A stretch of DNA of 64,000 bases from Verrucomicrobiia bacterium (GTDB lineage Bacteria > Verrucomicrobiota > Verrucomicrobiia > Limisphaerales > UBA1319). Under the pieces are notes generated by a model. The model did not search any database. It was given only the letters and a program-made list of their open reading frames with translations, and was not told the DNA's origin. The stretch lies in assembly GCA_963664225.1 (NCBI GenBank), contig OY760937.1, positions 4,160,001-4,224,000 on the forward strand, given 5' to 3'. Of this stretch, positions 1 through 64,000 are shown in pieces (within the stretch, counting starts at the first letter, position 1; each line of letters begins with the position of its first letter). The position numbers and the translations under genes were made by a program.

Positions 1-274
1 GGCTTTCGCGAACTAAAGCATGAATGCCCGAGTGGCTAATCTTTGCAATCTTCACTCCGTTCAGCTCACAGGTCCAAGAGTGCCCGACTCCGGCAACTGG
101 CGGAAGATAACCAGAAGAAACCTCTCTGGCGAAGATTTCTGGATCAACAAACGAATATATCTCGACCATCTTCTCATGTGGCGCGTCGCAATCATCGCCC
201 GCACATACCGACTGGCGGGTTAAGAAGACCTGAATCTTCGGTCTGGCTTTTAGAATTTGGAACTCGGTTTTCAT
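1..274 (-). CDS. Hypothetical protein, partial (3' end runs off the window start)
   Basis: Manual translation from ATG at 274 is open to position 1: MKTEFQILKARPKIQVFLTRQSVCAGDDCDAPHEK... It is absent from the ORF track because no stop lies in the window. Confidence 0.55.
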   Translation of the reverse strand, partial: MKTEFQILKARPKIQVFLTRQSVCAGDDCDAPHEKMVEIYSFVDPEIFAREVSSGYLPPVAGVGHSWTCELNGVKIAKISHSGIHALVRES

Positions 275-311
275 GCGCGAATGCCGCCCAACAGTATTTA
301 TTGTCTCAAAC

Positions 312-339
312 TTAGACGCCGGAAACAAACCGGGTTGCC
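312..339 (-). promoter_or_regulatory. Candidate ECF-sigma promoter for the 1..274 ORF
   Basis: Minus strand reads GGCAAC-N15-CGTCTAA, resembling ECF AAC...CGT consensus; spacing is slightly short. Confidence 0.3.
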
Positions 340-656
340 GGTGCCCTTTAGGGGAGATTAACCCCGTATTGCATTAAAAAGCAAGAAAATAGTGTTTTGG
401 CGCGGGAAAATAGGTTGGGTTATTGCGAATGATGCGCAAGCAGGTGGGACGCGCGGGAGATTGATGGAAATGATGCCGCTCCTACGGAGCTTGAATCTCG
501 TTGTTGTTCCATTTCTATAAACATGGCGCTCCCATGGAGCTACCAATAAACCACACAGATTACCATGCGTTTGGCGGGGTTGGTCGCAAAGTGACTGAAT
601 GTCGCTTGATGCATTAAAAGCTCAAGGTAGAGAACCTCAGGGTGCGTAGGTTCATT

Positions 657-901
657 GGCAGCCTTGCCCTACCGGGAAGGTCCGGGGGACGGCTCGGCGG
701 GAGCCTCGCCCTACCGTTGTGCGGCTCGGTGGGAACCTCGCACCACCCTTGTGCGGCTCGGCGGGAGCCTCGCCCTACCGTTGTGCGGCTCGGCGGGAGC
801 CTCGCCCTACCGTTGTGCGGCTTGGCGGCCTCGCCCTACCGTTGTGCGGCTTGGCGGCCTCGTACCACCGTTGTGCGGCTCGGTGGGAACCTCGCCCTAC
901 C
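657..901. repeat. Tandem array of GTAG-type REP-like palindromic units
   Basis: Seven units of 25-32 bp start at 691, 723, 755, 787, 819, 848 and 877. Consensus is GGCTCGGCGGGAGCCTCGCCCTACCGTTGTGC, with a partial copy at 657-674. The minus strand reads GGTAG-GGCGA-GGCTC-ccgcc-GAGCC. Confidence 0.85.
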
Positions 902-912
902 GGGATGGTTTA

Positions 913-3000
913 TTAGTCGGGTTGCGGTCCAACCTGGTCGAGTGGGAGCGGATTGAAACCGGTTTTTAACACGGGGGCGTCGGCGCGGAGGCGGTAGTTG
1001 CCAGTTGCCGGGTTAACGAAACCGGGATCGCCTTCGGTCCAGTTGTCGGTCATCTCGACTGTTTTTTCACTCATGCCATCGAGCCAGTCGATCCACTTGC
1101 CTTTGCCGAAACGGATATTACGCAGGATGCGGTTATACTTCGCGGCGGCGGGATCGTCTTCGAGGATGTTGGCCAGATGTGGATAGCGTGTGCTGTAGGG
1201 CGGTTGGTCGAATGGCACAGAGCGCAGGTTGCGGATCATCACCCAGTCGCCATCGGGCGCGAAGGATTTGGCGGCCCAGCCTTTTCCACGTTGATCGACA
1301 TGGAGGGCGGGATTGCAGTCCACGAAAACATTGTTCTCGATGGTATTATCGCGGCCGCCGCCGAGCATGATGGCCCGGCCCGCGCGCTCGAAAAGGTTGC
1401 CCAGAACCGTCACACCGCAATAACAGTCGTCCAGGTAAACCGCCATCACCTCGGTATAACGATCCGACTGCGCGGCGTTGATGGTGGGGCCGATGTCATG
1501 AAAGTAATTGTAACGAACCACCGTGCCGCGCTGTTCCAGGTGCCGGCCCATATAGACGGCCCCCGCGTCGCCGGTTTGCGTGCAGACGCGCGAGATATCG
1601 TTGTATTCGACCATGTGATCGTTTCCGCCCATGAGGATCGCGTTATGCGGACCGTCGTGGATGATGTTGTGCGCGGCCCGATTTCCCACGCCGTTGATGG
1701 CGATGGCGGGACGATAGGTGCGATCCCAGCGGCTCTGGTGATGAATGCGGCAATTCACGGCAAAATGATTCGCAGGTTCCAGCGTCTTGAGATCTCCGCC
1801 GGTTAATTCAATGCCGGTGTCACCAATTTCAGACACCTCGCAGGATTGCACGCCGCATCGCGCGCCGCCCCGAATGATAACACCGTCCGTGCCCATATTG
1901 CGAATGGTGCATCCGGCCACGAGACAATCGTGAGAGTCGGTGATTTGAATCGCCTGCGCGCGCGAAGCCTCGAGTATCATGCCGCGCAAAACCAGATTTG
2001 CGGCGTTCTTAATGGTCACCATCGGAGTCTCCAGCAACGAAACCACCGTGGAACCTTCCTTCAAGGGTTCGGGCGGCCAGAAGTAGAGTATGCCCTTCTC
2101 GCGGTCCAGATACCATTCGCCCGGGGCATCGAGTTCCTCGAGGAGGTTCAGCGCATAGAAGCGGCGACCGGGTTTGTAACCGTAGGCGCCATGGGGCGGT
2201 ACCGTGGCAATCTGGTGCGTTGCGGGATCGATGGAGGCGATCTTCTCGTGCGAGTCCGCCCAATCGAATGTCCAGTAGCCGTGGACCCAGGCATCAGGAG
2301 CATTTGTCCAGCGGGCGAGCCGGTCGGAATCACAAGTAAACACGCCACCCTCCGGACCTTTGGGCGCGTCTTTGATGATGGCCCATTGCTCGCCGTTCGG
2401 CCAGCGCGCCAGAGGCATCGGACGATTCTGAAAGAACAGTTCTAGTGCTGCGGGCGCGCCAGCGTGATTAAAACCCCGGGCCATCAAGCGGCCGAAATTG
2501 GTGACTCCCTGAGCGGGCAGGCCGGTCTGAAGCACATGGCTGCGCGCGGCGGGATCGAGAAGGTTGAGGATTTTCTCATCTGTGACCGGTTTCCAATCCC
2601 CGACCTTGCAGCCGCCCACAAGATGGACTTGTTCTTCATGATACGTCCGCCAGAGGACCGGGGCCGAGGTAGTGCCGCCATCTTTGGCCTCGAGCGCCAA
2701 GGTCCGTTCGATGCGATAGGTGCCCGCGCGGATTTGAATGACCGCGCCGGGGGCATTCGTTGGGGAAGCGGCGCGCGCGTCCCGGAGAACGTCCCGGGCC
2801 CGTTCCAGTGTGGCAAGGGGGCCGTCGGTTTTGGCGGCATTGGGAGCGGGCAAGCGTCCGGACCATTGATCGCGACCCTGTGGGGAAACGAAAAACTCGA
2901 GCGTGCCGTTGGTCTGCGCAGCCACGAGCGTGGTGGTGCTCAAGACCAGCGCGCTCACGAGAGCCGCCAGCAATGCGACAGAAAAGTTTCTGGTTTTCAT
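913..3000 (-). CDS. Secreted right-handed beta-helix carbohydrate-active protein (GH141-like)
   Basis: Signal peptide; FVSPQGRDQWSG, PLATLERARD, LARWPN, EELDAPGEWYLD and AVYLDD motifs; Asn-ladder beta-helix repeats. Confidence 0.8.
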   Translation of the reverse strand: MKTRNFSVALLAALVSALVLSTTTLVAAQTNGTLEFFVSPQGRDQWSGRLPAPNAAKTDGPLATLERARDVLRDARAASPTNAPGAVIQIRAGTYRIERTLALEAKDGGTTSAPVLWRTYHEEQVHLVGGCKVGDWKPVTDEKILNLLDPAARSHVLQTGLPAQGVTNFGRLMARGFNHAGAPAALELFFQNRPMPLARWPNGEQWAIIKDAPKGPEGGVFTCDSDRLARWTNAPDAWVHGYWTFDWADSHEKIASIDPATHQIATVPPHGAYGYKPGRRFYALNLLEELDAPGEWYLDREKGILYFWPPEPLKEGSTVVSLLETPMVTIKNAANLVLRGMILEASRAQAIQITDSHDCLVAGCTIRNMGTDGVIIRGGARCGVQSCEVSEIGDTGIELTGGDLKTLEPANHFAVNCRIHHQSRWDRTYRPAIAINGVGNRAAHNIIHDGPHNAILMGGNDHMVEYNDISRVCTQTGDAGAVYMGRHLEQRGTVVRYNYFHDIGPTINAAQSDRYTEVMAVYLDDCYCGVTVLGNLFERAGRAIMLGGGRDNTIENNVFVDCNPALHVDQRGKGWAAKSFAPDGDWVMIRNLRSVPFDQPPYSTRYPHLANILEDDPAAAKYNRILRNIRFGKGKWIDWLDGMSEKTVEMTDNWTEGDPGFVNPATGNYRLRADAPVLKTGFNPLPLDQVGPQPD

Positions 3001-3065
3001 GATCGTGCGATTAAATTGTGTGAACCCGCTCCAACAATACTCAGACGCGTAATCCGTGAAAACTA

Positions 3066-3080
3066 TTGAGATTATCTCAA
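3066..3080. promoter_or_regulatory. Perfect 7-1-7 palindrome, candidate operator
   Basis: TTGAGAT-T-ATCTCAA lies 66 bp upstream of the beta-helix gene start. Confidence 0.35.
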
Positions 3081-3186
3081 GATGTCGATTCCTCGGGCCA
3101 TGGGTGTCGGCAATGGTTCAACACCACTTGAAGCGAATTGTGCTCATGGAAATCCCCGCCGCTCGTCGGCAGAGAATTGCGTCCGG

Positions 3187-4428
3187 TTAGTCCTTGGATT
3201 CGGACAACACCTGCTCCTGACGGGAGCGCAGGGAACCGATATCCTGGGATTTATTCTCCGGGTGCAGGGGATTGAGGGGCGACATGGCGCGCAGTTTGCC
3301 GATGATGTCCGGCAATTTCGCCAGGAGATAATCGATTTCCTCCGCTGTGTTATAGACGCCCAGGCTGAAGCGGACGCTTCCACGGGCCTGCATGGGGCTG
3401 ATGCCCATGGCCACGAGCACATGCGAGGGGTCGAGCGAGCCGGTGGTGCAGGCCGAACCGCTGGAGGCGCAAATCCCGGCCTGATCGAAGAGCATCAGGA
3501 TGGCCTCCGCTTCCACAAAATCGAAGGCGATGTTGGAAGTATTGGGCAGGCGGGACTGCGTGTTGCCGTTGACCCGGGTGTATCGAATGGTTTTGAGAAT
3601 GGAGGATTCCAAACGGTCGCGCAGCGCGCGCACGCGGGTGTTTTCCTCCTCGATATGCGCCATGGCCATTTCGGCCGCCTTGCCGAAGCCAACGATGCTG
3701 GCGACGTTCTCGGTTCCACCGCGCCGACCGCGCTCCTGGTGTCCGCCCATGATGTAGGGTTGGAACTTGGTGCGGCGTTTGACGTAGAGCATGCCGACTC
3801 CTTTTGGGGCGTGGAGTTTGTGCGCGCTGAGCGAAAGGAAATCGACGCCCAGTTCCTTGACGTCGAGCTTGATTTTCCCGGGCGTTTGAACCGCATCCGT
3901 ATGAAACGGAACCCCTTTGGAGCGACAAATGGCGGCAATTTCAGAAATGGGGAAGACGACGCCGGTTTCGTTGTTGGCGTACATGACCGAAACGAGGGCG
4001 GTGTCCGGCCGGATGGAGCGTTCCAGCAAATGAAGGTCCAGGCGTCCTTCGGAATCCACCGGGAGATAGGTCACGTCCACGCCCTGTTTTTTAAGCAACT
4101 GGCAGTGGGCCATGATGGCTGAATGCTCGACGGAAGTGGTTAGTATGTGGCGCTTTTGGGGCTGAGTCACCAGGGCGCTATGCAGGGCGGTGTTATCGCT
4201 CTCAGTGCCGCAACTGGTGAAGAAGATTTCCTTGGGATCCGCGTTGATCAACGCGGCAACCCGGGTGCGGGCGTCATCCAGAAACTGCCCGACCTGATGC
4301 CCAAAAGTGTAAGCGCTGGAAGGGTTTCCATAATACTCGCTCAAGATCGGTGTCATCGCCGCCACCACTTCGGGCGCTACCCGGGTCGTGGCATTGTTAT
4401 CAAAATAGAAAATTTTGCTCTCAGCCAT
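3187..4428 (-). CDS. iscS: Cysteine desulfurase, group I (IscS/NifS family)
   Basis: YFDNNATT, YGNPSS, HTDAVQ, SAHK (PLP lysine), GGHQERGRRGGTEN and SSGSACT (catalytic Cys). Start moved to MAESK at 4428. Confidence 0.92.
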   Translation of the reverse strand: MAESKIFYFDNNATTRVAPEVVAAMTPILSEYYGNPSSAYTFGHQVGQFLDDARTRVAALINADPKEIFFTSCGTESDNTALHSALVTQPQKRHILTTSVEHSAIMAHCQLLKKQGVDVTYLPVDSEGRLDLHLLERSIRPDTALVSVMYANNETGVVFPISEIAAICRSKGVPFHTDAVQTPGKIKLDVKELGVDFLSLSAHKLHAPKGVGMLYVKRRTKFQPYIMGGHQERGRRGGTENVASIVGFGKAAEMAMAHIEEENTRVRALRDRLESSILKTIRYTRVNGNTQSRLPNTSNIAFDFVEAEAILMLFDQAGICASSGSACTTGSLDPSHVLVAMGISPMQARGSVRFSLGVYNTAEEIDYLLAKLPDIIGKLRAMSPLNPLHPENKSQDIGSLRSRQEQVLSESKD

Positions 4429-4640
4429 AAATTTTGCTTCGGATGGCGGCGGGTGATCATTGGATCGTCCCCGGGACACCCGATAAATATATCATCGCCA
4501 GTGTAGGTGAGGTCCGCCAAATCGCAAGAGGCAAGAGGAAATGCGGACTTGGTCAATCCTGCGGTCCTTGGTGAGGCCCGACAGTAATGCCCCGATCTTC
4601 AGAAAGAATTTCGGGGCTGAAGCCGGAATGGATTGTGGAC

Positions 4641-5471
4641 CTAAAACGACGGCAGGGTAATCGAGGGCCCTTTGTTTTGGTCGATCACGCTGCGCAGATT
4701 GAGCGTCTGCCTGGTATTGCCTCCGGTTGTCAGGAAGAACCACTCCTTGCCAAACCCGGCGTCGATGTTGTCTTTAGACTCGAAATCAGCATCTGAAGCG
4801 GTGAACCGGGCCTTGGCGAGTGGATACCATTCCCCTTTGATGTCCTTGATCCAGCCGTGACCAAAACGCGCTTTGCGGACTTCCTCCACGCTTTTGAAAT
4901 CCCTGCGGAAATCCTCAATAAACGAATACAACCCTTTCAAAGGAAGCCCGCCAGTCTGCGTGCGGAAGGTCACCAGATGGAGCCAGCTCTTTTTGCCGTT
5001 GAGATAAAGATAGCCCGAATAAGCCGTCTTATTGCCTTCCACCAGCCCCCGCACCAGGAACCGGTTGGTTTCTCCGATCTTCCAGTCGTAATCCATCATG
5101 CACTGGCCACCGGTTCCCTCACCTCCAAACCGTTTGATGCGCACCGCTGGATCGCTATGCAGCAATTCCACGCGGTCCTCCACCTTTACCGCAGACTGAT
5201 CGTCGCCCTTGGTGGGATCCCAGACCGAGAAGATCGCGACCTTTTTGCCATCGCCCAGTTCCTGGATGCCAAAGTACCCGGTATTCCAACCGACAGCCAT
5301 GAAGTAGCTTCCCGTTGTGGACTGATCCACAACTACTTCGTTGTAAATAAGTTCTGCATCCGGCGCCGGATAGCTCAGGTGTACTGAACGCGCTGCACGA
5401 AAGGGTTCCGCAGCCCTGGTGTTGCCCGCTGTTATTACAAACATCAATGCCAGGATTATGAGTTTCTTCAT
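4641..5471 (-). CDS. Secreted DUF3472/DUF5077-family protein
   Basis: Signal peptide MKKLIILALMF; GYFGIQEL, IFSVWD, RFGGEGTGGQ and YSFIEDF motifs. Confidence 0.75.
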   Translation of the reverse strand: MKKLIILALMFVITAGNTRAAEPFRAARSVHLSYPAPDAELIYNEVVVDQSTTGSYFMAVGWNTGYFGIQELGDGKKVAIFSVWDPTKGDDQSAVKVEDRVELLHSDPAVRIKRFGGEGTGGQCMMDYDWKIGETNRFLVRGLVEGNKTAYSGYLYLNGKKSWLHLVTFRTQTGGLPLKGLYSFIEDFRRDFKSVEEVRKARFGHGWIKDIKGEWYPLAKARFTASDADFESKDNIDAGFGKEWFFLTTGGNTRQTLNLRSVIDQNKGPSITLPSF

Positions 5472-5700
5472 TATAATTTCACTTTTGTTTGGTCCCATTC
5501 ATCCTGCTGGGACGCTCGATTTATTGTCAACACTGTGGAATGGCTTCATCGCGAGGGACTTTCGCCATCCAAACTGATGTGCAATGTCCCGAGACCAGCG
5601 GATTTGTGGCGCAGACATGCAGGTGATCAAGGGGACCCACGCTAAGCGAAGATTGCTCTTTCCTGGATAACGAAAGGTAAGCGGAGGACGCAAACCGGTT

Positions 5701-5729
5701 TTGACCTGAGTGGGGCAGGGCGTTACACT
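5701..5729 (+). promoter_or_regulatory. sigma70 promoter, probably leaderless
   Basis: TTGACC-N17-TACACT, then 7 nt to ATG 5737. Confidence 0.65.
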
Positions 5730-5736
5730 GCGGACG

Positions 5737-6537
5737 ATGTCGTTACCGCCAGATTATCACATGCACACGCCGTTGTGTCGTCATGCCACGGGCGCGCCAG
5801 CCGAATATGCCACCCAGGCCTTGCGTCTGGGCCTGACCGAGATTGGTTTTTCCGATCACTCGCCGATGCGCTCGGACCATTTCGACGATTGGCGCATGCG
5901 ACTGGATCAGTTGGACGAGTATGTGGAGGCGGTTCGACGCACGCAGCGTGATTTTCCGCAACTGACGATCCGGCTGGCTCTGGAAATGGATTATCTGCCG
6001 GGCCATGAGGATTGGATTCGGGAGCTAACGGCCCGGTATCCGTGGGATTATCTGATTGGCTCAGTGCATTATGTGCTGGGGGATTGGGATGTGGATAATC
6101 CGGCCAAGCAGGGGAAATGGAAGGATATGAATCCGTCCGAAGTATGGGCGGATTACTTCGAGCGTCTGGCCAAGGCGGCGGCCTCCGGGCTGTTCGATTA
6201 CATTGGGCACGCGGATCTTCCCAAGAAATTCGGGGTGTTTCCCACGGCGGATTGCGCGGCGCATTATGAACGGTTTTTGCGTGTGGCGGGCGAAAAACAG
6301 GTGCCCATCGAATTGAACACTGCGGGTTTGCGCAAGGACTGCCATGAAATTTACCCGAGCCAGGCCTTTGTGCGCATGGCTTTCAAGCACGGGGTGCCGA
6401 TCACCTTTGGATCGGACGCGCACGCACCCGCAGAGGTGGGTTTTGCGCTCGAGCAGGCGGTGCAATCCGCCCGGGACGCGGGATATACCCGCTACAGCCG
6501 GTTTGCGCAACGGAAGCGCACGGAGGCGTCTCTCTAA
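5737..6537 (+). CDS. Histidinol-phosphatase, PHP family (HisJ/HisK)
   Basis: DYHMHT, GFSDH, DYLIGSVH, IGHADL, IELNT and GSDAH motifs. Confidence 0.85.
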   Translation: MSLPPDYHMHTPLCRHATGAPAEYATQALRLGLTEIGFSDHSPMRSDHFDDWRMRLDQLDEYVEAVRRTQRDFPQLTIRLALEMDYLPGHEDWIRELTARYPWDYLIGSVHYVLGDWDVDNPAKQGKWKDMNPSEVWADYFERLAKAAASGLFDYIGHADLPKKFGVFPTADCAAHYERFLRVAGEKQVPIELNTAGLRKDCHEIYPSQAFVRMAFKHGVPITFGSDAHAPAEVGFALEQAVQSARDAGYTRYSRFAQRKRTEASL

Positions 6538-6635
6538 AGGACGGGAAATAAGGCGCGAAAAGGGGTTTCCGTCTTTTCCAAAAAGTGTGTTCGCCCTTGA
6601 CCCGAGAGGCGGGCTGGAGGCTAATCGCGATATAA

Positions 6636-7769
6636 ATGAAGTTGAATCCTAAACAAGTGGTGTGGGGGGTGGCGGGAATTGTGATCGCCGCCAACGTGCT
6701 GGTGGCGGCATGGTCATTTCGTTCGCATAAAACGGAAACACCTCCGTCGGTTAAAACTGCGGCAAATGTATTAGTATTAACCGGCGCGGTGGAGCGCATT
6801 CAGGAACTGCCTCAAACCACGAATGCAGCCCCGCAGAAGTCTGTGGAAAGCCCAGTGGAAAACCCTGTGGTGGCCGCAGTCACCAATGCTCCTGTGGCGC
6901 CGGTTGTCGCGGAGATTCCGGCAACGACAGCGGTTTCGAGCGCAGTCGAACCTCTGGGTGGAATCGTCATCACCCATTGGCAGGCGCCCACGAATGGGCC
7001 GGGGCTCGCGGAATTCGAGAAGGGTTTAAAGGCTGCAAAGGGGGAGGGTCAGCCCAAGGATTTGGTCCAGGCCGCCGAGTGGTTCCGACAATCGGCTGCG
7101 GCGGGCAATGTGGAGGGACAGTTTAATCTGGGTCTGCTTTACGTATCCGGTCAAGGGGTCGATAAAGACTATGTCAAGGCGGCCGAGTGGTTTAAGAAAG
7201 CGGCGGATCAGGGTCATCCGGACGCGCAGTTCAACCTGGCCGTTCTGTATATTGGGGGATTGGGTGTGACACAGGATAATACGGTGGCCGCGCAGTGGGC
7301 CCGCAAGGCGGCGGAACACGGGAACTACGAAGCGGCGTATAATATGGGGATTTTATACACCAGCGGTCGGGGGGTGCCCCAGGACGCGGCGCAGGCGGCG
7401 CGGTGGTTCCAGGTGGCTGCGGAAGGCGACATATCGGCGGCGCAATCCAATCTGGGCGTTTTCTATATTCACGGCAAAGGGGTGGCCAAGGACGATGTGC
7501 AGGCGCATAAATGGTTTATGAAGGCGGCGCAGCACGGGAATGCCACGGCGCAGTTTAACCTGGGCGTCATGTATGCCAAAGGGCAGGGGGTGGAGAAGAA
7601 TCTGGCGGAATCCTATTTCTGGAGCAGTCTGGCGGCCATGCAAGGGGATGACCAGGCGGGCAATAACCGCGATCAAGTGGCCCTGGATCTGACGCCGAAG
7701 GTTATTGCGGAAACTCTCAAGCGCGTGACGTCATTTGCGATGACCAATGTCGCAGGGGGCAAGCCGTAA
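6636..7769 (+). CDS. Membrane-anchored Sel1-repeat protein
   Basis: N-terminal TM helix, Pro/Ala/Thr linker, then about 6 repeats of AQFNLG.Y..G.GV..D...A..WF..AA.QG. Confidence 0.9.
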   Translation: MKLNPKQVVWGVAGIVIAANVLVAAWSFRSHKTETPPSVKTAANVLVLTGAVERIQELPQTTNAAPQKSVESPVENPVVAAVTNAPVAPVVAEIPATTAVSSAVEPLGGIVITHWQAPTNGPGLAEFEKGLKAAKGEGQPKDLVQAAEWFRQSAAAGNVEGQFNLGLLYVSGQGVDKDYVKAAEWFKKAADQGHPDAQFNLAVLYIGGLGVTQDNTVAAQWARKAAEHGNYEAAYNMGILYTSGRGVPQDAAQAARWFQVAAEGDISAAQSNLGVFYIHGKGVAKDDVQAHKWFMKAAQHGNATAQFNLGVMYAKGQGVEKNLAESYFWSSLAAMQGDDQAGNNRDQVALDLTPKVIAETLKRVTSFAMTNVAGGKP

Positions 7770-7813
7770 CGGCGCACTCTTATTTCGCACGAGAAAACAC
7801 TCTCAGACGCGAG

Positions 7814-8089
7814 ATGGAGTGCAGTCAAGGCATTAAACATGATCAGTTCGATGCCGCGATTTGCAGCCGACTTTATTTGGTGGAAACAGAATTAGGTAAT
7901 CACACTGCGGCAGAAAAATATTATAAATTGGCTGCCACCAATTGCCAAAAGTATTGCGCAAGTGAGAAGCGGCCGCCACTGACACAGGAGGAAGTGCGTA
8001 TGCTCATTGAAATGGTTGACAAAAATGTGCAGGTGCCGCAATGGAAAGGGCAGATTAATGTTTCCTGTGATAATAGGCGAGAGCATTGA
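7814..8089 (+). CDS. Small hypothetical protein or 3' gene remnant
   Basis: AT-richer 91-codon ORF with a TPR-like helix pair (LGNHTAAEKYYKLA). The frame stays open upstream to the Sel1 stop, with no clear RBS. Confidence 0.3.
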   Translation: MECSQGIKHDQFDAAICSRLYLVETELGNHTAAEKYYKLAATNCQKYCASEKRPPLTQEEVRMLIEMVDKNVQVPQWKGQINVSCDNRREH

Positions 8090-8151
8090 TTTCAATACGT
8101 TTAGAGTTCGGATTCGTCGGTTCAGATCATGGTGGGCGCGCTCCCAGATGC

Positions 8152-10518
8152 TCACCGGACGATTAGCGCATCCACAGCCACCGGCCCGGGACCGCGATTG
8201 ACGATGTTAATGGCGTGTTTGCCTGACACCAGGCCGGTCACTTCGCACACTGCCTGCCGGGCCTGGCGCGCGCCGATAATGGACAAATCCACCGTTGCGC
8301 GCGTTTGGCCGTCAATCTGAATTTCGATTTTTCCGGCTCCGGGTTCTTTCGGGGCGATGACTGAGACACTGCTGCCGGTGAATGAACAGCTCCAAACCAC
8401 GCCGGGGGTGTCACTTGTCGTGATGTCATTGTTGAAGTCGCCGGCGCCCAGGTTGCAGCGGCGAAGCCAGCCGGGCGCCACTGCGCCTGGGTCATCGTCA
8501 TTGAGCCAGCCTTTGTCATGCGTGATGCGCAAGACGCGGCAGGCGGAAGCCAGCGATTGATTGGTGATGCCCGCCAGCGGCTGCGGCGTTCCGCCGGGCG
8601 CCACGGTCAAACCTTGATCATTTTGCACAAACGACAGCGGGACATCGGAACCGAGGAGTTCGACTTTCGACACTTGGCCCAATGTCGCCCCGCCGGCACG
8701 CAGGGCTTTGAGCGTGATCGGGCCGTTGGTCCAATTCATCAAGGCGGCATAGACGTTGCCGTTGTTGCGCGTGTAACAGATGGCATTGGCCTCTTCCTGA
8801 CAGACTTCAAATGGACGCGAACCATAGACCGCTTCGCCGTTGATTTTCAACCAGGCACCGATGTCTTTGGCAATTTGAATCACCTGTGGATCCAGATCGC
8901 CGCGGCCATGCTGGGTGAGGTTGAGCAAGAGCGTGCCGTTGCGCGAAACGTTCTGCATCAACAAACCGATTATTTTTTTCGCGTCCATGTATCGTTGCCC
9001 GGCCTTGTAGTGCCAGTCGGCGACGGTGGTTTCGGTCTGGAATGAATAGGGCATAATTTCCGGCTCGATGTCGGACTCGCTGCTCTTGACCAGGGCGCGT
9101 TCCACGAAGGGAATCAGTTCGGGGCTGTTTTTAAAGCTGTTGTAACGCCCACCGATGCACTTGAGGTTGATCACAACATCCAACTTCCCAGGCTTCCACT
9201 TCAAGGATTGGTTGTAGTAGTTTGCGACGAGCGGCGGAGCGAGAAAACCCAGCCCCATCTTGACACCCAAATCCAGCAGGGTGTCGCCCCCAGCCTCGTC
9301 AAAATAGATCGCGTCGGGATGATATTTGGAGATCGCGTCATCCACGCGCCACATAAATTGATTGGCGAAGGGCGAGAACAAGGGGTCCTTGTTGTTGTGA
9401 ACCGGCCCGTAAAGGTCCACCGGATCCATGCCCTCCCACCACGTGCCTTTTCCGTCGCGGATCGTTAGGAGCGCATCGTAGGGCACGCCTTTTTTTTGGC
9501 CTTTTTTGTCGCTGGTGTAACGCACCGGCATGAATTGGCCCCACGTCCGGGGCGGAGAGGCGTGAAAGCCGATGCCAAACCGGATTCCCTTCTGGCGCGC
9601 GGCCTTTTCCCATGTGCCGATGACATCCACCTTGGGGCCGACGCGGACGGAGTTCCAGGGTTGATAGGCTGAATCCCAGCAATCGAAGTTGTCGTGGTGA
9701 ACGCCCATCGCCATGAAATAACGGGCTCCCATTTCGGTGTAAAGGTTCATCAACTCGTTTGGATTCCAGCGGTCAATGACCCAGTTGTGGCAAATGTCCT
9801 TGTAACCGTATTCCGATGGATGGCCGAAGTTTTTGACGTGATAATTATACTGTGGATGGCCCTCCTGATACATGCCGCGCGAATACCAATCGCCATACTC
9901 GGGCATGGACTGCGGGTCCCAATGGGCCCACGCGCCAAACTTGGCCTCGCGCCACCACTCCGGCACGGTGTAACTCCGGCTGATCGCCTTCCAGTCGGGT
10001 GAATAAGGACCGGCGGCCACCGGCAAAGGCGGCAGGTTCCAAATATCCGGCGGCAACCCCAAATCTCCGTTGCCGACGATGATGCGATCAATGTTCACCG
10101 CGACATCGTTGGTCGCCAGACGGATGGTCAGCGTGGCCCTGGCGGGAATCGCCAGTTCAATGATTGCATTGAGAAAAGAATTGGTGAGAGCCCCGGAGGA
10201 ATGAACATTCACCTTGCGCGCCGGTTGGTCGTTGACTGCGACGCTGATCGTCCCCACCTCCACCGACGCATAGCGAATCGCCAATTTGCTGGCAGCCGGC
10301 AGGCGGGTGAACTTGAGGCCCTGGCCGGGTTTGCACAAACCGACCAAAGAAGCTCCGGAGGCTCCGAGGTCGGCCACCTTGGACGCCCCAGCGACACGTT
10401 TGGCGGCTTCCGCCTCGATCATGTGCTTGTCGGCAGCGACGGCAGAAACGGAAGCGGAAAGTAAAAATAAGGATGCAACAACAAGAAACCGCAGGTCATG
10501 GAACAATTTGCAGCGCAT
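8152..10518 (-). CDS. Alpha-L-fucosidase (GH29) with accessory beta-sandwich domains
   Basis: PEWWREAKFGAWAHW, HHDNFDCWDS, IYFD (nucleophile), VSRNGTLLLN and WLKINGEAVYGSRP motifs; signal peptide after M at 10518. Confidence 0.88.
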   Translation of the reverse strand: MRCKLFHDLRFLVVASLFLLSASVSAVAADKHMIEAEAAKRVAGASKVADLGASGASLVGLCKPGQGLKFTRLPAASKLAIRYASVEVGTISVAVNDQPARKVNVHSSGALTNSFLNAIIELAIPARATLTIRLATNDVAVNIDRIIVGNGDLGLPPDIWNLPPLPVAAGPYSPDWKAISRSYTVPEWWREAKFGAWAHWDPQSMPEYGDWYSRGMYQEGHPQYNYHVKNFGHPSEYGYKDICHNWVIDRWNPNELMNLYTEMGARYFMAMGVHHDNFDCWDSAYQPWNSVRVGPKVDVIGTWEKAARQKGIRFGIGFHASPPRTWGQFMPVRYTSDKKGQKKGVPYDALLTIRDGKGTWWEGMDPVDLYGPVHNNKDPLFSPFANQFMWRVDDAISKYHPDAIYFDEAGGDTLLDLGVKMGLGFLAPPLVANYYNQSLKWKPGKLDVVINLKCIGGRYNSFKNSPELIPFVERALVKSSESDIEPEIMPYSFQTETTVADWHYKAGQRYMDAKKIIGLLMQNVSRNGTLLLNLTQHGRGDLDPQVIQIAKDIGAWLKINGEAVYGSRPFEVCQEEANAICYTRNNGNVYAALMNWTNGPITLKALRAGGATLGQVSKVELLGSDVPLSFVQNDQGLTVAPGGTPQPLAGITNQSLASACRVLRITHDKGWLNDDDPGAVAPGWLRRCNLGAGDFNNDITTSDTPGVVWSCSFTGSSVSVIAPKEPGAGKIEIQIDGQTRATVDLSIIGARQARQAVCEVTGLVSGKHAINIVNRGPGPVAVDALIVR

Positions 10519-10524
10519 GAAGAC

Positions 10525-10553
10525 ATTTTGCCAATCGGGTGATCGGTTGTCAA
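10525..10553 (-). promoter_or_regulatory. sigma70 promoter, probably leaderless
   Basis: Minus strand TTGACA-N17-CAAAAT, then 6 nt to ATG 10518. Confidence 0.6.
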
Positions 10554-10670
10554 AATTGATATTCCAGAGGCGCGAAAGCCGCAAAAAAGCAAAAAATCGC
10601 CGGATGGGTCAATACTTGCAGTAGGCAAACGGCATGGACCCCACCCTTACACTGGGACCAATCGAACCAA

Positions 10671-11567
10671 TCATTTCCCGCGGGACGAAATGGTTAATCC
10701 GCCGCCTGATGGGGCGTCGTTTTCGAGGCGTCGCAATAATTCCTGGACGATTTCCTGGAAGACAGGTCTTTTACGCATCACCTCGGGCGGTTCGTCCGGG
10801 CGGGGCACATCGAGAGTTTCCACCAGGCGACCCGGGTTGGCCGCCATGCGGAAGACGCGGTCGCCCAGATAGACGGCTTCCTCGACGGAATGGGTGACAA
10901 TGAAGACGGTGGATTCCTGCTCCTTCCAGAGTTGGACGAGCAGTTCCTGCATGTTGAGGCGGATCTTGGGGTCCAGCGCGCCGAAAGGTTCGTCCATCAA
11001 CAAAATCTTGGGGCCAAGAATGAGGGTGGCCGCAATGGAGACGCGCTGCTGCATTCCGCCGGAAAGCTCGGATGGATATTTGGATTCCGCGCCTTCGAGG
11101 CCGACCTTCTTCACCCATTCGTGGGCGCGATCCGTGCGTTCGCGGCGTCCCATGCCACGGAGCATCAGGCCGAAGGCAATGTTCTCCAGCACGGTGAGGT
11201 GGGGCATGAGCGAGTATTTCTGGTCCACCATTCCACGCTCGGAACTGGGGCTTACAATAGGTTTGCCAAATGCGATGATTTCGCCGGTTGTTTGCGGAAA
11301 ATGAGGTGTCAGGGCCGCGAGCATTCGCAGGAGGGTGGATTTCCCGCAGCCTGAAGGCCCGACGATGGCGATGAGTTCGCCGACATTGGGCAGGTCGTGA
11401 ATGACGAAGGAGATGTCCTGCAACGCAACTTTCGCCTGGTTGCCTTCGCCGAATTTCTTGGTCACGTTTTTGAATACGACCAATTCAGGCAGCCCGGTTT
11501 TAGACGACACAGCGGGATCTGTCGGGCCAGTTGAATCGGGCTTGGTTTCGGATGCGGGGGTGTCCAT
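10671..11567 (-). CDS. ABC ATP-binding protein, NitT/TauT (TauB/SsuB-like)
   Basis: Walker A GPSGCGKST, signature LSGGMQQR, Walker B LLMDEPFGALD and VTH switch. Confidence 0.92.
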   Translation of the reverse strand: MDTPASETKPDSTGPTDPAVSSKTGLPELVVFKNVTKKFGEGNQAKVALQDISFVIHDLPNVGELIAIVGPSGCGKSTLLRMLAALTPHFPQTTGEIIAFGKPIVSPSSERGMVDQKYSLMPHLTVLENIAFGLMLRGMGRRERTDRAHEWVKKVGLEGAESKYPSELSGGMQQRVSIAATLILGPKILLMDEPFGALDPKIRLNMQELLVQLWKEQESTVFIVTHSVEEAVYLGDRVFRMAANPGRLVETLDVPRPDEPPEVMRKRPVFQEIVQELLRRLENDAPSGGGLTISSRGK

Positions 11568-11572
11568 GCGGT

Positions 11573-12433
11573 TCAGTTGACGTAACGATAGGGGAACAGA
11601 ATCCGGCCGCCGAGCTTCCACAATTGGTCGCAGGCGACGGCGATGGCGACGATGACGATGATGATGGCAAACATGGAGGCCGTGTGGCCTCGGCGTTCGG
11701 AGATGGAGATGAGATAGCCCAGGCCTTGCTCGGCATTGACCACTTCAGCCAGGATGATCCAGCCCCAACCCACGCCGTACACCCCGCGCAAATGATCCCA
11801 GATATCCGCCTTGGCCACCGGAAACAAGACGTGGCGAACGATCTGCCATTGCGAGGCGCCCTTGGTCACGGCCACATCGATATAGGCGGACGGAACGTCC
11901 GTGATGGTCTTGATGACCAGGGGCAGGAGCGCGACAAAACAGCCGATGAACAGGAACCCAACCTTCTGGGTTTCGGTCAGCCCGAACCAAGCGAGAGTCA
12001 AAGGGACGAATACGACGATCGGCACATAGGAGCCAATGAGCGCGAGCGGACGGAAGAAGGCCGACATGGGAGGAAAGGTGGCCATGTAAACGCCCAATGG
12101 GACCGCAACGATGGCCGCCAGCGTGAAGCCCGTGGTCACGCGCATGAACGAGATCAAGGCGCTACGGACCAAAGCCTGCTCAAAGTGCAGCCGGGGAAAA
12201 GCCGCCAACACCTCGACCGGGCTGGGAAGAATGAGCGGCATGACGATCCGGTCCTCCATGCGCTCGCCACGCGTTACAAACCACCACGCCAGCATCATGA
12301 CTCCAACAAAGGCCGCTGTCAGGGCCAGGCCGCGCGTTTCGGGCAGCGTTTTGCGCACGTTCAGACCGCCGAAGCGCACCACGGCGGTCAGAAGTGTGAC
12401 AAAAACCACCGCAAAGATGAAAAACCCCGTCAT
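11573..12433 (-). CDS. ABC permease, TauC/SsuC-like
   Basis: Multiple TM helices, ILPSPVEV, EAA-like loop YIDVAVTKGASQWQI and AEVVNAEQGLGY. Confidence 0.9.
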   Translation of the reverse strand: MTGFFIFAVVFVTLLTAVVRFGGLNVRKTLPETRGLALTAAFVGVMMLAWWFVTRGERMEDRIVMPLILPSPVEVLAAFPRLHFEQALVRSALISFMRVTTGFTLAAIVAVPLGVYMATFPPMSAFFRPLALIGSYVPIVVFVPLTLAWFGLTETQKVGFLFIGCFVALLPLVIKTITDVPSAYIDVAVTKGASQWQIVRHVLFPVAKADIWDHLRGVYGVGWGWIILAEVVNAEQGLGYLISISERRGHTASMFAIIIVIVAIAVACDQLWKLGGRILFPYRYVN

Positions 12434-14202
12434 TATTCTTTCTCCAAGGGGAAGACTTTGACTTCAACACGGCGGTTTTTGCGGTTGTGATCCACATTGC
12501 TGGGATCGGTCATGCCCGGTAGCGGATTATCCCAACCATTGCCGATGACCTTGAATTTATTCGGGTCGAATTTGTATTTGGCGATGATGGCTTTCCGCAC
12601 GGAATCCGCGCGATCATAGGAGAGTTGACGCACGAGGTCGGCGGGAACCACGCCCTTGCGGCTGGCGTCGGTGTTGCCTTCGACCACAACGTAGGCGTTG
12701 CCGAACGAACCGGCCATCTTGCTGATTTCCTCCAGGGTGGCGGGAATCGTGGCATCATACTCCGCATTGAGCGTCGATTTGTTTGGCTCGAAGGAAATGA
12801 TGACGGCCTTGGTCAGGATTTCGCTGGAATCGGCTTCCGCCGTCTTGAACAAGGCGCCCGGCTTGAAGGTTGGCTGTGAGAGATCGCGAGTCTCCTTGTA
12901 TTCCTCGGACATTTTGGCCAGAACGCCCGCCGCCTTGACCTTCGCCGCTTGAGCCGGGACGTCGATTGCGCCGAGGGATTTGTAGATCGTCGAAGCCCGG
13001 TTCCAGACCACTTCGAAATTGGCCGGGTTCATCGGGTCCAGGAAGAAATTGGAATTCTCCCGGTAATTGGCCAGATGGGCGTCGCCTTCGCTGATACCGC
13101 CGTCCTTGCCGATCATGTTCTGGCAATCCTCGACGGGCAGTTTATAGGCGGCGGACAGGATGCGGGCTGCGCCTGGAACGTCTTTGCGGACCATGTCCAT
13201 GCCTTCGAAAATACCGCGCACCAGGTTGGCCGCGATATCAGGGTGATCCCGGTAGAAATCGTTGCGCAAGGCCCAGACGTCCGCGATCAAATGATTGGCC
13301 GCCGCAGTGCTGACCACGAGGCGGGTTCCGGTTACCTGCTCGGACACGGTGTAAATGTCCGGGGACCAACCAACAAAGGCGTCAAACGAGGTGTCCTGAA
13401 CAAAGATTTTTGCCGCAGCCGGAGCGTCCCCCGCCCATTTGAAATCGACCTGCGCGGGATCGATCCCCGCGTCGATGAGTAGGGACATGATCAGGTAATG
13501 GCTGGGTGAGTTTTGAGCCAGAACCACTTTGCGGCGCTTGCCATCCTTCATGCGAAAATCGTTGATGCTCCGAATATCGCCACGGGCCACAATACCGTCA
13601 CCACCAGACGACCAGTCCACCTGCTGGCAAATGACGGGGACGGTGCGGGAGTCCTTGACCAGTTCGGGCGCGAAGAGGGCCATCATATCGAGTGTGCCCC
13701 AGAGGACATGGCTGTGACCGCTGGCGAAGAGGTCACGGGCCTTGACCGGATCATCGACCAGCGAAAGCTTCACGTAGAAGCCATATTTCTTGAAAAAGAT
13801 GCTTCCTTCGTTGGGCTCCATACCGTTGTTGGCGACGATGATCGGCGCCCAACCCGGCCAGACGTTGATTGGAAATTGAACGATGAGTTTGCCATCTTTC
13901 ATCGGCTTGTCGTAATCGCTGACGCCGCTGACCGATGGAATGGCGGAACCATCGACCAGGGAGACCGCCTTGTCGCCGGCCAGCAACTTGCTGGTGACGT
14001 CGGTGGCGGGTTTGGCCGGCTGCCCGGCTGAGGGCGCGCCTGTCGGTTTGTTGGCGTCCAGGGCCTGTTTAATTGCCGCCGTGTCGAGGGACGGATTGGA
14101 GGATTTGCCGGTGGGGGCGATTTTATCCCACCAACGATAGGTGCCGAATCCGGCCACAGCCAGGATCAACAGCGTTAATACGATTTTTCCGCGAGCAGTC
14201 AT
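12433..14202 (-). CDS. NMT1/SsuA-like solute-binding protein fused to a C-terminal OmpA-like peptidoglycan-binding domain
   Basis: N-terminal TM anchor; WPGWAP, DWSSGGDGIVA and IADV SBP motifs; C-terminal FEPNKSTL, VEGNTD, LSYDRA and NRRVEV OmpA motifs. Confidence 0.85.
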   Translation of the reverse strand: MTARGKIVLTLLILAVAGFGTYRWWDKIAPTGKSSNPSLDTAAIKQALDANKPTGAPSAGQPAKPATDVTSKLLAGDKAVSLVDGSAIPSVSGVSDYDKPMKDGKLIVQFPINVWPGWAPIIVANNGMEPNEGSIFFKKYGFYVKLSLVDDPVKARDLFASGHSHVLWGTLDMMALFAPELVKDSRTVPVICQQVDWSSGGDGIVARGDIRSINDFRMKDGKRRKVVLAQNSPSHYLIMSLLIDAGIDPAQVDFKWAGDAPAAAKIFVQDTSFDAFVGWSPDIYTVSEQVTGTRLVVSTAAANHLIADVWALRNDFYRDHPDIAANLVRGIFEGMDMVRKDVPGAARILSAAYKLPVEDCQNMIGKDGGISEGDAHLANYRENSNFFLDPMNPANFEVVWNRASTIYKSLGAIDVPAQAAKVKAAGVLAKMSEEYKETRDLSQPTFKPGALFKTAEADSSEILTKAVIISFEPNKSTLNAEYDATIPATLEEISKMAGSFGNAYVVVEGNTDASRKGVVPADLVRQLSYDRADSVRKAIIAKYKFDPNKFKVIGNGWDNPLPGMTDPSNVDHNRKNRRVEVKVFPLEKE

Positions 14203-14265
14203 AATTCTAGTCCTTTCAAGTACGGCTTCAAGGGTTCTGGGATCAACGGCGCAAAAGGGTCTGGC

Positions 14266-15027
14266 TCATTTCTCGGCGATTTTCTGGCGATCCTCCTTGG
14301 GAGGCGCGGCAACAGCCGGGGCGGCATCGGCCTGAACCATGCCCATCTTTTTCTTGTATTCCTGGAACAACATCGCGCCCCGGGCCTTGCGCATGTCCTG
14401 CTGGCGTTGGACGTTGGAGCCCATTTCCTTGGCCAGGTCCAGCGTCGCGCGCATCTGGCCTTCACCCGCCGCTGCGGATTGCCTGAGCTGCTGCATGGAT
14501 TGGCCCAATTCGCCACCCATCATGCCCTGCAATTCCGTGATGGAGCCCTTCATCAGGCTGGCCAGGTTTTCGAGCGAACGGCCCACAGCCACGCGGACTT
14601 TGACCTGCTCGAAATCGCGCTGGAATTTCTGAATTTCGCGCAAACTCTGGGCGATGATCTGGGTGTTCTGCTGGTAAAGCTCTTCAAGGCTGTTGAGCTG
14701 GGACTTGTTGTCTTCCAAGTCCTTCTCCACATCGGAGAGTTGCTCGGCGTAATGCGCACCGTTGGCATCGTCATTGGCCGCCGCCGCCGCCTGGACCAGA
14801 CCCTGCAAGTCCTCACGTCCTCGCTCCTGGCGTTTGACCTGGTCCTTGAGCAGGGCGATCTGGCCGGCCAGTTGGCCATTGGCGTAATGGGCCTTGTCGG
14901 CCTTGGCCTTGGCATCGCGAATGCCCCGTTCCACCACGGCCTGATTGATCGCGTCGGTTTCGGTGGCTTTTTCGGCAGCCAGCCCCATCCAGATGAACAG
15001 CCGTTTGATGGCTCTAAAGATACCCAT
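14266..15027 (-). CDS. PspA/IM30 (Vipp1, ESCRT-III superfamily)-like protein
   Basis: Amphipathic N-terminus MGIFRAIKRLF, long coiled coil with AAAAANDDANGAHYA turn, 253 aa, terminal helix then Ala/Pro tail. Confidence 0.75.
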   Translation of the reverse strand: MGIFRAIKRLFIWMGLAAEKATETDAINQAVVERGIRDAKAKADKAHYANGQLAGQIALLKDQVKRQERGREDLQGLVQAAAAANDDANGAHYAEQLSDVEKDLEDNKSQLNSLEELYQQNTQIIAQSLREIQKFQRDFEQVKVRVAVGRSLENLASLMKGSITELQGMMGGELGQSMQQLRQSAAAGEGQMRATLDLAKEMGSNVQRQQDMRKARGAMLFQEYKKKMGMVQADAAPAVAAPPKEDRQKIAEK

Positions 15028-15039
15028 ATTCGTCGATTG

Positions 15040-15795
15040 TTAGTTGGTTGTTGATTTTGCGGGGGCCGCTTTGGCCGGAGGTTCCTCCTCTTCGAGTAGA
15101 ATCTTCTTTTCGAAAATGTAGGTCAACTGCGATTCAAGCTGGGTTGCATTGGAGGCGCTGACCACAGTGGCCCCCTGTTTCTTAAGGGGATTAAACACGG
15201 CGGCGTCCACGTCAAAAGCGATGACATGGGTCTGAAACGCGGTATTGGCGCTTTCTGCGGCGGTTTTAAGTTTGGGCAGCACGGCATCGGGACTTGGTCC
15301 GGTGGTATTCATGCCATCGGTGACAATGAGGACATGTTTGTGCGTCAGCGGTGATCGAATGAGGGTTTGTGCGGCCAGGCTTAGGGAATTGCCCAGGGGG
15401 GTATTGCCATCGGGACCTTTGTACTGGGTGATCCAATCGCGAAATGGCTGCGGATTGAATGGGCCAAAGGGGACCGCAAATTTGGGAGTTCCTTGATTGA
15501 AGACAATCAGGCCGGCGTTAACTTTTCGAGGGGCGCCTTCAGAAGCCGCTTTCTGGTAGGCCTCCAACCGGTTCAGGATTTTACCCAGCGCCCGATTGGC
15601 GATGATGTACTTTGGAGCTGCCTGGCCATTTTGGTCCCGGACAGTTTCACGCATGCTTCCAGAGGTATCGCAAACGATGACCAGGGAAACACCTTCCTGC
15701 GGGGCGGGCTGGTCGGCGGCAAAGGAGGCCATTGCGCATGTCAAGCCTAGCAATGCGGCTAAAAGCGCTCCCGGCCTTGAGTTGGTTGGATTCAT
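15040..15795 (-). CDS. Secreted von Willebrand factor A domain protein
   Basis: Signal peptide; MIDAS elements DTSGS, GNTPLG and IVTDG. Confidence 0.88.
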   Translation of the reverse strand: MNPTNSRPGALLAALLGLTCAMASFAADQPAPQEGVSLVIVCDTSGSMRETVRDQNGQAAPKYIIANRALGKILNRLEAYQKAASEGAPRKVNAGLIVFNQGTPKFAVPFGPFNPQPFRDWITQYKGPDGNTPLGNSLSLAAQTLIRSPLTHKHVLIVTDGMNTTGPSPDAVLPKLKTAAESANTAFQTHVIAFDVDAAVFNPLKKQGATVVSASNATQLESQLTYIFEKKILLEEEEPPAKAAPAKSTTN

Positions 15796-15821
15796 ATCTT
15801 AGCTTGTGCAAGACTAACCAT

Positions 15822-15851
15822 AGTTTAGCAGTTTAAAACCTTCACTGTCAA
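15822..15851 (-). promoter_or_regulatory. sigma70 promoter of the vWA-PspA-ABC operon
   Basis: Minus strand TTGACA-N18-TAAACT with extended -10 TG, followed by an imperfect inverted repeat at 15799-15817. Confidence 0.55.
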
Positions 15852-16239
15852 ACAATAACCCAGTCCCAATCCGGTAATTCGGAGAGGGTCTGCTTGAACT
15901 AATATAAACCAGCCGAACAGATTGGCCTTTATAAAAACCTCTCCTGTTTATACCTGCATCGATCAAAAGCCGGTTTGAAGATATGGCTTGCCGGGATGTC
16001 AGCAAGATTTGCAAAGCGTTGACGACTGTCCAAAACCCAAGCCGCATAAAAAATGATGCCAAATGTGTTTTGTGCTGGAAATCCATGCGGCGGTGGATTA
16101 TAGATACCCGGGTTCCCCAGCGGTTACCGGACGGTTCATAGGCAAGAGCGGATATGGAAGATGGACACGGCGTCTTGCGGCGGGCGCGCGGTCCGGAACT
16201 CGCGGGAAATAGCATGTAAAACAACCAACCGAGCTGATT

Positions 16240-16758
16240 ATGGATATAACATTCAACTGCCCCAATTGCAAACAAGAGATGTTGGTGGACGCCGAGGACG
16301 TGGGACGCGAGGTGGAGTGTCCATCCTGCGGGGCGAGTATCACCATTCCCGGAGAGGAAGCTGCGGAAGCACGGCCAGCGGCCGAGGCTCCAGTAGAGCA
16401 GCAGCCTTCAGCCGTGCATCCCGTCAATGCAATGGCCTCTTCTGCCGCAGCCAAGGAATCCAAGCATTATGCGGTGCCAGCGCATGATGCGCCGACCGAG
16501 GTGCTCATCAGCAAGCCGAATAAGCCGCTGGAAGTCGCGGCCAAAGAGACGGATAAGAAATTAAGAATCCGGACCATCCGGCGCACGGATTGCGTGGAAG
16601 TAGGGAAGGATCTGTTCGATCAAAGGGTCTCTGACTTTCTGCAACAAGTGGGTGAGACCAATGTGGTCAGCATCAATTCCATTGCCTATACCCACGTGGA
16701 TTTGGGATCCCATCAGTTAATGACGGATTTCGGCGTCATGATTGTTTTTAAGGGGTAA
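16240..16758 (+). CDS. Zinc-ribbon domain protein
   Basis: N-terminal CPNC...CPSC, low-complexity linker and an ordered-looking C-terminal domain. Confidence 0.75.
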   Translation: MDITFNCPNCKQEMLVDAEDVGREVECPSCGASITIPGEEAAEARPAAEAPVEQQPSAVHPVNAMASSAAAKESKHYAVPAHDAPTEVLISKPNKPLEVAAKETDKKLRIRTIRRTDCVEVGKDLFDQRVSDFLQQVGETNVVSINSIAYTHVDLGSHQLMTDFGVMIVFKG

Positions 16759-16788
16759 ATCGCCCCAGACAACAAAGATCCAACTATT

Positions 16789-17709
16789 TTGGCGGGCGCG
16801 AGTTCGAAAAATAACGTTGCGGCGCCGTTGGCGTGGATCAGGCGAACTTGCGAGTCACGCATCAGTAATTCAAAGCCATATTTGAAAGCCAAAGGTTTAA
16901 CCTCATCGGAAAAAGCCCCGATCCCTCTGGGTCAACCTGATGCGCTGCGTCTTGAGACAGGCGATGGAGTGCGAACGATTGAGATGTCGGGCGTCCTGGT
17001 TTCGCGCATGATTCATGAACTGACCAATCACCTGACCGTGGTGGCGGGCAATCTGCAGGTGGTGGAAATGGCGCCTGAGGATCCAGACCTTGTCCGCAAG
17101 GCGCTGGAATCGGTGCGTCTGGCGAGTGTGGGCATGACGGAGGTCGTGGAACGTTACGCCGGTTTTCGCCGACAGCTTCGGAACGACTCCCTGGGATGCG
17201 ATCCGTCTGATTTTGCAAATCTGGTCATGAAAGGACCGCCGCCAGAGCCTTTTCAGGCGACGGGGCAAAACGCCGGGAGCGAATGGTGGGCGGACTGGAA
17301 GGTAACGGCTCCAACCCCCATGCAAGGATGGCTGCCCATTGAAGCGCGGTGGATTAACCATGCGATCTGGCGTGTGGCCGCTCTGAGCGGATCACCCAGC
17401 GGCGAAATCCGGTTTTTCCCGCCCGGCAGCAACCCGGACTTGCAGGGGGTAAGCACTTTAACAACCGGAAACCGGTTGGGGAATTTCCTGCACATCTCTA
17501 TTTCCTGGAAGGGAGATAAGTCGTCTTTGGACCGCCAGGAATTGCATAAGCCCAGCACCCTTGCCCTGGCGGTGGTCATCGGGCTGGTGAGATGGGTCGA
17601 TGGCCAGGTCGGCGTGGTGTTCCTGCCGCCCGACGAAAATCGATTCTGGATATTTCTGCCCATGGAACGTCGCAAGGATCCCACGACTGATGGAAGAAAG
17701 ACGGCGTAG
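16789..17709 (+). CDS. Histidine kinase-like protein with HisKA H-box and degenerate ATPase domain (true start may be 16882 or 16984)
   Basis: SRMIHELTNHLTVVAGNLQ H-box; C-terminal LALAVVIGLV...GQV...FWIFLP matches the end of a HATPase fold without the glycine boxes. Confidence 0.6.
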   Translation: MAGASSKNNVAAPLAWIRRTCESRISNSKPYLKAKGLTSSEKAPIPLGQPDALRLETGDGVRTIEMSGVLVSRMIHELTNHLTVVAGNLQVVEMAPEDPDLVRKALESVRLASVGMTEVVERYAGFRRQLRNDSLGCDPSDFANLVMKGPPPEPFQATGQNAGSEWWADWKVTAPTPMQGWLPIEARWINHAIWRVAALSGSPSGEIRFFPPGSNPDLQGVSTLTTGNRLGNFLHISISWKGDKSSLDRQELHKPSTLALAVVIGLVRWVDGQVGVVFLPPDENRFWIFLPMERRKDPTTDGRKTA

Positions 17710-17981
17710 GGGCTGATCAGGCAGGCATTGCAGAGACAACAAAGGCGGTTTCGATGATTTGCGGGTCCATTGTTGTGCACGGTCCCGTTAGTCTTGAAGC
17801 GGTATGAGACTTTTAATGGCTGCCAATCCGGAGCGTTAATTTCCACTTCAATCATGGTTTCACGTTCCATGAGGCGTCGCTTTCCCAGAGATCGATCCAC
17901 TCTGAGCCAATGGAGTCCGTCGCATATTTTCGACGCCAATACTTGCCGTCCGGCCATGCGACGTGTCAACATGGGTCTGAA

Positions 17982-19154
17982 GTGCGGGAAACATTGCGAG
18001 CATGGAATGAAGCATTGGAAACGTTTGTTCTGGCGGTCATTTTCGACCAGCGCCGGGGCAAACGGGCGGCGCTTGTGCGTGTGCTTCTGCTGGTCCTCTC
18101 GAATGTCTTCGCGGTGGCGGTCAAGGCGCGCCGATTCCTTTACAACATGCGAATTTTGAGGGATTCCACGCTGGGCGTGCAGGTCATCGCCATTGGCAAC
18201 CTCACGGTGGGCGGGACGGGTAAGACACCTGTGGTGGAAAAATTCGCGCGAGAATTGCAGGACCAGGGCCGCACTGTGGCCATTTTATCCCGTGGCTATC
18301 GCTCCAAGCCGCCGCCCTTTACGAAACGTCTGATCAATAAACTGTTGTTGCGGGAGGACATCACACCGCCGCGCATTGTGTCGGACGGTAAATCGCTTTT
18401 GCTGGATTCCGAAACCGCCGGGGATGAGCCCTACATGCTGGCCTCGAACCTGAAGGACGTGGTGGTGCTGGTGGACAAGGACCGCGTCAAGAGCGGACGT
18501 TATGCCATCGAAAAATACGGATGCGACACCCTTCTGCTCGACGATGGTTTCCAGTATTGGAAGCTGCGCGGGCGTCGTCGGGATATTGTTCTGATCGATT
18601 GCCAGCAGCCTTTCGGCAACGAGTTCCTGCTTCCTCGCGGCACACTGCGGGAGCCGCCTTCCCACCTGGCCCGGGCGAGCACCATTTTCATCACCAAGAG
18701 CACTGGGGACACCACGGAGTTGCGCAAGCGCATCGAGGCCTTGAATTCCACAGCCAAGATCATCGAGTGCATCCATCACCCGCTCTATTTTGAGGACCTG
18801 TTCACTGGCCAGCGCCATGGCATGGAATTTCTCAAAGGCCGCAGGGTCGCCTCTCTGAGCGGCATTGCGCAGCCGGAAAGTTTTGAGGAAAGCCTCATTA
18901 AATTCGGGGCCGAGCTGGTGTATTCGAAACGGTTTGCCGATCACCATCGTTTCAGTCAGCAGGAGGTGTTGAATGTGATCAACCGCAGTAAAAAGCGCCA
19001 GGCTGAAGTCATCATCACCACCCAGAAGGATGCGGTGCGTTTTCCGAAGATCGACCGCCGGGACCTGCCCATTTATTTCATGCGTGTGGAAATCAAGATC
19101 ATCAGCGGCGCGAGCAATTTCCAGGATTGCGTGCGCCAAATCTGCTTTCGATAG
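17982..19154 (+). CDS. lpxK: Tetraacyldisaccharide 4'-kinase
   Basis: [44 protein letters not shown] and TQKDAVR motifs; GTG start at 17982 chosen. Confidence 0.95.
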
Positions 19155-19156
19155 AC

Positions 19157-20086
19157 ATGTCATACCTCGTTTATTTATTGGTGCGCGCGCTGCTGTGGCT
19201 TTTGCGATTGCTGCCTTTGCGGGCCATCGCACGCGTGGGGCGGGCGGGTGGCGCGCTGGCCTATGCGTTGGATCGCAGGCATCGGCGCGTGGCGGTGGAT
19301 AACCTGACGCAATGCTTTGGGGATTCGAAAACGCAGGAGGAAATCAAGGCGCTGGCGCGCGAAAACTTCAAGCGCATCGGCGAGAATTTTGCCGCAGCCG
19401 TGAAAACCTCCTCGATGAACGAGGCGGCCATTCGTGAATGCGTGGAACTGGTGGGCGCGGAGCACGTTTTGCCTGCCGCGAATGAAGGGCAGGCCAAAGG
19501 CAGGATCATCGCCATCGGCCACTTTGGAAATTTCGAACTCTACGCCCGGTGCAATTATTTTGTTCCCGGTTTGCAGTTTGCCACCACGTATCGCGGGATC
19601 AACCAGCCGTTGTTGAACCGCATTCTGCAGGACCTGCGCAATCAATCCGGCTGCCTCTATTTCGAGCGCCGCAGCGAGGGGGGCGCGTTGAGGCATGCCC
19701 TGCAAAATCAGGGTGTCATGCTCGGCCTGCTGGTGGACCAACACGCCGGAGATCACGGATTGCGCGTGCCGTTTTTTGGCCGGGATTGTTCGACCAGTCC
19801 TGCCCCCGGCATCTATGCCCAGCGCTATCACCTGCCGCTGCATGTTGCCATTTGCTATCGGGTCGGCCTGGGCCGCTGGCGTATTGAAATGGGCGAGGAG
19901 ATACCGACATTCGAGGCGGGCGAGCCGCGTTCGTCCGAAGCTGTGGCCGCAGATATCAACAAGGCCTATGAAGCCGCGATTCGTCGCGATCCGGCCAATT
20001 GGTTTTGGGTGCATCGTCGCTGGAAGGCGACGCACTATCGCGCGAAATCCACCGCGTCGGAAACCGCCCATCCCACGCCGGGTTGA
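19157..20086 (+). CDS. Lipid A late acyltransferase (LpxL/HtrB family)
   Basis: GHFGNFE, LLVDQ, VPFFG and PANWFWVHRRWK motifs. Confidence 0.9.
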   Translation: MSYLVYLLVRALLWLLRLLPLRAIARVGRAGGALAYALDRRHRRVAVDNLTQCFGDSKTQEEIKALARENFKRIGENFAAAVKTSSMNEAAIRECVELVGAEHVLPAANEGQAKGRIIAIGHFGNFELYARCNYFVPGLQFATTYRGINQPLLNRILQDLRNQSGCLYFERRSEGGALRHALQNQGVMLGLLVDQHAGDHGLRVPFFGRDCSTSPAPGIYAQRYHLPLHVAICYRVGLGRWRIEMGEEIPTFEAGEPRSSEAVAADINKAYEAAIRRDPANWFWVHRRWKATHYRAKSTASETAHPTPG

Positions 20087-20094
20087 AATGTGTC

Positions 20095-21339
20095 ATGGAG
20101 GCAATTCGCATGGCGCAATCCGATTCACCTTCACAATTCCGCGGATCCGGTAGCCCGGCAGATCAAAGGGCGAACCTCCAGGCTTTTGTTTTGCTAATGC
20201 CCGCCAATGGTCGCGGCGTGCGCCTGGTCGTGCGCGGCGTGAACTGGCTGGGGGACGCCATCATGACCACGCCCGCGTTGCTCCGCCTGCGTGAGTTGCT
20301 GCCCGAGGCGCACACCACCCTCTGCGGTCCCGACAAGCTGGCCGGGTTATGGCTGAACCATCCCGCGATCGATTCCGTGATGTCCATCGCGCATGACGAT
20401 GGCTTGCTGAAAGTAGCCGCAACGTTGCGCGCTGGCGGATTCACGCATGCGTTGATTCTGCCCAATTCGCCGCGCTCGGCATTGGAATCGTGGATGGGTG
20501 ATATTCCCTGCCGCATTGGATATGCCCGGTTTTGGCGCAACGCCTTTCTGACGCACAAGGTTTTCGACCGACAGGGTATTGTGCGCATGCAAAAAAAATC
20601 CCTGGCGCAAATCCAACGGTGCTGCGACGAACCTCTGCGTCAGGCGCCTGCAAGTTCGATTCCGCCCGAGGCGCATCATATTTATCATTATCTGCATCTC
20701 GTTGGTGCGATGGGTGCCAATTCCGCGCCGCTGCCTCCCCGATTGTATGTCACGGAACAGGAGCGTGCCGCCTTGTGCCAGCGGTTTCAGCTCGATCCCG
20801 CGCGCCTCTGGTGCGGGTTGAATCCCGGCGCCGAATACGGTCCCGCCAAGCGGTGGCCCATCGAGCGGTTTGCGAAGGCGGCCATCGAGGTGCAAAAACG
20901 CACCGGTTGCGGCTGGCTGATTTTTGGCGGAAAAGCGGATGTGGAGTCTGGACGTGCTCTGGCGGAAAAAATCCGTGGGCAGGCTGGGTCGAATAGCGCC
21001 AGCCCGGTGGTTTGTCTGGCGGGGGAAACCAATTTGCGTGAACTCTGCGCCGGGTTGGCCGTTTGCCGTGTGCTGCTTACCAACGATACCGGTCCCATGC
21101 ACCTGGCGGCGGCGGTGGGAACGCCCGTGGTTGCGATTTTCGGAAGCACCTCCCCTGAACTGACCGGCCCTGGGCTTCCGGGGTCCGGGCAGCATGTCCT
21201 CTTGCGCTCCAACGCCCCGTGTTCGCCGTGTTACCTGCGGGAGTGTCCGATAGATTTTCGCTGCATGACGGGCATCAGCGCGGAGGATGCGGTTCACGCA
21301 GTCCTCGGCACCTTGTCGGAAAGAAACAACGGCGGATAG
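20095..21339 (+). CDS. waaF: LPS heptosyltransferase II (GT9); start uncertain
   Basis: NWLGDAIMTTP, LPNSPRSA, PGAEYGPAKRWP and TNDTGPMHLAAA motifs. Confidence 0.9.
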   Translation: MEAIRMAQSDSPSQFRGSGSPADQRANLQAFVLLMPANGRGVRLVVRGVNWLGDAIMTTPALLRLRELLPEAHTTLCGPDKLAGLWLNHPAIDSVMSIAHDDGLLKVAATLRAGGFTHALILPNSPRSALESWMGDIPCRIGYARFWRNAFLTHKVFDRQGIVRMQKKSLAQIQRCCDEPLRQAPASSIPPEAHHIYHYLHLVGAMGANSAPLPPRLYVTEQERAALCQRFQLDPARLWCGLNPGAEYGPAKRWPIERFAKAAIEVQKRTGCGWLIFGGKADVESGRALAEKIRGQAGSNSASPVVCLAGETNLRELCAGLAVCRVLLTNDTGPMHLAAAVGTPVVAIFGSTSPELTGPGLPGSGQHVLLRSNAPCSPCYLRECPIDFRCMTGISAEDAVHAVLGTLSERNNGG

Positions 21340-21352
21340 ACCACCGTTGTTT
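21324..21352. terminator. Hairpin between convergent waaF and dapL
   Basis: AAACAACGGCGG-ataga-CCACCGTTGTTT. Confidence 0.45.
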
Positions 21353-21360
21353 GCAGTAAC

Positions 21361-22608
21361 TTAAAACTCGAACGCCACGTCGCCCAGACGTTGGGCCACT
21401 TCCTTGAGCACGCGCTTTTCTTCCGTCTTGTTCTTTGCGATGAACGTGACGCTGAACCGCAGGAACGCGCCTGCGTCATCCCAGGGCACCGTCGAGATGA
21501 GTTTCTCGGTGATTAGCCATTGGGAGACGGCTTCGGCGCTGTCGAACGCGATCCGCGATCCGTCCTTTTTCACCGCGGCCTTGGGCGCGGGCACGTAGAG
21601 GAAGAACGAACCCTTGGGCTTCTCGGCCTTGAGACCCAGTTTGCGCAGGACCCCGACCAGCGCATCCATGCGGCGCGAGTATTTCGCGGAGATTTTCTCC
21701 GTGATTTCGGGATGTTCGAAGCAATACGCCGCAGAATGTTGCACCGCCAGGAATTGCCCCGAGTCCGTGTTGTCCTTCACGTCTCCATAGGCGCGGACGA
21801 GCAGGGGATTGCCCGCGACAAATCCGCAGCGCCATCCGGTCATGTTGAAGCTCTTGCTCGTGGAATGCAGCTCCACACCCACATCCTTCGCGCCCGGCGT
21901 GGCCAGGAAGCTCAGGGGCTTGCCCTCGAAAACCAGCGCGGCATAGGCGGCATCATGAATCACCACCAGATTGTTCTTTTTCGCAAAGGCGACCACCTTC
22001 GCAAAGAATTCCGGCGTTGCGCTCGCACCCGTGGGGTTGTTTGGGTAATTGATGACGATCACCTTGGCCAGCTTCAGCACGTCGGCGGGCACCGCATCCA
22101 GGTCCGGCAGAAACTTGTTCGCGGCGGTCAACGGCATGTTATGAACCTTGCCCCCGAGATAACGGGCATGCGTGCCGAACACCGGATACCCCGGCGTCGT
22201 CATCATCACATAATCCCCGGGATTGATCAGCGCGGCGGGCAGGATGGACAATGCCGCCTTGCTGCCGATGGAGTGAATGACCTCGGTCTCGGGATCGATG
22301 CCCTCCACGCCGCAGACATTCTTCAAATACCGCGCCGCAGCCTGTTTCAGGACGATGTCACCATTGTCGGCGTAACCGCGATTTTCAGGCTTCTTCGCCT
22401 CCTCGTGCAATTTGGCCACCACCTCGCGAAACGCCATTTCGTCCGGTTCGCCCACACCCATGTCGATCAATTCACGCCCAGGATTGGCCGCCAGAGCGGC
22501 ACGCTTGGCGCGCTTGATCTTTTCAAACTTATAGATGGCGGTGGACTTGCCGTATTGGTTGCCGCCAATTCTCTCCGCAAACAGATTTTGAATGTAACTT
22601 TCTGACAT
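21361..22608 (-). CDS. dapL: LL-diaminopimelate aminotransferase-like class I/II aminotransferase
   Basis: DMGVGEPD, NYPNNPTGA, HDAAY and SKSFNMTGWR motifs; N-terminus FAERIGG...YKFEKIKRAK is characteristic of this subfamily. Confidence 0.8.
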   Translation of the reverse strand: MSESYIQNLFAERIGGNQYGKSTAIYKFEKIKRAKRAALAANPGRELIDMGVGEPDEMAFREVVAKLHEEAKKPENRGYADNGDIVLKQAAARYLKNVCGVEGIDPETEVIHSIGSKAALSILPAALINPGDYVMMTTPGYPVFGTHARYLGGKVHNMPLTAANKFLPDLDAVPADVLKLAKVIVINYPNNPTGASATPEFFAKVVAFAKKNNLVVIHDAAYAALVFEGKPLSFLATPGAKDVGVELHSTSKSFNMTGWRCGFVAGNPLLVRAYGDVKDNTDSGQFLAVQHSAAYCFEHPEITEKISAKYSRRMDALVGVLRKLGLKAEKPKGSFFLYVPAPKAAVKKDGSRIAFDSAEAVSQWLITEKLISTVPWDDAGAFLRFSVTFIAKNKTEEKRVLKEVAQRLGDVAFEF

Positions 22609-22931
22609 AAAATGTTCCGCGAACCTTAATCCTCGCAGCCTGCAAACACAAGTTTAACTCCTCTGAGGCAACTCGGTGCAGAATCCAGGAAGATGCAAAC
22701 AGAAATATAAAACCACAGTGGCACCAAAACACAGAGGAAGAACAGGTGCGGGAAGGGAGTTTGGAGAGAAGGACGGAGGTCCAGAAGACTTTTGCCCTGC
22801 GCCCGAGTTTAGGAACGAGACAACATTCGCATTGGAGCATCTGACCGCCTGAGCAGGATTGTGAGACGTTCCATGAGCGTGCATGTTGCGCTGCCTCGTT
22901 GGATGAAAGCGCCAGACGTCGAGTTGGACCT

Positions 22932-23180
22932 TCATTCAGGCCTTTGAACACAACTGGCGAGTATGGCGAGATGTTCCTTATCCCGGGCAGGGGTGAGGAA
23001 CTTGAGGAGGCTTCCACGCGGGAACGTGGTCTTGGGTTAGTGCGAGGCCAGCTTACGATCTCGAATCTCCCCCTCTGCAACCTTCCATTCCACTTGATCG
23101 GAAGCATTTAGGCTGACAGCCTCGTAGATAAACTGAGGGGGAGCCCGTCGGCGACTTTTGTCGATCACCGTTGCATTCAC
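22932..23180 (-). pseudogene. Decayed AbrB/MazE-like antitoxin with one internal stop
   Basis: Manual translation MNATVIDKSRRRAPPQFIYEAVSLNASDQVEWKVAEGEIRDRKLASH*PKTTFPRGSLLKFLTPARDKEHLAILASCVQRPE*. TAA at 23037-23039; the final TGA overlaps ATG 22935 (ATGA). Confidence 0.5.
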
Positions 23181-23269
23181 AGAAAGGCATTGCCTCAAAA
23201 TGGCTTCATTTTTACGAGGGATTTGGAGCGTTTATCGGACCCGGCAATGGAAGCGCGGGAAAAATCGGC

Positions 23270-23297
23270 TTGCGCCGGAATGCTGGAAGACTAGAAT
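23270..23297 (+). promoter_or_regulatory. Candidate sigma70 promoter of the prs operon
   Basis: TTGCGC-N16-TAGAAT. Confidence 0.4.
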
Positions 23298-23370
23298 GGA
23301 CTCCATTGTTGATGGGGTGGGGCCATAACCGGCCTTCTTCATATTTTTACCACCTGGAATTTATCACAAC

Positions 23371-24315
23371 GTGAAAATTTTTTCCGGCACATCTAATCCG
23401 AATCTGGCGCGTTCCATTTGCGCTTATGTGGGCGTGGAACAAGGCAAGTGCTCTGTGAGCGCTTTCCCGGACGGGGAGACGTTTGTCAAAATCGAAGAGA
23501 ACGTCCGCGGGGATGATGTTTTCATCATCCAATCCACCTGTCCGCCGACGAACCACAATTTGATGGAGTTGTTCATCATCATGGACGCCTTGCGACGGGC
23601 GAGCGCGAAACGGATCACGGCGGTAATGCCTTTCTATGGGTATGCGCGCCAGGACCGCAAGGACCAGCCGCGTGTGCCGATCACCGCCAAGCTGGTGGCC
23701 AATCTTCTGGTGGCGGCGGGCGCGAATCGTGTGCTTACGATGGACCTGCACGCGCAGCAGATTCAGGGCTTTTTCGATATTCCGGTGGATCATCTATATG
23801 CGGCGCCAGTGATGTATGAATATTTGAAGAAACAGTATCCAGACGGGGTGATGGTGGTCAGTCCGGATGTGGGCGGGCTGAAGATGGCGCATGCTTACGC
23901 GCAGACGCTGGGTTCGGACCTGGCCATTGTGGCCAAGCGGCGAAAAAGTGCGACGGAGATTGAGGCGATGACGCTGATTGGCGAGGTGGACGGTAAGAAC
24001 GTGTTGCTGGTGGACGACCTGACGGAAACGGCGGGGACGCTGACGACGGCGGCCAATTTGCTGAAGCAAAAAGGGGCCCGGAGCATCCGGGCTTGCGTAT
24101 CCCACGCCATACTGAATGATCTGGGCGTCGAACGATTGAGAAAATCGGCTATTGACGAACTTATCACGACTGATAGTGTTCCCCACCCTGACATTGAAGG
24201 CGTGAAGATGACGACATTGTCGGTGGCGGGATTGTTGGGCGAAGCGATCAAGCGAATTAATAGTAATTCGTCGGTTAATTCGCTCTTTGAGTTTAAAGGC
24301 GCGCGCACGAGCTAG
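23371..24315 (+). CDS. prs: Ribose-phosphate pyrophosphokinase
   Basis: FPDGET, YGYARQDRK, DLHAQQIQGFFD, VSPDVGG and VDDLTETAGTL motifs. Confidence 0.98.
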   Translation: MKIFSGTSNPNLARSICAYVGVEQGKCSVSAFPDGETFVKIEENVRGDDVFIIQSTCPPTNHNLMELFIIMDALRRASAKRITAVMPFYGYARQDRKDQPRVPITAKLVANLLVAAGANRVLTMDLHAQQIQGFFDIPVDHLYAAPVMYEYLKKQYPDGVMVVSPDVGGLKMAHAYAQTLGSDLAIVAKRRKSATEIEAMTLIGEVDGKNVLLVDDLTETAGTLTTAANLLKQKGARSIRACVSHAILNDLGVERLRKSAIDELITTDSVPHPDIEGVKMTTLSVAGLLGEAIKRINSNSSVNSLFEFKGARTS

Positions 24316-24351
24316 ACAGCGGATGGCGCCGCCGAGGCACGAATTGATAAA

Positions 24352-25128
24352 ATGAAATCTGTACCCTTGACTGTTTTTCCGCGGTCGCTGGCGAAGCGAA
24401 CCGGAGTAAAGAAATTACGCGTCACGAATCGTATTCCGGCCGTGGCCTATGGTCGCCAGAACCCGCCGCAACGGTTGGAAGTGCCGATCCTCGACTTTGA
24501 GAAGGCAATCCATGACGCAGTGTCGGAATTCGTGCTGCTCGAATTGACCGTGGACGGGGATCCCCGGCCCAAGCGCCTGGCCATCGTTCAGGAAGTCCAG
24601 CACCACGCCTTGAGCGGCAAGGTGTTGCATGTCGATTTCCATGAAGTGGCCGAGGACGAGAAGGTGACCATCACCGTTCCCGTGGAAACGGTGGGCGAAG
24701 CCATTGGCACCAAGAACGGCGGCATTCTCGAACACGTACTTTTCAAATTGCGCGTGCGCGCATTGCCCAAGGATCTGCCAGACTCCATCAAGGTCGATGT
24801 GACCGCGCTGGAACTGGGCAAATCCATTCATATTGGGGAAATCGTCCCGCCGCCTAACACCGAGATACTTGGCCTCAAGAAGGTGGTCGTCATCTCCGTG
24901 GCGGCTCCGATGACCGAGGCTGAGGAAGCGGCTCAAACGGCAGCGGCTGAAACAGCGCCGACCGAGCCCGAGATGCTCAAGGAGAAGAAGGAAGAGGGCG
25001 AAGAGGGCGCAGCTCCCGAAAAGGGCGGGGAGAAGAAACCGGCCGAAAAGGGCGGCGAGAAGAAGCCGGCCGAAAAGGGTGCCGCCGCCGAAAAGGGTGG
25101 CGAGAAGAAGGCCGAGAAGAAGAAATAA
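24352..25128 (+). CDS. rplY: 50S ribosomal protein bL25 / Ctc
   Basis: IPAVAYG, EVQHH...LHVDF and GG.LEH motifs; repetitive EKGGEKKPA tail; prs-rplY-pth synteny. Confidence 0.95.
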   Translation: MKSVPLTVFPRSLAKRTGVKKLRVTNRIPAVAYGRQNPPQRLEVPILDFEKAIHDAVSEFVLLELTVDGDPRPKRLAIVQEVQHHALSGKVLHVDFHEVAEDEKVTITVPVETVGEAIGTKNGGILEHVLFKLRVRALPKDLPDSIKVDVTALELGKSIHIGEIVPPPNTEILGLKKVVVISVAAPMTEAEEAAQTAAAETAPTEPEMLKEKKEEGEEGAAPEKGGEKKPAEKGGEKKPAEKGAAAEKGGEKKAEKKK

Positions 25129-25176
25129 TTTCGGGTGGGGCATGGCGAGCCGTGAAATGTCCCCCCGGCGCGCTTC

Positions 25177-25782
25177 ATGGAGCCGATGCATCTTATTGTG
25201 GGGCTGGGAAATCCCGGCCCCGAGTATGCTCACACCCGCCACAACGCGGGTTTTATGGTGGTGGAGCGGCTTGCCTCGCGCTGGGGGGCCGCCTGGAAAA
25301 ACGAAACACGGTTCAAAGCGCGCCTGGCCCGGACCGTGGTGGACGGGCGCAAGGTAACGCTGTGCGAGCCGCGCACTTTCATGAATTTGAGTGGTGAGGC
25401 GGTTCGGGCGTTGACAGCCTACCATCAAATAGCGCAGGATGGAATTCTTGTGGTGGTGGACGACGCGGATCTGGCTGTGGGCGTGTTACGATTACGCCCG
25501 GGCGGAAGCAGCGGCGGCCATCATGGACTGGATAGTGTGGAGCAACATTTGGGCGGGCGTGAGTACGCCCGGTTGAAGTTGGGTATCGGCAGGAGCGGAA
25601 CCGCAGAGCGGCAAATCCGTAATCATGTGCTCGGGCGGTTTGATGCCGCCGAGAGCGAGCGGTTCGAGAAGGTACTTGAGCGCGCGGCCTGTCAGGCGGA
25701 ATGCTGGTTGCTGAATGGCATTCAGCGGGCCATGAACGAATTTAACGGAACGATAGAAACAGCAGGAACAAAGGAACGTTAA
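25177..25782 (+). CDS. pth: Peptidyl-tRNA hydrolase
   Basis: LIVGLGNPG, TRHNAGF, TFMNLSG and GGHHGL motifs. Confidence 0.97.
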   Translation: MEPMHLIVGLGNPGPEYAHTRHNAGFMVVERLASRWGAAWKNETRFKARLARTVVDGRKVTLCEPRTFMNLSGEAVRALTAYHQIAQDGILVVVDDADLAVGVLRLRPGGSSGGHHGLDSVEQHLGGREYARLKLGIGRSGTAERQIRNHVLGRFDAAESERFEKVLERAACQAECWLLNGIQRAMNEFNGTIETAGTKER

Positions 25783-26100
25783 GTGAAAAGGTACGAAGGT
25801 TTATTCATCTTGAACACCGCCGGCAAAGAGGAAGGTGTGAAAGAGGTGATCGATAAGATCACTGCGGAGATCGATAAGAACGGTGGCAAGGTGGAGACCG
25901 TCCAAAAGATGGACCGCCGCGCATTTTCCCGCGTCACCAAGAAGAACATGACGTCGGGATTTTACGTCAATTTTATCTTCGAGTGCAAGCCCGAGGGGAT
26001 CGCCTTGCTGCGGTCGCGGTTCGCGCTTTCGGAGGACGTTTACCGGGTGTTGTTCTCGGAAGCATCAGCCACGCCCGCGCCGCAACCCGTGGCCGCGTAA
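25783..26100 (+). CDS. rpsF: 30S ribosomal protein bS6
   Basis: KRYEGLFIL...GFY...DVYR pattern; position before ssb. Confidence 0.9.
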   Translation: MKRYEGLFILNTAGKEEGVKEVIDKITAEIDKNGGKVETVQKMDRRAFSRVTKKNMTSGFYVNFIFECKPEGIALLRSRFALSEDVYRVLFSEASATPAPQPVAA

Positions 26101-26113
26101 GACGTCAGCAGTT

Positions 26114-26593
26114 ATGGGCAACTTCAACAAAGTCATTCTCCTGGGGAATCTGACCCGAGACCCGGAGTTGCGCTACACACCCAAGGGCACCGCAATTGTC
26201 AAACTGGGCATGGCGATTAATCGCACCTGGAAAGACGAGTCGGGCGCCTCCAAGGAGGAGGTTACCTTTGTGGATGTGGATGCCTTTGGCCGCCAGGCCG
26301 AAGTCATAGCCCAATATTTGAGGAAAGGCCGTCAATTGTTTGTTGAAGGCCGTTTGCGCCTGGACACCTGGGACGATAAGCAGACCGGGCAGAAACGCAC
26401 CAAAATGGGGGTGGTGCTCGAAAACTTCCAATTTGTCGATTCCGGCGGTGCCCGTTCCGGCGAGGAAGGCGGGGCTGCTCCCGCCGCGCGTCCCCGCCCG
26501 TCCGCCGCGTCGGCTTCCGCCGCGCCCAATGCGGCTCCATCCACTCCCGCCCAGGATGGTCCTCCCCTGGAGGAGGACGATGTGCCGTTTTGA
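26114..26593 (+). CDS. ssb: Single-stranded DNA-binding protein
   Basis: NKVILLGNLTRDPELRYTP, VEGRL and acidic tail EEDDVPF. Confidence 0.97.
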   Translation: MGNFNKVILLGNLTRDPELRYTPKGTAIVKLGMAINRTWKDESGASKEEVTFVDVDAFGRQAEVIAQYLRKGRQLFVEGRLRLDTWDDKQTGQKRTKMGVVLENFQFVDSGGARSGEEGGAAPAARPRPSAASASAAPNAAPSTPAQDGPPLEEDDVPF

Positions 26594-26641
26594 GCACATA
26601 GCCCTGTAAGAATTTAAACCTAAAAGCAACCATTTTTAGTT

Positions 26642-27220
26642 ATGCCTAAAGTCGAAGTCGTATTAACGCAAAACGTCGTGGGCCTCGGGTCCGAATCCGA
26701 TCAAGTCAAAGTCGCCGCCGGTTACGCGCGCAATTATTTGCTCCCGTACCGCCTGGCCATTCCTGTGACCGCCGTCAATAAGCGGCGCATGGAAGCGCTC
26801 AAACAGCGCCGCGCGGAGCGTGAGGCCCATGAGTTGAACACCATGATGGAGCTTTCCAAGGCCCTGTCGAAGGTGACTCTCCTGATCAAGGTCAAAACAG
26901 GCGAAGGCGACAAGATTTACGGTTCTGTGACCGCGGGCACCATATCGGACGAGCTCAAGCATCAGATGGATGTCACGCTGGACAAACGCAAAATTCATCT
27001 CGAGAAGACCATTCGTACCCTGGGTCAATACGAGGTTCCCCTGCATCTGCATGCCGACGTTTCCACGACCTTGAAGGTCACCGTCGAGAGCAACGCTCCG
27101 AAGAGCACGCCGGAGGAGATCGCCGCGATTGCCGCCAAGGAAGCCGCCGCCAAGGCCGATGAAAGACCGGCCCGCAGGGAACGGCCCGAGCGCAAGGCTC
27201 AGGCGCCCAAAGCCTCCTAA
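26642..27220 (+). CDS. rplI: 50S ribosomal protein bL9
   Basis: VKVAAGYARNYLLP, KIYGSVT and IRTLG motifs. Confidence 0.97.
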   Translation: MPKVEVVLTQNVVGLGSESDQVKVAAGYARNYLLPYRLAIPVTAVNKRRMEALKQRRAEREAHELNTMMELSKALSKVTLLIKVKTGEGDKIYGSVTAGTISDELKHQMDVTLDKRKIHLEKTIRTLGQYEVPLHLHADVSTTLKVTVESNAPKSTPEEIAAIAAKEAAAKADERPARRERPERKAQAPKAS

Positions 27221-27289
27221 GAAGATCGGCCAAAACGGCCGCTCGAGGAATTGCGAGTGCCAGACACCCGCTTTTTCAAGGTTTGATTT

Positions 27290-27326
27290 AATAAAAAAGA
27301 CCGGAGTTTATCCGGTCTTTTTTATT
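27290..27326. terminator. Bidirectional intrinsic terminator
   Basis: AATAAAAAAGACCGGA-gttta-TCCGGTCTTTTTTATT between convergent rplI and the SBP gene. Confidence 0.9.
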
Positions 27327-27349
27327 GTCTGAATTAAAAGCGGATTCCA

Positions 27350-28492
27350 CTATTTCACAAGTTTCCACTCCCCATTTTCCACTTTCACCATCACCAGTGA
27401 ATTGATATCCAGACCGCAATGGTCGGTGGGGCTGAGGGTGTAAATGCCGCTCACGCCGACATAGCCACTGGTTTTTTCGATCGCGTCGCGCAGGGCGTTG
27501 GGTTCAGTACCGGCTTTTTTGAGGGCTTCAAACACAATTTGCACGGCATCCCAGGCATAGCCGGAATGGGTGCTCATGGCGCCGATTTTGCGATTCTGGA
27601 ATTCTTTTGCAAAATCCAGCACCACAGTTCGTTGGGGATCATTCTCGGGCAATTGATCTCCCACCATGAGTTTTGTGGAGGGCATCGCGGTCCCATTGGC
27701 CGCCTCGCCCGCCAGCTTCACATAGGCGGCATCCGGCTGGCCGTGGCATTGGAATAACGGTATATCGGATGCGTTCTGGCTGGCATTTTTTGCAATCATC
27801 GCTCCCGCCGGGCCAATGGTCCAAACCACGATGGCCTGGGGTTTGGCGGAAGCCAGTTTCATCCATTGCACCGCCATGTCCGTGTCGTTGGGATCGAAGG
27901 ATTCCTGGGCCAGAATTTCGATGCCGTATTTCGCGGCCATGGATTTGAGGCAGGCCTCTCCTTCCTGCCCGAATTTGTCGGAGGCGGTGAGGACGCCGAT
28001 CTTCGTCAGGCCTTTTTCCTTGAGATGGGTGTAAAGCCGCTCGACCGCCGTGCTGGTGCGCTGGGGAGTTTTAAAGACCCATTTGCGCGCGGGATTCACC
28101 GGCGCGTCTCCACCCACGCAGGCCACCATGGGGATTTTGGCCTCCTCGATGGCGTTCATGCAGGCCATGGCCGCCCCGGTGGTTGTGGGGCCAATGACGG
28201 CCACCACCTTGTCCTTGCCCAGTAACCGTTTCAGCGCCACGACCGCCTGCGAAGGCTCGCTTTGCGTGTCGGCCACGATGAGTTCAATCTGGCGTCCATT
28301 TAGGCCGCCGCTTTTATTGATGCGATCCACCATCATTTGCGCCACTTCCTTTGTGGGCGCGCCGATTTGCTGGGCCTTTCCCGACAGGTCGAATAAACCG
28401 CCGATTTTGATCGCCTCTTCGGCGCGGACCGACAGGATTATGAGAAGGGCAGCGCCCACCGTTAAGAACTTATGGATCGAGTGCTTGATCAT
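27350..28492 (-). CDS. Branched-chain amino acid-type ABC substrate-binding protein (LivJ/K family)
   Basis: Signal peptide; IKIGGLFDLSG, INKSGGLNGRQIELIVAD and VIGPTTTG motifs. Confidence 0.9.
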   Translation of the reverse strand: MIKHSIHKFLTVGAALLIILSVRAEEAIKIGGLFDLSGKAQQIGAPTKEVAQMMVDRINKSGGLNGRQIELIVADTQSEPSQAVVALKRLLGKDKVVAVIGPTTTGAAMACMNAIEEAKIPMVACVGGDAPVNPARKWVFKTPQRTSTAVERLYTHLKEKGLTKIGVLTASDKFGQEGEACLKSMAAKYGIEILAQESFDPNDTDMAVQWMKLASAKPQAIVVWTIGPAGAMIAKNASQNASDIPLFQCHGQPDAAYVKLAGEAANGTAMPSTKLMVGDQLPENDPQRTVVLDFAKEFQNRKIGAMSTHSGYAWDAVQIVFEALKKAGTEPNALRDAIEKTSGYVGVSGIYTLSPTDHCGLDINSLVMVKVENGEWKLVK

Positions 28493-28615
28493 GGTGATTA
28501 TGGTTTTAAGGGCCGACGCGGACGGTAGAGATCGTCTTTATGACTGTCACGCGAAATTATTTCCGAACGGCACAATCTCAACAAACTCCTGCATGGAACC
28601 CGTACCGCGCAGGCT

Positions 28616-29332
28616 TTACTGGCCCAGATAGGTCTGGCGTACTTCGTCTGAGTCCATGAGGTCTTTGGCGGGACCATTCATGACCACACGGCCATTCTTG
28701 AGCACGTAAGCGCGGTCCGCAACGCGCAGGGCGCCTTGAACGTTTTGCTCCGCGAGCACGATGGCCAGGCCTGAGTCCCTGAGCTGTCGGATTTGATTGA
28801 ACATCGCGGCCACGAGCAGCGGCGCCAGGCCGGTGGACGGCTCGTCCAATAGGAGAACACGCGGAGACCCGGTCAACGCCCTGGCCAGCGCCAGCATCTG
28901 CTGCTGACCGCCGCTCAAACTGCCTGCGCGGTCCTGGAGTTTGGCCTTCAAATCCGGGAAGCGCTCGCAGGCCTGGTCCACGCGCAGGGCCATTTCCGCG
29001 CCCCGGATTTTTTGGGCGTAGCCGCCCATCCGCAAATTTTCGAGGACCGACATGCCGGGGAAGAGTCCGCGTCCCTCAGGCACGAGAGCCAGGCCCTGGG
29101 CCGCAATCCGGTGCGCGGGCCAACCTGCGAGATCACGGTCTTCGAGTTGAATGCGCCCTTCCTGGGGCAGTTCCAGTCCGGCGATGGTTTTGAGCAACGT
29201 GCTTTTGCCCGCGCCATTGGCCCCGAGCAGGGCCACGATCTCCCCCTTTTGAACATTCATCGAGATGCCGTGCAGGACGCGCAGCGGTCCGTAGCCGGAG
29301 CACAAATGAATTACCTTCAGCATGGATTGCAT
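28616..29332 (-). CDS. livF: LivF-type ABC ATPase
   Basis: LGANGAGKSTLL, VPEGR, LSGGQQQMLA and LDEPSTGLAP motifs. Confidence 0.9.
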   Translation of the reverse strand: MQSMLKVIHLCSGYGPLRVLHGISMNVQKGEIVALLGANGAGKSTLLKTIAGLELPQEGRIQLEDRDLAGWPAHRIAAQGLALVPEGRGLFPGMSVLENLRMGGYAQKIRGAEMALRVDQACERFPDLKAKLQDRAGSLSGGQQQMLALARALTGSPRVLLLDEPSTGLAPLLVAAMFNQIRQLRDSGLAIVLAEQNVQGALRVADRAYVLKNGRVVMNGPAKDLMDSDEVRQTYLGQ

Positions 29333-30099
29333 GAATTACCTCCGACTCCCAGATAAGCCATGCAGACCTTTTCATCCCGCTGAGCTTCCGTTGGCGCGCC
29401 ATCGAAAATCAACGCCCCCCGATCCAGCACCAAAACGCGATGGGCGAGGTTCATCACCAGACTCATGTCGTGCTCGACCAGCAGGATGGTCGTGCCCTGG
29501 TTATGGAGGCGTCGGATGAGGCTGCCCAGAGCCGCAGTCTCGGTGGCGTTGAGGCCCGCCGCCGGTTCGTCGAGCAGCAGCAGGCGCGGTTTCAAGGCCA
29601 TGGCACGGGCGATTTCCACGAGTCGCTGCTGTCCAAATGGAATTCCCCCGGCGGGTTGGTCGGCCAGGGCGTGAACACCGGCCTCCTGCAAAAGGTAGAA
29701 TGCCTTTTTCATTCTCAGCCGTTCCTCGTGCCAGGCACGCGAGGTGGGGAGGCAGGCGCGCAAGAAACCGGTCTGGCCCATGCCCGTCATGACATTATCG
29801 CGAACGGTCATGTTGGGAAACAAACGCACGTTTTGAAAGGTGCGCGCAATGCCCAAGGCACAGGCGTTTTGGGAGGAAGCAATCCTGCCGCCTGCGCAAA
29901 GGATTTCGCCCCGGGTTGGCGTCAGTGCGCCTGCGATCAGATTGAACAGTGTCGTTTTACCCGCGCCATTGGGGCCGATCAGCGCGGCGAGCGAACCTTC
30001 AGGCAAATCAAACGAAACGGCGTCGACCGCGGTGTGCCCCCCGAATTGGCGGGTCACGCTACGGACGGACAACAGGGTCGGCTCGAGGCGATCACTCAC
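29317..30099 (-). CDS. livG: LivG-type ABC ATPase
   Basis: IGPNGAGKTTLFN, GIARTFQN, LDEPAAGLN, VEHDM and AYLG motifs. Confidence 0.9.
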   Translation of the reverse strand: MSDRLEPTLLSVRSVTRQFGGHTAVDAVSFDLPEGSLAALIGPNGAGKTTLFNLIAGALTPTRGEILCAGGRIASSQNACALGIARTFQNVRLFPNMTVRDNVMTGMGQTGFLRACLPTSRAWHEERLRMKKAFYLLQEAGVHALADQPAGGIPFGQQRLVEIARAMALKPRLLLLDEPAAGLNATETAALGSLIRRLHNQGTTILLVEHDMSLVMNLAHRVLVLDRGALIFDGAPTEAQRDEKVCMAYLGVGGNSCNPC

Positions 30100-30196
30100 A
30101 GTATCGAATCAACCGCTCCGTGCCACACGGAACAGCGGCGCTCATTCATAGAGGCAGGGTGTTTGATTGTCAGGTGAAAAGGACTGCGGTTGTGAT

Positions 30197-30228
30197 AAAA
30201 CAAAAACGGCGGCCTTTTGAGCCGCCGT
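30197..30228 (-). terminator. Intrinsic terminator after argG
   Basis: Minus strand ACGGCGGC-tcaaaag-GCCGCCGT followed by TTTTGTTT. Confidence 0.7.
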
Positions 30229-30257
30229 CTCGAGAATACATTATTTTATGGGGCGTG

Positions 30258-31496
30258 CTATTTCCTGCCCTTGCGCGCGGCGGCATGAACCTTGGCCGCC
30301 ACTTTCAATCGCAAGCCGTTCAAACGGATGAAGCCTGTGGCGTCATCCTGGTTGTAGGCCTGGGTGGGGTCGGCCTCCATCGTGGCGATCTGGGGGTTGT
30401 AGAGGCTCACGGGGGATTTGCGGCCGGCCGTGATGATGTTGCCCTTGTAGAGCTTCACACGGACGGTGCCGGTCACGTTTTTCTGGCTCTCGGTCACCAG
30501 AGCCTGCAGGGCGAGGCGTTCGGGAGCGAACCAGAATCCGTAGTAAACCAGTTCGGAATAGCGGGGGATCAGGGAATCGCGCAGGTGCATGACCTCGCGG
30601 TCCATGGTCAGGGACTCCATCTGGCGATGGGCGAAATGCAAGATTGCGCCGCCGGGGGTCTCATAAACACCGCGGGATTTCATGCCCACGAAGCGGTTTT
30701 CCACCATATCGACACGTCCGACACCGTGCTTGCCGCCGAGACGATTGAGCGTTTTCATCACGCCCAGCGGGTTCATGCGTTTGCCGTTGACCGCGACGCA
30801 ATTGCCCTGCTCGAAATCCAGGATCACATACTCGGACTTGTTGGGGGCGTCCTCGGGAGAGACGCTCAATTTGTACATTTCCTTGTATTTGGGATCCGAG
30901 GCATCCATCCAGGGATCCTCCATGATGCCGGCCTCGTAGGAAATATGCAGGAGGTTGCGGTCCATGGAATAGGGCTTCTTGGAGCTGGCCTCGACCGGGA
31001 TTTTTTTGTCCTGACAATATTTGATCATCTCGGCCCGTCCCGGAAATTCGCTTCGGAAGGAGGCGTCGCGCCAGGGGGCGATGACTTCCAACTCGGGGGC
31101 CAGGGCGGCGACGGTCAGTTCGAAACGGACCTGGTCGTTGCCTTTGCCGGTGGCGCCATGCGCGACGGCATCCGCCTTCTCCGCACGCGCGATTTCGACC
31201 ATGCGTTTGGCAATCAATGGACGGGCGATGCTGGTGCCCAGGAAATACTGGCCCTCGTAAATCGCCCCGGCCTGCATCATCGGGAAGATGAAGTCACTGG
31301 CGAATTCCTCGCTCAAATCGTCGATGTAGAGCTTGGACGCGCCCGTCTTCATCGCCTTTTGTTTCAGGCCTTTGAGCTCGTCCTCCTGGCCGACATCGGC
31401 GCAAAAGGCGATCATCTCCGCCTGATATTTATCCTTGATCCACGAGAGCAGCACCGAAGTGTCGAGTCCGCCCGAATACGCTAAAACAATTTTCAT
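30258..31496 (-). CDS. argG: Argininosuccinate synthase
   Basis: [31 protein letters not shown] and [17 protein letters not shown] motifs. Confidence 0.98.
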
Positions 31497-31772
31497 AAGT
31501 CAGTTTCCAAACCTTGATCGTCTAAACCAAACCCTAATTAACGCAAATTTACGCCGGTAGAAAAGAATTTATTGCACGTGCGGCAACGGTCGCCGCGCGC
31601 CTTTCTTGCTTTTCACGGGGAGTTTGCCTATTGATAAGCGCATGCTGAACACGAGCGCGCTCGATCCGGCCCGCCTCGCGGGCCATCGAATAATACAGTT
31701 TTGGACCGCGAAAAACGCGCGTTCTGGCCGATTACTGCTGCCCGGGTATGGTGCCTGGTGGATGGGATTGCC

Positions 31773-32738
31773 ATGAAGCCGCGCGTGCTCATTGATTTTT
31801 GCGATTTCCACCCTGGATTCAACAAGGTGGACAATTTTTTCTACAACCTGTTGAAGGACCGGTTCGACCTGTGTATTTGCGACCAGCCGGATTTCTTGAT
31901 TTACGATCTGTTTGGCCAACAGCACAAACTGCACACCGGGGTGCGGATTTTTTTTACGGGTGAATCCAACGCGCCGGACTACTCGGTATGCGACTACGCC
32001 CTGACCTGTCATCACCTCGATGACCCGCGTCATTGCCGGCTTCCGTTTTATGTCCTGTATGGCGGAGCGGAACCGTTGATCAGGGGTGGCGAGAAGCCTG
32101 AAGAAATACTGGCCGGGAAATCGCGGTTTTGCTCGTTTGTGGTCAGCGGCCACAATCGGCGCAAGAACGGGAACCGGGTGCAGTTTTTTCAAAAACTCTC
32201 CCGTTACAAGAAGGTCGATTCCGGGGGACGCCTGCTCAACAATATTGGCGGGCCCATTCCCGGTTGGTCTGCAGGGAAGCTGGAATTCCTGCGGGCCTAC
32301 AAGTTCAACATCGCATTTGAAAACATGTCCATTCCGGGTTACACGACGGAGAAACTTTACGAGGCCATGCATGCCCGTTGCCTGCCCATTTATTGGGGCG
32401 ATCCGCTGGTGAGCCGGGATTTTAATCCGCGCAGTTTTCTCAACCGGGTTGATTTCCCGAGCGATGAGGCGTTGATCGAAAAGGTCATCGAACTGGACCG
32501 CGACGACGCCAAATATCTGGAATACGCGCGGCAGCCATATTTTCATCAGGACAAGCCCAATGAGTATTTCGATCGCGAACGCCTGTTAAAATTCTTTGAG
32601 CGCATTTTTTCCACGCCGATCACGCCCAACGGGCAGAGGAAGCGATTTTTTTCCCCGGGACGATGGGTGATGGCGAAAAAATATCATCGCCACACGGTGA
32701 CCTTTCTCGACGGGACCGAACCCACCGCTACGAAATGA
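31773..32738 (+). CDS. Alpha-1,3/4-fucosyltransferase (GT10)
   Basis: IFFTGES, FCSFVVS, KVDSGG and the fucosyltransferase motif YKFNIAFEN...GYTTEKL...PIYWG. Confidence 0.9.
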   Translation: MKPRVLIDFCDFHPGFNKVDNFFYNLLKDRFDLCICDQPDFLIYDLFGQQHKLHTGVRIFFTGESNAPDYSVCDYALTCHHLDDPRHCRLPFYVLYGGAEPLIRGGEKPEEILAGKSRFCSFVVSGHNRRKNGNRVQFFQKLSRYKKVDSGGRLLNNIGGPIPGWSAGKLEFLRAYKFNIAFENMSIPGYTTEKLYEAMHARCLPIYWGDPLVSRDFNPRSFLNRVDFPSDEALIEKVIELDRDDAKYLEYARQPYFHQDKPNEYFDRERLLKFFERIFSTPITPNGQRKRFFSPGRWVMAKKYHRHTVTFLDGTEPTATK

Positions 32739-32742
32739 TCCC

Positions 32743-33936
32743 ATGAGCGCGCGCCTGCTGTATCTGGGTTTCGCTTTCCCCCCGGGAATGCAGCATCTGC
32801 ACCCGGGATTAAACCCGGCGGGACACAACTTCGAGACCGGATTGATGCGAGCGTTTCCGGAAGGTTGGGACATTCGTTCGGTCGGCGTCCTGCCCGTTGA
32901 ACCGCCTGCAACGCTCGATGCGGCCAAATCCCTGGGACTGCCGCATTCGCTGGTTTTGCTGGATCGCAAGCCGGAGCATATCCATCGGCGGCTTGGCCTG
33001 TGGCGTCTGATCCGTGCCTACCAACAATGGGAGCGCGAGGGCTGGGTTCCCGATGCGATCCTCGTTTACAATCTCTCGCCTGTTTACAACGGCTTCATTC
33101 GGTGGCTGGAGCGTCGGAAACGACGCCCGAAATTGATTGTGCTTTTTGCGGACAGCTCGACCCTTGGACATCCCATGTCCTGGACCAAACGCTTGCGTTA
33201 CCGATTCAAACCGCTTGTATATCCCGACGAGGAAATGTTGCGGCTGTTCGATGGCGCCATTGCCCTGAGCCGTGATACAAAGTGGTTTTGGGATGCGAAC
33301 CGGATTCCGTGGTTGTGGATGCCCGGAGGCTGCGATCCGGCCTGGGCGCCTGCGGATTTTCCGCCCGACAAACACGACGAAGTTGCTTTTGGCTATTTTG
33401 GCGCGCTCGCGGCCCATTCCGGAATTCTGCCGCTGGTCGAGGCGTTTCTCGGAGCAAACCTCCTGGCGACACTGCATGTTTGCGGATACGGCCGGTTGGG
33501 TCCGGTGATTGAAGAATTGGCGCAAAAGCATTCCCGGCTCAAATATCACGGCTTGCTCGATCATCCAGCCGATTGCCTGGCGCTGGCTCAAAGCTGGGAC
33601 GTGCTGGTTAATCCCCGCCCGTGCGGTTGGGGCAACGAAAACAATTTTCCATCGAAAGTATTTCAATACGCCATGGCCGGACGCGCGATTCTTACAACCC
33701 GGCTTGCGGGCGTGGATGATGTGTTGGGAGAGGACGCGTTCTATCTGGAAGACGGCGATTTTGCGAGGACCATGCCGACCCTGCTGCAACGGCTCTCGAA
33801 ATGGCCGCGACTGGACTTGCGCTTACGGGGGAGCCGCCTCCGCACGCGCATGATGGAACACTACTCCTGGCGTGTTCAGGCGGGCCGTATTGCGGAGTTC
33901 ATTCTATTTAAAATCAGCAGCCCGGATGGCTGTTAA
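32743..33936 (+). CDS. GT-B glycosyltransferase (GT4-like)
   Basis: YFGAL, DVLVNPR and FPSKVFQYAMAGRAILTT motifs. Confidence 0.8.
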   Translation: MSARLLYLGFAFPPGMQHLHPGLNPAGHNFETGLMRAFPEGWDIRSVGVLPVEPPATLDAAKSLGLPHSLVLLDRKPEHIHRRLGLWRLIRAYQQWEREGWVPDAILVYNLSPVYNGFIRWLERRKRRPKLIVLFADSSTLGHPMSWTKRLRYRFKPLVYPDEEMLRLFDGAIALSRDTKWFWDANRIPWLWMPGGCDPAWAPADFPPDKHDEVAFGYFGALAAHSGILPLVEAFLGANLLATLHVCGYGRLGPVIEELAQKHSRLKYHGLLDHPADCLALAQSWDVLVNPRPCGWGNENNFPSKVFQYAMAGRAILTTRLAGVDDVLGEDAFYLEDGDFARTMPTLLQRLSKWPRLDLRLRGSRLRTRMMEHYSWRVQAGRIAEFILFKISSPDGC

Positions 33937-34088
33937 TGGAATTTTATTCCAATATTGCCAATCCAGATTTTGATGAGCAGAGTTGTTTGGGTAATATCGG
34001 AAACATGCCATGTCCACGGTCCATTAATGGGAGAAAATAAGAACGCAAAATGGAAGCGAAGAGTTGGGTTTGAGGTCGTAAACTATTT

Positions 34089-35297
34089 ATGAAAACCCCC
34101 TATTTCAGCGTGGTTATTCCAACCAAAGGGCGCAGTTTTCTGATGGCTGGCGCCATCGAGAGTGTGCTTCGCCAGACTTTTTCCGACCTCGAGCTTATCG
34201 TATGCGACAACGATGATGGCGAGGCCACGCACGAGGTGGTGGCCAGGTTTAACGATCCTCGGTTGCGTTATCACCGCACTGGAAATTTATCCATGCCTGA
34301 CAACTGGGACAACGGTTTTGCCCAGGCGCGTGGCGAATACCTGCTCATCCTGGAGGATAAACAGGCCTTCAAATTGCGGTCGCTGGAGCGCATTCATCGC
34401 GCGACGGAAAAGGAGCGACCGGAATGTCTTCGTTGGCTTGTGGATTGGCTGGATGACACAGGAACGATGACTTTCGTGGATCGTCCAAAAACAACGGGCG
34501 CTGTGCGTCTAATGCGGCCCAACGAAATACTTGAGCAGATCGCCCACCACGATCTGGATGCGGTCTCCCGATATCTGCCCATTGGACATTTTTCGGGGTT
34601 CCATCGCTCCCTGTGCGACAAAATCAGGAACGGCGCGATGCATCGCCTTTGCCCGCCAGTTTCGCCGGATTACACGCTGGGTTATCAAGCGGTGGCGTAT
34701 GCAGAAAGTGTCTTGTTTTTTGATGAGGCACTCGTGGCCTCGTCCCGGGTAAACAGCAATGGCCGCAGCTTCGTTCTTAAGAAAGGCGACCTGCGGCATC
34801 GATTTGTGAAGGAGCTTGGGGGAAGCGAGGATATCTTTTTCGATTGTTCGCCCGTCAAGGCCATCACGATTCCGGGCAGTATTTACAACGATTATTTGCG
34901 AGTGCGCCAGGCCGTGGGTGGACGGTTGCTTCAATACCCCATAAACTGGCCCAATTACTTTGCCGAGATCCATCGCTTTATCGTGGGCTGCCAGGAGAAC
35001 GGGGTGAACATGGATTCCGAACTGAAGGCCTGGGAAAAGGGGCTGCAATCCCAAACCGCCGATATTCAGGCGCGCGTGGCAGAAGCGCTTTGTGCCAAGG
35101 GGCCGATTTGGAAAGATAAGCTGCATTCCTTTACCAAAGGCATTCGACGAAAAACCGGATTGCTCGGATTGGAACACGCCTTCAAAGCGCGGCTGAACCT
35201 GATTTTTAAGCGAAAACTGGCGGGTCGTTTCACCAGCTTGTTTCAATACATCGAATGGGAAGATGCCCAGGCGAATGGATTGAGCCGCGAAAAGTGA
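34089..35297 (+). CDS. Glycosyltransferase family 2
   Basis: FSVVIPT, AIESVLRQTF, ELIVCDN and ARGEYLLILED motifs. Confidence 0.88.
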   Translation: MKTPYFSVVIPTKGRSFLMAGAIESVLRQTFSDLELIVCDNDDGEATHEVVARFNDPRLRYHRTGNLSMPDNWDNGFAQARGEYLLILEDKQAFKLRSLERIHRATEKERPECLRWLVDWLDDTGTMTFVDRPKTTGAVRLMRPNEILEQIAHHDLDAVSRYLPIGHFSGFHRSLCDKIRNGAMHRLCPPVSPDYTLGYQAVAYAESVLFFDEALVASSRVNSNGRSFVLKKGDLRHRFVKELGGSEDIFFDCSPVKAITIPGSIYNDYLRVRQAVGGRLLQYPINWPNYFAEIHRFIVGCQENGVNMDSELKAWEKGLQSQTADIQARVAEALCAKGPIWKDKLHSFTKGIRRKTGLLGLEHAFKARLNLIFKRKLAGRFTSLFQYIEWEDAQANGLSREK

Positions 35298-35309
35298 CGG
35301 ACTGATCCC

Positions 35310-36716
35310 TTATGGTTGTTGGCGCGCCACACGCAGGTTGCCACGCGCCAGCGAGGCGAAGATGCCCGCGCAGCAGAGCAGTGCGAATACGCTGAAGGCC
35401 AGACGCATGCTCGTCACGAATTCCGGGGCCTGGCTGGCGGCGGGCACATCGCTTTTCATTTTCACGGCAAAGATCAGCATCACGATTCCCATGCTGAACA
35501 TCTGGCCTGTGAGCCGCATGGTACCCAGGGTTGCTGAGGCGATGCCATACCATTCCTTGCCCACCGAACTCATCACGGCATTCGTGTTCGGTGATGAGAA
35601 GAGCGCAAAGCCGATCCCAAGCAGTATGAGGTTCGCCAGGATGAAATTGGTGGTCAAGGGGCTGCGGTGCAGCGCGAACAGTGCAAGGCCGGTGGCGGTG
35701 AATCCCATCCCCAGCGAAGCCACATGGCGCGGTTCCAAACGGTCGGACATCGTTCCAGCCACGGGCGACAGCAGGGCCATCACAACGGGTTGAATCACCA
35801 GCATCAGACCCGCGCGTTGGGAGGTCAGGCGCAGAATGTCCTGGAGATAGAGGCTGAGGAGAAAAGTCACTGCGGCGGTGGCGCTGTAGTTGATCAATGC
35901 CGCGAGGTTGGACATGGCATAGACCGTGTTGTTGCGGAACAAATGCAGGTCCAAAACGGGGTTTGAAATCCGCGCTTCCCGGATCAGGAAAAGGCCCAAT
36001 ACCAGCGCTCCGCCAAGAACCGTCATCAAGCCGCTCCAGGTGGTGATGCGTGACATGCCCAGCATCAAACCGACAAACGAAACGCTGTAGAGGAGGGAAC
36101 CAGCCAGGTCGAACCGTTCGTTTCGCGGCTTCGGAACATCTTCGCGCACCTTCCAGGCAACCAGCCCGCACGCGCAAATGCCAATAAGGAAATTCACGAA
36201 GAAGATGCTTCTCCATCCAAATTGATGCGTGAGCATCCCGCCCAGAAACGGACCCATGGAAAGTCCCAGGTAAACGGAGGCCACATTGATTCCCAGCATC
36301 CGGCCACGTTGTGGCGGAGGGGTGGCTCCAGTGAGAATCGCCATGCTCGTGGCAAAAATCATCGAGGAGCCGATTCCCTGAAATGCGCGCAATGCAATGA
36401 GCATCCAGCCGGACGTTGACAACATCAGGCCGAACGAGGCGAGGGATATGATGACCATGCCCCGCAGGAACACCCGCCGTCTCCCATACAGATCGGCCCA
36501 TTTTCCAAACGGCACGAGCAGGACCGCCGCGGTGATGAGGAACGCGGTGGCCACCCAGCTCAGGAGCATGGCATCCATTTTGAACTCCGCACCGATCGAA
36601 GGCAGCGCAATATTAACCGCCGATCCCATGAACGGTGTCAAAAAAGAGGCCGCCACCGTCACCACCTGCGTGGCGCGGCATTCAGCCGGAGTCGGAGCCT
36701 GTAAAGTGTCACTCAC
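35310..36716 (-). CDS. MFS efflux transporter (DHA2, EmrB/QacA-like)
   Basis: VNIALPSI, motif A GKWADLYGRRR, GPFLGG and WRSIFFVN; about 14 TM helices. Confidence 0.9.
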   Translation of the reverse strand: MSDTLQAPTPAECRATQVVTVAASFLTPFMGSAVNIALPSIGAEFKMDAMLLSWVATAFLITAAVLLVPFGKWADLYGRRRVFLRGMVIISLASFGLMLSTSGWMLIALRAFQGIGSSMIFATSMAILTGATPPPQRGRMLGINVASVYLGLSMGPFLGGMLTHQFGWRSIFFVNFLIGICACGLVAWKVREDVPKPRNERFDLAGSLLYSVSFVGLMLGMSRITTWSGLMTVLGGALVLGLFLIREARISNPVLDLHLFRNNTVYAMSNLAALINYSATAAVTFLLSLYLQDILRLTSQRAGLMLVIQPVVMALLSPVAGTMSDRLEPRHVASLGMGFTATGLALFALHRSPLTTNFILANLILLGIGFALFSSPNTNAVMSSVGKEWYGIASATLGTMRLTGQMFSMGIVMLIFAVKMKSDVPAASQAPEFVTSMRLAFSVFALLCCAGIFASLARGNLRVARQQP

Positions 36717-36822
36717 AATCCATTTACATTAGTTCCGCCATCAAAAGAAACGATTCAAATTTTACTCCTGCGAGGTGTCGAGGAAAATAAAGTGAGATAA
36801 CCTTAGGTTGAAGATGTTCTTA

Positions 36823-36860
36823 TGTGATACACTTTCAAGTTCAGATTGAATTAATCTGAA
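36823..36860. promoter_or_regulatory. Candidate operator sites upstream of the ice-binding protein gene
   Basis: TGTGA-N6-TTCAA (CRP/FNR-like) at 36823-36838 and TTCAGATT-N5-AATCTGAA at 36840-36860. Confidence 0.35.
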
Positions 36861-36875
36861 TAGCAGCAGTATATA

Positions 36876-37862
36876 ATGATGAAAACATGTAAAACTCGAA
36901 TTGGTATGATTATAAACAAGCGGTTCCTCATGGGGCTTTCCCTTGCGGTTGCCGCGATGTACCTGAGTAATGAGGTGGATGCGGTGCAATCGCCGGTGAA
37001 CCTTGGAACGGCAGGCAATTTTGCGATTCTGGCAAAATCAGGAATCTCAACAGTTCCTAATTCCGCGATTACTGGAGATATTGGAGTTAGTCCGATTGGC
37101 GCGACTGGCGTCACTGGATTTTCACTAATCCTTACCGCATCCAGTCCATTTGCGACCTCAACGCAGGTTACCGGAAAAGTTTACACGCCGGATTATGCGG
37201 ATCCAACCCCATCCAGGCTGACCACGGCCATTGGCGATATGCAAACCGCATTTACGGACGCCGCCGGACGAACCACGCCTGATTTCATCGAGTTGGGATC
37301 GGGTGAGATTGGCGGGCGAACGCTTGTGCCCGGTCTATACAAGTGGGGCACGGATGTCATGATATCATCGGATGTCACTCTAAACGGTGGACCTAACGAT
37401 GTCTGGGTATTCCAAATATCAGGCGGTATAACCGTCGCAAACGGTAAGAAAGTCATTCTTTCGGGCGGTGCGCAGGCCAAGAACATCTTTTGGCAGTCCT
37501 TCGGTGTTGTCTCCATTGGAACAACCGCTCACTTTGAGGGGATTGTCCTTTCTCAAACATCCATCAGCGTTGGCACTGGCGCATCGGTGAATGGCCGACT
37601 GCTGGCACAAACTGCGGTGACTCTTAATGCGAGTAACGTTACGGCTCCAACAGCAGCAGTTGCATCTCTCATATTGCAATCATCGGAATCCGTCACGGGT
37701 CCGTTCACGGACGCGGCGGGTCAGACCCTGAATCTTGCGACAAAGACAATATCAGCCCCTGCATCGGGTAATATGCATTATTACCGTATTCGTTCAGGAA
37801 CAGCTCTAAACATTGCAAGCATCACCATCTCAGGTGGCAATGTGGTAATAATCTACAATTAA
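36876..37862 (+). CDS. Ice-binding protein (DUF3494/IBP-1 family), secreted
   Basis: VNLGTAGNFAILAKSGIST, ITGDIGVSP, AIGDMQTAFTDAAGR, TLVPGLYKW, VWVFQI, GGAQAKNIFWQ and GRLLAQTAVTL motifs. Confidence 0.93.
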   Translation: MMKTCKTRIGMIINKRFLMGLSLAVAAMYLSNEVDAVQSPVNLGTAGNFAILAKSGISTVPNSAITGDIGVSPIGATGVTGFSLILTASSPFATSTQVTGKVYTPDYADPTPSRLTTAIGDMQTAFTDAAGRTTPDFIELGSGEIGGRTLVPGLYKWGTDVMISSDVTLNGGPNDVWVFQISGGITVANGKKVILSGGAQAKNIFWQSFGVVSIGTTAHFEGIVLSQTSISVGTGASVNGRLLAQTAVTLNASNVTAPTAAVASLILQSSESVTGPFTDAAGQTLNLATKTISAPASGNMHYYRIRSGTALNIASITISGGNVVIIYN

Positions 37863-38234
37863 GGAAGTATTTCGGTTTCGTAGTGGCAGGCAGGCAATGA
37901 GGCGCGCACTACGGGACATGTCCTCGTTGCCTCATGGGCGACCAAAGGAACGGACCTCGGATGTTCGTTCACAGTTTTTCAAGATCCCTTCTCCAGTCAT
38001 TTTCTCCTGGGAAATCCCCCGCGCACGTTTTTAGATTTCCATTGTCTCTTTCCCTGGCACGCTGAAAGCCCCGGACTCCCATAAATCTTTTCCGATTCTA
38101 TTTTTCTGGATTATTCCATTAATCTGCGAATTTTCGTCCTGCACCCCGACCTTACACTGCAAATGGTTGGCCATATGACACGGGGTTTATTAGCATGCGC
38201 CACCATGCAAGGTTCACATTAACCGCGGGTCCAT

Positions 38235-39563
38235 ATGAAGGGGATTGTCGAAGACGCTTTTCAGGCAGAGCGGCAGATTACGCATCAGGCGTGCGGACAC
38301 ATGCTGACCAATACTGGCGTGTGGTCGCCGGATGGGCAGTGGATCGTATATGACGTTCGCGCTTCGGACGCGGTCTTTGACGGGACACGTATCGAATGCG
38401 TGCATGGTCAAAGCCGCGAGATGCGTTTGCTCTACGAATCCCGCCACGAAGCGGCCTGCGGAGTCGTCACGTTCCATCCGCAAAAAAATCAGGTGGTGTT
38501 TATCCATGGGCCGGAACACCCAGATAAGGAGTGGAGCTACGGGGCCTGTCATCGGCGTGGGGTGTTAGTGGATTGCAATAAGCCAGGTGCCGCGCGGAAT
38601 CTGGACGCCTGCAACATCGTGCCTCCGTTTACTGCCGGGGCGTTGCGGGGGGGCTCGCATGTGCATGTGTTCAGCGGAGACGGGAAATGGGTCAGCTTCA
38701 CGTATGAAGACCATGTGCTCGCGCCATTCGCCACTGAAACACCGGCACAAGACATGAACCTGCGGACGATTGGGGTGAGTGTTCCAGCGGGGGCGGTTCA
38801 GGTGCCCAGAAGTTACCCGCGCAATCACGATGGGGCGTTTTTTTCTGTGCTCGCCGTTCGCGTTACCGCTCATCCCAGACCCGGTTCGGATGAAATCATG
38901 CGCGCCTGTGAGGAAGGCTGGGTGGGCACGAACGGTTACCGTAAACCGGACGGCAGCTGGCAAAACAAGTCCCTTGCGTTTCAGGGGCATGTGGTCACAT
39001 CCAAGGGGCAAACGATCTCAGAAGTGTTCCTGGTCGATTTACCTGAGGATATGACGCGTCCCGGCGAGGGTCCACTGGAGGGAACGTCCACGCGACGGCC
39101 TTTTCCGCCGCGAGGTGCGGAGCAGCGCCGACTCACGTTCACCGAAGACCGCGTGCATCCCGGATTGCAGGGGCCGAGGCATTGGTTGCGCAGTTCGCCA
39201 GATGGCACGCGCATCGGTTTTCTCATGAAGGACAACGCGGGCATTGTGCAGCTCTGGACTATTTCACCAAATGGCGGAGAGCCAGTTCAAGTAACGGATC
39301 TGCCCTGGAGCATTGCCTCGGCATTTTCGTGGAGTCCGGCTGGTGCGCGTGTTGCGTTTATTGCCGACCAGAGCGTGATGGAAGTGGCAGTGGATACCGG
39401 GCGTTGCGCGCGATTGACTCCTCGCGGCACCGAAGAGGGCGCGCCGCTGCCATTTGCGTGCGTTTATTCACCCGACGGCCACAGTGTTGCGTATCTACGT
39501 CCTGTTGCGACGGGAGCGGAGAAGTGGAACCAGATTTTTTGTGTGAATACCGGGCGCGTGTGA
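38235..39563 (+). CDS. DUF3748 / YidR-like beta-propeller protein
   Basis: LTNTGVWSPDGQWIVYDVR, VFIHGPE, GALRGGSHVHVFS and PRHWLRSSPDG resemble E. coli YidR. Confidence 0.85.
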   Translation: MKGIVEDAFQAERQITHQACGHMLTNTGVWSPDGQWIVYDVRASDAVFDGTRIECVHGQSREMRLLYESRHEAACGVVTFHPQKNQVVFIHGPEHPDKEWSYGACHRRGVLVDCNKPGAARNLDACNIVPPFTAGALRGGSHVHVFSGDGKWVSFTYEDHVLAPFATETPAQDMNLRTIGVSVPAGAVQVPRSYPRNHDGAFFSVLAVRVTAHPRPGSDEIMRACEEGWVGTNGYRKPDGSWQNKSLAFQGHVVTSKGQTISEVFLVDLPEDMTRPGEGPLEGTSTRRPFPPRGAEQRRLTFTEDRVHPGLQGPRHWLRSSPDGTRIGFLMKDNAGIVQLWTISPNGGEPVQVTDLPWSIASAFSWSPAGARVAFIADQSVMEVAVDTGRCARLTPRGTEEGAPLPFACVYSPDGHSVAYLRPVATGAEKWNQIFCVNTGRV

Positions 39564-39611
39564 TGGCGGCGAATGCGTTCCGGCCTTATCTGGAGCGCAC
39601 GGAATCAAGAA

Positions 39612-40286
39612 TCACAGACTCTCGATGCTTCGCACATACTTCGAGAAGCGCGTCAGGCGGAAGGGGAACTTCCCGGCAATCTCCGCTGCATCATCCGCAT
39701 CCGTGGGATCGTATTTTAATTCCAAAACCATCCCGGGATTTGCTGAGTGCATGGGACGCAATGGAACGCTTGAATGCCGGGCGTCCATGGATTCAATCCG
39801 CCAATCGACCGTGAGCCGCACTTTGCGGTCGCCACTGCAAAAATAGCGTCGGCGGTAACGGTTCGCGACCCAGGGCACATGCTCGCGCATTTGGTAGCGC
39901 ACCATGGCGGGCAAAGCGCCCAGTGCCTTCTCAAACTGCGCGCGGTCGAATTCGCCGTCGAGGTCCAAAGCGGGCAGGGGATAAGTCACCTTTCGTCCCA
40001 CGGCGCCATGGCGAATCTTGAACTCCAGCGCGGGATGTTCATTCTCCCCGTGGAAATCTCCATACCAGCGCACGCGGATTTTCACACGGTTGGCCGCGCC
40101 GTTCACGTGGTCCGTATAATGGCGCAGATCCTGGGTATCGAAGTAGAGATTATTCACGCAGCGCTCAGGATAGACTTCACGAAAAAGTGCCGGATGGCGG
40201 CGCACCAGCCCCAGTAATGATTCCTGGGTGAATCCGTCGGGAACGAACTTTCGCTCGTAGCGCAGTAATGGAATTTTGTTCATCAT
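39612..40286 (-). CDS. VTC (polyphosphate polymerase, CYTH-like) domain protein
   Basis: RYERKF, NLYFDT, KIRVRWYG, LEFKIR, VRLTVD, VLELKY and FSKY motifs. Confidence 0.85.
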   Translation of the reverse strand: MMNKIPLLRYERKFVPDGFTQESLLGLVRRHPALFREVYPERCVNNLYFDTQDLRHYTDHVNGAANRVKIRVRWYGDFHGENEHPALEFKIRHGAVGRKVTYPLPALDLDGEFDRAQFEKALGALPAMVRYQMREHVPWVANRYRRRYFCSGDRKVRLTVDWRIESMDARHSSVPLRPMHSANPGMVLELKYDPTDADDAAEIAGKFPFRLTRFSKYVRSIESL

Positions 40287-40297
40287 CTCAAGACCTC

Positions 40298-40984
40298 TCA
40301 CAAGGCCAGACCGCGCTCCTCCAGATAGCTCACCGTGACCTGACCATTCAACTCGCGCAGCGACCGGTTGAAATCCTCCATCTGGTTGACCCCTTCAAAA
40401 TCCACAAGGAAGGAGGCCTCCAATCTGTCCGGCGTTTCGTCCAAACGCTTCAGGCTCGCCTTGGCGCCGGATTCCTTGAACGCTTCGAGTATTTGTCCGG
40501 CGGTGACCTTGTCAGGCCCAGGACTGCTCACGGTGAGATAGAGGTTGGGCTGCGCGGGAGTGCGGCGGAAAAAGTGTTGCACCCCCACAATCAGAAGGAT
40601 GATCGCACAGGCGGCGCAGGTGATCAGCGTCTGATCAGCGCCAAGGCCCAGGCCAATGCTGATGGCCAGAAACAGGTAGGCCAGTTCCTCAGGCTCCTTG
40701 ATGGCGGCACGAAAGCGGACGATCGAGAGCGCGCCCACGAGGCCCAGCGAAAGCGCCAGCGAAGATTTTACGATGCTGATGATCAAGGTGGTGGTCAGCG
40801 TGAGCAAAAGGAAATTCCGCGCAAAGGCCCTGCGATTCGACAGCGCATGACCAAACCGGATGTAAGCCTGGCCGACCAGAAACGCCATTACGGCGGCCAA
40901 TACGAGATTAAGGGCGAAACCTGGAAGCGCGGTGGTTGTGCCCATGGTCCAGAATTGATTCATGGTTAATGAGTTTGTTTGCAT
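40298..40984 (-). CDS. DUF4956 membrane protein
   Basis: SLALSLGLVGALSIVRFRAAIKEP and YLFLAISIGLGLG motifs; ACT-like C-terminus. Confidence 0.88.
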   Translation of the reverse strand: MQTNSLTMNQFWTMGTTTALPGFALNLVLAAVMAFLVGQAYIRFGHALSNRRAFARNFLLLTLTTTLIISIVKSSLALSLGLVGALSIVRFRAAIKEPEELAYLFLAISIGLGLGADQTLITCAACAIILLIVGVQHFFRRTPAQPNLYLTVSSPGPDKVTAGQILEAFKESGAKASLKRLDETPDRLEASFLVDFEGVNQMEDFNRSLRELNGQVTVSYLEERGLAL

Positions 40985-41041
40985 GCGTGCGTTATTGTGA
41001 TTTTGTAATTACTCGGCGGCTATACATCCCGGGCCTCACCA

Positions 41042-42847
41042 TTAAAAAGGCATTTCTTCCATTGGCGGTCCGAAATCCTGGTCATCATCGGGACCACCCG
41101 GCATGCCACCTCCGGGAGGGGGTCCGCCTCCTGGAGGTCCACCACCGGGCGGCCCGAAACCTCCGCGCTCGATGATCATTCCCGTGGATTTGCCGGCCAG
41201 TTGTTCAGCTACAGAGGCGGCGCGTTTCGTGATAAAGAGCTTGGTTTGACTGGGCGTTCCCCCGAATGGGCCAAAGCCTCTGAAGGGGTTGTTATCGTTT
41301 GAATCGGCGGGAATTGGCTTATCGGAAACCGCCTGCTCGAACCGCTTGAGTCTTGCCTCAGATTCCTCTTTTACAGTGGGGCGGACCAGCCCGGCGATTT
41401 GATCCAATTGGCGTTGCACCTTTTCAGGCTGATACACGGTATCAAGGAATTGGCGATGGTAGCCCAAATAGAGTGATTTAAATTTTTCGAAGGCGAGCAT
41501 GCGTTCCAATAATTTATTTTTCCCCACATAAGGATGAACCAGACTGAGGTTGATGCGCCCTTCAGCAGATCCGATCATGGGGAAATCGCCGAAGGAGTGG
41601 TCCAGGTCCCACGGCATGAACTTGAACTTGTTCGAAACCGGATGGAGATAGATATAGTAGTTCTGTCCCTGTGCCAGAATGCTGTCCATGGTGGAGAGAT
41701 AAACGGTGACGGCCAGGAAACGCGCGAATTCGTCCAAGTCCAGGAAATCCCCAATCCTGGCCTGAAACGTCGCATCATCGGCGCTCGAAACCAGTTTCGC
41801 CATCTCGATTACCCGGCGCTGCTGTTCCGGGTAGGCGCGCGTCTTGGGATCATAAATCCCCGCGTAGGCCGACCAGTCTTCGCCCAGATACTCAAAGAGT
41901 TTGGGCGTCACGGGTTTCATGATCAACCCCTGCTTCAGGCCAAAGCGTGAAATGGCATACATTGCATCCACGTTTTCCACCATGACATAGAGGCCCAGAA
42001 GCTGGTGATCGTATTTGCCGGGGACAGTGAGATAAATTTTCGCGTGGGCGGTTCGAGGGGATGGCACACCGGCTTCGCGAAACAGTTGATACGACAAGGT
42101 ATCGCTCACGCAGGATGGATCGGCCACCAAATTGCCGAAGTTCAGCTTCGTGACTCCCAGCAAATTCTGGCCACGAACGTTCTTGTCCAAATCGATCTTC
42201 AAGGGGCGTTTTAATTGTCGCTGGGATCCCATATAAGTGCCGTTGCCCTTGTAACGAACTGCGACGTTTTCAAACTTCAGCCCATCGAATTCCAGGTCGG
42301 CTTTGGCCCACACAAAATCGATCCCCAACATGCCTGCCAGGCCATTGCGTTTTGCGTTGGGATTGCGGAGCGTCATTCCCCCTCCATCATCCCCGCCGGG
42401 AGGGCCTCCGCGCTGTGGACCACCCATCTGACCGCCGGGACCGCCCACCATCGGCCCACTGGGTCCATTCGTTGAACTGCGCATTGGATTACCCGGTCCC
42501 GCCATGGGACCCCCAAAACCGCCGGGACGACCAGGTCCACCCATTGGACCACTCATTGACCCACCCATTGGTCCGCCCGGGCCTCCGGGACCGCCAAATC
42601 CTCCAAAACCGCCTTGAATACGTTTGGGTTCCATGGCCGCCCATTGCTCGGCGGTGAATATTAAATGAACATTCCAGACATTGGTTTCCTGGAATAAGGG
42701 CGCCGCTGCTGCCGCCAGGGCCAATTGCCGGCCGCCAGCCTGCGATATTCCAGGAAACAATAGCTCCACCAGCAGAACGAAACATACGCTCTGCCACAGG
42801 CGGCACGACCGTCCCGCCATCCCTGACCTTTGGAAAGGGTGGATCAT
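41042..42847 (-). CDS. CotH-family kinase, secreted, with Gly/Pro/Met-rich insertions
   Basis: VRYKGNGT, KRPLKIDLD, GLYVMVENVD, NYYIY and PWDLDHSFG motifs; start uncertain (42847 chosen). Confidence 0.88.
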   Translation of the reverse strand: MIHPFQRSGMAGRSCRLWQSVCFVLLVELLFPGISQAGGRQLALAAAAAPLFQETNVWNVHLIFTAEQWAAMEPKRIQGGFGGFGGPGGPGGPMGGSMSGPMGGPGRPGGFGGPMAGPGNPMRSSTNGPSGPMVGGPGGQMGGPQRGGPPGGDDGGGMTLRNPNAKRNGLAGMLGIDFVWAKADLEFDGLKFENVAVRYKGNGTYMGSQRQLKRPLKIDLDKNVRGQNLLGVTKLNFGNLVADPSCVSDTLSYQLFREAGVPSPRTAHAKIYLTVPGKYDHQLLGLYVMVENVDAMYAISRFGLKQGLIMKPVTPKLFEYLGEDWSAYAGIYDPKTRAYPEQQRRVIEMAKLVSSADDATFQARIGDFLDLDEFARFLAVTVYLSTMDSILAQGQNYYIYLHPVSNKFKFMPWDLDHSFGDFPMIGSAEGRINLSLVHPYVGKNKLLERMLAFEKFKSLYLGYHRQFLDTVYQPEKVQRQLDQIAGLVRPTVKEESEARLKRFEQAVSDKPIPADSNDNNPFRGFGPFGGTPSQTKLFITKRAASVAEQLAGKSTGMIIERGGFGPPGGGPPGGGPPPGGGMPGGPDDDQDFGPPMEEMPF

Positions 42848-42851
42848 GCCG

Positions 42852-42883
42852 TTAGTGACCCCCCAGGTGGCATTCAGGTTACA
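42852..42883 (-). promoter_or_regulatory. Candidate ECF-sigma promoter of the CotH operon
   Basis: Minus strand TGTAAC-N17-GGTCACTAA just upstream of ATG 42847. Confidence 0.3.
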
Positions 42884-43246
42884 AACAGGTGACCTTTTTT
42901 TGTGAGCGGGGTATTGCAGCGGTCCATCTCCAGCGCCAATGGCCTGCTGTGTGCAACCTGTTGACCGGGCCGATGGCCATTTGATGCACATGGACGTGTT
43001 TTAGGGCGAGAGTTGAAGATCGTCGCACCTGACGACCTCAAGGCCCGCCACACACTTGCCGAACGCGACGCAGTGTGAATCGCTGAGAGCGAGATTCAGA
43101 CTGAAGGGGGCAACGCGCGAGTCCAACTGCCGCGCTGGTCTGCGGGTGTCGAGGAGTTGACGCCGTGAAAGGGCATTCGTGATTGCCATGTGCCTTCACT
43201 GGTTCCGCAATAGCGGCCTTCTGGCGAAAGCGTGATTTGAACAGGT

Positions 43247-43699
43247 CTATTGCACAGAAACGGCATGAGCCGCGTTCTGGTTTTGAGTGGAAACCTCGTC
43301 GATGAAAGTTGCGGCTGGCAGCATGAATGGCCCATTCGGGCCACGACCGGTGATTTGGAGCACCATTTCGCGGGCGGCTCCATAAAGCAAAGCGGGCGCA
43401 TTAGCCATGACTAACGTCTTGATATGTTCTTCCTTGATTGCGGGCGACACCTCAAAAAAACCAAGAAGGTCCATTTCAATCAAATAAGGACAATTTCCCC
43501 GGCCATCAGGCTGGCAGGAAATATGCAAACCGACGCGCCAGTCACGGATGTTCGCTTTGTTTTGGGCGTGATGAACTTTCGTCGTTAGACGCATGCCGCC
43601 GGAAGCAGCAGGAAGATTTGCCGCTGGATTGGGCGGAATGGCTTTCACAACCAGTTCTGTGAGGAAATATTTCTTAAGCTGCAGCGGGGACAGTTTCAT
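43247..43699 (-). CDS. SecB-like chaperone (TAC chaperone)
   Basis: SPLQLKKY, GFFEV and NAPALLYGAAREMVLQITGRGP...LP..TF match the SecB core pattern. Confidence 0.85.
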   Translation of the reverse strand: MKLSPLQLKKYFLTELVVKAIPPNPAANLPAASGGMRLTTKVHHAQNKANIRDWRVGLHISCQPDGRGNCPYLIEMDLLGFFEVSPAIKEEHIKTLVMANAPALLYGAAREMVLQITGRGPNGPFMLPAATFIDEVSTQNQNAAHAVSVQ

Positions 43700-44096
43700 T
43701 TTTCAACTCCGACTTCTGTGCTTTGACTTCGCGATAATCATCATCCGTCCAAAACTGTGCGTAGGATTTCTCGGGTTCTTTTGGAAGGAAATGGAGCCAG
43801 CTGCATTCATACTCTTTGGGGGTGAGATGAACGTTCAGTTGATAACCCAAGGCATCGGATAATTTAACCATTGTCTCAATGGTGCAATTTGAACCGCGAA
43901 ACACCCGGGTGAGAAATTGCTTGGATACGTTCGCCTTGGCGGAAAACTGCACCTGATTCAAACCGCGATGTTCCATCGCCTGCCAAAGCTCGTCGGAAAA
44001 GGATTCCTTAACGTACTCGATACGGTAATCCAAGCTCTCCCGGGCGGTGTCCAACTGTTGTTGGAGGGATAAATATTTTACAGTGGGGATTTTCAT
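43674..44096 (-). CDS. XRE-HTH antitoxin (HigA-like) with C-terminal extension
   Basis: HTH GLNQVQFSAKANVSKQFLTRVFRG-N-TIETMVKLSDALG; ATGA overlap with the toxin stop; aromatic/acidic tail. Confidence 0.85.
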   Translation of the reverse strand: MKIPTVKYLSLQQQLDTARESLDYRIEYVKESFSDELWQAMEHRGLNQVQFSAKANVSKQFLTRVFRGSNCTIETMVKLSDALGYQLNVHLTPKEYECSWLHFLPKEPEKSYAQFWTDDDYREVKAQKSELKNETVPAAA

Positions 44097-44494
44097 GGCT
44101 GGGATTTCTCTTGCTCGTAATACAACCGGCGTCGCTCTTGTGCGCGCTCGATTTCGCTGGTCGGTGTTGTCTCTTTCTTTTTCGTGAAAGCGTGAGTGCA
44201 AATAATCAAAGCATTTTCGTCCTCATCAAAGAACCAAAGTATCCTCGTGCCGCCCCGCGCTTTGAATTCGCAAATCGGCTTGGCCGCGTTGCCTTTCAGA
44301 CGCTTTGTCTTAAAGTCATTCCAGACCACGCCATGTCGGGCTGTTTTGTCCAACAACGCCAAAAGCTGATGGAAGTCTTTGTTGCCAGTGCGTCGCAGCG
44401 TGTCCAGAAAAGGGGCGACATCATACTTGGCCTGCTGGCAATCGGTCAGCAGGATGCGGTGCGCATCACCAGGTAAATATTCGACCAAAGTCAC
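44093..44494 (-). CDS. RelE/HigB superfamily toxin (Gp49-like)
   Basis: KRLKG...ICEFK...RILWF...THAFTKK..TP..EIERA pattern. Confidence 0.88.
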   Translation of the reverse strand: MTLVEYLPGDAHRILLTDCQQAKYDVAPFLDTLRRTGNKDFHQLLALLDKTARHGVVWNDFKTKRLKGNAAKPICEFKARGGTRILWFFDEDENALIICTHAFTKKKETTPTSEIERAQERRRLYYEQEKSQP

Positions 44495-44499
44495 AAAAA

Positions 44500-44517
44500 G
44501 TAAACTTTAAAAGTTAC
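44500..44517. promoter_or_regulatory. Candidate TA autoregulatory operator
   Basis: AACTTT-A-AAAGTT core within GTAAACTTTAAAAGTTAC, 5 bp upstream of the toxin GTG. Confidence 0.45.
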
Positions 44518-44706
44518 CAAAGCGCACAACTCCATTCTGTGAGACGTAAAGGTTTATACGTCAATGAGATGTGCGATAACCTGTCATTGGGACTTGATGG
44601 GCATATGCATAATGCGAAAATCCAAACCGGTAAATCAAAAACATCGGCACTTGACCGATCATCGCATGTTCAGAAAGGTCCCATTGCAGCCCGGACGGTT
44701 GTTTAT

Positions 44707-47370
44707 TCACTGCGGCGTACTGCGCTCCAAAATGTGGATGAGTCCTCGGTTTCCATCCACTTGGACGATGTCCCCGGTGCGAATGATTCGTGTTGCTGAA
44801 CCCACGTTCGTGACGGCGGGCAACCCATATTCCCGGGCGAGGATGCTGCCATGGCTCAACATGCCGCCCAGGTCGATGACGATCCCCGCCGCAGTCAGGA
44901 AGTAAGGGCTCCAGGCAGGATCGGTGCTGGGAGCCACGAGTATTTCCCCGGCAAGAACCCGGTCACGGGGATCGATCTCCAACAGGACACGAGCCCGGCC
45001 TGTGGCGACTCCCGGACTTGCGGGCAGTCCCTCCAGATGATCCACGGCCGCTTCAATCAAATCCGGCTGCCACTCGTCTGGATTACCGCATCCGAAAACG
45101 ACGGGCGGGGGATGGAGTTTCTGGTATCGCGCATACTCGGCGCGTCGTGCGGCCACGATTTTACGCAATTCCTCGCCTGAACCAAAGAGGTATTCGGAGC
45201 GCAATTCATCCACGGTCAGGAAGAAAACGTCGTTGGGATCGGCGCAACGCCCGAGCGGTACCAATCGACGCCCGAGTTCGAGTAACTGAAGGCGCGCCTG
45301 GCTGAGGCGACGCACGGATTCAGACTTCACGTTCTCCTTGATGGCGACACCGCGTTGGGCGTGGCGGAGCAGCCAGCGGAATAGCCCGCGTTTTATGGGA
45401 TTCTTCAAACGGTCCAGGCATTCTTTTTCCAGTGTCCTGCGTTGCTCACCCAATTCCGTGAGGCGGGTTGCCGGGGTGTTGAGATTGCCAGCAAGGATCT
45501 CCAGATAATTCCTGACAATTCCCAGCACCACATCCGGCGTCTCGGACCAGCGGGGATTGATCAGTTCCACCTCGCCCCGGGTGTGATGACCATGGCGGGA
45601 AAGGAACCCATTCCATTGATCCAGGAATGCCCTGCCTGCGGTGATCGACTGGAGTCGTCGCTCAAAAGGTCCAAAGTCCGTCTCCTCAGCAACAGCACGG
45701 CGCAATTCCGGATGCAGCGCCGCAACCTCCGCCAGGTTCCAAAGATCACGACCCGCTTGAGCCGGGGCCATGGTGCCCAAACCAGTGGTCAGGCGAGCCG
45801 CAATGGCCGAGCCTTCCGCGTCAAACCACCGTTTCGAGAGGGCAAGCAACAACACGAGATGAAACGCGCCGAGGCCCATGTAACTTAAAACCGGCTCTTC
45901 GCCCAACTCCTGCGTGGGCAAAGTCGCGCGGATCGTTTGCACCAGCAATTCATTGGAACAGGATTCCGGTGAAAACGAGTGCGGATCATTTGGCGGCAGC
46001 GGAAGTGTTTGAAGGCTCTGCGTGTTTCTCACCCAATAAAACCGCATGATCATGAAGAGCACCTTTGGCAATCGCCGTACTACAAGCCATGGATTGAATT
46101 TAAGACGCGGGAGGTCATCCGGCCCGAGCTGGATTTGCCGTTTGCAGGCGTCGTGTTCCTGCGCGCCACCGAAAATCTCACCGATGTCCTCAGGTTTGAC
46201 GGCCGGCAGAAGCTTCAGTAACGCCACGCACGTATTGACATTGAAATAGACTCTCCCGCCGATCCGGGCAATCAATTGGTCCGCCTGGATACGGTATCCG
46301 AGACGGCTGAAAAAGTTGCCGCAAAGCCCCTGAAGGAGTGGCATCAGCATGGAGTAAGTCATCGGTGTGATTACATCCGGCAAGGTTTCCCCCACGTTGG
46401 CATTGGTCCAGATCTGTCGTTCCTCCCAGGTCTTTTTTTTGCGCCTGCCCGTGATTGGCCGTGCTTGGAGGAGGTGCAGTCCCCCTCCGCACAGCGCCCA
46501 CTCGATGTCCAGTGGGCCGGGAAGGATCTGTTCCACTCGCTGGCTGAGTGTTCCCAATTGTTGCGCGGTTTGATCGTCCAACACCATGGAGGTACCTGAC
46601 TGCGAACCTGCGGTGCGTTTCAGGACAGTCATGGAAGCCTTATCCAAGACAAAGCATTCCGGAGTCATCCGGCCGCTCACGACGTTTTCACCAGAACCAG
46701 AGGCGGCTTCGATCACCAGGCGACTGGTATCTCCCGTTGCCGGGTCTGCGGTGAACAAAACACCTGCCGTTTCCGCCGGCACCATTTCCTGAACCACGAC
46801 AGCCATGCCCACCTGGTCAGCGGGTAATGAAAGTTTTGCCAGGTAAGACAGCGCGCGTGCGGAGTAAAGGGACAGCCAGCACTTCCTGATCGCGGACAGC
46901 AATGCATCACGCCCTTGCACGTTAAGATACGACTCAAAGAGTCCGGCGAAGGAATGGTCCGCGGCGTCCTCGACTGTTGCACTGGAACGCACCGCATAGA
47001 CACGTTCATCTCCAAATTCGCGCCACTCGGTGAGAATGGCCTGTTCGACCAACACTGGAATCGCAACATCGGCAAGACTGTCGGTGATCTCCTGGCTCAA
47101 GTTTCGGATTCGCTCGGGCGGTTCCTCCGAAAGCCGGGGCAGGATTCGCAATAATTCCTGACGATTTGGAGAGGCATCGAGAAACTGGTTGAATGCGGTC
47201 ACCGTCACACAGAAACCGGGTGGCACAGGCAGTTTTGCGCGTATCAAAACGCCAAGATTGGCCGCCTTGCCGCCCACCAACCCACGTTGGTCATTTTCAA
47301 CTCCCGCCAATGAAAGCGTCAGCGGCACATTCATGCGAGCCGCGAGGCTCTTTGTTTGGTCCGGTGGCAT
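44707..47370 (-). CDS. PEP-synthase-like dikinase (ATP-grasp, substrate domain, C-terminal phospho-His swivel; Rph/PigC architecture)
   Basis: VGGKAANL, AVRSSATVED...SFAG, AGVLFT, DIEWA, LQARPIT, WTNANVGE, TDPAWSPYF and GGMLSHGSILAREYGLPAV motifs. Confidence 0.88.
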   Translation of the reverse strand: MPPDQTKSLAARMNVPLTLSLAGVENDQRGLVGGKAANLGVLIRAKLPVPPGFCVTVTAFNQFLDASPNRQELLRILPRLSEEPPERIRNLSQEITDSLADVAIPVLVEQAILTEWREFGDERVYAVRSSATVEDAADHSFAGLFESYLNVQGRDALLSAIRKCWLSLYSARALSYLAKLSLPADQVGMAVVVQEMVPAETAGVLFTADPATGDTSRLVIEAASGSGENVVSGRMTPECFVLDKASMTVLKRTAGSQSGTSMVLDDQTAQQLGTLSQRVEQILPGPLDIEWALCGGGLHLLQARPITGRRKKKTWEERQIWTNANVGETLPDVITPMTYSMLMPLLQGLCGNFFSRLGYRIQADQLIARIGGRVYFNVNTCVALLKLLPAVKPEDIGEIFGGAQEHDACKRQIQLGPDDLPRLKFNPWLVVRRLPKVLFMIMRFYWVRNTQSLQTLPLPPNDPHSFSPESCSNELLVQTIRATLPTQELGEEPVLSYMGLGAFHLVLLLALSKRWFDAEGSAIAARLTTGLGTMAPAQAGRDLWNLAEVAALHPELRRAVAEETDFGPFERRLQSITAGRAFLDQWNGFLSRHGHHTRGEVELINPRWSETPDVVLGIVRNYLEILAGNLNTPATRLTELGEQRRTLEKECLDRLKNPIKRGLFRWLLRHAQRGVAIKENVKSESVRRLSQARLQLLELGRRLVPLGRCADPNDVFFLTVDELRSEYLFGSGEELRKIVAARRAEYARYQKLHPPPVVFGCGNPDEWQPDLIEAAVDHLEGLPASPGVATGRARVLLEIDPRDRVLAGEILVAPSTDPAWSPYFLTAAGIVIDLGGMLSHGSILAREYGLPAVTNVGSATRIIRTGDIVQVDGNRGLIHILERSTPQ

Positions 47371-47396
47371 CTGAAATGGTTTGCTTTCCAGGGCCC

Positions 47397-48077
47397 CTAT
47401 TTTTGTGGGGGCAGGGGATGGATCAGAATCGTGTTATTCTGAATGTCGATCGACTGGACATTCTGGAAAAACTCCAGGGCCGGGGTGTTATTATAGAGTT
47501 GCTGGAGGAAATTCTCGCGGGCGATGCGCCTGAAAAGCCACCACGGTATGGGCGTATTATTGGCCAATATTTTAGAGGGGGAGAGCACGGCGTAACCGTC
47601 CTGAAAGGTCAGGTTGAACAGGATGCGCCCGTTGATGAACTTACCCTTGAGCTGTTTGTTGTTGGTTTTATCCAACGGAATGGCGAATCGGCACTGTAGG
47701 ATGTTGTTGGTGATTTCGACGAACAGTTTGTCTTTGAAAGGAGGCATACTCCCCATGAAAGTGTTGAGATCGTTGCCGGTTATCGCCAGGGGTTCAGGCA
47801 TTTTATCGCTATCCATTGACGCTTGAAACGCCACCAGCCTGGTTTGAAAAGCCTGCACGGCATTGGCGGCGATTTCCACCTTGGGCAGGGGCTGGGCCGT
47901 GGTTGTGGCATAGGTTTTGACCAGATGATTCCAATAAATGGCGGCGGCCACCACCAGGGTGACGATCAAGGCCACCAACGCGCACGCGCCGATGATGAGG
48001 TATTTCAGCCACTTGCGTTTCTTAGCCACGGGCTGGGCTGATTCGGGCGCGGTCGTGTTTGTATTCATTGGTTCCAT
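47397..48077 (-). CDS. Hypothetical membrane-anchored protein
   Basis: KKRKW followed by one TM helix and a soluble domain; co-oriented with neighbours. Confidence 0.7.
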   Translation of the reverse strand: MEPMNTNTTAPESAQPVAKKRKWLKYLIIGACALVALIVTLVVAAAIYWNHLVKTYATTTAQPLPKVEIAANAVQAFQTRLVAFQASMDSDKMPEPLAITGNDLNTFMGSMPPFKDKLFVEITNNILQCRFAIPLDKTNNKQLKGKFINGRILFNLTFQDGYAVLSPSKILANNTPIPWWLFRRIARENFLQQLYNNTPALEFFQNVQSIDIQNNTILIHPLPPQK

Positions 48078-48137
48078 CTCTGCATCAAGTAATATCGATA
48101 GGATACACAAAAAGATGGGCGGTGGTTACAAACCTTT

Positions 48138-49532
48138 TTAATCCTGCCCCATCAGCCGCTTTCCCAGGCGCAGAGGCACGCGAAAAATATCGCGCAGCAA
48201 ATCCTCGAGTTTTCGCGCTGCGGGTTCCTCCAGACGAAAACAGATGACGATGGCGCAAATAAAGACAAGCTCCACCGCGCAAAAGAAAATGCTGTAGCGG
48301 TTCCACTCCAGACCGAGCCAGCGAACATGCACCAGCCTCAAGGCGTCAATCATCATTCCCCACAAGATGGGCGAGATGCCCATGGTGAGGCTGCCCACCA
48401 CCGAGAACAGGGCGAAGAAATGGTTTCGGCCCATCACCGGTATGGTCAGCATGGCCAGTCGCGTGTTCGACATGGTGAACATGGATGTGGCCAGTCCCAT
48501 GACCACCTGCAATCCGACCAGCAGCGCCATTGACGTTCTGAGCACGCCGCCCGCGACCAGGGCCCAGATCGCCATGATCACCAACCAGGCGATGAGCGAA
48601 AATTTCAGCGCCGGTTTGCTTCCCCATGGATCGAGCCGCGCGCCCAGCAACCATAAAGTACACCAGCCGCCCAGAAACGATGTGGCCGTCACCAGCAAAA
48701 TGGCCTGCTCCGTCATGCCTGCCTCGGTTTTCAAATAGGCCACCACAAAGGCCGTCAGCCCGCCATACGCGGACGACCAGGCCACGTTCAGCCAAAGCAA
48801 TTTGCGGAACGGCGGGTACTCCGCAATTTCACGCCAGGGCACCCGAGTCGTTGAGACGCGCGTTTCCTCCATCGTCTCGCCTTCCGGCATGCGGTTTAAA
48901 GAGTTGAGGCTCACCGCGCCCATCAAGCCGCTGAAGCCGAACAAGACCGAAAATTGCCAGGGCGCGGGATTTGTCCCCAGGCAGAAGGCCGCGAGCAAAA
49001 AGGCCACGGCGCTCGAAACATTCACACAGGCCGCCTCCCGCGCGAGGTAATGGCCCCGGAGACCCTCCGGCACGATGGAGGTGATCCACGGCAGCCAGGC
49101 GCAACTTGTGATGCCGCGCGACAGATTGAATCCAAAGAGTAACATCAGCACGAGAGCCAGCCGGGTGGGCGCGTTCAGAAACACCCCTGTCAGTGGAACC
49201 AGCGCCATTCCAAAAATGAACAGAACCCGTGTGCCCCAACCGGCGAACGTGAACCTTTTATAACCCACCCGCGCCACATGCCTTGCCGCCGGAATCTGAA
49301 AAATCACCAATAGCGGCATCATTCCCGAGATGATCCCCAGCACGGTGGCGGTCGCGCCCAGGGATTTGGCATAGAGCACCATTGGGCTGTTGAGAATCAT
49401 CTGGAACGACAGCGCGTTGAACACCGCAAAGAAATAGGCATGCTTCAGCCCGGGCGGGTATTCTGCTCCTTGACGCGATGTCGCTGCCGTTTTCAACAGA
49501 GTTAATTTTGCACGAGCGCCTCCGCCTGTCAC
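48138..49532 (-). CDS. MFS transporter (start uncertain)
   Basis: About 12 hydrophobic segments; WLPWITSIVP...RG.Y and GARLDPWGSKP loop motifs. Confidence 0.8.
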   Translation of the reverse strand: MTGGGARAKLTLLKTAATSRQGAEYPPGLKHAYFFAVFNALSFQMILNSPMVLYAKSLGATATVLGIISGMMPLLVIFQIPAARHVARVGYKRFTFAGWGTRVLFIFGMALVPLTGVFLNAPTRLALVLMLLFGFNLSRGITSCAWLPWITSIVPEGLRGHYLAREAACVNVSSAVAFLLAAFCLGTNPAPWQFSVLFGFSGLMGAVSLNSLNRMPEGETMEETRVSTTRVPWREIAEYPPFRKLLWLNVAWSSAYGGLTAFVVAYLKTEAGMTEQAILLVTATSFLGGWCTLWLLGARLDPWGSKPALKFSLIAWLVIMAIWALVAGGVLRTSMALLVGLQVVMGLATSMFTMSNTRLAMLTIPVMGRNHFFALFSVVGSLTMGISPILWGMMIDALRLVHVRWLGLEWNRYSIFFCAVELVFICAIVICFRLEEPAARKLEDLLRDIFRVPLRLGKRLMGQD

Positions 49533-49629
49533 GTTAAAGAGCCATCAGAGGAAATGGTGGAATGGCTCGATAATTCGAATGGCCTTGGGAAAGTATTTTC
49601 CGACTGATGGGCACCACCGAAGGGAAAGT

Positions 49630-49833
49630 GAATTCCTGCGCGTGTCACCAGTACTGGTGACTGGTGGGGACACGGAATTCGGGTACTCTGATCCCATAAC
49701 TGATCGGTGCAGTTATGCAGAGTTTGTTTGCCGTGTGTGTTTTTAGGGCGTATGTCTGCAGCGCCCGCACTGATCGACGATTTTAGATAACTTAGCGGTT
49801 ATCAATGTGTTAAAGTAAGTTCTCATTACTTTA
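49630..49833. repeat. Cluster of intergenic inverted repeats
   Basis: GAATTCC...GGAATTC encloses the perfect 18-bp palindrome GTCACCAGTACTGGTGAC (49644-49661). Also CATAACTG-N7-CAGTTATG (49695-49717), GATAAC-N6-GTTATC (49786-49803) and TAAAGTAA-N7-TTACTTTA (49811-49833). Confidence 0.6.
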
Positions 49834-49840
49834 TTTCCGT

Positions 49841-49870
49841 AAAAAGGCCGGGTTTACACCCGGCCTTTTT
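49841..49870. terminator. Intrinsic terminator, symmetric/bidirectional
   Basis: AAAAAGGCCGGGT-ttac-ACCCGGCCTTTTT, downstream of the DUF4097 gene. Confidence 0.88.
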
Positions 49871-49907
49871 GTTTTCTCCCACGGTATGGAATCATTAACC
49901 CATCCGT

Positions 49908-50969
49908 TTATCGTTTGTGGATTTCAATGTGGCCCGCGCTGGTTCTTAGCTCCAGTCGCGGGCCACCCCCGTTGATCTTCCCACGCAGGGCCGACCGGTT
50001 TTGTTGGCCCACGGTGGTCACGGGAATTTGTGTGCTGACCCCTCCGGCGGAAGTTTGGGCGTCCAAATCAAGCGCCCAGGAAGGATCCAGGGTGACATCG
50101 ATACCTCCGGCGGAGGTTTGGAGCGCACATTCTCCGGTCGGAGCCTCCGAGAATTCAGCCGAAATGGAACCGCCTGAGGTTTGCGCATGCACCAACCCGC
50201 CTACGCGGTGGAGATTAACGGATCCGCCCGCCGTTCTGGCTTCGAGACCGTTCCGAACCCCATCCACGCGAATGCTTCCTCCCGAGGTGCGGACATTCAC
50301 CTTGCCGCCGGACTCACCGACCTGGATCGAGCCGCCCGCAGTATTCGCTTCCACACTTCCCGTGGCTCCGTCGATATCGATGCTTCCACCGGAGGTCTGG
50401 GCGTGGGCGTCACCGGTGATTTTGCCAAAGTTGATCGATCCCCCAGCCGTCTGCGCGCGGGCGTTTCCTTTAATTGCGGCAACAGAGATGCTGCCGCCGG
50501 CGGTCTTCACATCGACATTAAATTCACTGGGTATGCTGATGGTATAGCGCACCTGAATCTGGCGCTTGAACGACCACCATGGACCGTTGTTTTCCCGCGG
50601 ACCTTTTGCCTTGATGGTCAACGTGTTGCCATCCTGATCGAAGGTGATTTTATGCGCGTTAAAGGACTCCCCGGCTTCAACGGCACTGGAGGCTTCCTTC
50701 TTGCGCTCGACCTCCACGCGGATCGACTCTTGAGTGGAACTCTTGATGTCAATGGAACCCCGGTCCACGTCCATGATCAACGTGCCGGCCGGTTTTACAT
50801 CGAAGGTTTTGACTATCTTATCTTTAAATTCCTCGCCAGATGTCGCCAGGGCAAGCATGGGGATGGTCAGCGCGCAGGCCAGACGAAGCCGCAAGTTTGG
50901 GCTGCGGAATGAATTCACCAAGCCAGGACGGATTGTCGAGTTCCGAAGGGTATCAATGTCGTTTCGCAT
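49908..50969 (-). CDS. DUF4097 beta-strand repeat (putative adhesin) protein
   Basis: Repeated (A/V)xT(S/A)GGSI units, VRYTISIP, and GKINGGGP.LELRTSAG.I.I ending. Confidence 0.85.
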   Translation of the reverse strand: MRNDIDTLRNSTIRPGLVNSFRSPNLRLRLACALTIPMLALATSGEEFKDKIVKTFDVKPAGTLIMDVDRGSIDIKSSTQESIRVEVERKKEASSAVEAGESFNAHKITFDQDGNTLTIKAKGPRENNGPWWSFKRQIQVRYTISIPSEFNVDVKTAGGSISVAAIKGNARAQTAGGSINFGKITGDAHAQTSGGSIDIDGATGSVEANTAGGSIQVGESGGKVNVRTSGGSIRVDGVRNGLEARTAGGSVNLHRVGGLVHAQTSGGSISAEFSEAPTGECALQTSAGGIDVTLDPSWALDLDAQTSAGGVSTQIPVTTVGQQNRSALRGKINGGGPRLELRTSAGHIEIHKR

Positions 50970-50973
50970 GGTT

Positions 50974-51003
50974 TAATAACCCGTGGAGACGATCTTTGTT
51001 TCA
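50974..51003 (-). promoter_or_regulatory. Candidate ECF (SigW-like) promoter
   Basis: Minus strand TGAAAC-N16-GGTTATTA immediately before ATG 50969. Confidence 0.35.
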
Positions 51004-51052
51004 AAAATCGCGAAGAATTCTGGCAGGGTTCTGAACCCAAAAAGTCCAGGCA

Positions 51053-51439
51053 CTACAAATCGCGAGCATGGATCGCATCCAGCCAGTGGCTTAGGGGATG
51101 GCGATGAGAGCTGACCCAGCGGTAAATCATTGCCGCCAAGGGCAGCATACCGGGCAGGAAAAGCGCCAGAGTGGGAAGCGCCACCAGAGGCAGGCGCAGG
51201 CCCATAAAACGAAAAGCCTCCGCGCCGTTGTAAACGCGTCCGTCTGCGGTCAAAACATGGAGCGCAGCCTGAAGATCTTTTCCGCGAAGAGCTTCCGGCA
51301 AAGAGGGATCGAAGGATTGTGTGACGGGCACGGGCGAAAAACAATCAAACCAATCCAGCCTTCTCAGAAGGCGCATCTGACTAACACACAATCCGCAAGT
51401 ACCGTCATAATATACTGAATGTTTCGCACTCGCACCCAT
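51053..51439 (-). CDS. DCC1-like thiol-disulfide oxidoreductase (DUF393)
   Basis: YYDGTCGLC (DxxCxxC), LHVLTADG...GAEAF and YRWVSSHR motifs. Confidence 0.85.
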   Translation of the reverse strand: MGASAKHSVYYDGTCGLCVSQMRLLRRLDWFDCFSPVPVTQSFDPSLPEALRGKDLQAALHVLTADGRVYNGAEAFRFMGLRLPLVALPTLALFLPGMLPLAAMIYRWVSSHRHPLSHWLDAIHARDL

Positions 51440-51506
51440 CACGCCCCAATATAGCCCACAAACGGCAAATTGAAACCGGGGTATATACCCCATTTATCAA
51501 GTGTAC

Positions 51507-51542
51507 AAAAAAAACACCGCCGGACAATGCCAGCGGTGTTTT
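51507..51542 (-). terminator. Intrinsic terminator after the isomerase gene
   Basis: AAAACACCGC...GCGGTGTTTT stem with an 8-U tract on the minus strand. Confidence 0.75.
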
Positions 51543-51563
51543 GAATTCTGAGCGAGCAGGGCC

Positions 51564-52400
51564 TTAGCTCTTCTTCTTGAGCAAACCCTTGAGGTGTTTG
51601 ATCGAACGCTCCGCCTGCTCGATGGTTCCGCATTCCACGGAGAACACGATGTCCCGTTCGCAGGTGCGGCATACCTCGATGACTTTTTGCCAATCGATCA
51701 CGCCGTCGCCACAGGCGCAGCCAACGGGCGTTCCCGTCACCTTGCCGCGTTCCGCGCCGGATTGCTCGATGGAAATGTCCTTGGCGTGGAGATGCACAAG
51801 GCGGTTCTTCACGCGCTTGAGCCAGATGATCGGGTCCTGGCCAGAAAGGTAGCTGTTGCCGGTGTCGAAATTGACACCGATCGAGGGGCTTTTGACCAGA
51901 TTGACAATCCGGTCCAGACCCTCGGGCGTCTTGCTGTATTGCTGGTGCGGCTCAATACCGATCAGGATCTTGCGCGGTTCGGCCACCAGCGCCGCCTCCT
52001 GGAGGGTGTATTTCATCAGGGTGAAATCCTCCTCCACGGTGGTCCATTTTTGCTTGGGACCCTCGTCTGTATTGACCACCGGCGCGCCGCATTCCGCGGC
52101 AAACCGGATGGCCTGCTTGAGATATTCCACCCCAATCTCCGGCTTGGTCAGCGGTGTGTGCGCCGAAAGCCCCGAGAGTTTGACCCCGGCCTTTTTACAG
52201 GCGCGCTGAATGCGCAACGGGTCGTCGAGCATCGAAACGCTGTGGAAATAGCCCGCTTCACTGAGCAATTCCCGACCCCAGTGAACCATGGGTTCCACAT
52301 GGGTGTAGCCCAGTTCCGCAGCCTTCTCCACGGCCCACTCCATCGACTTGTCGTGGTGCCGGACGTATTCGAGGTTTATACCGAGGTGGATTTTGCCCAT
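51564..52400 (-). CDS. Sugar phosphate isomerase/epimerase (xylose isomerase-like TIM barrel, IolE-like)
   Basis: IGIEPH, VNFDTGN, HLHAKD, GDGVIDW and SVE metal-binding motifs. Confidence 0.85.
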   Translation of the reverse strand: MGKIHLGINLEYVRHHDKSMEWAVEKAAELGYTHVEPMVHWGRELLSEAGYFHSVSMLDDPLRIQRACKKAGVKLSGLSAHTPLTKPEIGVEYLKQAIRFAAECGAPVVNTDEGPKQKWTTVEEDFTLMKYTLQEAALVAEPRKILIGIEPHQQYSKTPEGLDRIVNLVKSPSIGVNFDTGNSYLSGQDPIIWLKRVKNRLVHLHAKDISIEQSGAERGKVTGTPVGCACGDGVIDWQKVIEVCRTCERDIVFSVECGTIEQAERSIKHLKGLLKKKS

Positions 52401-52412
52401 AAGAACCTCGCG

Positions 52413-53150
52413 TTATTCCACTTTGCCGGTGGCGGCCCATTGGCAGCCGTTGACGATCAATTTGGCGACGGACGGGTTCGTGATGGCCTTGCCATCATGA
52501 CCAAAGCATTCATGGAACACGCGACCCTGGCCGTAATTGAATGTGAACGCCAGCGGCTCGGTCTTATTGCTAAAGTCGGATTCGGCAGTCACCAGGACAT
52601 TGATGGGCGCATCACCCTGCAACTTGGCGTAGAGTTCATCGTCCTCTTCGAAATCAGACATTCCCTTGGTGATCGCATTATCCTTGTCGGCGATTTTCAC
52701 CGTGAAGACCTTGCGCGCGTTGTGGCCGGACTTGCCCATCACCCAATAACGGCCGCACAGATTCTTGAATTCATCCCACTCCTTGTAGGAGGCGCTGGCC
52801 AGGTGCGAAACGGCAAAGCCCTTGCCGCTCTTTACAAAGGTGATCAGGTTTTCCTTGGCGGCATCCGAGATCGTGGGGGTGCTGGCGTTGAAGGAAGTCA
52901 GAAAAACGATGTCGTAGCGTTTGAGGGAGCTGGCGGAATCCAAAATACCGGCATCCTCGCAGACCTTCACATCGAATTTGCCGGAGGCCACCAGCACGTC
53001 CTTGGTGGCCTGAGACATTTCCTGCCATTTATGGACGCCGACGTCGTCGCCGGTGATCAGCAGGACTTTGATTTTGGGGGCGTCCGCCGCTTGAGCGACA
53101 CAGGCGGTCATGAGAGCGGCGCTGAACAGGCCAATGATGGTTTTATACAT
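52413..53150 (-). CDS. ThuA-domain secreted protein
   Basis: Signal peptide; IKVLLITG, DELY, EPLAFT.NYGQGRVF and GH motifs. Confidence 0.82.
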   Translation of the reverse strand: MYKTIIGLFSAALMTACVAQAADAPKIKVLLITGDDVGVHKWQEMSQATKDVLVASGKFDVKVCEDAGILDSASSLKRYDIVFLTSFNASTPTISDAAKENLITFVKSGKGFAVSHLASASYKEWDEFKNLCGRYWVMGKSGHNARKVFTVKIADKDNAITKGMSDFEEDDELYAKLQGDAPINVLVTAESDFSNKTEPLAFTFNYGQGRVFHECFGHDGKAITNPSVAKLIVNGCQWAATGKVE

Positions 53151-53203
53151 ACTTTTATTTGGGTGGTGCGGCATGGCCGCGGTTATTCACTGAGAAAGAA
53201 TCG

Positions 53204-53590
53204 TTATTTCGCAACGAAATCGAAGACGAACACGTCGGCAATAACCGAGCCGAGCGAGCCGCCAAACGTCTTGTGGGCGGGATGCACGAGGTAGGCGTCC
53301 CGGTCCGCGGCATTCTTGAAGGTGAGTTCCCAGCAATGTGTGAAACCCTTATTGAGCTTTTCAGGGCTCATGTTCGTGCCCGCCTTGAGCGACTTGATCT
53401 GATGGATTTTGGACTTCAAGGCGCGGAAATCAGCGTCCACCTTGTTAATCTGTTCGGCTGTGGTGGCTTCCGCGAATTTAAAGCAGACCACATGGTGGAC
53501 GGGTCCTTTGACGGCGGTGTCCGCAGCCAGGCCGGTGGTCAGAAGACCGGCAAAAAGAATCAAACCACAGCAAAGAAGCAACGACTTCAT
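53204..53590 (-). CDS. Dabb-family stress-responsive A/B barrel protein with signal peptide
   Basis: HHVVCFKF, GTNMSPE, GFTH, YLVHPAH and VFDF motifs. Confidence 0.88.
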   Translation of the reverse strand: MKSLLLCCGLILFAGLLTTGLAADTAVKGPVHHVVCFKFAEATTAEQINKVDADFRALKSKIHQIKSLKAGTNMSPEKLNKGFTHCWELTFKNAADRDAYLVHPAHKTFGGSLGSVIADVFVFDFVAK

Positions 53591-53739
53591 AAAAGTTTTC
53601 AGGAGATTTTGGGTTAATGTTTTAGTGAAGCGCAACATAGGGGAATTTCGCACCGCTGGCAAGCAAATTGCCGGTTCCAAAAATCTGCAACCATCGCTTG
53701 CATTATTCCACCATCATGCGAAAAATAGGCCTGCATCGT

Positions 53740-53817
53740 CGGAGCGTAGCTCAGCCTGGCTAGAGCACTTGGTTTGGGACCAAGACGTCGCAGGTTCAAA
53801 TCCTGTCGCTCCGACCA
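53740..53817 (+). tRNA. tRNA-Pro(TGG)
   Basis: Acceptor stem CGGAGCG/CGCTCCG, anticodon arm CTTGG-TTTGGGA-CCAAG, T arm GCAGG-TTCAAAT-CCTGT and encoded CCA. Confidence 0.96.
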
Positions 53818-53835
53818 TTTCCCCCTCCATCCCGC

Positions 53836-53864
53836 TTGTCGAATGGCCAGGCTGCCCTTATGCT
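53836..53864 (+). promoter_or_regulatory. sigma70 promoter, probably leaderless
   Basis: TTGTCG-N17-TATGCT, then 7 nt to ATG 53872. Confidence 0.55.
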
Positions 53865-53871
53865 CCGGGGC

Positions 53872-54555
53872 ATGCAGTATAACAACACCTTTGGATTCAC
53901 GAAGGAAGACCCATGGCGGGTGTTCCGCATCATGGCGGAATTTGTCGATTCTTTTGAAACGCTTTCAAAGATCGGTCCTGCGGTCACCATATTTGGCTCC
54001 GCCCGCATCCCCACGTCGGATCCCTATTACAAGCACACGGTCGAGTTGGGTGAGAAACTCGCCAAACAGAGGCTCGCGGTGATCACTGGTGGCGGTCCGG
54101 GCGTGATGGAAGCCGCCAACCGCGGCGCGGCCCGGGCTAAAGGGACTTCCGTGGGGTTGAACATTGAACTGCCCCACGAACAGCACGGAAACCGTTACGC
54201 CAACGTTCCGATGCATTTCCACTATTTCTTTTCGCGCAAGGTGTGCTTCGTCAAATACAGTGTGGGATTCGTGTTTATGCCGGGCGGCTTTGGGACGCTC
54301 GATGAGCTTTATGAAGTGCTGACGCTGGTGCAAACCGAGCGCATTCCCCGCTTTCCCCTGATCCTCTTTGGATCCAAATATTGGAAGGGCCTGCTGGACT
54401 GGATGAAGACCCAGATGGAAACCCGGAAGTATATCAGCCCGGACGATCTGGATTTGTTGACCGTCACGGACGATGTTCAGGAGGCCGTCGATCTGATTCT
54501 GGATTACCAGAGGCGCATCAGCCCGCAGGAACTTCAGATCTCGAAACTGGTTTAA
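53872..54555 (+). CDS. LOG-family nucleotide phosphoribohydrolase (TIGR00730)
   Basis: VTIFGSAR, ITGGGPGVMEAANRGA, FHYFFSRK and PGGFGTLDE motifs. Confidence 0.92.
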   Translation: MQYNNTFGFTKEDPWRVFRIMAEFVDSFETLSKIGPAVTIFGSARIPTSDPYYKHTVELGEKLAKQRLAVITGGGPGVMEAANRGAARAKGTSVGLNIELPHEQHGNRYANVPMHFHYFFSRKVCFVKYSVGFVFMPGGFGTLDELYEVLTLVQTERIPRFPLILFGSKYWKGLLDWMKTQMETRKYISPDDLDLLTVTDDVQEAVDLILDYQRRISPQELQISKLV

Positions 54556-54559
54556 CCCC

Positions 54560-55822
54560 ATGTACCGCGTCTCACGTCTTGAAAACGGCCTGGTCGTCGC
54601 CACGGGGGAAATGTCGCACATGGCCAGTGTGAGCATGGGCATCTGGGTTGGGGTGGGGGGGCGCCACGAGCCGGCGCCCTTGTGCGGTGTGTCCCATTTC
54701 ATCGAGCACCTGCTTTTCAAGGGAACGCGCAAGCGTTCCGCCCGCCGCATTTCCCAGGAGGTCGAGGGCATTGGTGGCGACCTCAACGCCTATACCAGCG
54801 AGGAGAATACCTGTTTTTTTTCCAAGGGCTGCCATGACCGTTTTGATACCCTGCTGGATGTGATGATGGATATGGTCCTGCATTCGAAGTTCGATCCGGT
54901 CGAGATCGAGAAGGAGCGCATGGTCATCAAGGAGGAATTGGCGATGTATCTCGACCAACCCCAGCAGCATGTGCTGGAAATCCTCAATGAAATCACCTGG
55001 CCGGATCATCCGCTGGGCCGGTCGATCACCGGCACGGAAGCCACGGTGGCGGCCATGCAACGCGCCGATCTTTTGAGCTACCTCAAGACCCATTACGTGG
55101 CGGGAAACACGCTTGTCACGGTTACAGGTCGCTGCCGCCATGAGGATGTCGTCCAGGCTGTAAAACAATACGCGCCGCATTTTGCGGCAGGCACGACGCA
55201 GCCATTCGAGCCCGCGGTGAACGCGCAAAAAGCGCCGCGTTTACGCTTGTTTACCAAACAGACCGAGCAAACCCAGTTCGCCCTGGGCGTGCGCACTTGT
55301 TCGCGCCATGACCCCCGCCGTTACGCGTTGAGAATGCTCAACACCATACTTGGCGAGAACATGAGCTCGCGCCTCTTTCAAGTCATTCGTGAGGATCGCG
55401 GCCTGGCCTATTCCATCGGCAGTTCGCTGGGCTTTTTTGAGGATACGGGCACCCTGACCATCGCGGCCGGACTGGACGACAAGAATCTCCAACCCACCCT
55501 CAAGCTGGTGATGAAGGAATGCAGGAAAATGACCGAGCGCGCGCCCACAAAATCCGAGGTGCAGCGCGGTTGCGATTATCTCATCGGGCAAATGGAATTG
55601 AGCCTGGAGAGCACCACCAACCAGATGATGTGGATTGGCGAGCAATGGCTGGGATACGGTCGGATACTGCCATCGGAAAAGATCAAGGATCGCATTTCCG
55701 CGGTCACACCCGCGCAGGTCCGCCAGGTGGCGCGTGATTTTCTGCGGCCCGAGAATCTCTGTCTGGCCCTGGTAAGCCCCATCAAATCCAATCGCGGCCT
55801 GATCCCTATATTGACCGATTAA
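54560..55822 (+). CDS. M16 (pitrilysin-like) zinc peptidase
   Basis: HFIEH inverted zincin motif, NAYTS, ER.VIKEE and SSRLFQVIREDRGLAY. Confidence 0.92.
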   Translation: MYRVSRLENGLVVATGEMSHMASVSMGIWVGVGGRHEPAPLCGVSHFIEHLLFKGTRKRSARRISQEVEGIGGDLNAYTSEENTCFFSKGCHDRFDTLLDVMMDMVLHSKFDPVEIEKERMVIKEELAMYLDQPQQHVLEILNEITWPDHPLGRSITGTEATVAAMQRADLLSYLKTHYVAGNTLVTVTGRCRHEDVVQAVKQYAPHFAAGTTQPFEPAVNAQKAPRLRLFTKQTEQTQFALGVRTCSRHDPRRYALRMLNTILGENMSSRLFQVIREDRGLAYSIGSSLGFFEDTGTLTIAAGLDDKNLQPTLKLVMKECRKMTERAPTKSEVQRGCDYLIGQMELSLESTTNQMMWIGEQWLGYGRILPSEKIKDRISAVTPAQVRQVARDFLRPENLCLALVSPIKSNRGLIPILTD

Positions 55823-55828
55823 CGCCCG

Positions 55829-56902
55829 TTAATCCCTGGCGGTCTCGGTGTCTGGATAGGAACCGAGAACCTTCACGAAGTTGCAGCTCTTGTGAAGTTC
55901 TTCGATGGCCTTGGCCACTTTGGGGTCCTTGAAATGGCCGTCGCAATCCACAAAAAAGAAGTACTCCCAGGCCTTGCGTTTGCTGGGGCGGGATTCGATG
56001 CGCGTCATGTTCAGGCGATGTCTGCGGAAGGGCGCGAGCGATTCATGGAGCGCACCCACCTTATCCACGATGCTGAACATGACACTGGTGCGGTCGCGGC
56101 CTGTGGGCGGGCTGCACACGCGGCCCAAAACCAGAAACCGGGTCACGTTATGGGCGCTGTCCTGAATATCGCATTCAATGACGGGCATCTTGTAACGCTC
56201 CGCCGCAAGGGCGCCCGTGATGGCCGCCGAGTGCTTTTCATCTCCGATCATTTCCACGGCGCGGGAGTTCGACGCGGCCTCGATGATTTCCACATCCGGC
56301 AAATGCAGTCGCACCCAATTGCGGCATTGGGCCAGGGCCTGTGGATGGCAGTATAGTTTCTTGAGGGTTTTAGCCGTTCCCCGGCCTGCCAGACAAAATT
56401 GAATCGGGAGAATGATCTGCGAAACCACTTTGAGGTCGCTCTCAACGAACATGTCCAGGGTGTGGGTTACAACGCCCTCGGTGGAATTTTCCACGGGCAC
56501 GACACCGTAATCCGCCCGCAACTTGCTGACGTCCAGAAAAACATCGGCAACGGTTTTTTGGGACGCGTAGCGAAGGCTCGCCCCAAAGCGCTGTATCGCC
56601 GCCTGGTGCGTGAAGGTGGCCTCCGGCCCCAGATAGGCGATGGTCTGGGTTTTCTGAAGGGCGATCGCGCTGGACATGACCTCGCGGTAGATCGCATGGA
56701 GACCCTCTGCGGTGATGGGGCCCGGATTGAGTTTCTGCAACCGCTCAAATACCGCGATCTCCCGGTGCGGCGCGTAAATTTCCTGACCTGCGGCGATCTT
56801 TAACTCGCCAATCGCCAGCACATGCTGGGTGCGCTCGTTGAGCAGGCGCACGATTTGTGCATCCAATTGGTCGATCGCTTTGCGATGCTCGGTAAGGCTC
56901 AT
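55829..56902 (-). CDS. pheA: Bifunctional chorismate mutase / prephenate dehydratase
   Basis: RKAIDQLD...LLNER, AYLGPEATFT, VPVENSTEG, HPQALAQC, NVTRFLV and TRIESRP motifs. Confidence 0.96.
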   Translation of the reverse strand: MSLTEHRKAIDQLDAQIVRLLNERTQHVLAIGELKIAAGQEIYAPHREIAVFERLQKLNPGPITAEGLHAIYREVMSSAIALQKTQTIAYLGPEATFTHQAAIQRFGASLRYASQKTVADVFLDVSKLRADYGVVPVENSTEGVVTHTLDMFVESDLKVVSQIILPIQFCLAGRGTAKTLKKLYCHPQALAQCRNWVRLHLPDVEIIEAASNSRAVEMIGDEKHSAAITGALAAERYKMPVIECDIQDSAHNVTRFLVLGRVCSPPTGRDRTSVMFSIVDKVGALHESLAPFRRHRLNMTRIESRPSKRKAWEYFFFVDCDGHFKDPKVAKAIEELHKSCNFVKVLGSYPDTETARD

Positions 56903-56926
56903 GGGATGTTCAATAAGGGATCGTTG

Positions 56927-57721
56927 TTATGAATTCTTCTCGTCGATCTCGGGCGCAGGCGTGATTCCTGTTTCGGCCTCAGGCTCGGGTGATTCCACCG
57001 GGGCTGGATCGGTTTCTGGAGCCTGGGGCGGTTCCGGAGTGGCCGCGGCTTCCCCGGCGGAAACTTCGGTGGTGGTCGGCGTGAACAACTCTGGCTGCGG
57101 CACGGTGGCTAGATTCGCATCCACGGTCGCCAGGGACGGCGGACGCTCCACCACAATCCGGCGCAACTCATCCGCCGCCGGCAAATCATCCAAAGCGCTC
57201 AGGCCGAAATATTCCAGGAACGCCGTCGTCGTTCCGTAGGTCGAGGGTCTTCCAATGACATCCGCCCGTCCCATCGATATCACAAGACCGCGTTCGATGA
57301 GCGTTTGCATCACGCCATCCACGGAGACGCCGCGAATTTGTTCGATCTCGGCGCGGGTCATCGGCTGCCGGTAGGCGATGATTGCCAGGGTCTCAAGCGC
57401 GGCCTGGGAAAGACGCGGCGGGCGGGGCTTGAGTCCCAGCAACACGCGAAGCCAGGGGGCGAATTCGGGTTGGGTGACCACCTGCCACGCGCCGGCCACG
57501 CACACGAGGCGGAAGGAGCGTTGCGCGGCTTCGTGCTCGCTCGCGAGACCTTCGAGGGCCATGGTGATCTCGTCCACCGTCACCTTTTTAAAAGGGGCGG
57601 CCACGACGTCTTCGGGCAACTCGCTCTTGGCCGCCGTTACCAGCAGACCGCGCACTTCCACCGCAGTCAACGGTTTCTGCGCATTAAAAAGCAACGCTTC
57701 AAGTATGAATTTGAGTTCCAT
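56927..57721 (-). CDS. scpB: SMC-Scp complex subunit ScpB
   Basis: ILEALLF, LSQAALETLAIIAYRQP.TRAEIEQIRGV and YGTT..FLEYFGL motifs. Confidence 0.95.
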   Translation of the reverse strand: MELKFILEALLFNAQKPLTAVEVRGLLVTAAKSELPEDVVAAPFKKVTVDEITMALEGLASEHEAAQRSFRLVCVAGAWQVVTQPEFAPWLRVLLGLKPRPPRLSQAALETLAIIAYRQPMTRAEIEQIRGVSVDGVMQTLIERGLVISMGRADVIGRPSTYGTTTAFLEYFGLSALDDLPAADELRRIVVERPPSLATVDANLATVPQPELFTPTTTEVSAGEAAATPEPPQAPETDPAPVESPEPEAETGITPAPEIDEKNS

Positions 57722-57726
57722 GCAAA

Positions 57727-58596
57727 TTAAGACGCGGGGGGTTCTGTGGGTTCCTCAATCCCCGGAGTTTCGGCCGCCACCGGAGTTTCAGACGTGACTG
57801 GAGATTCAGCGGTTGGTTCAACCGATTTCGTTGGCGCTTCGTTGGTGAATTGCGCGGTTTTAACCTCAGGCGGACGGGCCTGGATTTCGATTTCGCCGAA
57901 GGCCTCGGATTGCGCGCACATCAGGACTTTGAGCCGGATCAATTCGAGCATCGCCAGAAATGTGGCCACCACCTCCGACCGGCTGCGCGAGGACATGAAC
58001 AATTCCGAAAAACGGACCGCCGGGCGGCTCGTGATCAAATCCCGCAGATAGGCGATCTTCTCGCTCACCGGCCATTTGTCCTCGGATATGGTCCCAACAT
58101 CTCCCCGTTCCTGATGACGCTTGAGAACGGCGCTCACCGCGTTGATCAGATCGAAAAGCGAAACCTCCGGTTTGCCGGGCGTTTCCGGCTCGGCCAATTC
58201 CGCCCTGGCGGGAATGCGCGTGTAAATATTCTCCTGACGGGCCTCCCGCTCCTGGAACACCGCCGCCATGTCCTTGAATTTCTTGTATTCGACCAATTGG
58301 CGGATCAGGTCCCAGCGCGGATCCATGGCATCCTCGTCCTCACCCTCCACGGCCACCTGGCGCTCCACCGGCAGCAACTCCCGGCTTTTGATGTACATGA
58401 GCGTGGCGGCCATGACGAGAAACTCGCCAGCCACTTCCAGGTCAAGCTGGCGCATCATTTCCACGTGTTCAATGAACTGCGTGGCGATCTTCGTCAGGTT
58501 GACTTCATAAATGTCCACCTCCTCCTTCTTGATCAAATAAAGAAGGAGATCGAGCGGGCCTTCAAACACTTCGAGTTGGACCTTATATTCGACCAT
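57727..58596 (-). CDS. scpA: Segregation and condensation protein ScpA
   Basis: FEGPLDLLLYLI, EFLVMAATL.YIKSR.LLP and VVATFLAMLEL motifs. Confidence 0.95.
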   Translation of the reverse strand: MVEYKVQLEVFEGPLDLLLYLIKKEEVDIYEVNLTKIATQFIEHVEMMRQLDLEVAGEFLVMAATLMYIKSRELLPVERQVAVEGEDEDAMDPRWDLIRQLVEYKKFKDMAAVFQEREARQENIYTRIPARAELAEPETPGKPEVSLFDLINAVSAVLKRHQERGDVGTISEDKWPVSEKIAYLRDLITSRPAVRFSELFMSSRSRSEVVATFLAMLELIRLKVLMCAQSEAFGEIEIQARPPEVKTAQFTNEAPTKSVEPTAESPVTSETPVAAETPGIEEPTEPPAS

Positions 58597-58858
58597 GTCG
58601 CGCCCATCATCCTAAGCCCAGCCCCGCACCCTTGGCAACGGCAGAACGCAGGTGGAAAATGAGCCTGAACGACGTTTGTTTTTGGGATGGAAGGGCAGGA
58701 TCGACCATTGGATTACCGGATTTGGTCAACGCCGCTGGCATTGGCGGGTGTAATAACACGACTTTGCTGGCCGAACATCAGGATTGGGAATAACCCCTTT
58801 CTCCACTTACGACTTTACGGCTTGCAATCTGGTGCCTATGTGACACTAAATGTTCATC

Positions 58859-61800
58859 ATGAACAGAATATCCGCGGTTATTCTGCGGCCTATCGCTCCG
58901 CTGGGCTGCCTTGATAAATTCCGATCCCCTGCAGTCTCTGGCTGGTTCGCATTCGCAATGCTGTTTGTGTTGGCAGGGTTGCTCACATCGGGGAGGGCTG
59001 ACACGCTTGGCGATTTCACCTGCTCGACAGACTCCTCATCCGCCACCATCACTGGCTACACCGGACCCGGCGGCGATGTTGTCATTCCGGACACCATTCT
59101 GAACAAACCCGTTTTTGCCATCGGGACCAATGCGTTCAAGGGTTGCATCAGCCTGACGAATGTCACATTACCCAACCAGGTCCGCAGGATCCAGGATTCA
59201 GCATTTGCAGGATGCACCGGACTGACGAGCATCACGATCCCCAACACCGTCTCCCAGATTGAAATTGCGGCATTCAGTAATTGCTCGAATCTGACAAGTG
59301 TCTATTTCGATGGGAACGCACCCACGCAACTCTATTCGAGCACTCCGTTTGCCAACTCGGATCTGGTGACCGTTTATTATTACGCTCGAATGACCGGTTG
59401 GAAATCGACTTACGGCGGCCGACCGACAGCGACGCGGATTGATCCCAATGCCAGCGATTACCAAATCATGCCAGTGGCTTCATTCAAGGCCAGCATAACC
59501 AGTTACACGGGTTCCAACTCAGTCGTGACGATCCCGAATACCATCAACGGCATGACGATCATCGGAATTGGAGACGAGGCCTTCTATATGCGCGCTCTAT
59601 TGAAAAGCGTCATAATTCCTCCCGGAGTCACGGCCATTGGGGTCAGGGCGTTTGCCGGATGCAGCGGATTGACGAACCTTTCCATTCCCAACAGTGTGGC
59701 CAGAATTGGAAATGAGGCTTTCTCGGGATGCCAAGGCCTTAAGGAAGTAACGATGCCCAGCAACCTTGCCAGCATCCCTGAACTTACATTCGAAAATTGC
59801 CGGGGTCTGGGGAGCATTGTCATTCCCAATAGAGTGACGAATATTGCGAACTGGGCCTTCATAAATTGCATTGGCATTACCAATGTCACCATCCCTGACA
59901 GCGTCATCGAAATCGCAGGTGCCGCCTTCGAAAACTGCAGCGGTCTGACCAGCATCACGATTCCAAGCAGCATCACCAGCATCAGGAATTCCACATTCTA
60001 TCAATGTACAGGACTGACCAATGCCATACTCCCTGGCAGTGTTACCAACATTCAAACTTATGCTTTTTATGGGTGCAGGAATCTGACCAGTCTCACAATT
60101 CCAAACAGTGTCACCAGTATTGGTAATTCTGCCTTTTTTGGCTGCAGCAGTCTGACATCGTTGGCGATTCCAGATGGCGTTACAACCATCGAGAATTACG
60201 CGTTCAGTGGCTGTTCTGGCATGACGAATATCACCATTCCCAACAGCGTGACGAATATCGGTATTGAAGCGCTCAAGCAAAATCGCAATCTCATGCACAT
60301 TGTCATCCCCAGCAACGTCGTTGCCATCGGTGCTGGTGCGTTCTCTGGATGTGCGAGTCTGACGAGCATTGCTCTATCCGGGAATATCGCCGAAATCGGA
60401 GCAGGGGCCTTTGAGGATTGCAGTAGTCTGGGAACGATTGCGGTGCACACGAACAATGCAGCGTTCAGCAGCTTGGAGGGCGCATTATTCAACAAGAATC
60501 AGACAATTCTTATTCGAGGCCCGGGAGGCTCGACTGGAACCTATGCGATACCAGGCAGCGTCACCAATATAGCGGCTTATGCGTTCTCAGGTTGCACCGG
60601 CCTGACTAATATTACCATTCCCACAAGCGTGACGAGCATTGGTAATAACGCGTTCAAAGGATGCACTGGCCTGGGTGGCGTTGACATTCCCAATAGCGTA
60701 ACGAGCATTGGGTCTGGCGCTTTCGAAGACTGCACAGGCTTGACGAGCATCGCCATCCCCGACAGTGTCACCAGCATCAGTGTGAACGCATTCTGGAATT
60801 GCACCAACCTGACCGCAATCAGTGTGGGTGATCTCAATACAAATTACGCCAGCATCGATGGCGTGGTGTTCAATAAAGATACGACGACATTGATTGAGTA
60901 TCCACCAGGCAGGATTGGCGATTACATTATTCCCAATGGTGTCACCAGCGTTGGCTCTCTCGCATTTGGCTCTTGCGGAGTTTTGACAAGCGTCATCATT
61001 CCTGAAAGTGTCGTCAAAATCCCGTCGTCAGCATTTTCTAGATGCACCGGGCTGACGGCAATCAATGTGGATCCACACAATCCCGCTTATTCCAGCATTG
61101 ATGGTGTGCTATTCGATAAAACCATGACAACGCTCATTCAATACCCACCCGGCAGGCATGGCCGCTATATTGTCCCAAACGGTGTGACCAACCTTGGGAA
61201 TGATGCTTTCAATTATTGTATTAACCTGACGAGCATCGGCATTCCCGAAAGCGTCCGTGGGATGGGATATTTTGTGTTTGCATATTGCGCCGGCTTGACG
61301 AGCGTCACTCTTCCCAATGGCATCACCAACATCGGACATTATGCATTCACGCAATGCACGGCTTTGACTAACATCACGATTCCCAAAAGTGTTACGTCCA
61401 TTGGGATATATGCCTTCTCTGGTAGCACTGCCCTGACGGACGTTTATTTTGAAGGTAAGCCGCCACAATCACCCCCAATATTGCTGTTCGAGAACGTACC
61501 CAACGTAACAGTGTATTACCGCGGTGGAACGACCGGCTGGGAACCAGCTTTAGAAAATCAACCGACCGCCCTATGGATCGAATCGGCTCCCTATCTGGCA
61601 TGGGCGCAGGCGGCAGGGTTGCTAAGGAAGTTCCCCAAGGCCAGCGCGGAAACTGACGATGCCGATCAGGACGGCATGAGCAACCTGGCCGAGATGCAGG
61701 CGGGCACCGATCCCACCATGGCAACGTCGGCATTGATATTTGATCGCGCACCCCGATTCGCTGACCTGACCGACGATGACAAAACCGCAGTCGGATCCGA

Positions 61801-61978
61801 CCAACACGCGCTGTATTTCCAATCCGTGCCTGGCAAACAATACAAGATCGAAAGCGTGAGCGCATTCGGTGTTACGTGGCAGACAGAAAACGCCGTCACC
61901 GCCACGACTTCTCAAAAGCGTGTTCTCGTCACAAAACCGCTCGATCAGCGATTTTATCGCGTGGCTCTGGTGCCATAG
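58859..61978 (+). CDS. BspA-type leucine-rich repeat (LRR_5) surface protein
   Basis: Signal peptide; many LTSITIPNSVTSIG..AF.GC repeats; YSSIDGVLF.K insert modules; DADQDGMSN..E...GTDP Ca-binding-like motif; ends RFYRVALVP. Confidence 0.93.
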   Translation: MNRISAVILRPIAPLGCLDKFRSPAVSGWFAFAMLFVLAGLLTSGRADTLGDFTCSTDSSSATITGYTGPGGDVVIPDTILNKPVFAIGTNAFKGCISLTNVTLPNQVRRIQDSAFAGCTGLTSITIPNTVSQIEIAAFSNCSNLTSVYFDGNAPTQLYSSTPFANSDLVTVYYYARMTGWKSTYGGRPTATRIDPNASDYQIMPVASFKASITSYTGSNSVVTIPNTINGMTIIGIGDEAFYMRALLKSVIIPPGVTAIGVRAFAGCSGLTNLSIPNSVARIGNEAFSGCQGLKEVTMPSNLASIPELTFENCRGLGSIVIPNRVTNIANWAFINCIGITNVTIPDSVIEIAGAAFENCSGLTSITIPSSITSIRNSTFYQCTGLTNAILPGSVTNIQTYAFYGCRNLTSLTIPNSVTSIGNSAFFGCSSLTSLAIPDGVTTIENYAFSGCSGMTNITIPNSVTNIGIEALKQNRNLMHIVIPSNVVAIGAGAFSGCASLTSIALSGNIAEIGAGAFEDCSSLGTIAVHTNNAAFSSLEGALFNKNQTILIRGPGGSTGTYAIPGSVTNIAAYAFSGCTGLTNITIPTSVTSIGNNAFKGCTGLGGVDIPNSVTSIGSGAFEDCTGLTSIAIPDSVTSISVNAFWNCTNLTAISVGDLNTNYASIDGVVFNKDTTTLIEYPPGRIGDYIIPNGVTSVGSLAFGSCGVLTSVIIPESVVKIPSSAFSRCTGLTAINVDPHNPAYSSIDGVLFDKTMTTLIQYPPGRHGRYIVPNGVTNLGNDAFNYCINLTSIGIPESVRGMGYFVFAYCAGLTSVTLPNGITNIGHYAFTQCTALTNITIPKSVTSIGIYAFSGSTALTDVYFEGKPPQSPPILLFENVPNVTVYYRGGTTGWEPALENQPTALWIESAPYLAWAQAAGLLRKFPKASAETDDADQDGMSNLAEMQAGTDPTMATSALIFDRAPRFADLTDDDKTAVGSDQHALYFQSVPGKQYKIESVSAFGVTWQTENAVTATTSQKRVLVTKPLDQRFYRVALVP

Positions 61979-62098
61979 AGCGCTGCACATGATGCCGTGG
62001 AGGTAAACTGATGGTCGCCGCCACGGAGAAATGGTATTCCAATTACATCCCTGCTTACTGCTTGCAATCGGGTTGCCAGGTGATATTAACTGTTTGTC

Positions 62099-64000
62099 AT
62101 GAACAGAATATCCATGGTTATTCTGCGGATTGTTTCATGTTCGGATTCCTTTCAGAACACCTGGCACTCCTCGGGTTCGCGATGGAGCTTCCTCACAATA
62201 TGTTTTGCCTTATCGGGATTTGTTTCCACAGGGAAGGCTGAGTGGCAGGGCGATTACGGGTATTCAACAAACGGCCCGACTGTGGCCATTGTGGATTACG
62301 CCGGTCGTGGTGGCAATATTATCGTTCCAAACACCATCCTGGGTAAACAAGTCACCAGCATCGGAGATAATGCGTTCTCCAAACGTTGCAGCCTGACCAG
62401 TATTTCAATCCCAGAAGGTGTTACCAACATCGGGAATTATGCGTTTTCTGGCTGCACCGGTCTGACAAATATTACAATTCCCAACAGCGTCAGCCGCATT
62501 GGGATTTACGCATTCTACAACTGCCACGGTCTGGCAGAAGTCGCAATTCCAAACAACGTCACGGCCATCAGGGATTCTGCATTTTTCGGGTGTGCCGGCC
62601 TGACGAATGTTACGATTCCCAGCGCCGTCACCGCCATTGAGAGGCAGGCATTCTCAGGCTGCAGCAGACTGACGAATATTGCGATACCCACCAATGTCAT
62701 CAGGATCGGAGATTCAGCGTTCAATTACTGCGTTGGCCTCCAAGATATAACGATTCCAAGTAAAGTCGGCATCATCTATTCCTTTGCATTTGCCGGCTGC
62801 ACTGGCCTGACCAATGTTGCAATCTCGAATAGCGCCGCAATCATCTTGTCTTCGGCGTTTACTGGCTGTACCGGCCTGACGGGGTTCACCGTCCCCGCCG
62901 GTGCCTTCACCATTGATTATGGCACATTCTCTGATTGCACCGGTTTGATGAGCGTCGTGATTCCAGACAGCGTCACCAACATCGGGAACCTGGCTTTCTC
63001 TGGTTGCTCCAGCCTGACGAATATTACATTACCCGGCAAGGTGACCGCCATTGGATGGAACGCATTTGCTGCATGCACCAATTTAAGGAACATCACGATT
63101 CCCAACAGCGTCACCAAAATTGCGGATTATGCGTTCATGAACTGCACCAATTTGACAGACTTCATGATTCCCGACAGCGTTACCGCCATTGGGAATGCTA
63201 CGTTTTCTGGCTGCAGTGGTCTGACCGGCATCGACATCCCAAAAGGAGTCACCAGCATCGGGGACGGGACGTTCACAGGTTGTATCGGTCTGACCGACTT
63301 TACGCTCTCCAGCAACGTCACCAGTGTCGGATCCATGACGTTTGCGGGTTGCACCGGATTGACGGCCATTGCAGTGGACGCTCTCAACAGGTATTTTGCC
63401 AGTGTGGACGGCATATTGTTCTCCAGGAACCACACAAAACTCATACAGTTCCCAGCGGGCAGGATTGGGAGCTACGCAATTTCCAATGGCGTCACAGTCC
63501 TGGCAAACGGTGCTTTCAATGGGTGCTCGTATCTGACGGACATCACGATTCCAGCCAGCGTCAGTCTTATTGAGGACTCCGCACTCGCGAACTGCCACAG
63601 TCTGACCAATATCACAGTGGATAACCTCAATCCAATCTATGCCAGCGTGGATGGTGCCCTTTTAAGCAAAGACCTGACACTCCTCATTCAATGTCCAAAC
63701 GGAAAAATCGGGAGTTACGAGATTCCCTCCAGCGTCACCAGCATCGCATTTAATGCGTTTGCCGGTTGCAACCTCCTCACGAATGTCACGATCTCCAGCG
63801 GCAATATTCGGATCGGTTATGCCGGTTTTTTGGAATGCACAGGTTTAACCAGCATCTCAGTGGATCCACTCAACTCGGACTTCACCAGTGTCGATGGTGT
63901 ATTGTTCTCCAAAAATCCGCTAATGCTGATTCAATATCCAAGAGGAAGGAATGGCGGTTACGTGGTCCCCGACAATGTCGTTCGCATCGGCGATAAAGCG
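62099..64000 (+). CDS. Second BspA-type LRR_5 protein, partial (runs off the window end)
   Basis: Manual translation MNRISMVILRIVSCS...GDYGYSTNGPTVAIVDYAGRGGNIIVPNTILGKQVTSIGDNAF...; LRR repeats continue to the window end. It is absent from the ORF track because no stop lies in the window. Confidence 0.9.
   Translation, partial: MNRISMVILRIVSCSDSFQNTWHSSGSRWSFLTICFALSGFVSTGKAEWQGDYGYSTNGPTVAIVDYAGRGGNIIVPNTILGKQVTSIGDNAFSKRCSLTSISIPEGVTNIGNYAFSGCTGLTNITIPNSVSRIGIYAFYNCHGLAEVAIPNNVTAIRDSAFFGCAGLTNVTIPSAVTAIERQAFSGCSRLTNIAIPTNVIRIGDSAFNYCVGLQDITIPSKVGIIYSFAFAGCTGLTNVAISNSAAIILSSAFTGCTGLTGFTVPAGAFTIDYGTFSDCTGLMSVVIPDSVTNIGNLAFSGCSSLTNITLPGKVTAIGWNAFAACTNLRNITIPNSVTKIADYAFMNCTNLTDFMIPDSVTAIGNATFSGCSGLTGIDIPKGVTSIGDGTFTGCIGLTDFTLSSNVTSVGSMTFAGCTGLTAIAVDALNRYFASVDGILFSRNHTKLIQFPAGRIGSYAISNGVTVLANGAFNGCSYLTDITIPASVSLIEDSALANCHSLTNITVDNLNPIYASVDGALLSKDLTLLIQCPNGKIGSYEIPSSVTSIAFNAFAGCNLLTNVTISSGNIRIGYAGFLECTGLTSISVDPLNSDFTSVDGVLFSKNPLMLIQYPRGRNGGYVVPDNVVRIGDKA

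Follow-up and report, generated by a model that had tools for sequence, protein, structure and literature searches.

Five co-oriented genes on the minus strand (positions 10671-15795 of the 64,000-nucleotide stretch of DNA analysed here, hereafter the window) form a putative self-contained envelope module that is conserved among related genomes. According to ORF calling, they encode in order a vWA protein, a PspA-like protein, an SBP-OmpA fusion, an ABC permease and an ABC ATPase, and they are co-transcribed as an operon. Their coordinates give spacings of 12 nt, 63 nt, a 1-nt overlap and 5 nt, in agreement with what a sequence-only reading of this DNA had described. That reading had also proposed a sigma70-type promoter. 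A consensus scan does detect a sigma-70-like site about 25 nt 5' of the vWA start (15822-15851, minus strand; TTGACA-18-TAAACT, 10/12 matches), but the region 10000-16800 contains 6 such sites against 3.1 +/- 1.6 in shuffles, so that the site alone is weak evidence. The gene arrangement is not due to chance, because the same order recurs in related genomes. The gene downstream of the operon encodes a GH29 fucosidase, and a Toastrack (DUF4097) protein is encoded 35 kb from the operon.

The DNA most likely comes from a bacterium of the Verrucomicrobiota, of the Pedosphaera/Limisphaerales kind, and we surveyed 80 related loci from Verrucomicrobiota MAGs. A close relative of the PspA-like protein was found in 190 species-level genomes. 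The pspA gene adjoins an SBP-OmpA gene in 75 of the 79 evaluable loci, and loci of type A carry the permease (25/25 evaluable) and the ATPase (24/25 evaluable). Linkage of PspA with SBP-OmpA and with the ABC genes is thus recurrent, and the five genes hold as the conserved unit that had been proposed. The vWA gene lies directly 5' of pspA in 48 of 72 evaluable loci. Type B loci (39/80) combine PspA with a divergent SBP-OmpA (25-30% identical), lack permease and ATPase entirely (0/39), and contain tandem SBP-OmpA copies in 5/25 evaluable cases. This ABC-free arrangement, present in about half of the relatives, is not found in the published descriptions searched.

In most relatives the operon continues downstream with two more genes, one for a TM coiled-coil protein and one for a classical AAA+ ATPase; both are present in 21 of the 23 fully evaluable type A loci. 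A tblastn search with the relatives' representatives did not find either gene in the 64-kb window. Possibly, then, this copy is not complete, or the two genes are located in another part of the chromosome or genome. In the locus of the closest genome (L003), the ATPase is lost as well. The TM coiled-coil and AAA+ proteins are the more obvious candidate PspA partners and were missed in the earlier reading; their presence in most relatives and absence here is not found in the published descriptions searched.

The second gene (14266-15027, minus strand, 253 aa) is predicted to encode a divergent PspA/Vipp1 protein of the ESCRT-III superfamily. An amphipathic helix opens the protein, a long helical hairpin follows, and the conserved peptide DRQKIAEK (nt 14269-14292) lies at the C-terminal end. 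Profile and fold comparisons support this identity, although the score stays below the Pfam cut-off: PspA_IM30 (PF04012) matched residues 29-156 at E = 3.1e-4 and 20.8 bits, missing the gathering cut-off of 33.9 bits. The same Pfam profile matched 20/30 family members at E values up to 0.01, the best being 3.7e-44. A family profile (A1) matched the PDB chains 8qbv (1.5e-14), 6zvr (9.2e-14), 7o3w (8.7e-11) and E. coli PspA 4whe (7.7e-4), and its alignment to Vipp1/PspA covers residues 1-198, including the N-terminal amphipathic helix. This match is aided by nine distant rows in A1, among which are canonical PspA sequences; searching with the window protein had retrieved these rows at E values of 1e-8 to 5.5e-4. 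A PDB search with the single window sequence gave no match; homology to the solved PspA/Vipp1 structures is seen at the profile level. The AF2 model (pLDDT 80.3) places helices at residues 3-21, 25-83, 87-168 and 174-227, in keeping with an amphipathic helix, a long hairpin and further helices. The six top Foldseek matches of this model were all Vipp1 (probability 1.00, TMt 0.53-0.60, 9-17% identity in the Vipp1/PspA fold alignments); the best E value was 1.5e-3, and no match reached 1e-3. These comparisons bear out the earlier suggestion that the coiled-coil protein is PspA/Vipp1-like. Retention of the C-terminal peptide in 77/80 loci suggests that it is a binding motif.

The SBP-OmpA gene (12433-14202, minus strand) encodes a 589-aa fusion, as indicated by Pfam, NCBIfam, AF2 (pLDDT 76) and Foldseek. 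Model parts comprise an N-terminal tail with a TM anchor that fixes the protein in the inner membrane (residues 1-28, nt 14119-14202), a TauA/SsuA-fold SBP (about residues 96-440, nt 12883-13917) with a disordered linker on either side, and an OmpA-like domain (residues 467-585, nt 12448-12804). The SBP part matched ABC_peri_uca (4e-12) and SsuA_fam (1.5e-8) in NCBIfam, both below cut-offs, and Foldseek returned TauA 6ssy (1.1e-13) as well as SsuA, CmpA/NrtA and ThiY. The OmpA-like domain scored above the cut-off of PF00691 (6.3e-10; 39.7 bits against 27.2) and aligned with the OmpA-like structure 3td5 (TMt 0.79, 28% identity). Across 33 sequences, no variation occurs at G509, R525, S528 or R531, and conservation of D512 is at least 90%; we take the conserved Asp and Arg residues to act in wall-peptide binding. 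With this score, fold and residue pattern, the domain is predicted to be of the peptidoglycan-binding kind.

Between the two paralogue types, identity is 0.63 in the anchor, 0.28 in the SBP and 0.33 in the OmpA domain, while the SBP reaches 0.79 and 0.68 within types. The membrane anchor is thus the most conserved part of the protein across types, which is not found in the published descriptions searched. Its T-x-x-G-K/TM pattern is visible in the homologues of phage G and LR756501.

The transporter genes are complete. The permease (11573-12433, minus strand, 286 aa), whose start overlaps the SBP-OmpA stop by 1 nt, is TauC/SaoP-like (Pfam BPD_transp_1 2e-17; NCBIfam SaoP 2.4e-30 and TauC 1.3e-25, both below cut-offs, SaoP scoring 105.9 against 295). 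The TauB-like ATPase (10671-11567, minus strand; Pfam ABC_tran 1.6e-30) is 298 aa long from the ATG at 11567; its ORF extends 5' to a GTG at 11621, and the ATG is supported as the start because relatives align from residue 1-3. In NCBIfam it comes closest to the TauB equivalog (1e-61), scoring 208.6 against a cut-off of 357. The translation contains GPSGCGKST, LSGGMQQR and ILLMDEPF, presumably the Walker A, signature and Walker B motifs. The parts of a type I ABC importer of the NitT/TauT kind are therefore all present: a BPD_transp_1 permease, an ATPase with full motifs and a class II SBP fold. No substrate can be assigned, because none of the transporter parts reached a curated NCBIfam equivalog cut-off.

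The first gene (15040-15795, minus strand) encodes a 251-aa vWA protein (Pfam VWA_2 1.2e-10, 42.4 bits against a cut-off of 27; VWA 1.6e-7) with an N-terminal signal peptide, which agrees with its proposed place outside the cytoplasm. DTSGS at residues 43-47 (nt 15655-15669), with T132 and D160, forms what we take to be the MIDAS. Residues D43, S45, S47, T132 and D160 are invariant in 23/23 aligned sequences, giving the D-x-S-x-S ... T ... D pattern of a vWA member, and a KILLE motif near the C-terminus is conserved in the same alignment. As the sequence-only reading had stated, both the MIDAS and the ATPase motifs are intact. That vWA is the usual first gene, with an invariant MIDAS, is not found in the published descriptions searched.

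Homologous modules recur independently in huge phages, with genomes of 595-735 kb among the carriers. Phage records matched numbered 21, of which four were examined: Bacillus phage G, a Lak megaphage and two other huge uncultured phages. All four carry SBP-OmpA with a matching permease and ATPase, and three also encode a PspA-like protein, a combination that is not found in the published descriptions searched. The phage G locus (gp243-gp250) contains the permease, the ATPase, the PspA-like gp247 (hhalign 96.2%) and then two SBP-OmpA genes. Lak-B4 has PspA-like, SBP-OmpA, permease and ATPase genes in the same order as the window, and LR756511 adds a vWA gene to these parts; no PspA-like gene was detected within 10 kb in LR756501. 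The PspA-like proteins of phage G and Lak have N-terminal TM segments, and the AAA+ gene is absent from all four loci. The fusion protein is covered by PHROG 25518 (8e-40). Judging by these phage copies, giant phages may use the same module to manage the envelope of their host. The host of phage G is Bacillus megaterium, and the phage G and Lak copies offer a tractable experimental route.

As a whole, the module is best explained, tentatively and at somewhat less than even odds, as a sensor or anchor that takes the wall as its reference and serves a PspA polymer. In favour of this reading are the PspA identity, the conserved linkage, the recurrence in huge phages, and the invariant MIDAS and OmpA-domain residues. 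Against it count the ordinary importer character of the ABC parts, the PspA score below the Pfam cut-off, the two downstream genes missing from the window, the loss of the ATPase in L003 and the lack of a PspA-like gene near the LR756501 locus. The wall-anchored SBP would be the envelope-facing part and would report either a ligand in the periplasm or how far the membrane lies from the wall. Its signal would pass through the conserved T-x-x-G-K/TM anchor to membrane partners, which would be the ABC permease and ATPase in type A loci, with the TM coiled-coil protein as a further candidate in most relatives. The PspA polymer would then be placed or activated on the cytoplasmic face, so that the membrane is protected or reshaped. 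The vWA protein may bind a periplasmic partner through its metal site, and in most relatives the classical AAA+ ATPase, whose gene is missing from the window and the four phage loci, could recycle the polymer. On this reading SBP-OmpA would be more than a transporter receptor, because it is kept beside PspA in the 39/80 loci without ABC genes and its anchor is conserved. Those same loci weaken the earlier proposal of the ABC transporter as central sensor, since they keep PspA and SBP-OmpA but have no permease or ATPase.

A bolder version, which we consider unlikely, takes the five genes as the minimal self-sufficient core of a mobile ESCRT-III envelope module common to Verrucomicrobiota and the largest phages. 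The peptidoglycan-stapled SBP, with its conserved T-x-x-G-K/TM anchor, and the ABC motor would convert a periplasmic signal (a ligand or the membrane-wall distance, as in plasmolysis or a long phage infection) into PspA polymerisation at the cytoplasmic side of the membrane, with vWA as periplasmic adaptor and with no relation to PspBC or LiaI.

The genes might instead encode an ordinary importer of a small anion or zwitterion, of the sulfonate, taurine, nitrate, bicarbonate or pyrimidine class. In that case the OmpA domain would merely hold the SBP near the wall, and the co-transcribed PspA would buffer membrane stress without any physical or signalling link. Permease, ATPase and SBP are intact, ordinary in fold and motifs and about 70-85% conserved among type A loci, a state compatible with either a working importer or a sensor. 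Genes for nutrient uptake are common in phages, and PHROG assigns the families that the ATPase matched to 'moron, auxiliary metabolic gene and host takeover'. This explanation nevertheless appears rather doubtful. Against it stand the position of SBP-OmpA beside PspA in 39 loci without permease and ATPase and the fact that the anchor is the best-conserved part of the fusion across types. Linkage with PspA is seen both in Verrucomicrobiota and in phages of Bacillus and Prevotella, the window's called genes include no sulfonate or taurine catabolic genes, and the equivalog cut-offs were missed throughout.

The absence of ABC genes from type B loci would suit a passive staple, in which SBP-OmpA would simply fasten the inner membrane to the wall, as anchors of the MotB/Pal type do, and PspA would act as a scaffold for the membrane at these points. 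The SBP fold would then have a structural role, and the ABC genes would be a later or local addition confined to one sub-clade. The TM anchor, the OmpA-like domain with its conserved wall-binding residues, and the tandem SBP-OmpA copies of type B loci and phage G are consistent with such a role. We regard it as improbable: the strong conservation of the SBP within types suggests that a site for a ligand or partner has been kept, and a matching permease and ATPase accompany it in type A and in all four phage loci. A phage-related function (anti-phage defence, superinfection exclusion or a huge-prophage relic) seems very improbable indeed, even though homologous modules occur in huge phages and viral proteins make up more than 50% of two Atlas clusters of NMT1+OmpA proteins. 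The window proteins are only 24-27% identical to the phage proteins, against close relatives in 190 bacterial genomes; the operon neighbours are housekeeping genes, G+C is even along the window and no phage structural genes were seen in it. PADLOC 2.0 gave no family match for vWA, PspA, SBP-OmpA or the permease, and only generic ATPase matches for the ATPase.

These results bear on how bacterial ESCRT-III proteins (PspA, Vipp1) reach the membrane in bacteria other than the E. coli and Bacillus models. The module offers three candidate PspA partners, namely the wall-anchored SBP with its conserved anchor, the ABC motor and, in most relatives, the AAA+ ATPase; a Vps4-like ATPase appears absent from bacteria according to the part consulted of a 2025 review (PMC7619361). 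It is widespread and unusually conserved, PspA being 74-87% identical across the 80 loci kept. If the bolder version above is true, recruitment of a bacterial ESCRT-III protein would be wall-referenced, ATP-driven and unrelated to PspBC or LiaI.

The sequence-only reading had called the system undescribed, which does not stand. Ravi et al. 2024 (mSystems, PMC11237479), in the parts consulted, list an operon PspA > PBPb+OmpA > permease > ABC-ATPase > TM-Snf7 > inactive and classical AAA+, exemplified by OGG56892.1 of Candidatus Handelsmanbacteria and given as a genomic association with no experiment. Its core of PspA, signal/TM-anchored PBPb+OmpA, permease and ATPase has the same order and domains as the window. 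In contrast, the window starts with vWA, a term that occurs 0 times in the paper text and supplement consulted, and lacks the downstream TM-Snf7-like and two-domain AAA+ genes. In profile comparisons, the TM coiled-coil protein of the relatives resembled neither the PspA family nor any PDB chain, so the 'Snf7' label comes from Ravi et al. 2024 alone. A 2026 bioRxiv preprint (10.64898/2026.10.24.761521) describes 15 pspA genes of huge phages as neighbours of complete ABC systems, and the OmpA fusion is unmentioned in the parts consulted. Huge-phage neighbourhoods place a PspA-like gene beside SBP-OmpA, permease and ATPase as in the window, with varying gene order.

TauABC/SsuABC systems (NitT/TauT) share the SBP fold, permease and ATPase, but the window SBP is TM-anchored and fused to OmpA, and its system is linked to PspA and vWA instead of desulfonation genes. 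Vipp1/IM30 and Synechocystis PspA (6zvr, 8qbr, 7abk) share the full-length profile alignment and hairpin at 9-17% identity, and the window protein differs from them by its own conserved C-terminal peptide. In classical Psp, the PspA effector requires a membrane partner to reach the membrane, as stated in the part of PMC7619361 consulted. None of PspB, PspC, PspF and LiaI was present among the 51 called window proteins (5 + 46; called ORFs of at least 60 aa) at the E values applied, as had been claimed. The window thus shares a PspA/ESCRT-III-type effector with the classical Psp and Lia systems (E. coli pspF-pspABCDE, B. subtilis liaIH), but its PspA belongs to a divergent clade below the Pfam cut-off, and its candidate partners are a wall-anchored SBP and an ABC transporter.

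Five ORFs on the minus strand occupy positions 10671–15795 of the window, as the sequence-only reading had observed, and their coordinates give the same spacings (12 nt, 63 nt, a 1-nt overlap and 5 nt). They encode a vWA protein (251 aa, 15040–15795), a PspA-like protein (253 aa, 14266–15027), SBP-OmpA, which joins a binding protein to an OmpA-like domain (589 aa, 12433–14202), a permease (286 aa, 11573–12433) and an ATPase (298 aa counted from the ATG, 10671–11567). A consensus scan detected a sigma-70-like site (TTGACA-18-TAAACT) at 15851–15822; because the scanned region holds 6 such sites against 3.1 expected, its role as the operon promoter is only suggestive. The 63-nt gap between the PspA-like and SBP-OmpA genes showed no RNA structure above shuffles (z 0.79), and a tRNA was the sole match in an Rfam search of the window. 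Directly downstream of the ATPase gene, where relatives of the operon carry two further genes, lies the gene of a secreted GH29 alpha-L-fucosidase with a C-terminal fucosidase domain (8152–10584, minus strand; 2.3e-73). Because this gene has a promoter-like site of its own (10553–10525) and probably starts at the ATG at 10518, we take the ATPase gene as the last of the operon.

The remaining genes of the window are those of an ordinary chromosome (L25, Pth, S6, SSB, L9, PRPP synthetase, LpxK, ScpAB) and G+C is even throughout. Divergent from the operon, 16240–16758 (plus strand) encodes a protein of 172 aa that has a zinc-ribbon-like CxxC pair near its N-terminus and matches DUF7560 weakly. 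Beyond it, 17910–20086 (plus strand) encodes LpxK and a lipid A acyltransferase, and genes of envelope biogenesis are therefore found immediately upstream of the operon. About 35 kb from the operon, a 353-aa protein (49908–50969, minus strand) carries a Toastrack (DUF4097) domain (1e-15), a recurrent PSP-associated partner according to Ravi et al. (PMC11237479). A three-gene cluster at 39612–42991 (minus strand), encoding a CotH kinase-like protein (649 aa), a DUF4956 membrane protein and a VTC-domain protein, suggests polyphosphate-related chemistry. Elsewhere we observed an ice-binding-like protein (36876–37862, plus strand; 7e-75), a 1042-aa BspA-type leucine-rich-repeat protein (58850–61978, plus strand; 5.5e-175) and a Gp49/HigB-like toxin-family protein (44093–44494, minus strand).

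The PspA-like protein scores 20.8 bits with Pfam PspA_IM30, under the cut-off of 33.9, and a phmmer search of PDB chains with this single sequence found no relative, only a chance-level Hsp70 match (E 0.12). Among 1.84 billion cluster representatives, a search found 115 relatives. A 30-row family profile built from such cluster-representative relatives matches solved Vipp1/PspA chains (1.5e-14) over residues 1–198, N-terminal amphipathic helix included, and 20 of the 30 rows match PF04012. The AlphaFold model (pLDDT 80) places helices at 3–21, 25–83, 87–168 and 174–227; with this model, the best six Foldseek hits are all Vipp1, none of them reaching E 1e-3. The ESCRT-III-like nature proposed for 14266–15027 thus held up in the fold search and the profile comparison, and we accept the coiled-coil protein as a predicted, divergent member of the PspA/ESCRT-III superfamily.

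Thousands of relatives exist for PspA and for SBP-OmpA; the best 120 of each are 78–95% identical, and the named ones belong to Verrucomicrobiota/Pedosphaera. When single genomes of each species were scanned with a query alignment of 9 closer rows, 190 of them contained a PspA relative; the best 80 loci (74–87% PspA identity) were analyzed. Neighbors were assigned by tblastn with family representatives (at least 40% identity, same strand, within 9 kb). Our results showed two architectures. Type A (n = 36) is window-like, with an SBP-OmpA 70–85% identical to that of the window, a permease in 25/25 and an ATPase in 24/25 evaluable loci, which answers in the affirmative the question of whether PspA, SBP-OmpA and the ABC genes are linked beyond this genome. 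Type B (n = 39) has a full-length SBP-OmpA that is merely 25–30% identical to the window's, found in tandem in 5 of the 25 evaluable loci, and ABC genes in none of the 39. SBP-OmpA is missing from 5 of the 80 loci, one of them not evaluable; its pairing with PspA is near-obligate. A vWA gene immediately precedes the PspA gene in 48 of the 72 loci that could be evaluated (28/32 in type A, 20/35 in type B). In a quick PspA tree, from which L042 and L072 were left out for their stop codons, loci of the two types cluster yet interleave, and no order of events is drawn from it. Five loci (L066, L070, L037, L071 and L051) hold approximately 80%-identical verrucomicrobial gene versions on contigs titled as Bifidobacterium, Akkermansia muciniphila or Haliangiales MAGs; these titles are probably binning or labelling errors.

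The vWA protein (Pfam VWA_2, 1.2e-10) has an N-terminal signal peptide, some of its relatives have a lipobox cysteine, and the MIDAS residues D43, S45, S47, T132 and D160 are invariant in all 23 aligned relatives. The model of SBP-OmpA (pLDDT 76) shows a TM helix (3–23), a disordered stretch (29–67), a class II binding-protein fold, a disordered linker (443–464) and the OmpA-like domain (TMt 0.79 with 3td5); among solved folds, the binding domain comes closest to TauA (1.1e-13), SsuA, CmpA/NrtA and ThiY. The part best conserved between types A and B is the N-terminal 28 residues (MTxRGKxVLTLLILGVVGFGxxRWWDK), with T2, G5, K6, T10, L14, G20 and W24 invariant: identity between the types is 0.63 in this anchor, against 0.28 in the SBP, 0.33 in the OmpA domain and 0.14 in the linker. 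Since such conservation is unexpected for a plain membrane anchor, the alignment points to a specific contact that the anchor may make in or at the membrane. The permease is TauC-like and the ATPase TauB-like. Neither reached a cut-off among curated equivalogs, and the ABC substrate therefore cannot be named.

In most of the loci, two further genes follow the ABC ATPase or, in type B, SBP-OmpA. The product of one, approximately 319 aa long, combines a coiled coil with a TM hairpin at its N-terminus; that of the other, approximately 602 aa long, contains a classical AAA+ domain (Pfam AAA, 8.8e-18), has an N-terminal half without match, and has VCP/Cdc48/AFG2 as closest PDB chains. Of the fully evaluable type A loci, 21 of 23 carry the pair, as do 16 of 25 type B loci. 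The two genes were seen in L002, L005, L016, L020, L027 and L030, among others (for example L030 14466–15422 and L020 15813–17621); a 186-aa membrane protein is inserted in some loci (L045 6328–6888). The TM coiled-coil protein, a putative ESCRT-III member, matched neither PDB chains (profile search) nor Pfam Snf7, and its hhalign comparison with the PspA family was negative (probability 0.6%). The PspA C-terminus, a conserved (E/D)RQKI(A/S)E after a variable Ala/Pro/Thr linker, is kept in 77 of the 80 loci, with or without an AAA+ gene nearby. Its position may be analogous to that of the C-terminal motifs through which ESCRT-III proteins bind Vps4. Neither the TM coiled-coil nor the AAA+ gene was found within the 64-kb window. 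Both are also missing, together with the ATPase gene, from the closest genome locus (L003, 12668–14214; PspA 87%), where a convergent gene, methyltransferase-like by appearance, follows the permease; the operon is thus eroded or rearranged in that sub-lineage.

SBP-OmpA matches PHROG 25518 (8e-40), and phages encode homologues with 24–27% identity over residues 107–583; the 21 records concerned comprise Bacillus phage G, 15 Lak megaphages and huge uncultured phages. The gene content of four of these records was examined. A tblastn search of the phage collection with the PspA-like protein gave no match, and phage PspA-like genes were detectable only by the family HMM and hhalign. Phage G (L081, 171533–178618) encodes a permease (gp243), an ATPase (gp245), a PspA-like protein (gp247; hhalign 96.2%, E 2.4e-9) and SBP-OmpA (gp249 and gp250). 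Lak-B4 (L083) has PspA-like, SBP-OmpA, permease and ATPase genes in the order of the window, and LR756511 (L084) has the same four and a vWA gene (Pfam 3.1e-13). LR756501 (L082) has SBP-OmpA, permease and ATPase genes; no PspA-like gene was detected there, and neither of two ORFs that precede SBP-OmpA resembles PspA. The PspA-like proteins of phage G and Lak carry N-terminal TM segments. None of the four loci contains the TM coiled-coil or AAA+ genes. The five genes of the window thus recur together in the absence of this pair, and the copy in the window is not necessarily decayed.

The module has a defined composition, with conserved MIDAS, OmpA-domain residues and ATPase motifs; the vWA protein and most of SBP-OmpA lie outside the cytoplasm, PspA and the ATPase inside. 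We tentatively propose that SBP-OmpA, with one end fixed in the membrane, the other at the wall and two flexible linkers between, would act as an envelope-facing sensor or anchor and, as its output, position or activate the PspA polymer. Its partners in type A would be its permease and ATPase, and in most relatives the TM coiled-coil protein may be an additional one. The main rival is a plain importer with which PspA is merely co-expressed. We consider this reading plausible but somewhat less likely; the type B loci, which have no ABC genes, and the conserved SBP-OmpA anchor weaken it.

That the module is a passive staple seems improbable to us, and a role related to phages very improbable; a PADLOC search with the operon proteins returned nothing specific. 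The module is widespread and strongly conserved, and it provides specific candidate partners of a bacterial ESCRT-III protein that can be put to the test, including a tractable phage copy.

The earlier interpretation is supported in part; its claim of an undescribed system found no support. Ravi et al. (2024; PMC11237479) describe the association, in which PspA and a TM-anchored divergent Snf7 occur together with a two-domain AAA+ ATPase, and suggest a link of membrane remodelling with solute transport; the term 'vWA' is absent from the article text and from one of its supplement files. A 2026 huge-phage preprint reports complete ABC systems adjoining 15 phage pspA genes. Our literature search, whose coverage excluded most subscription journals, found no experimental work on the module. 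The module is a described genomic association without functional characterization, and the window locus is a further member that lacks the Snf7/AAA+ pair and has a vWA gene as its first gene.
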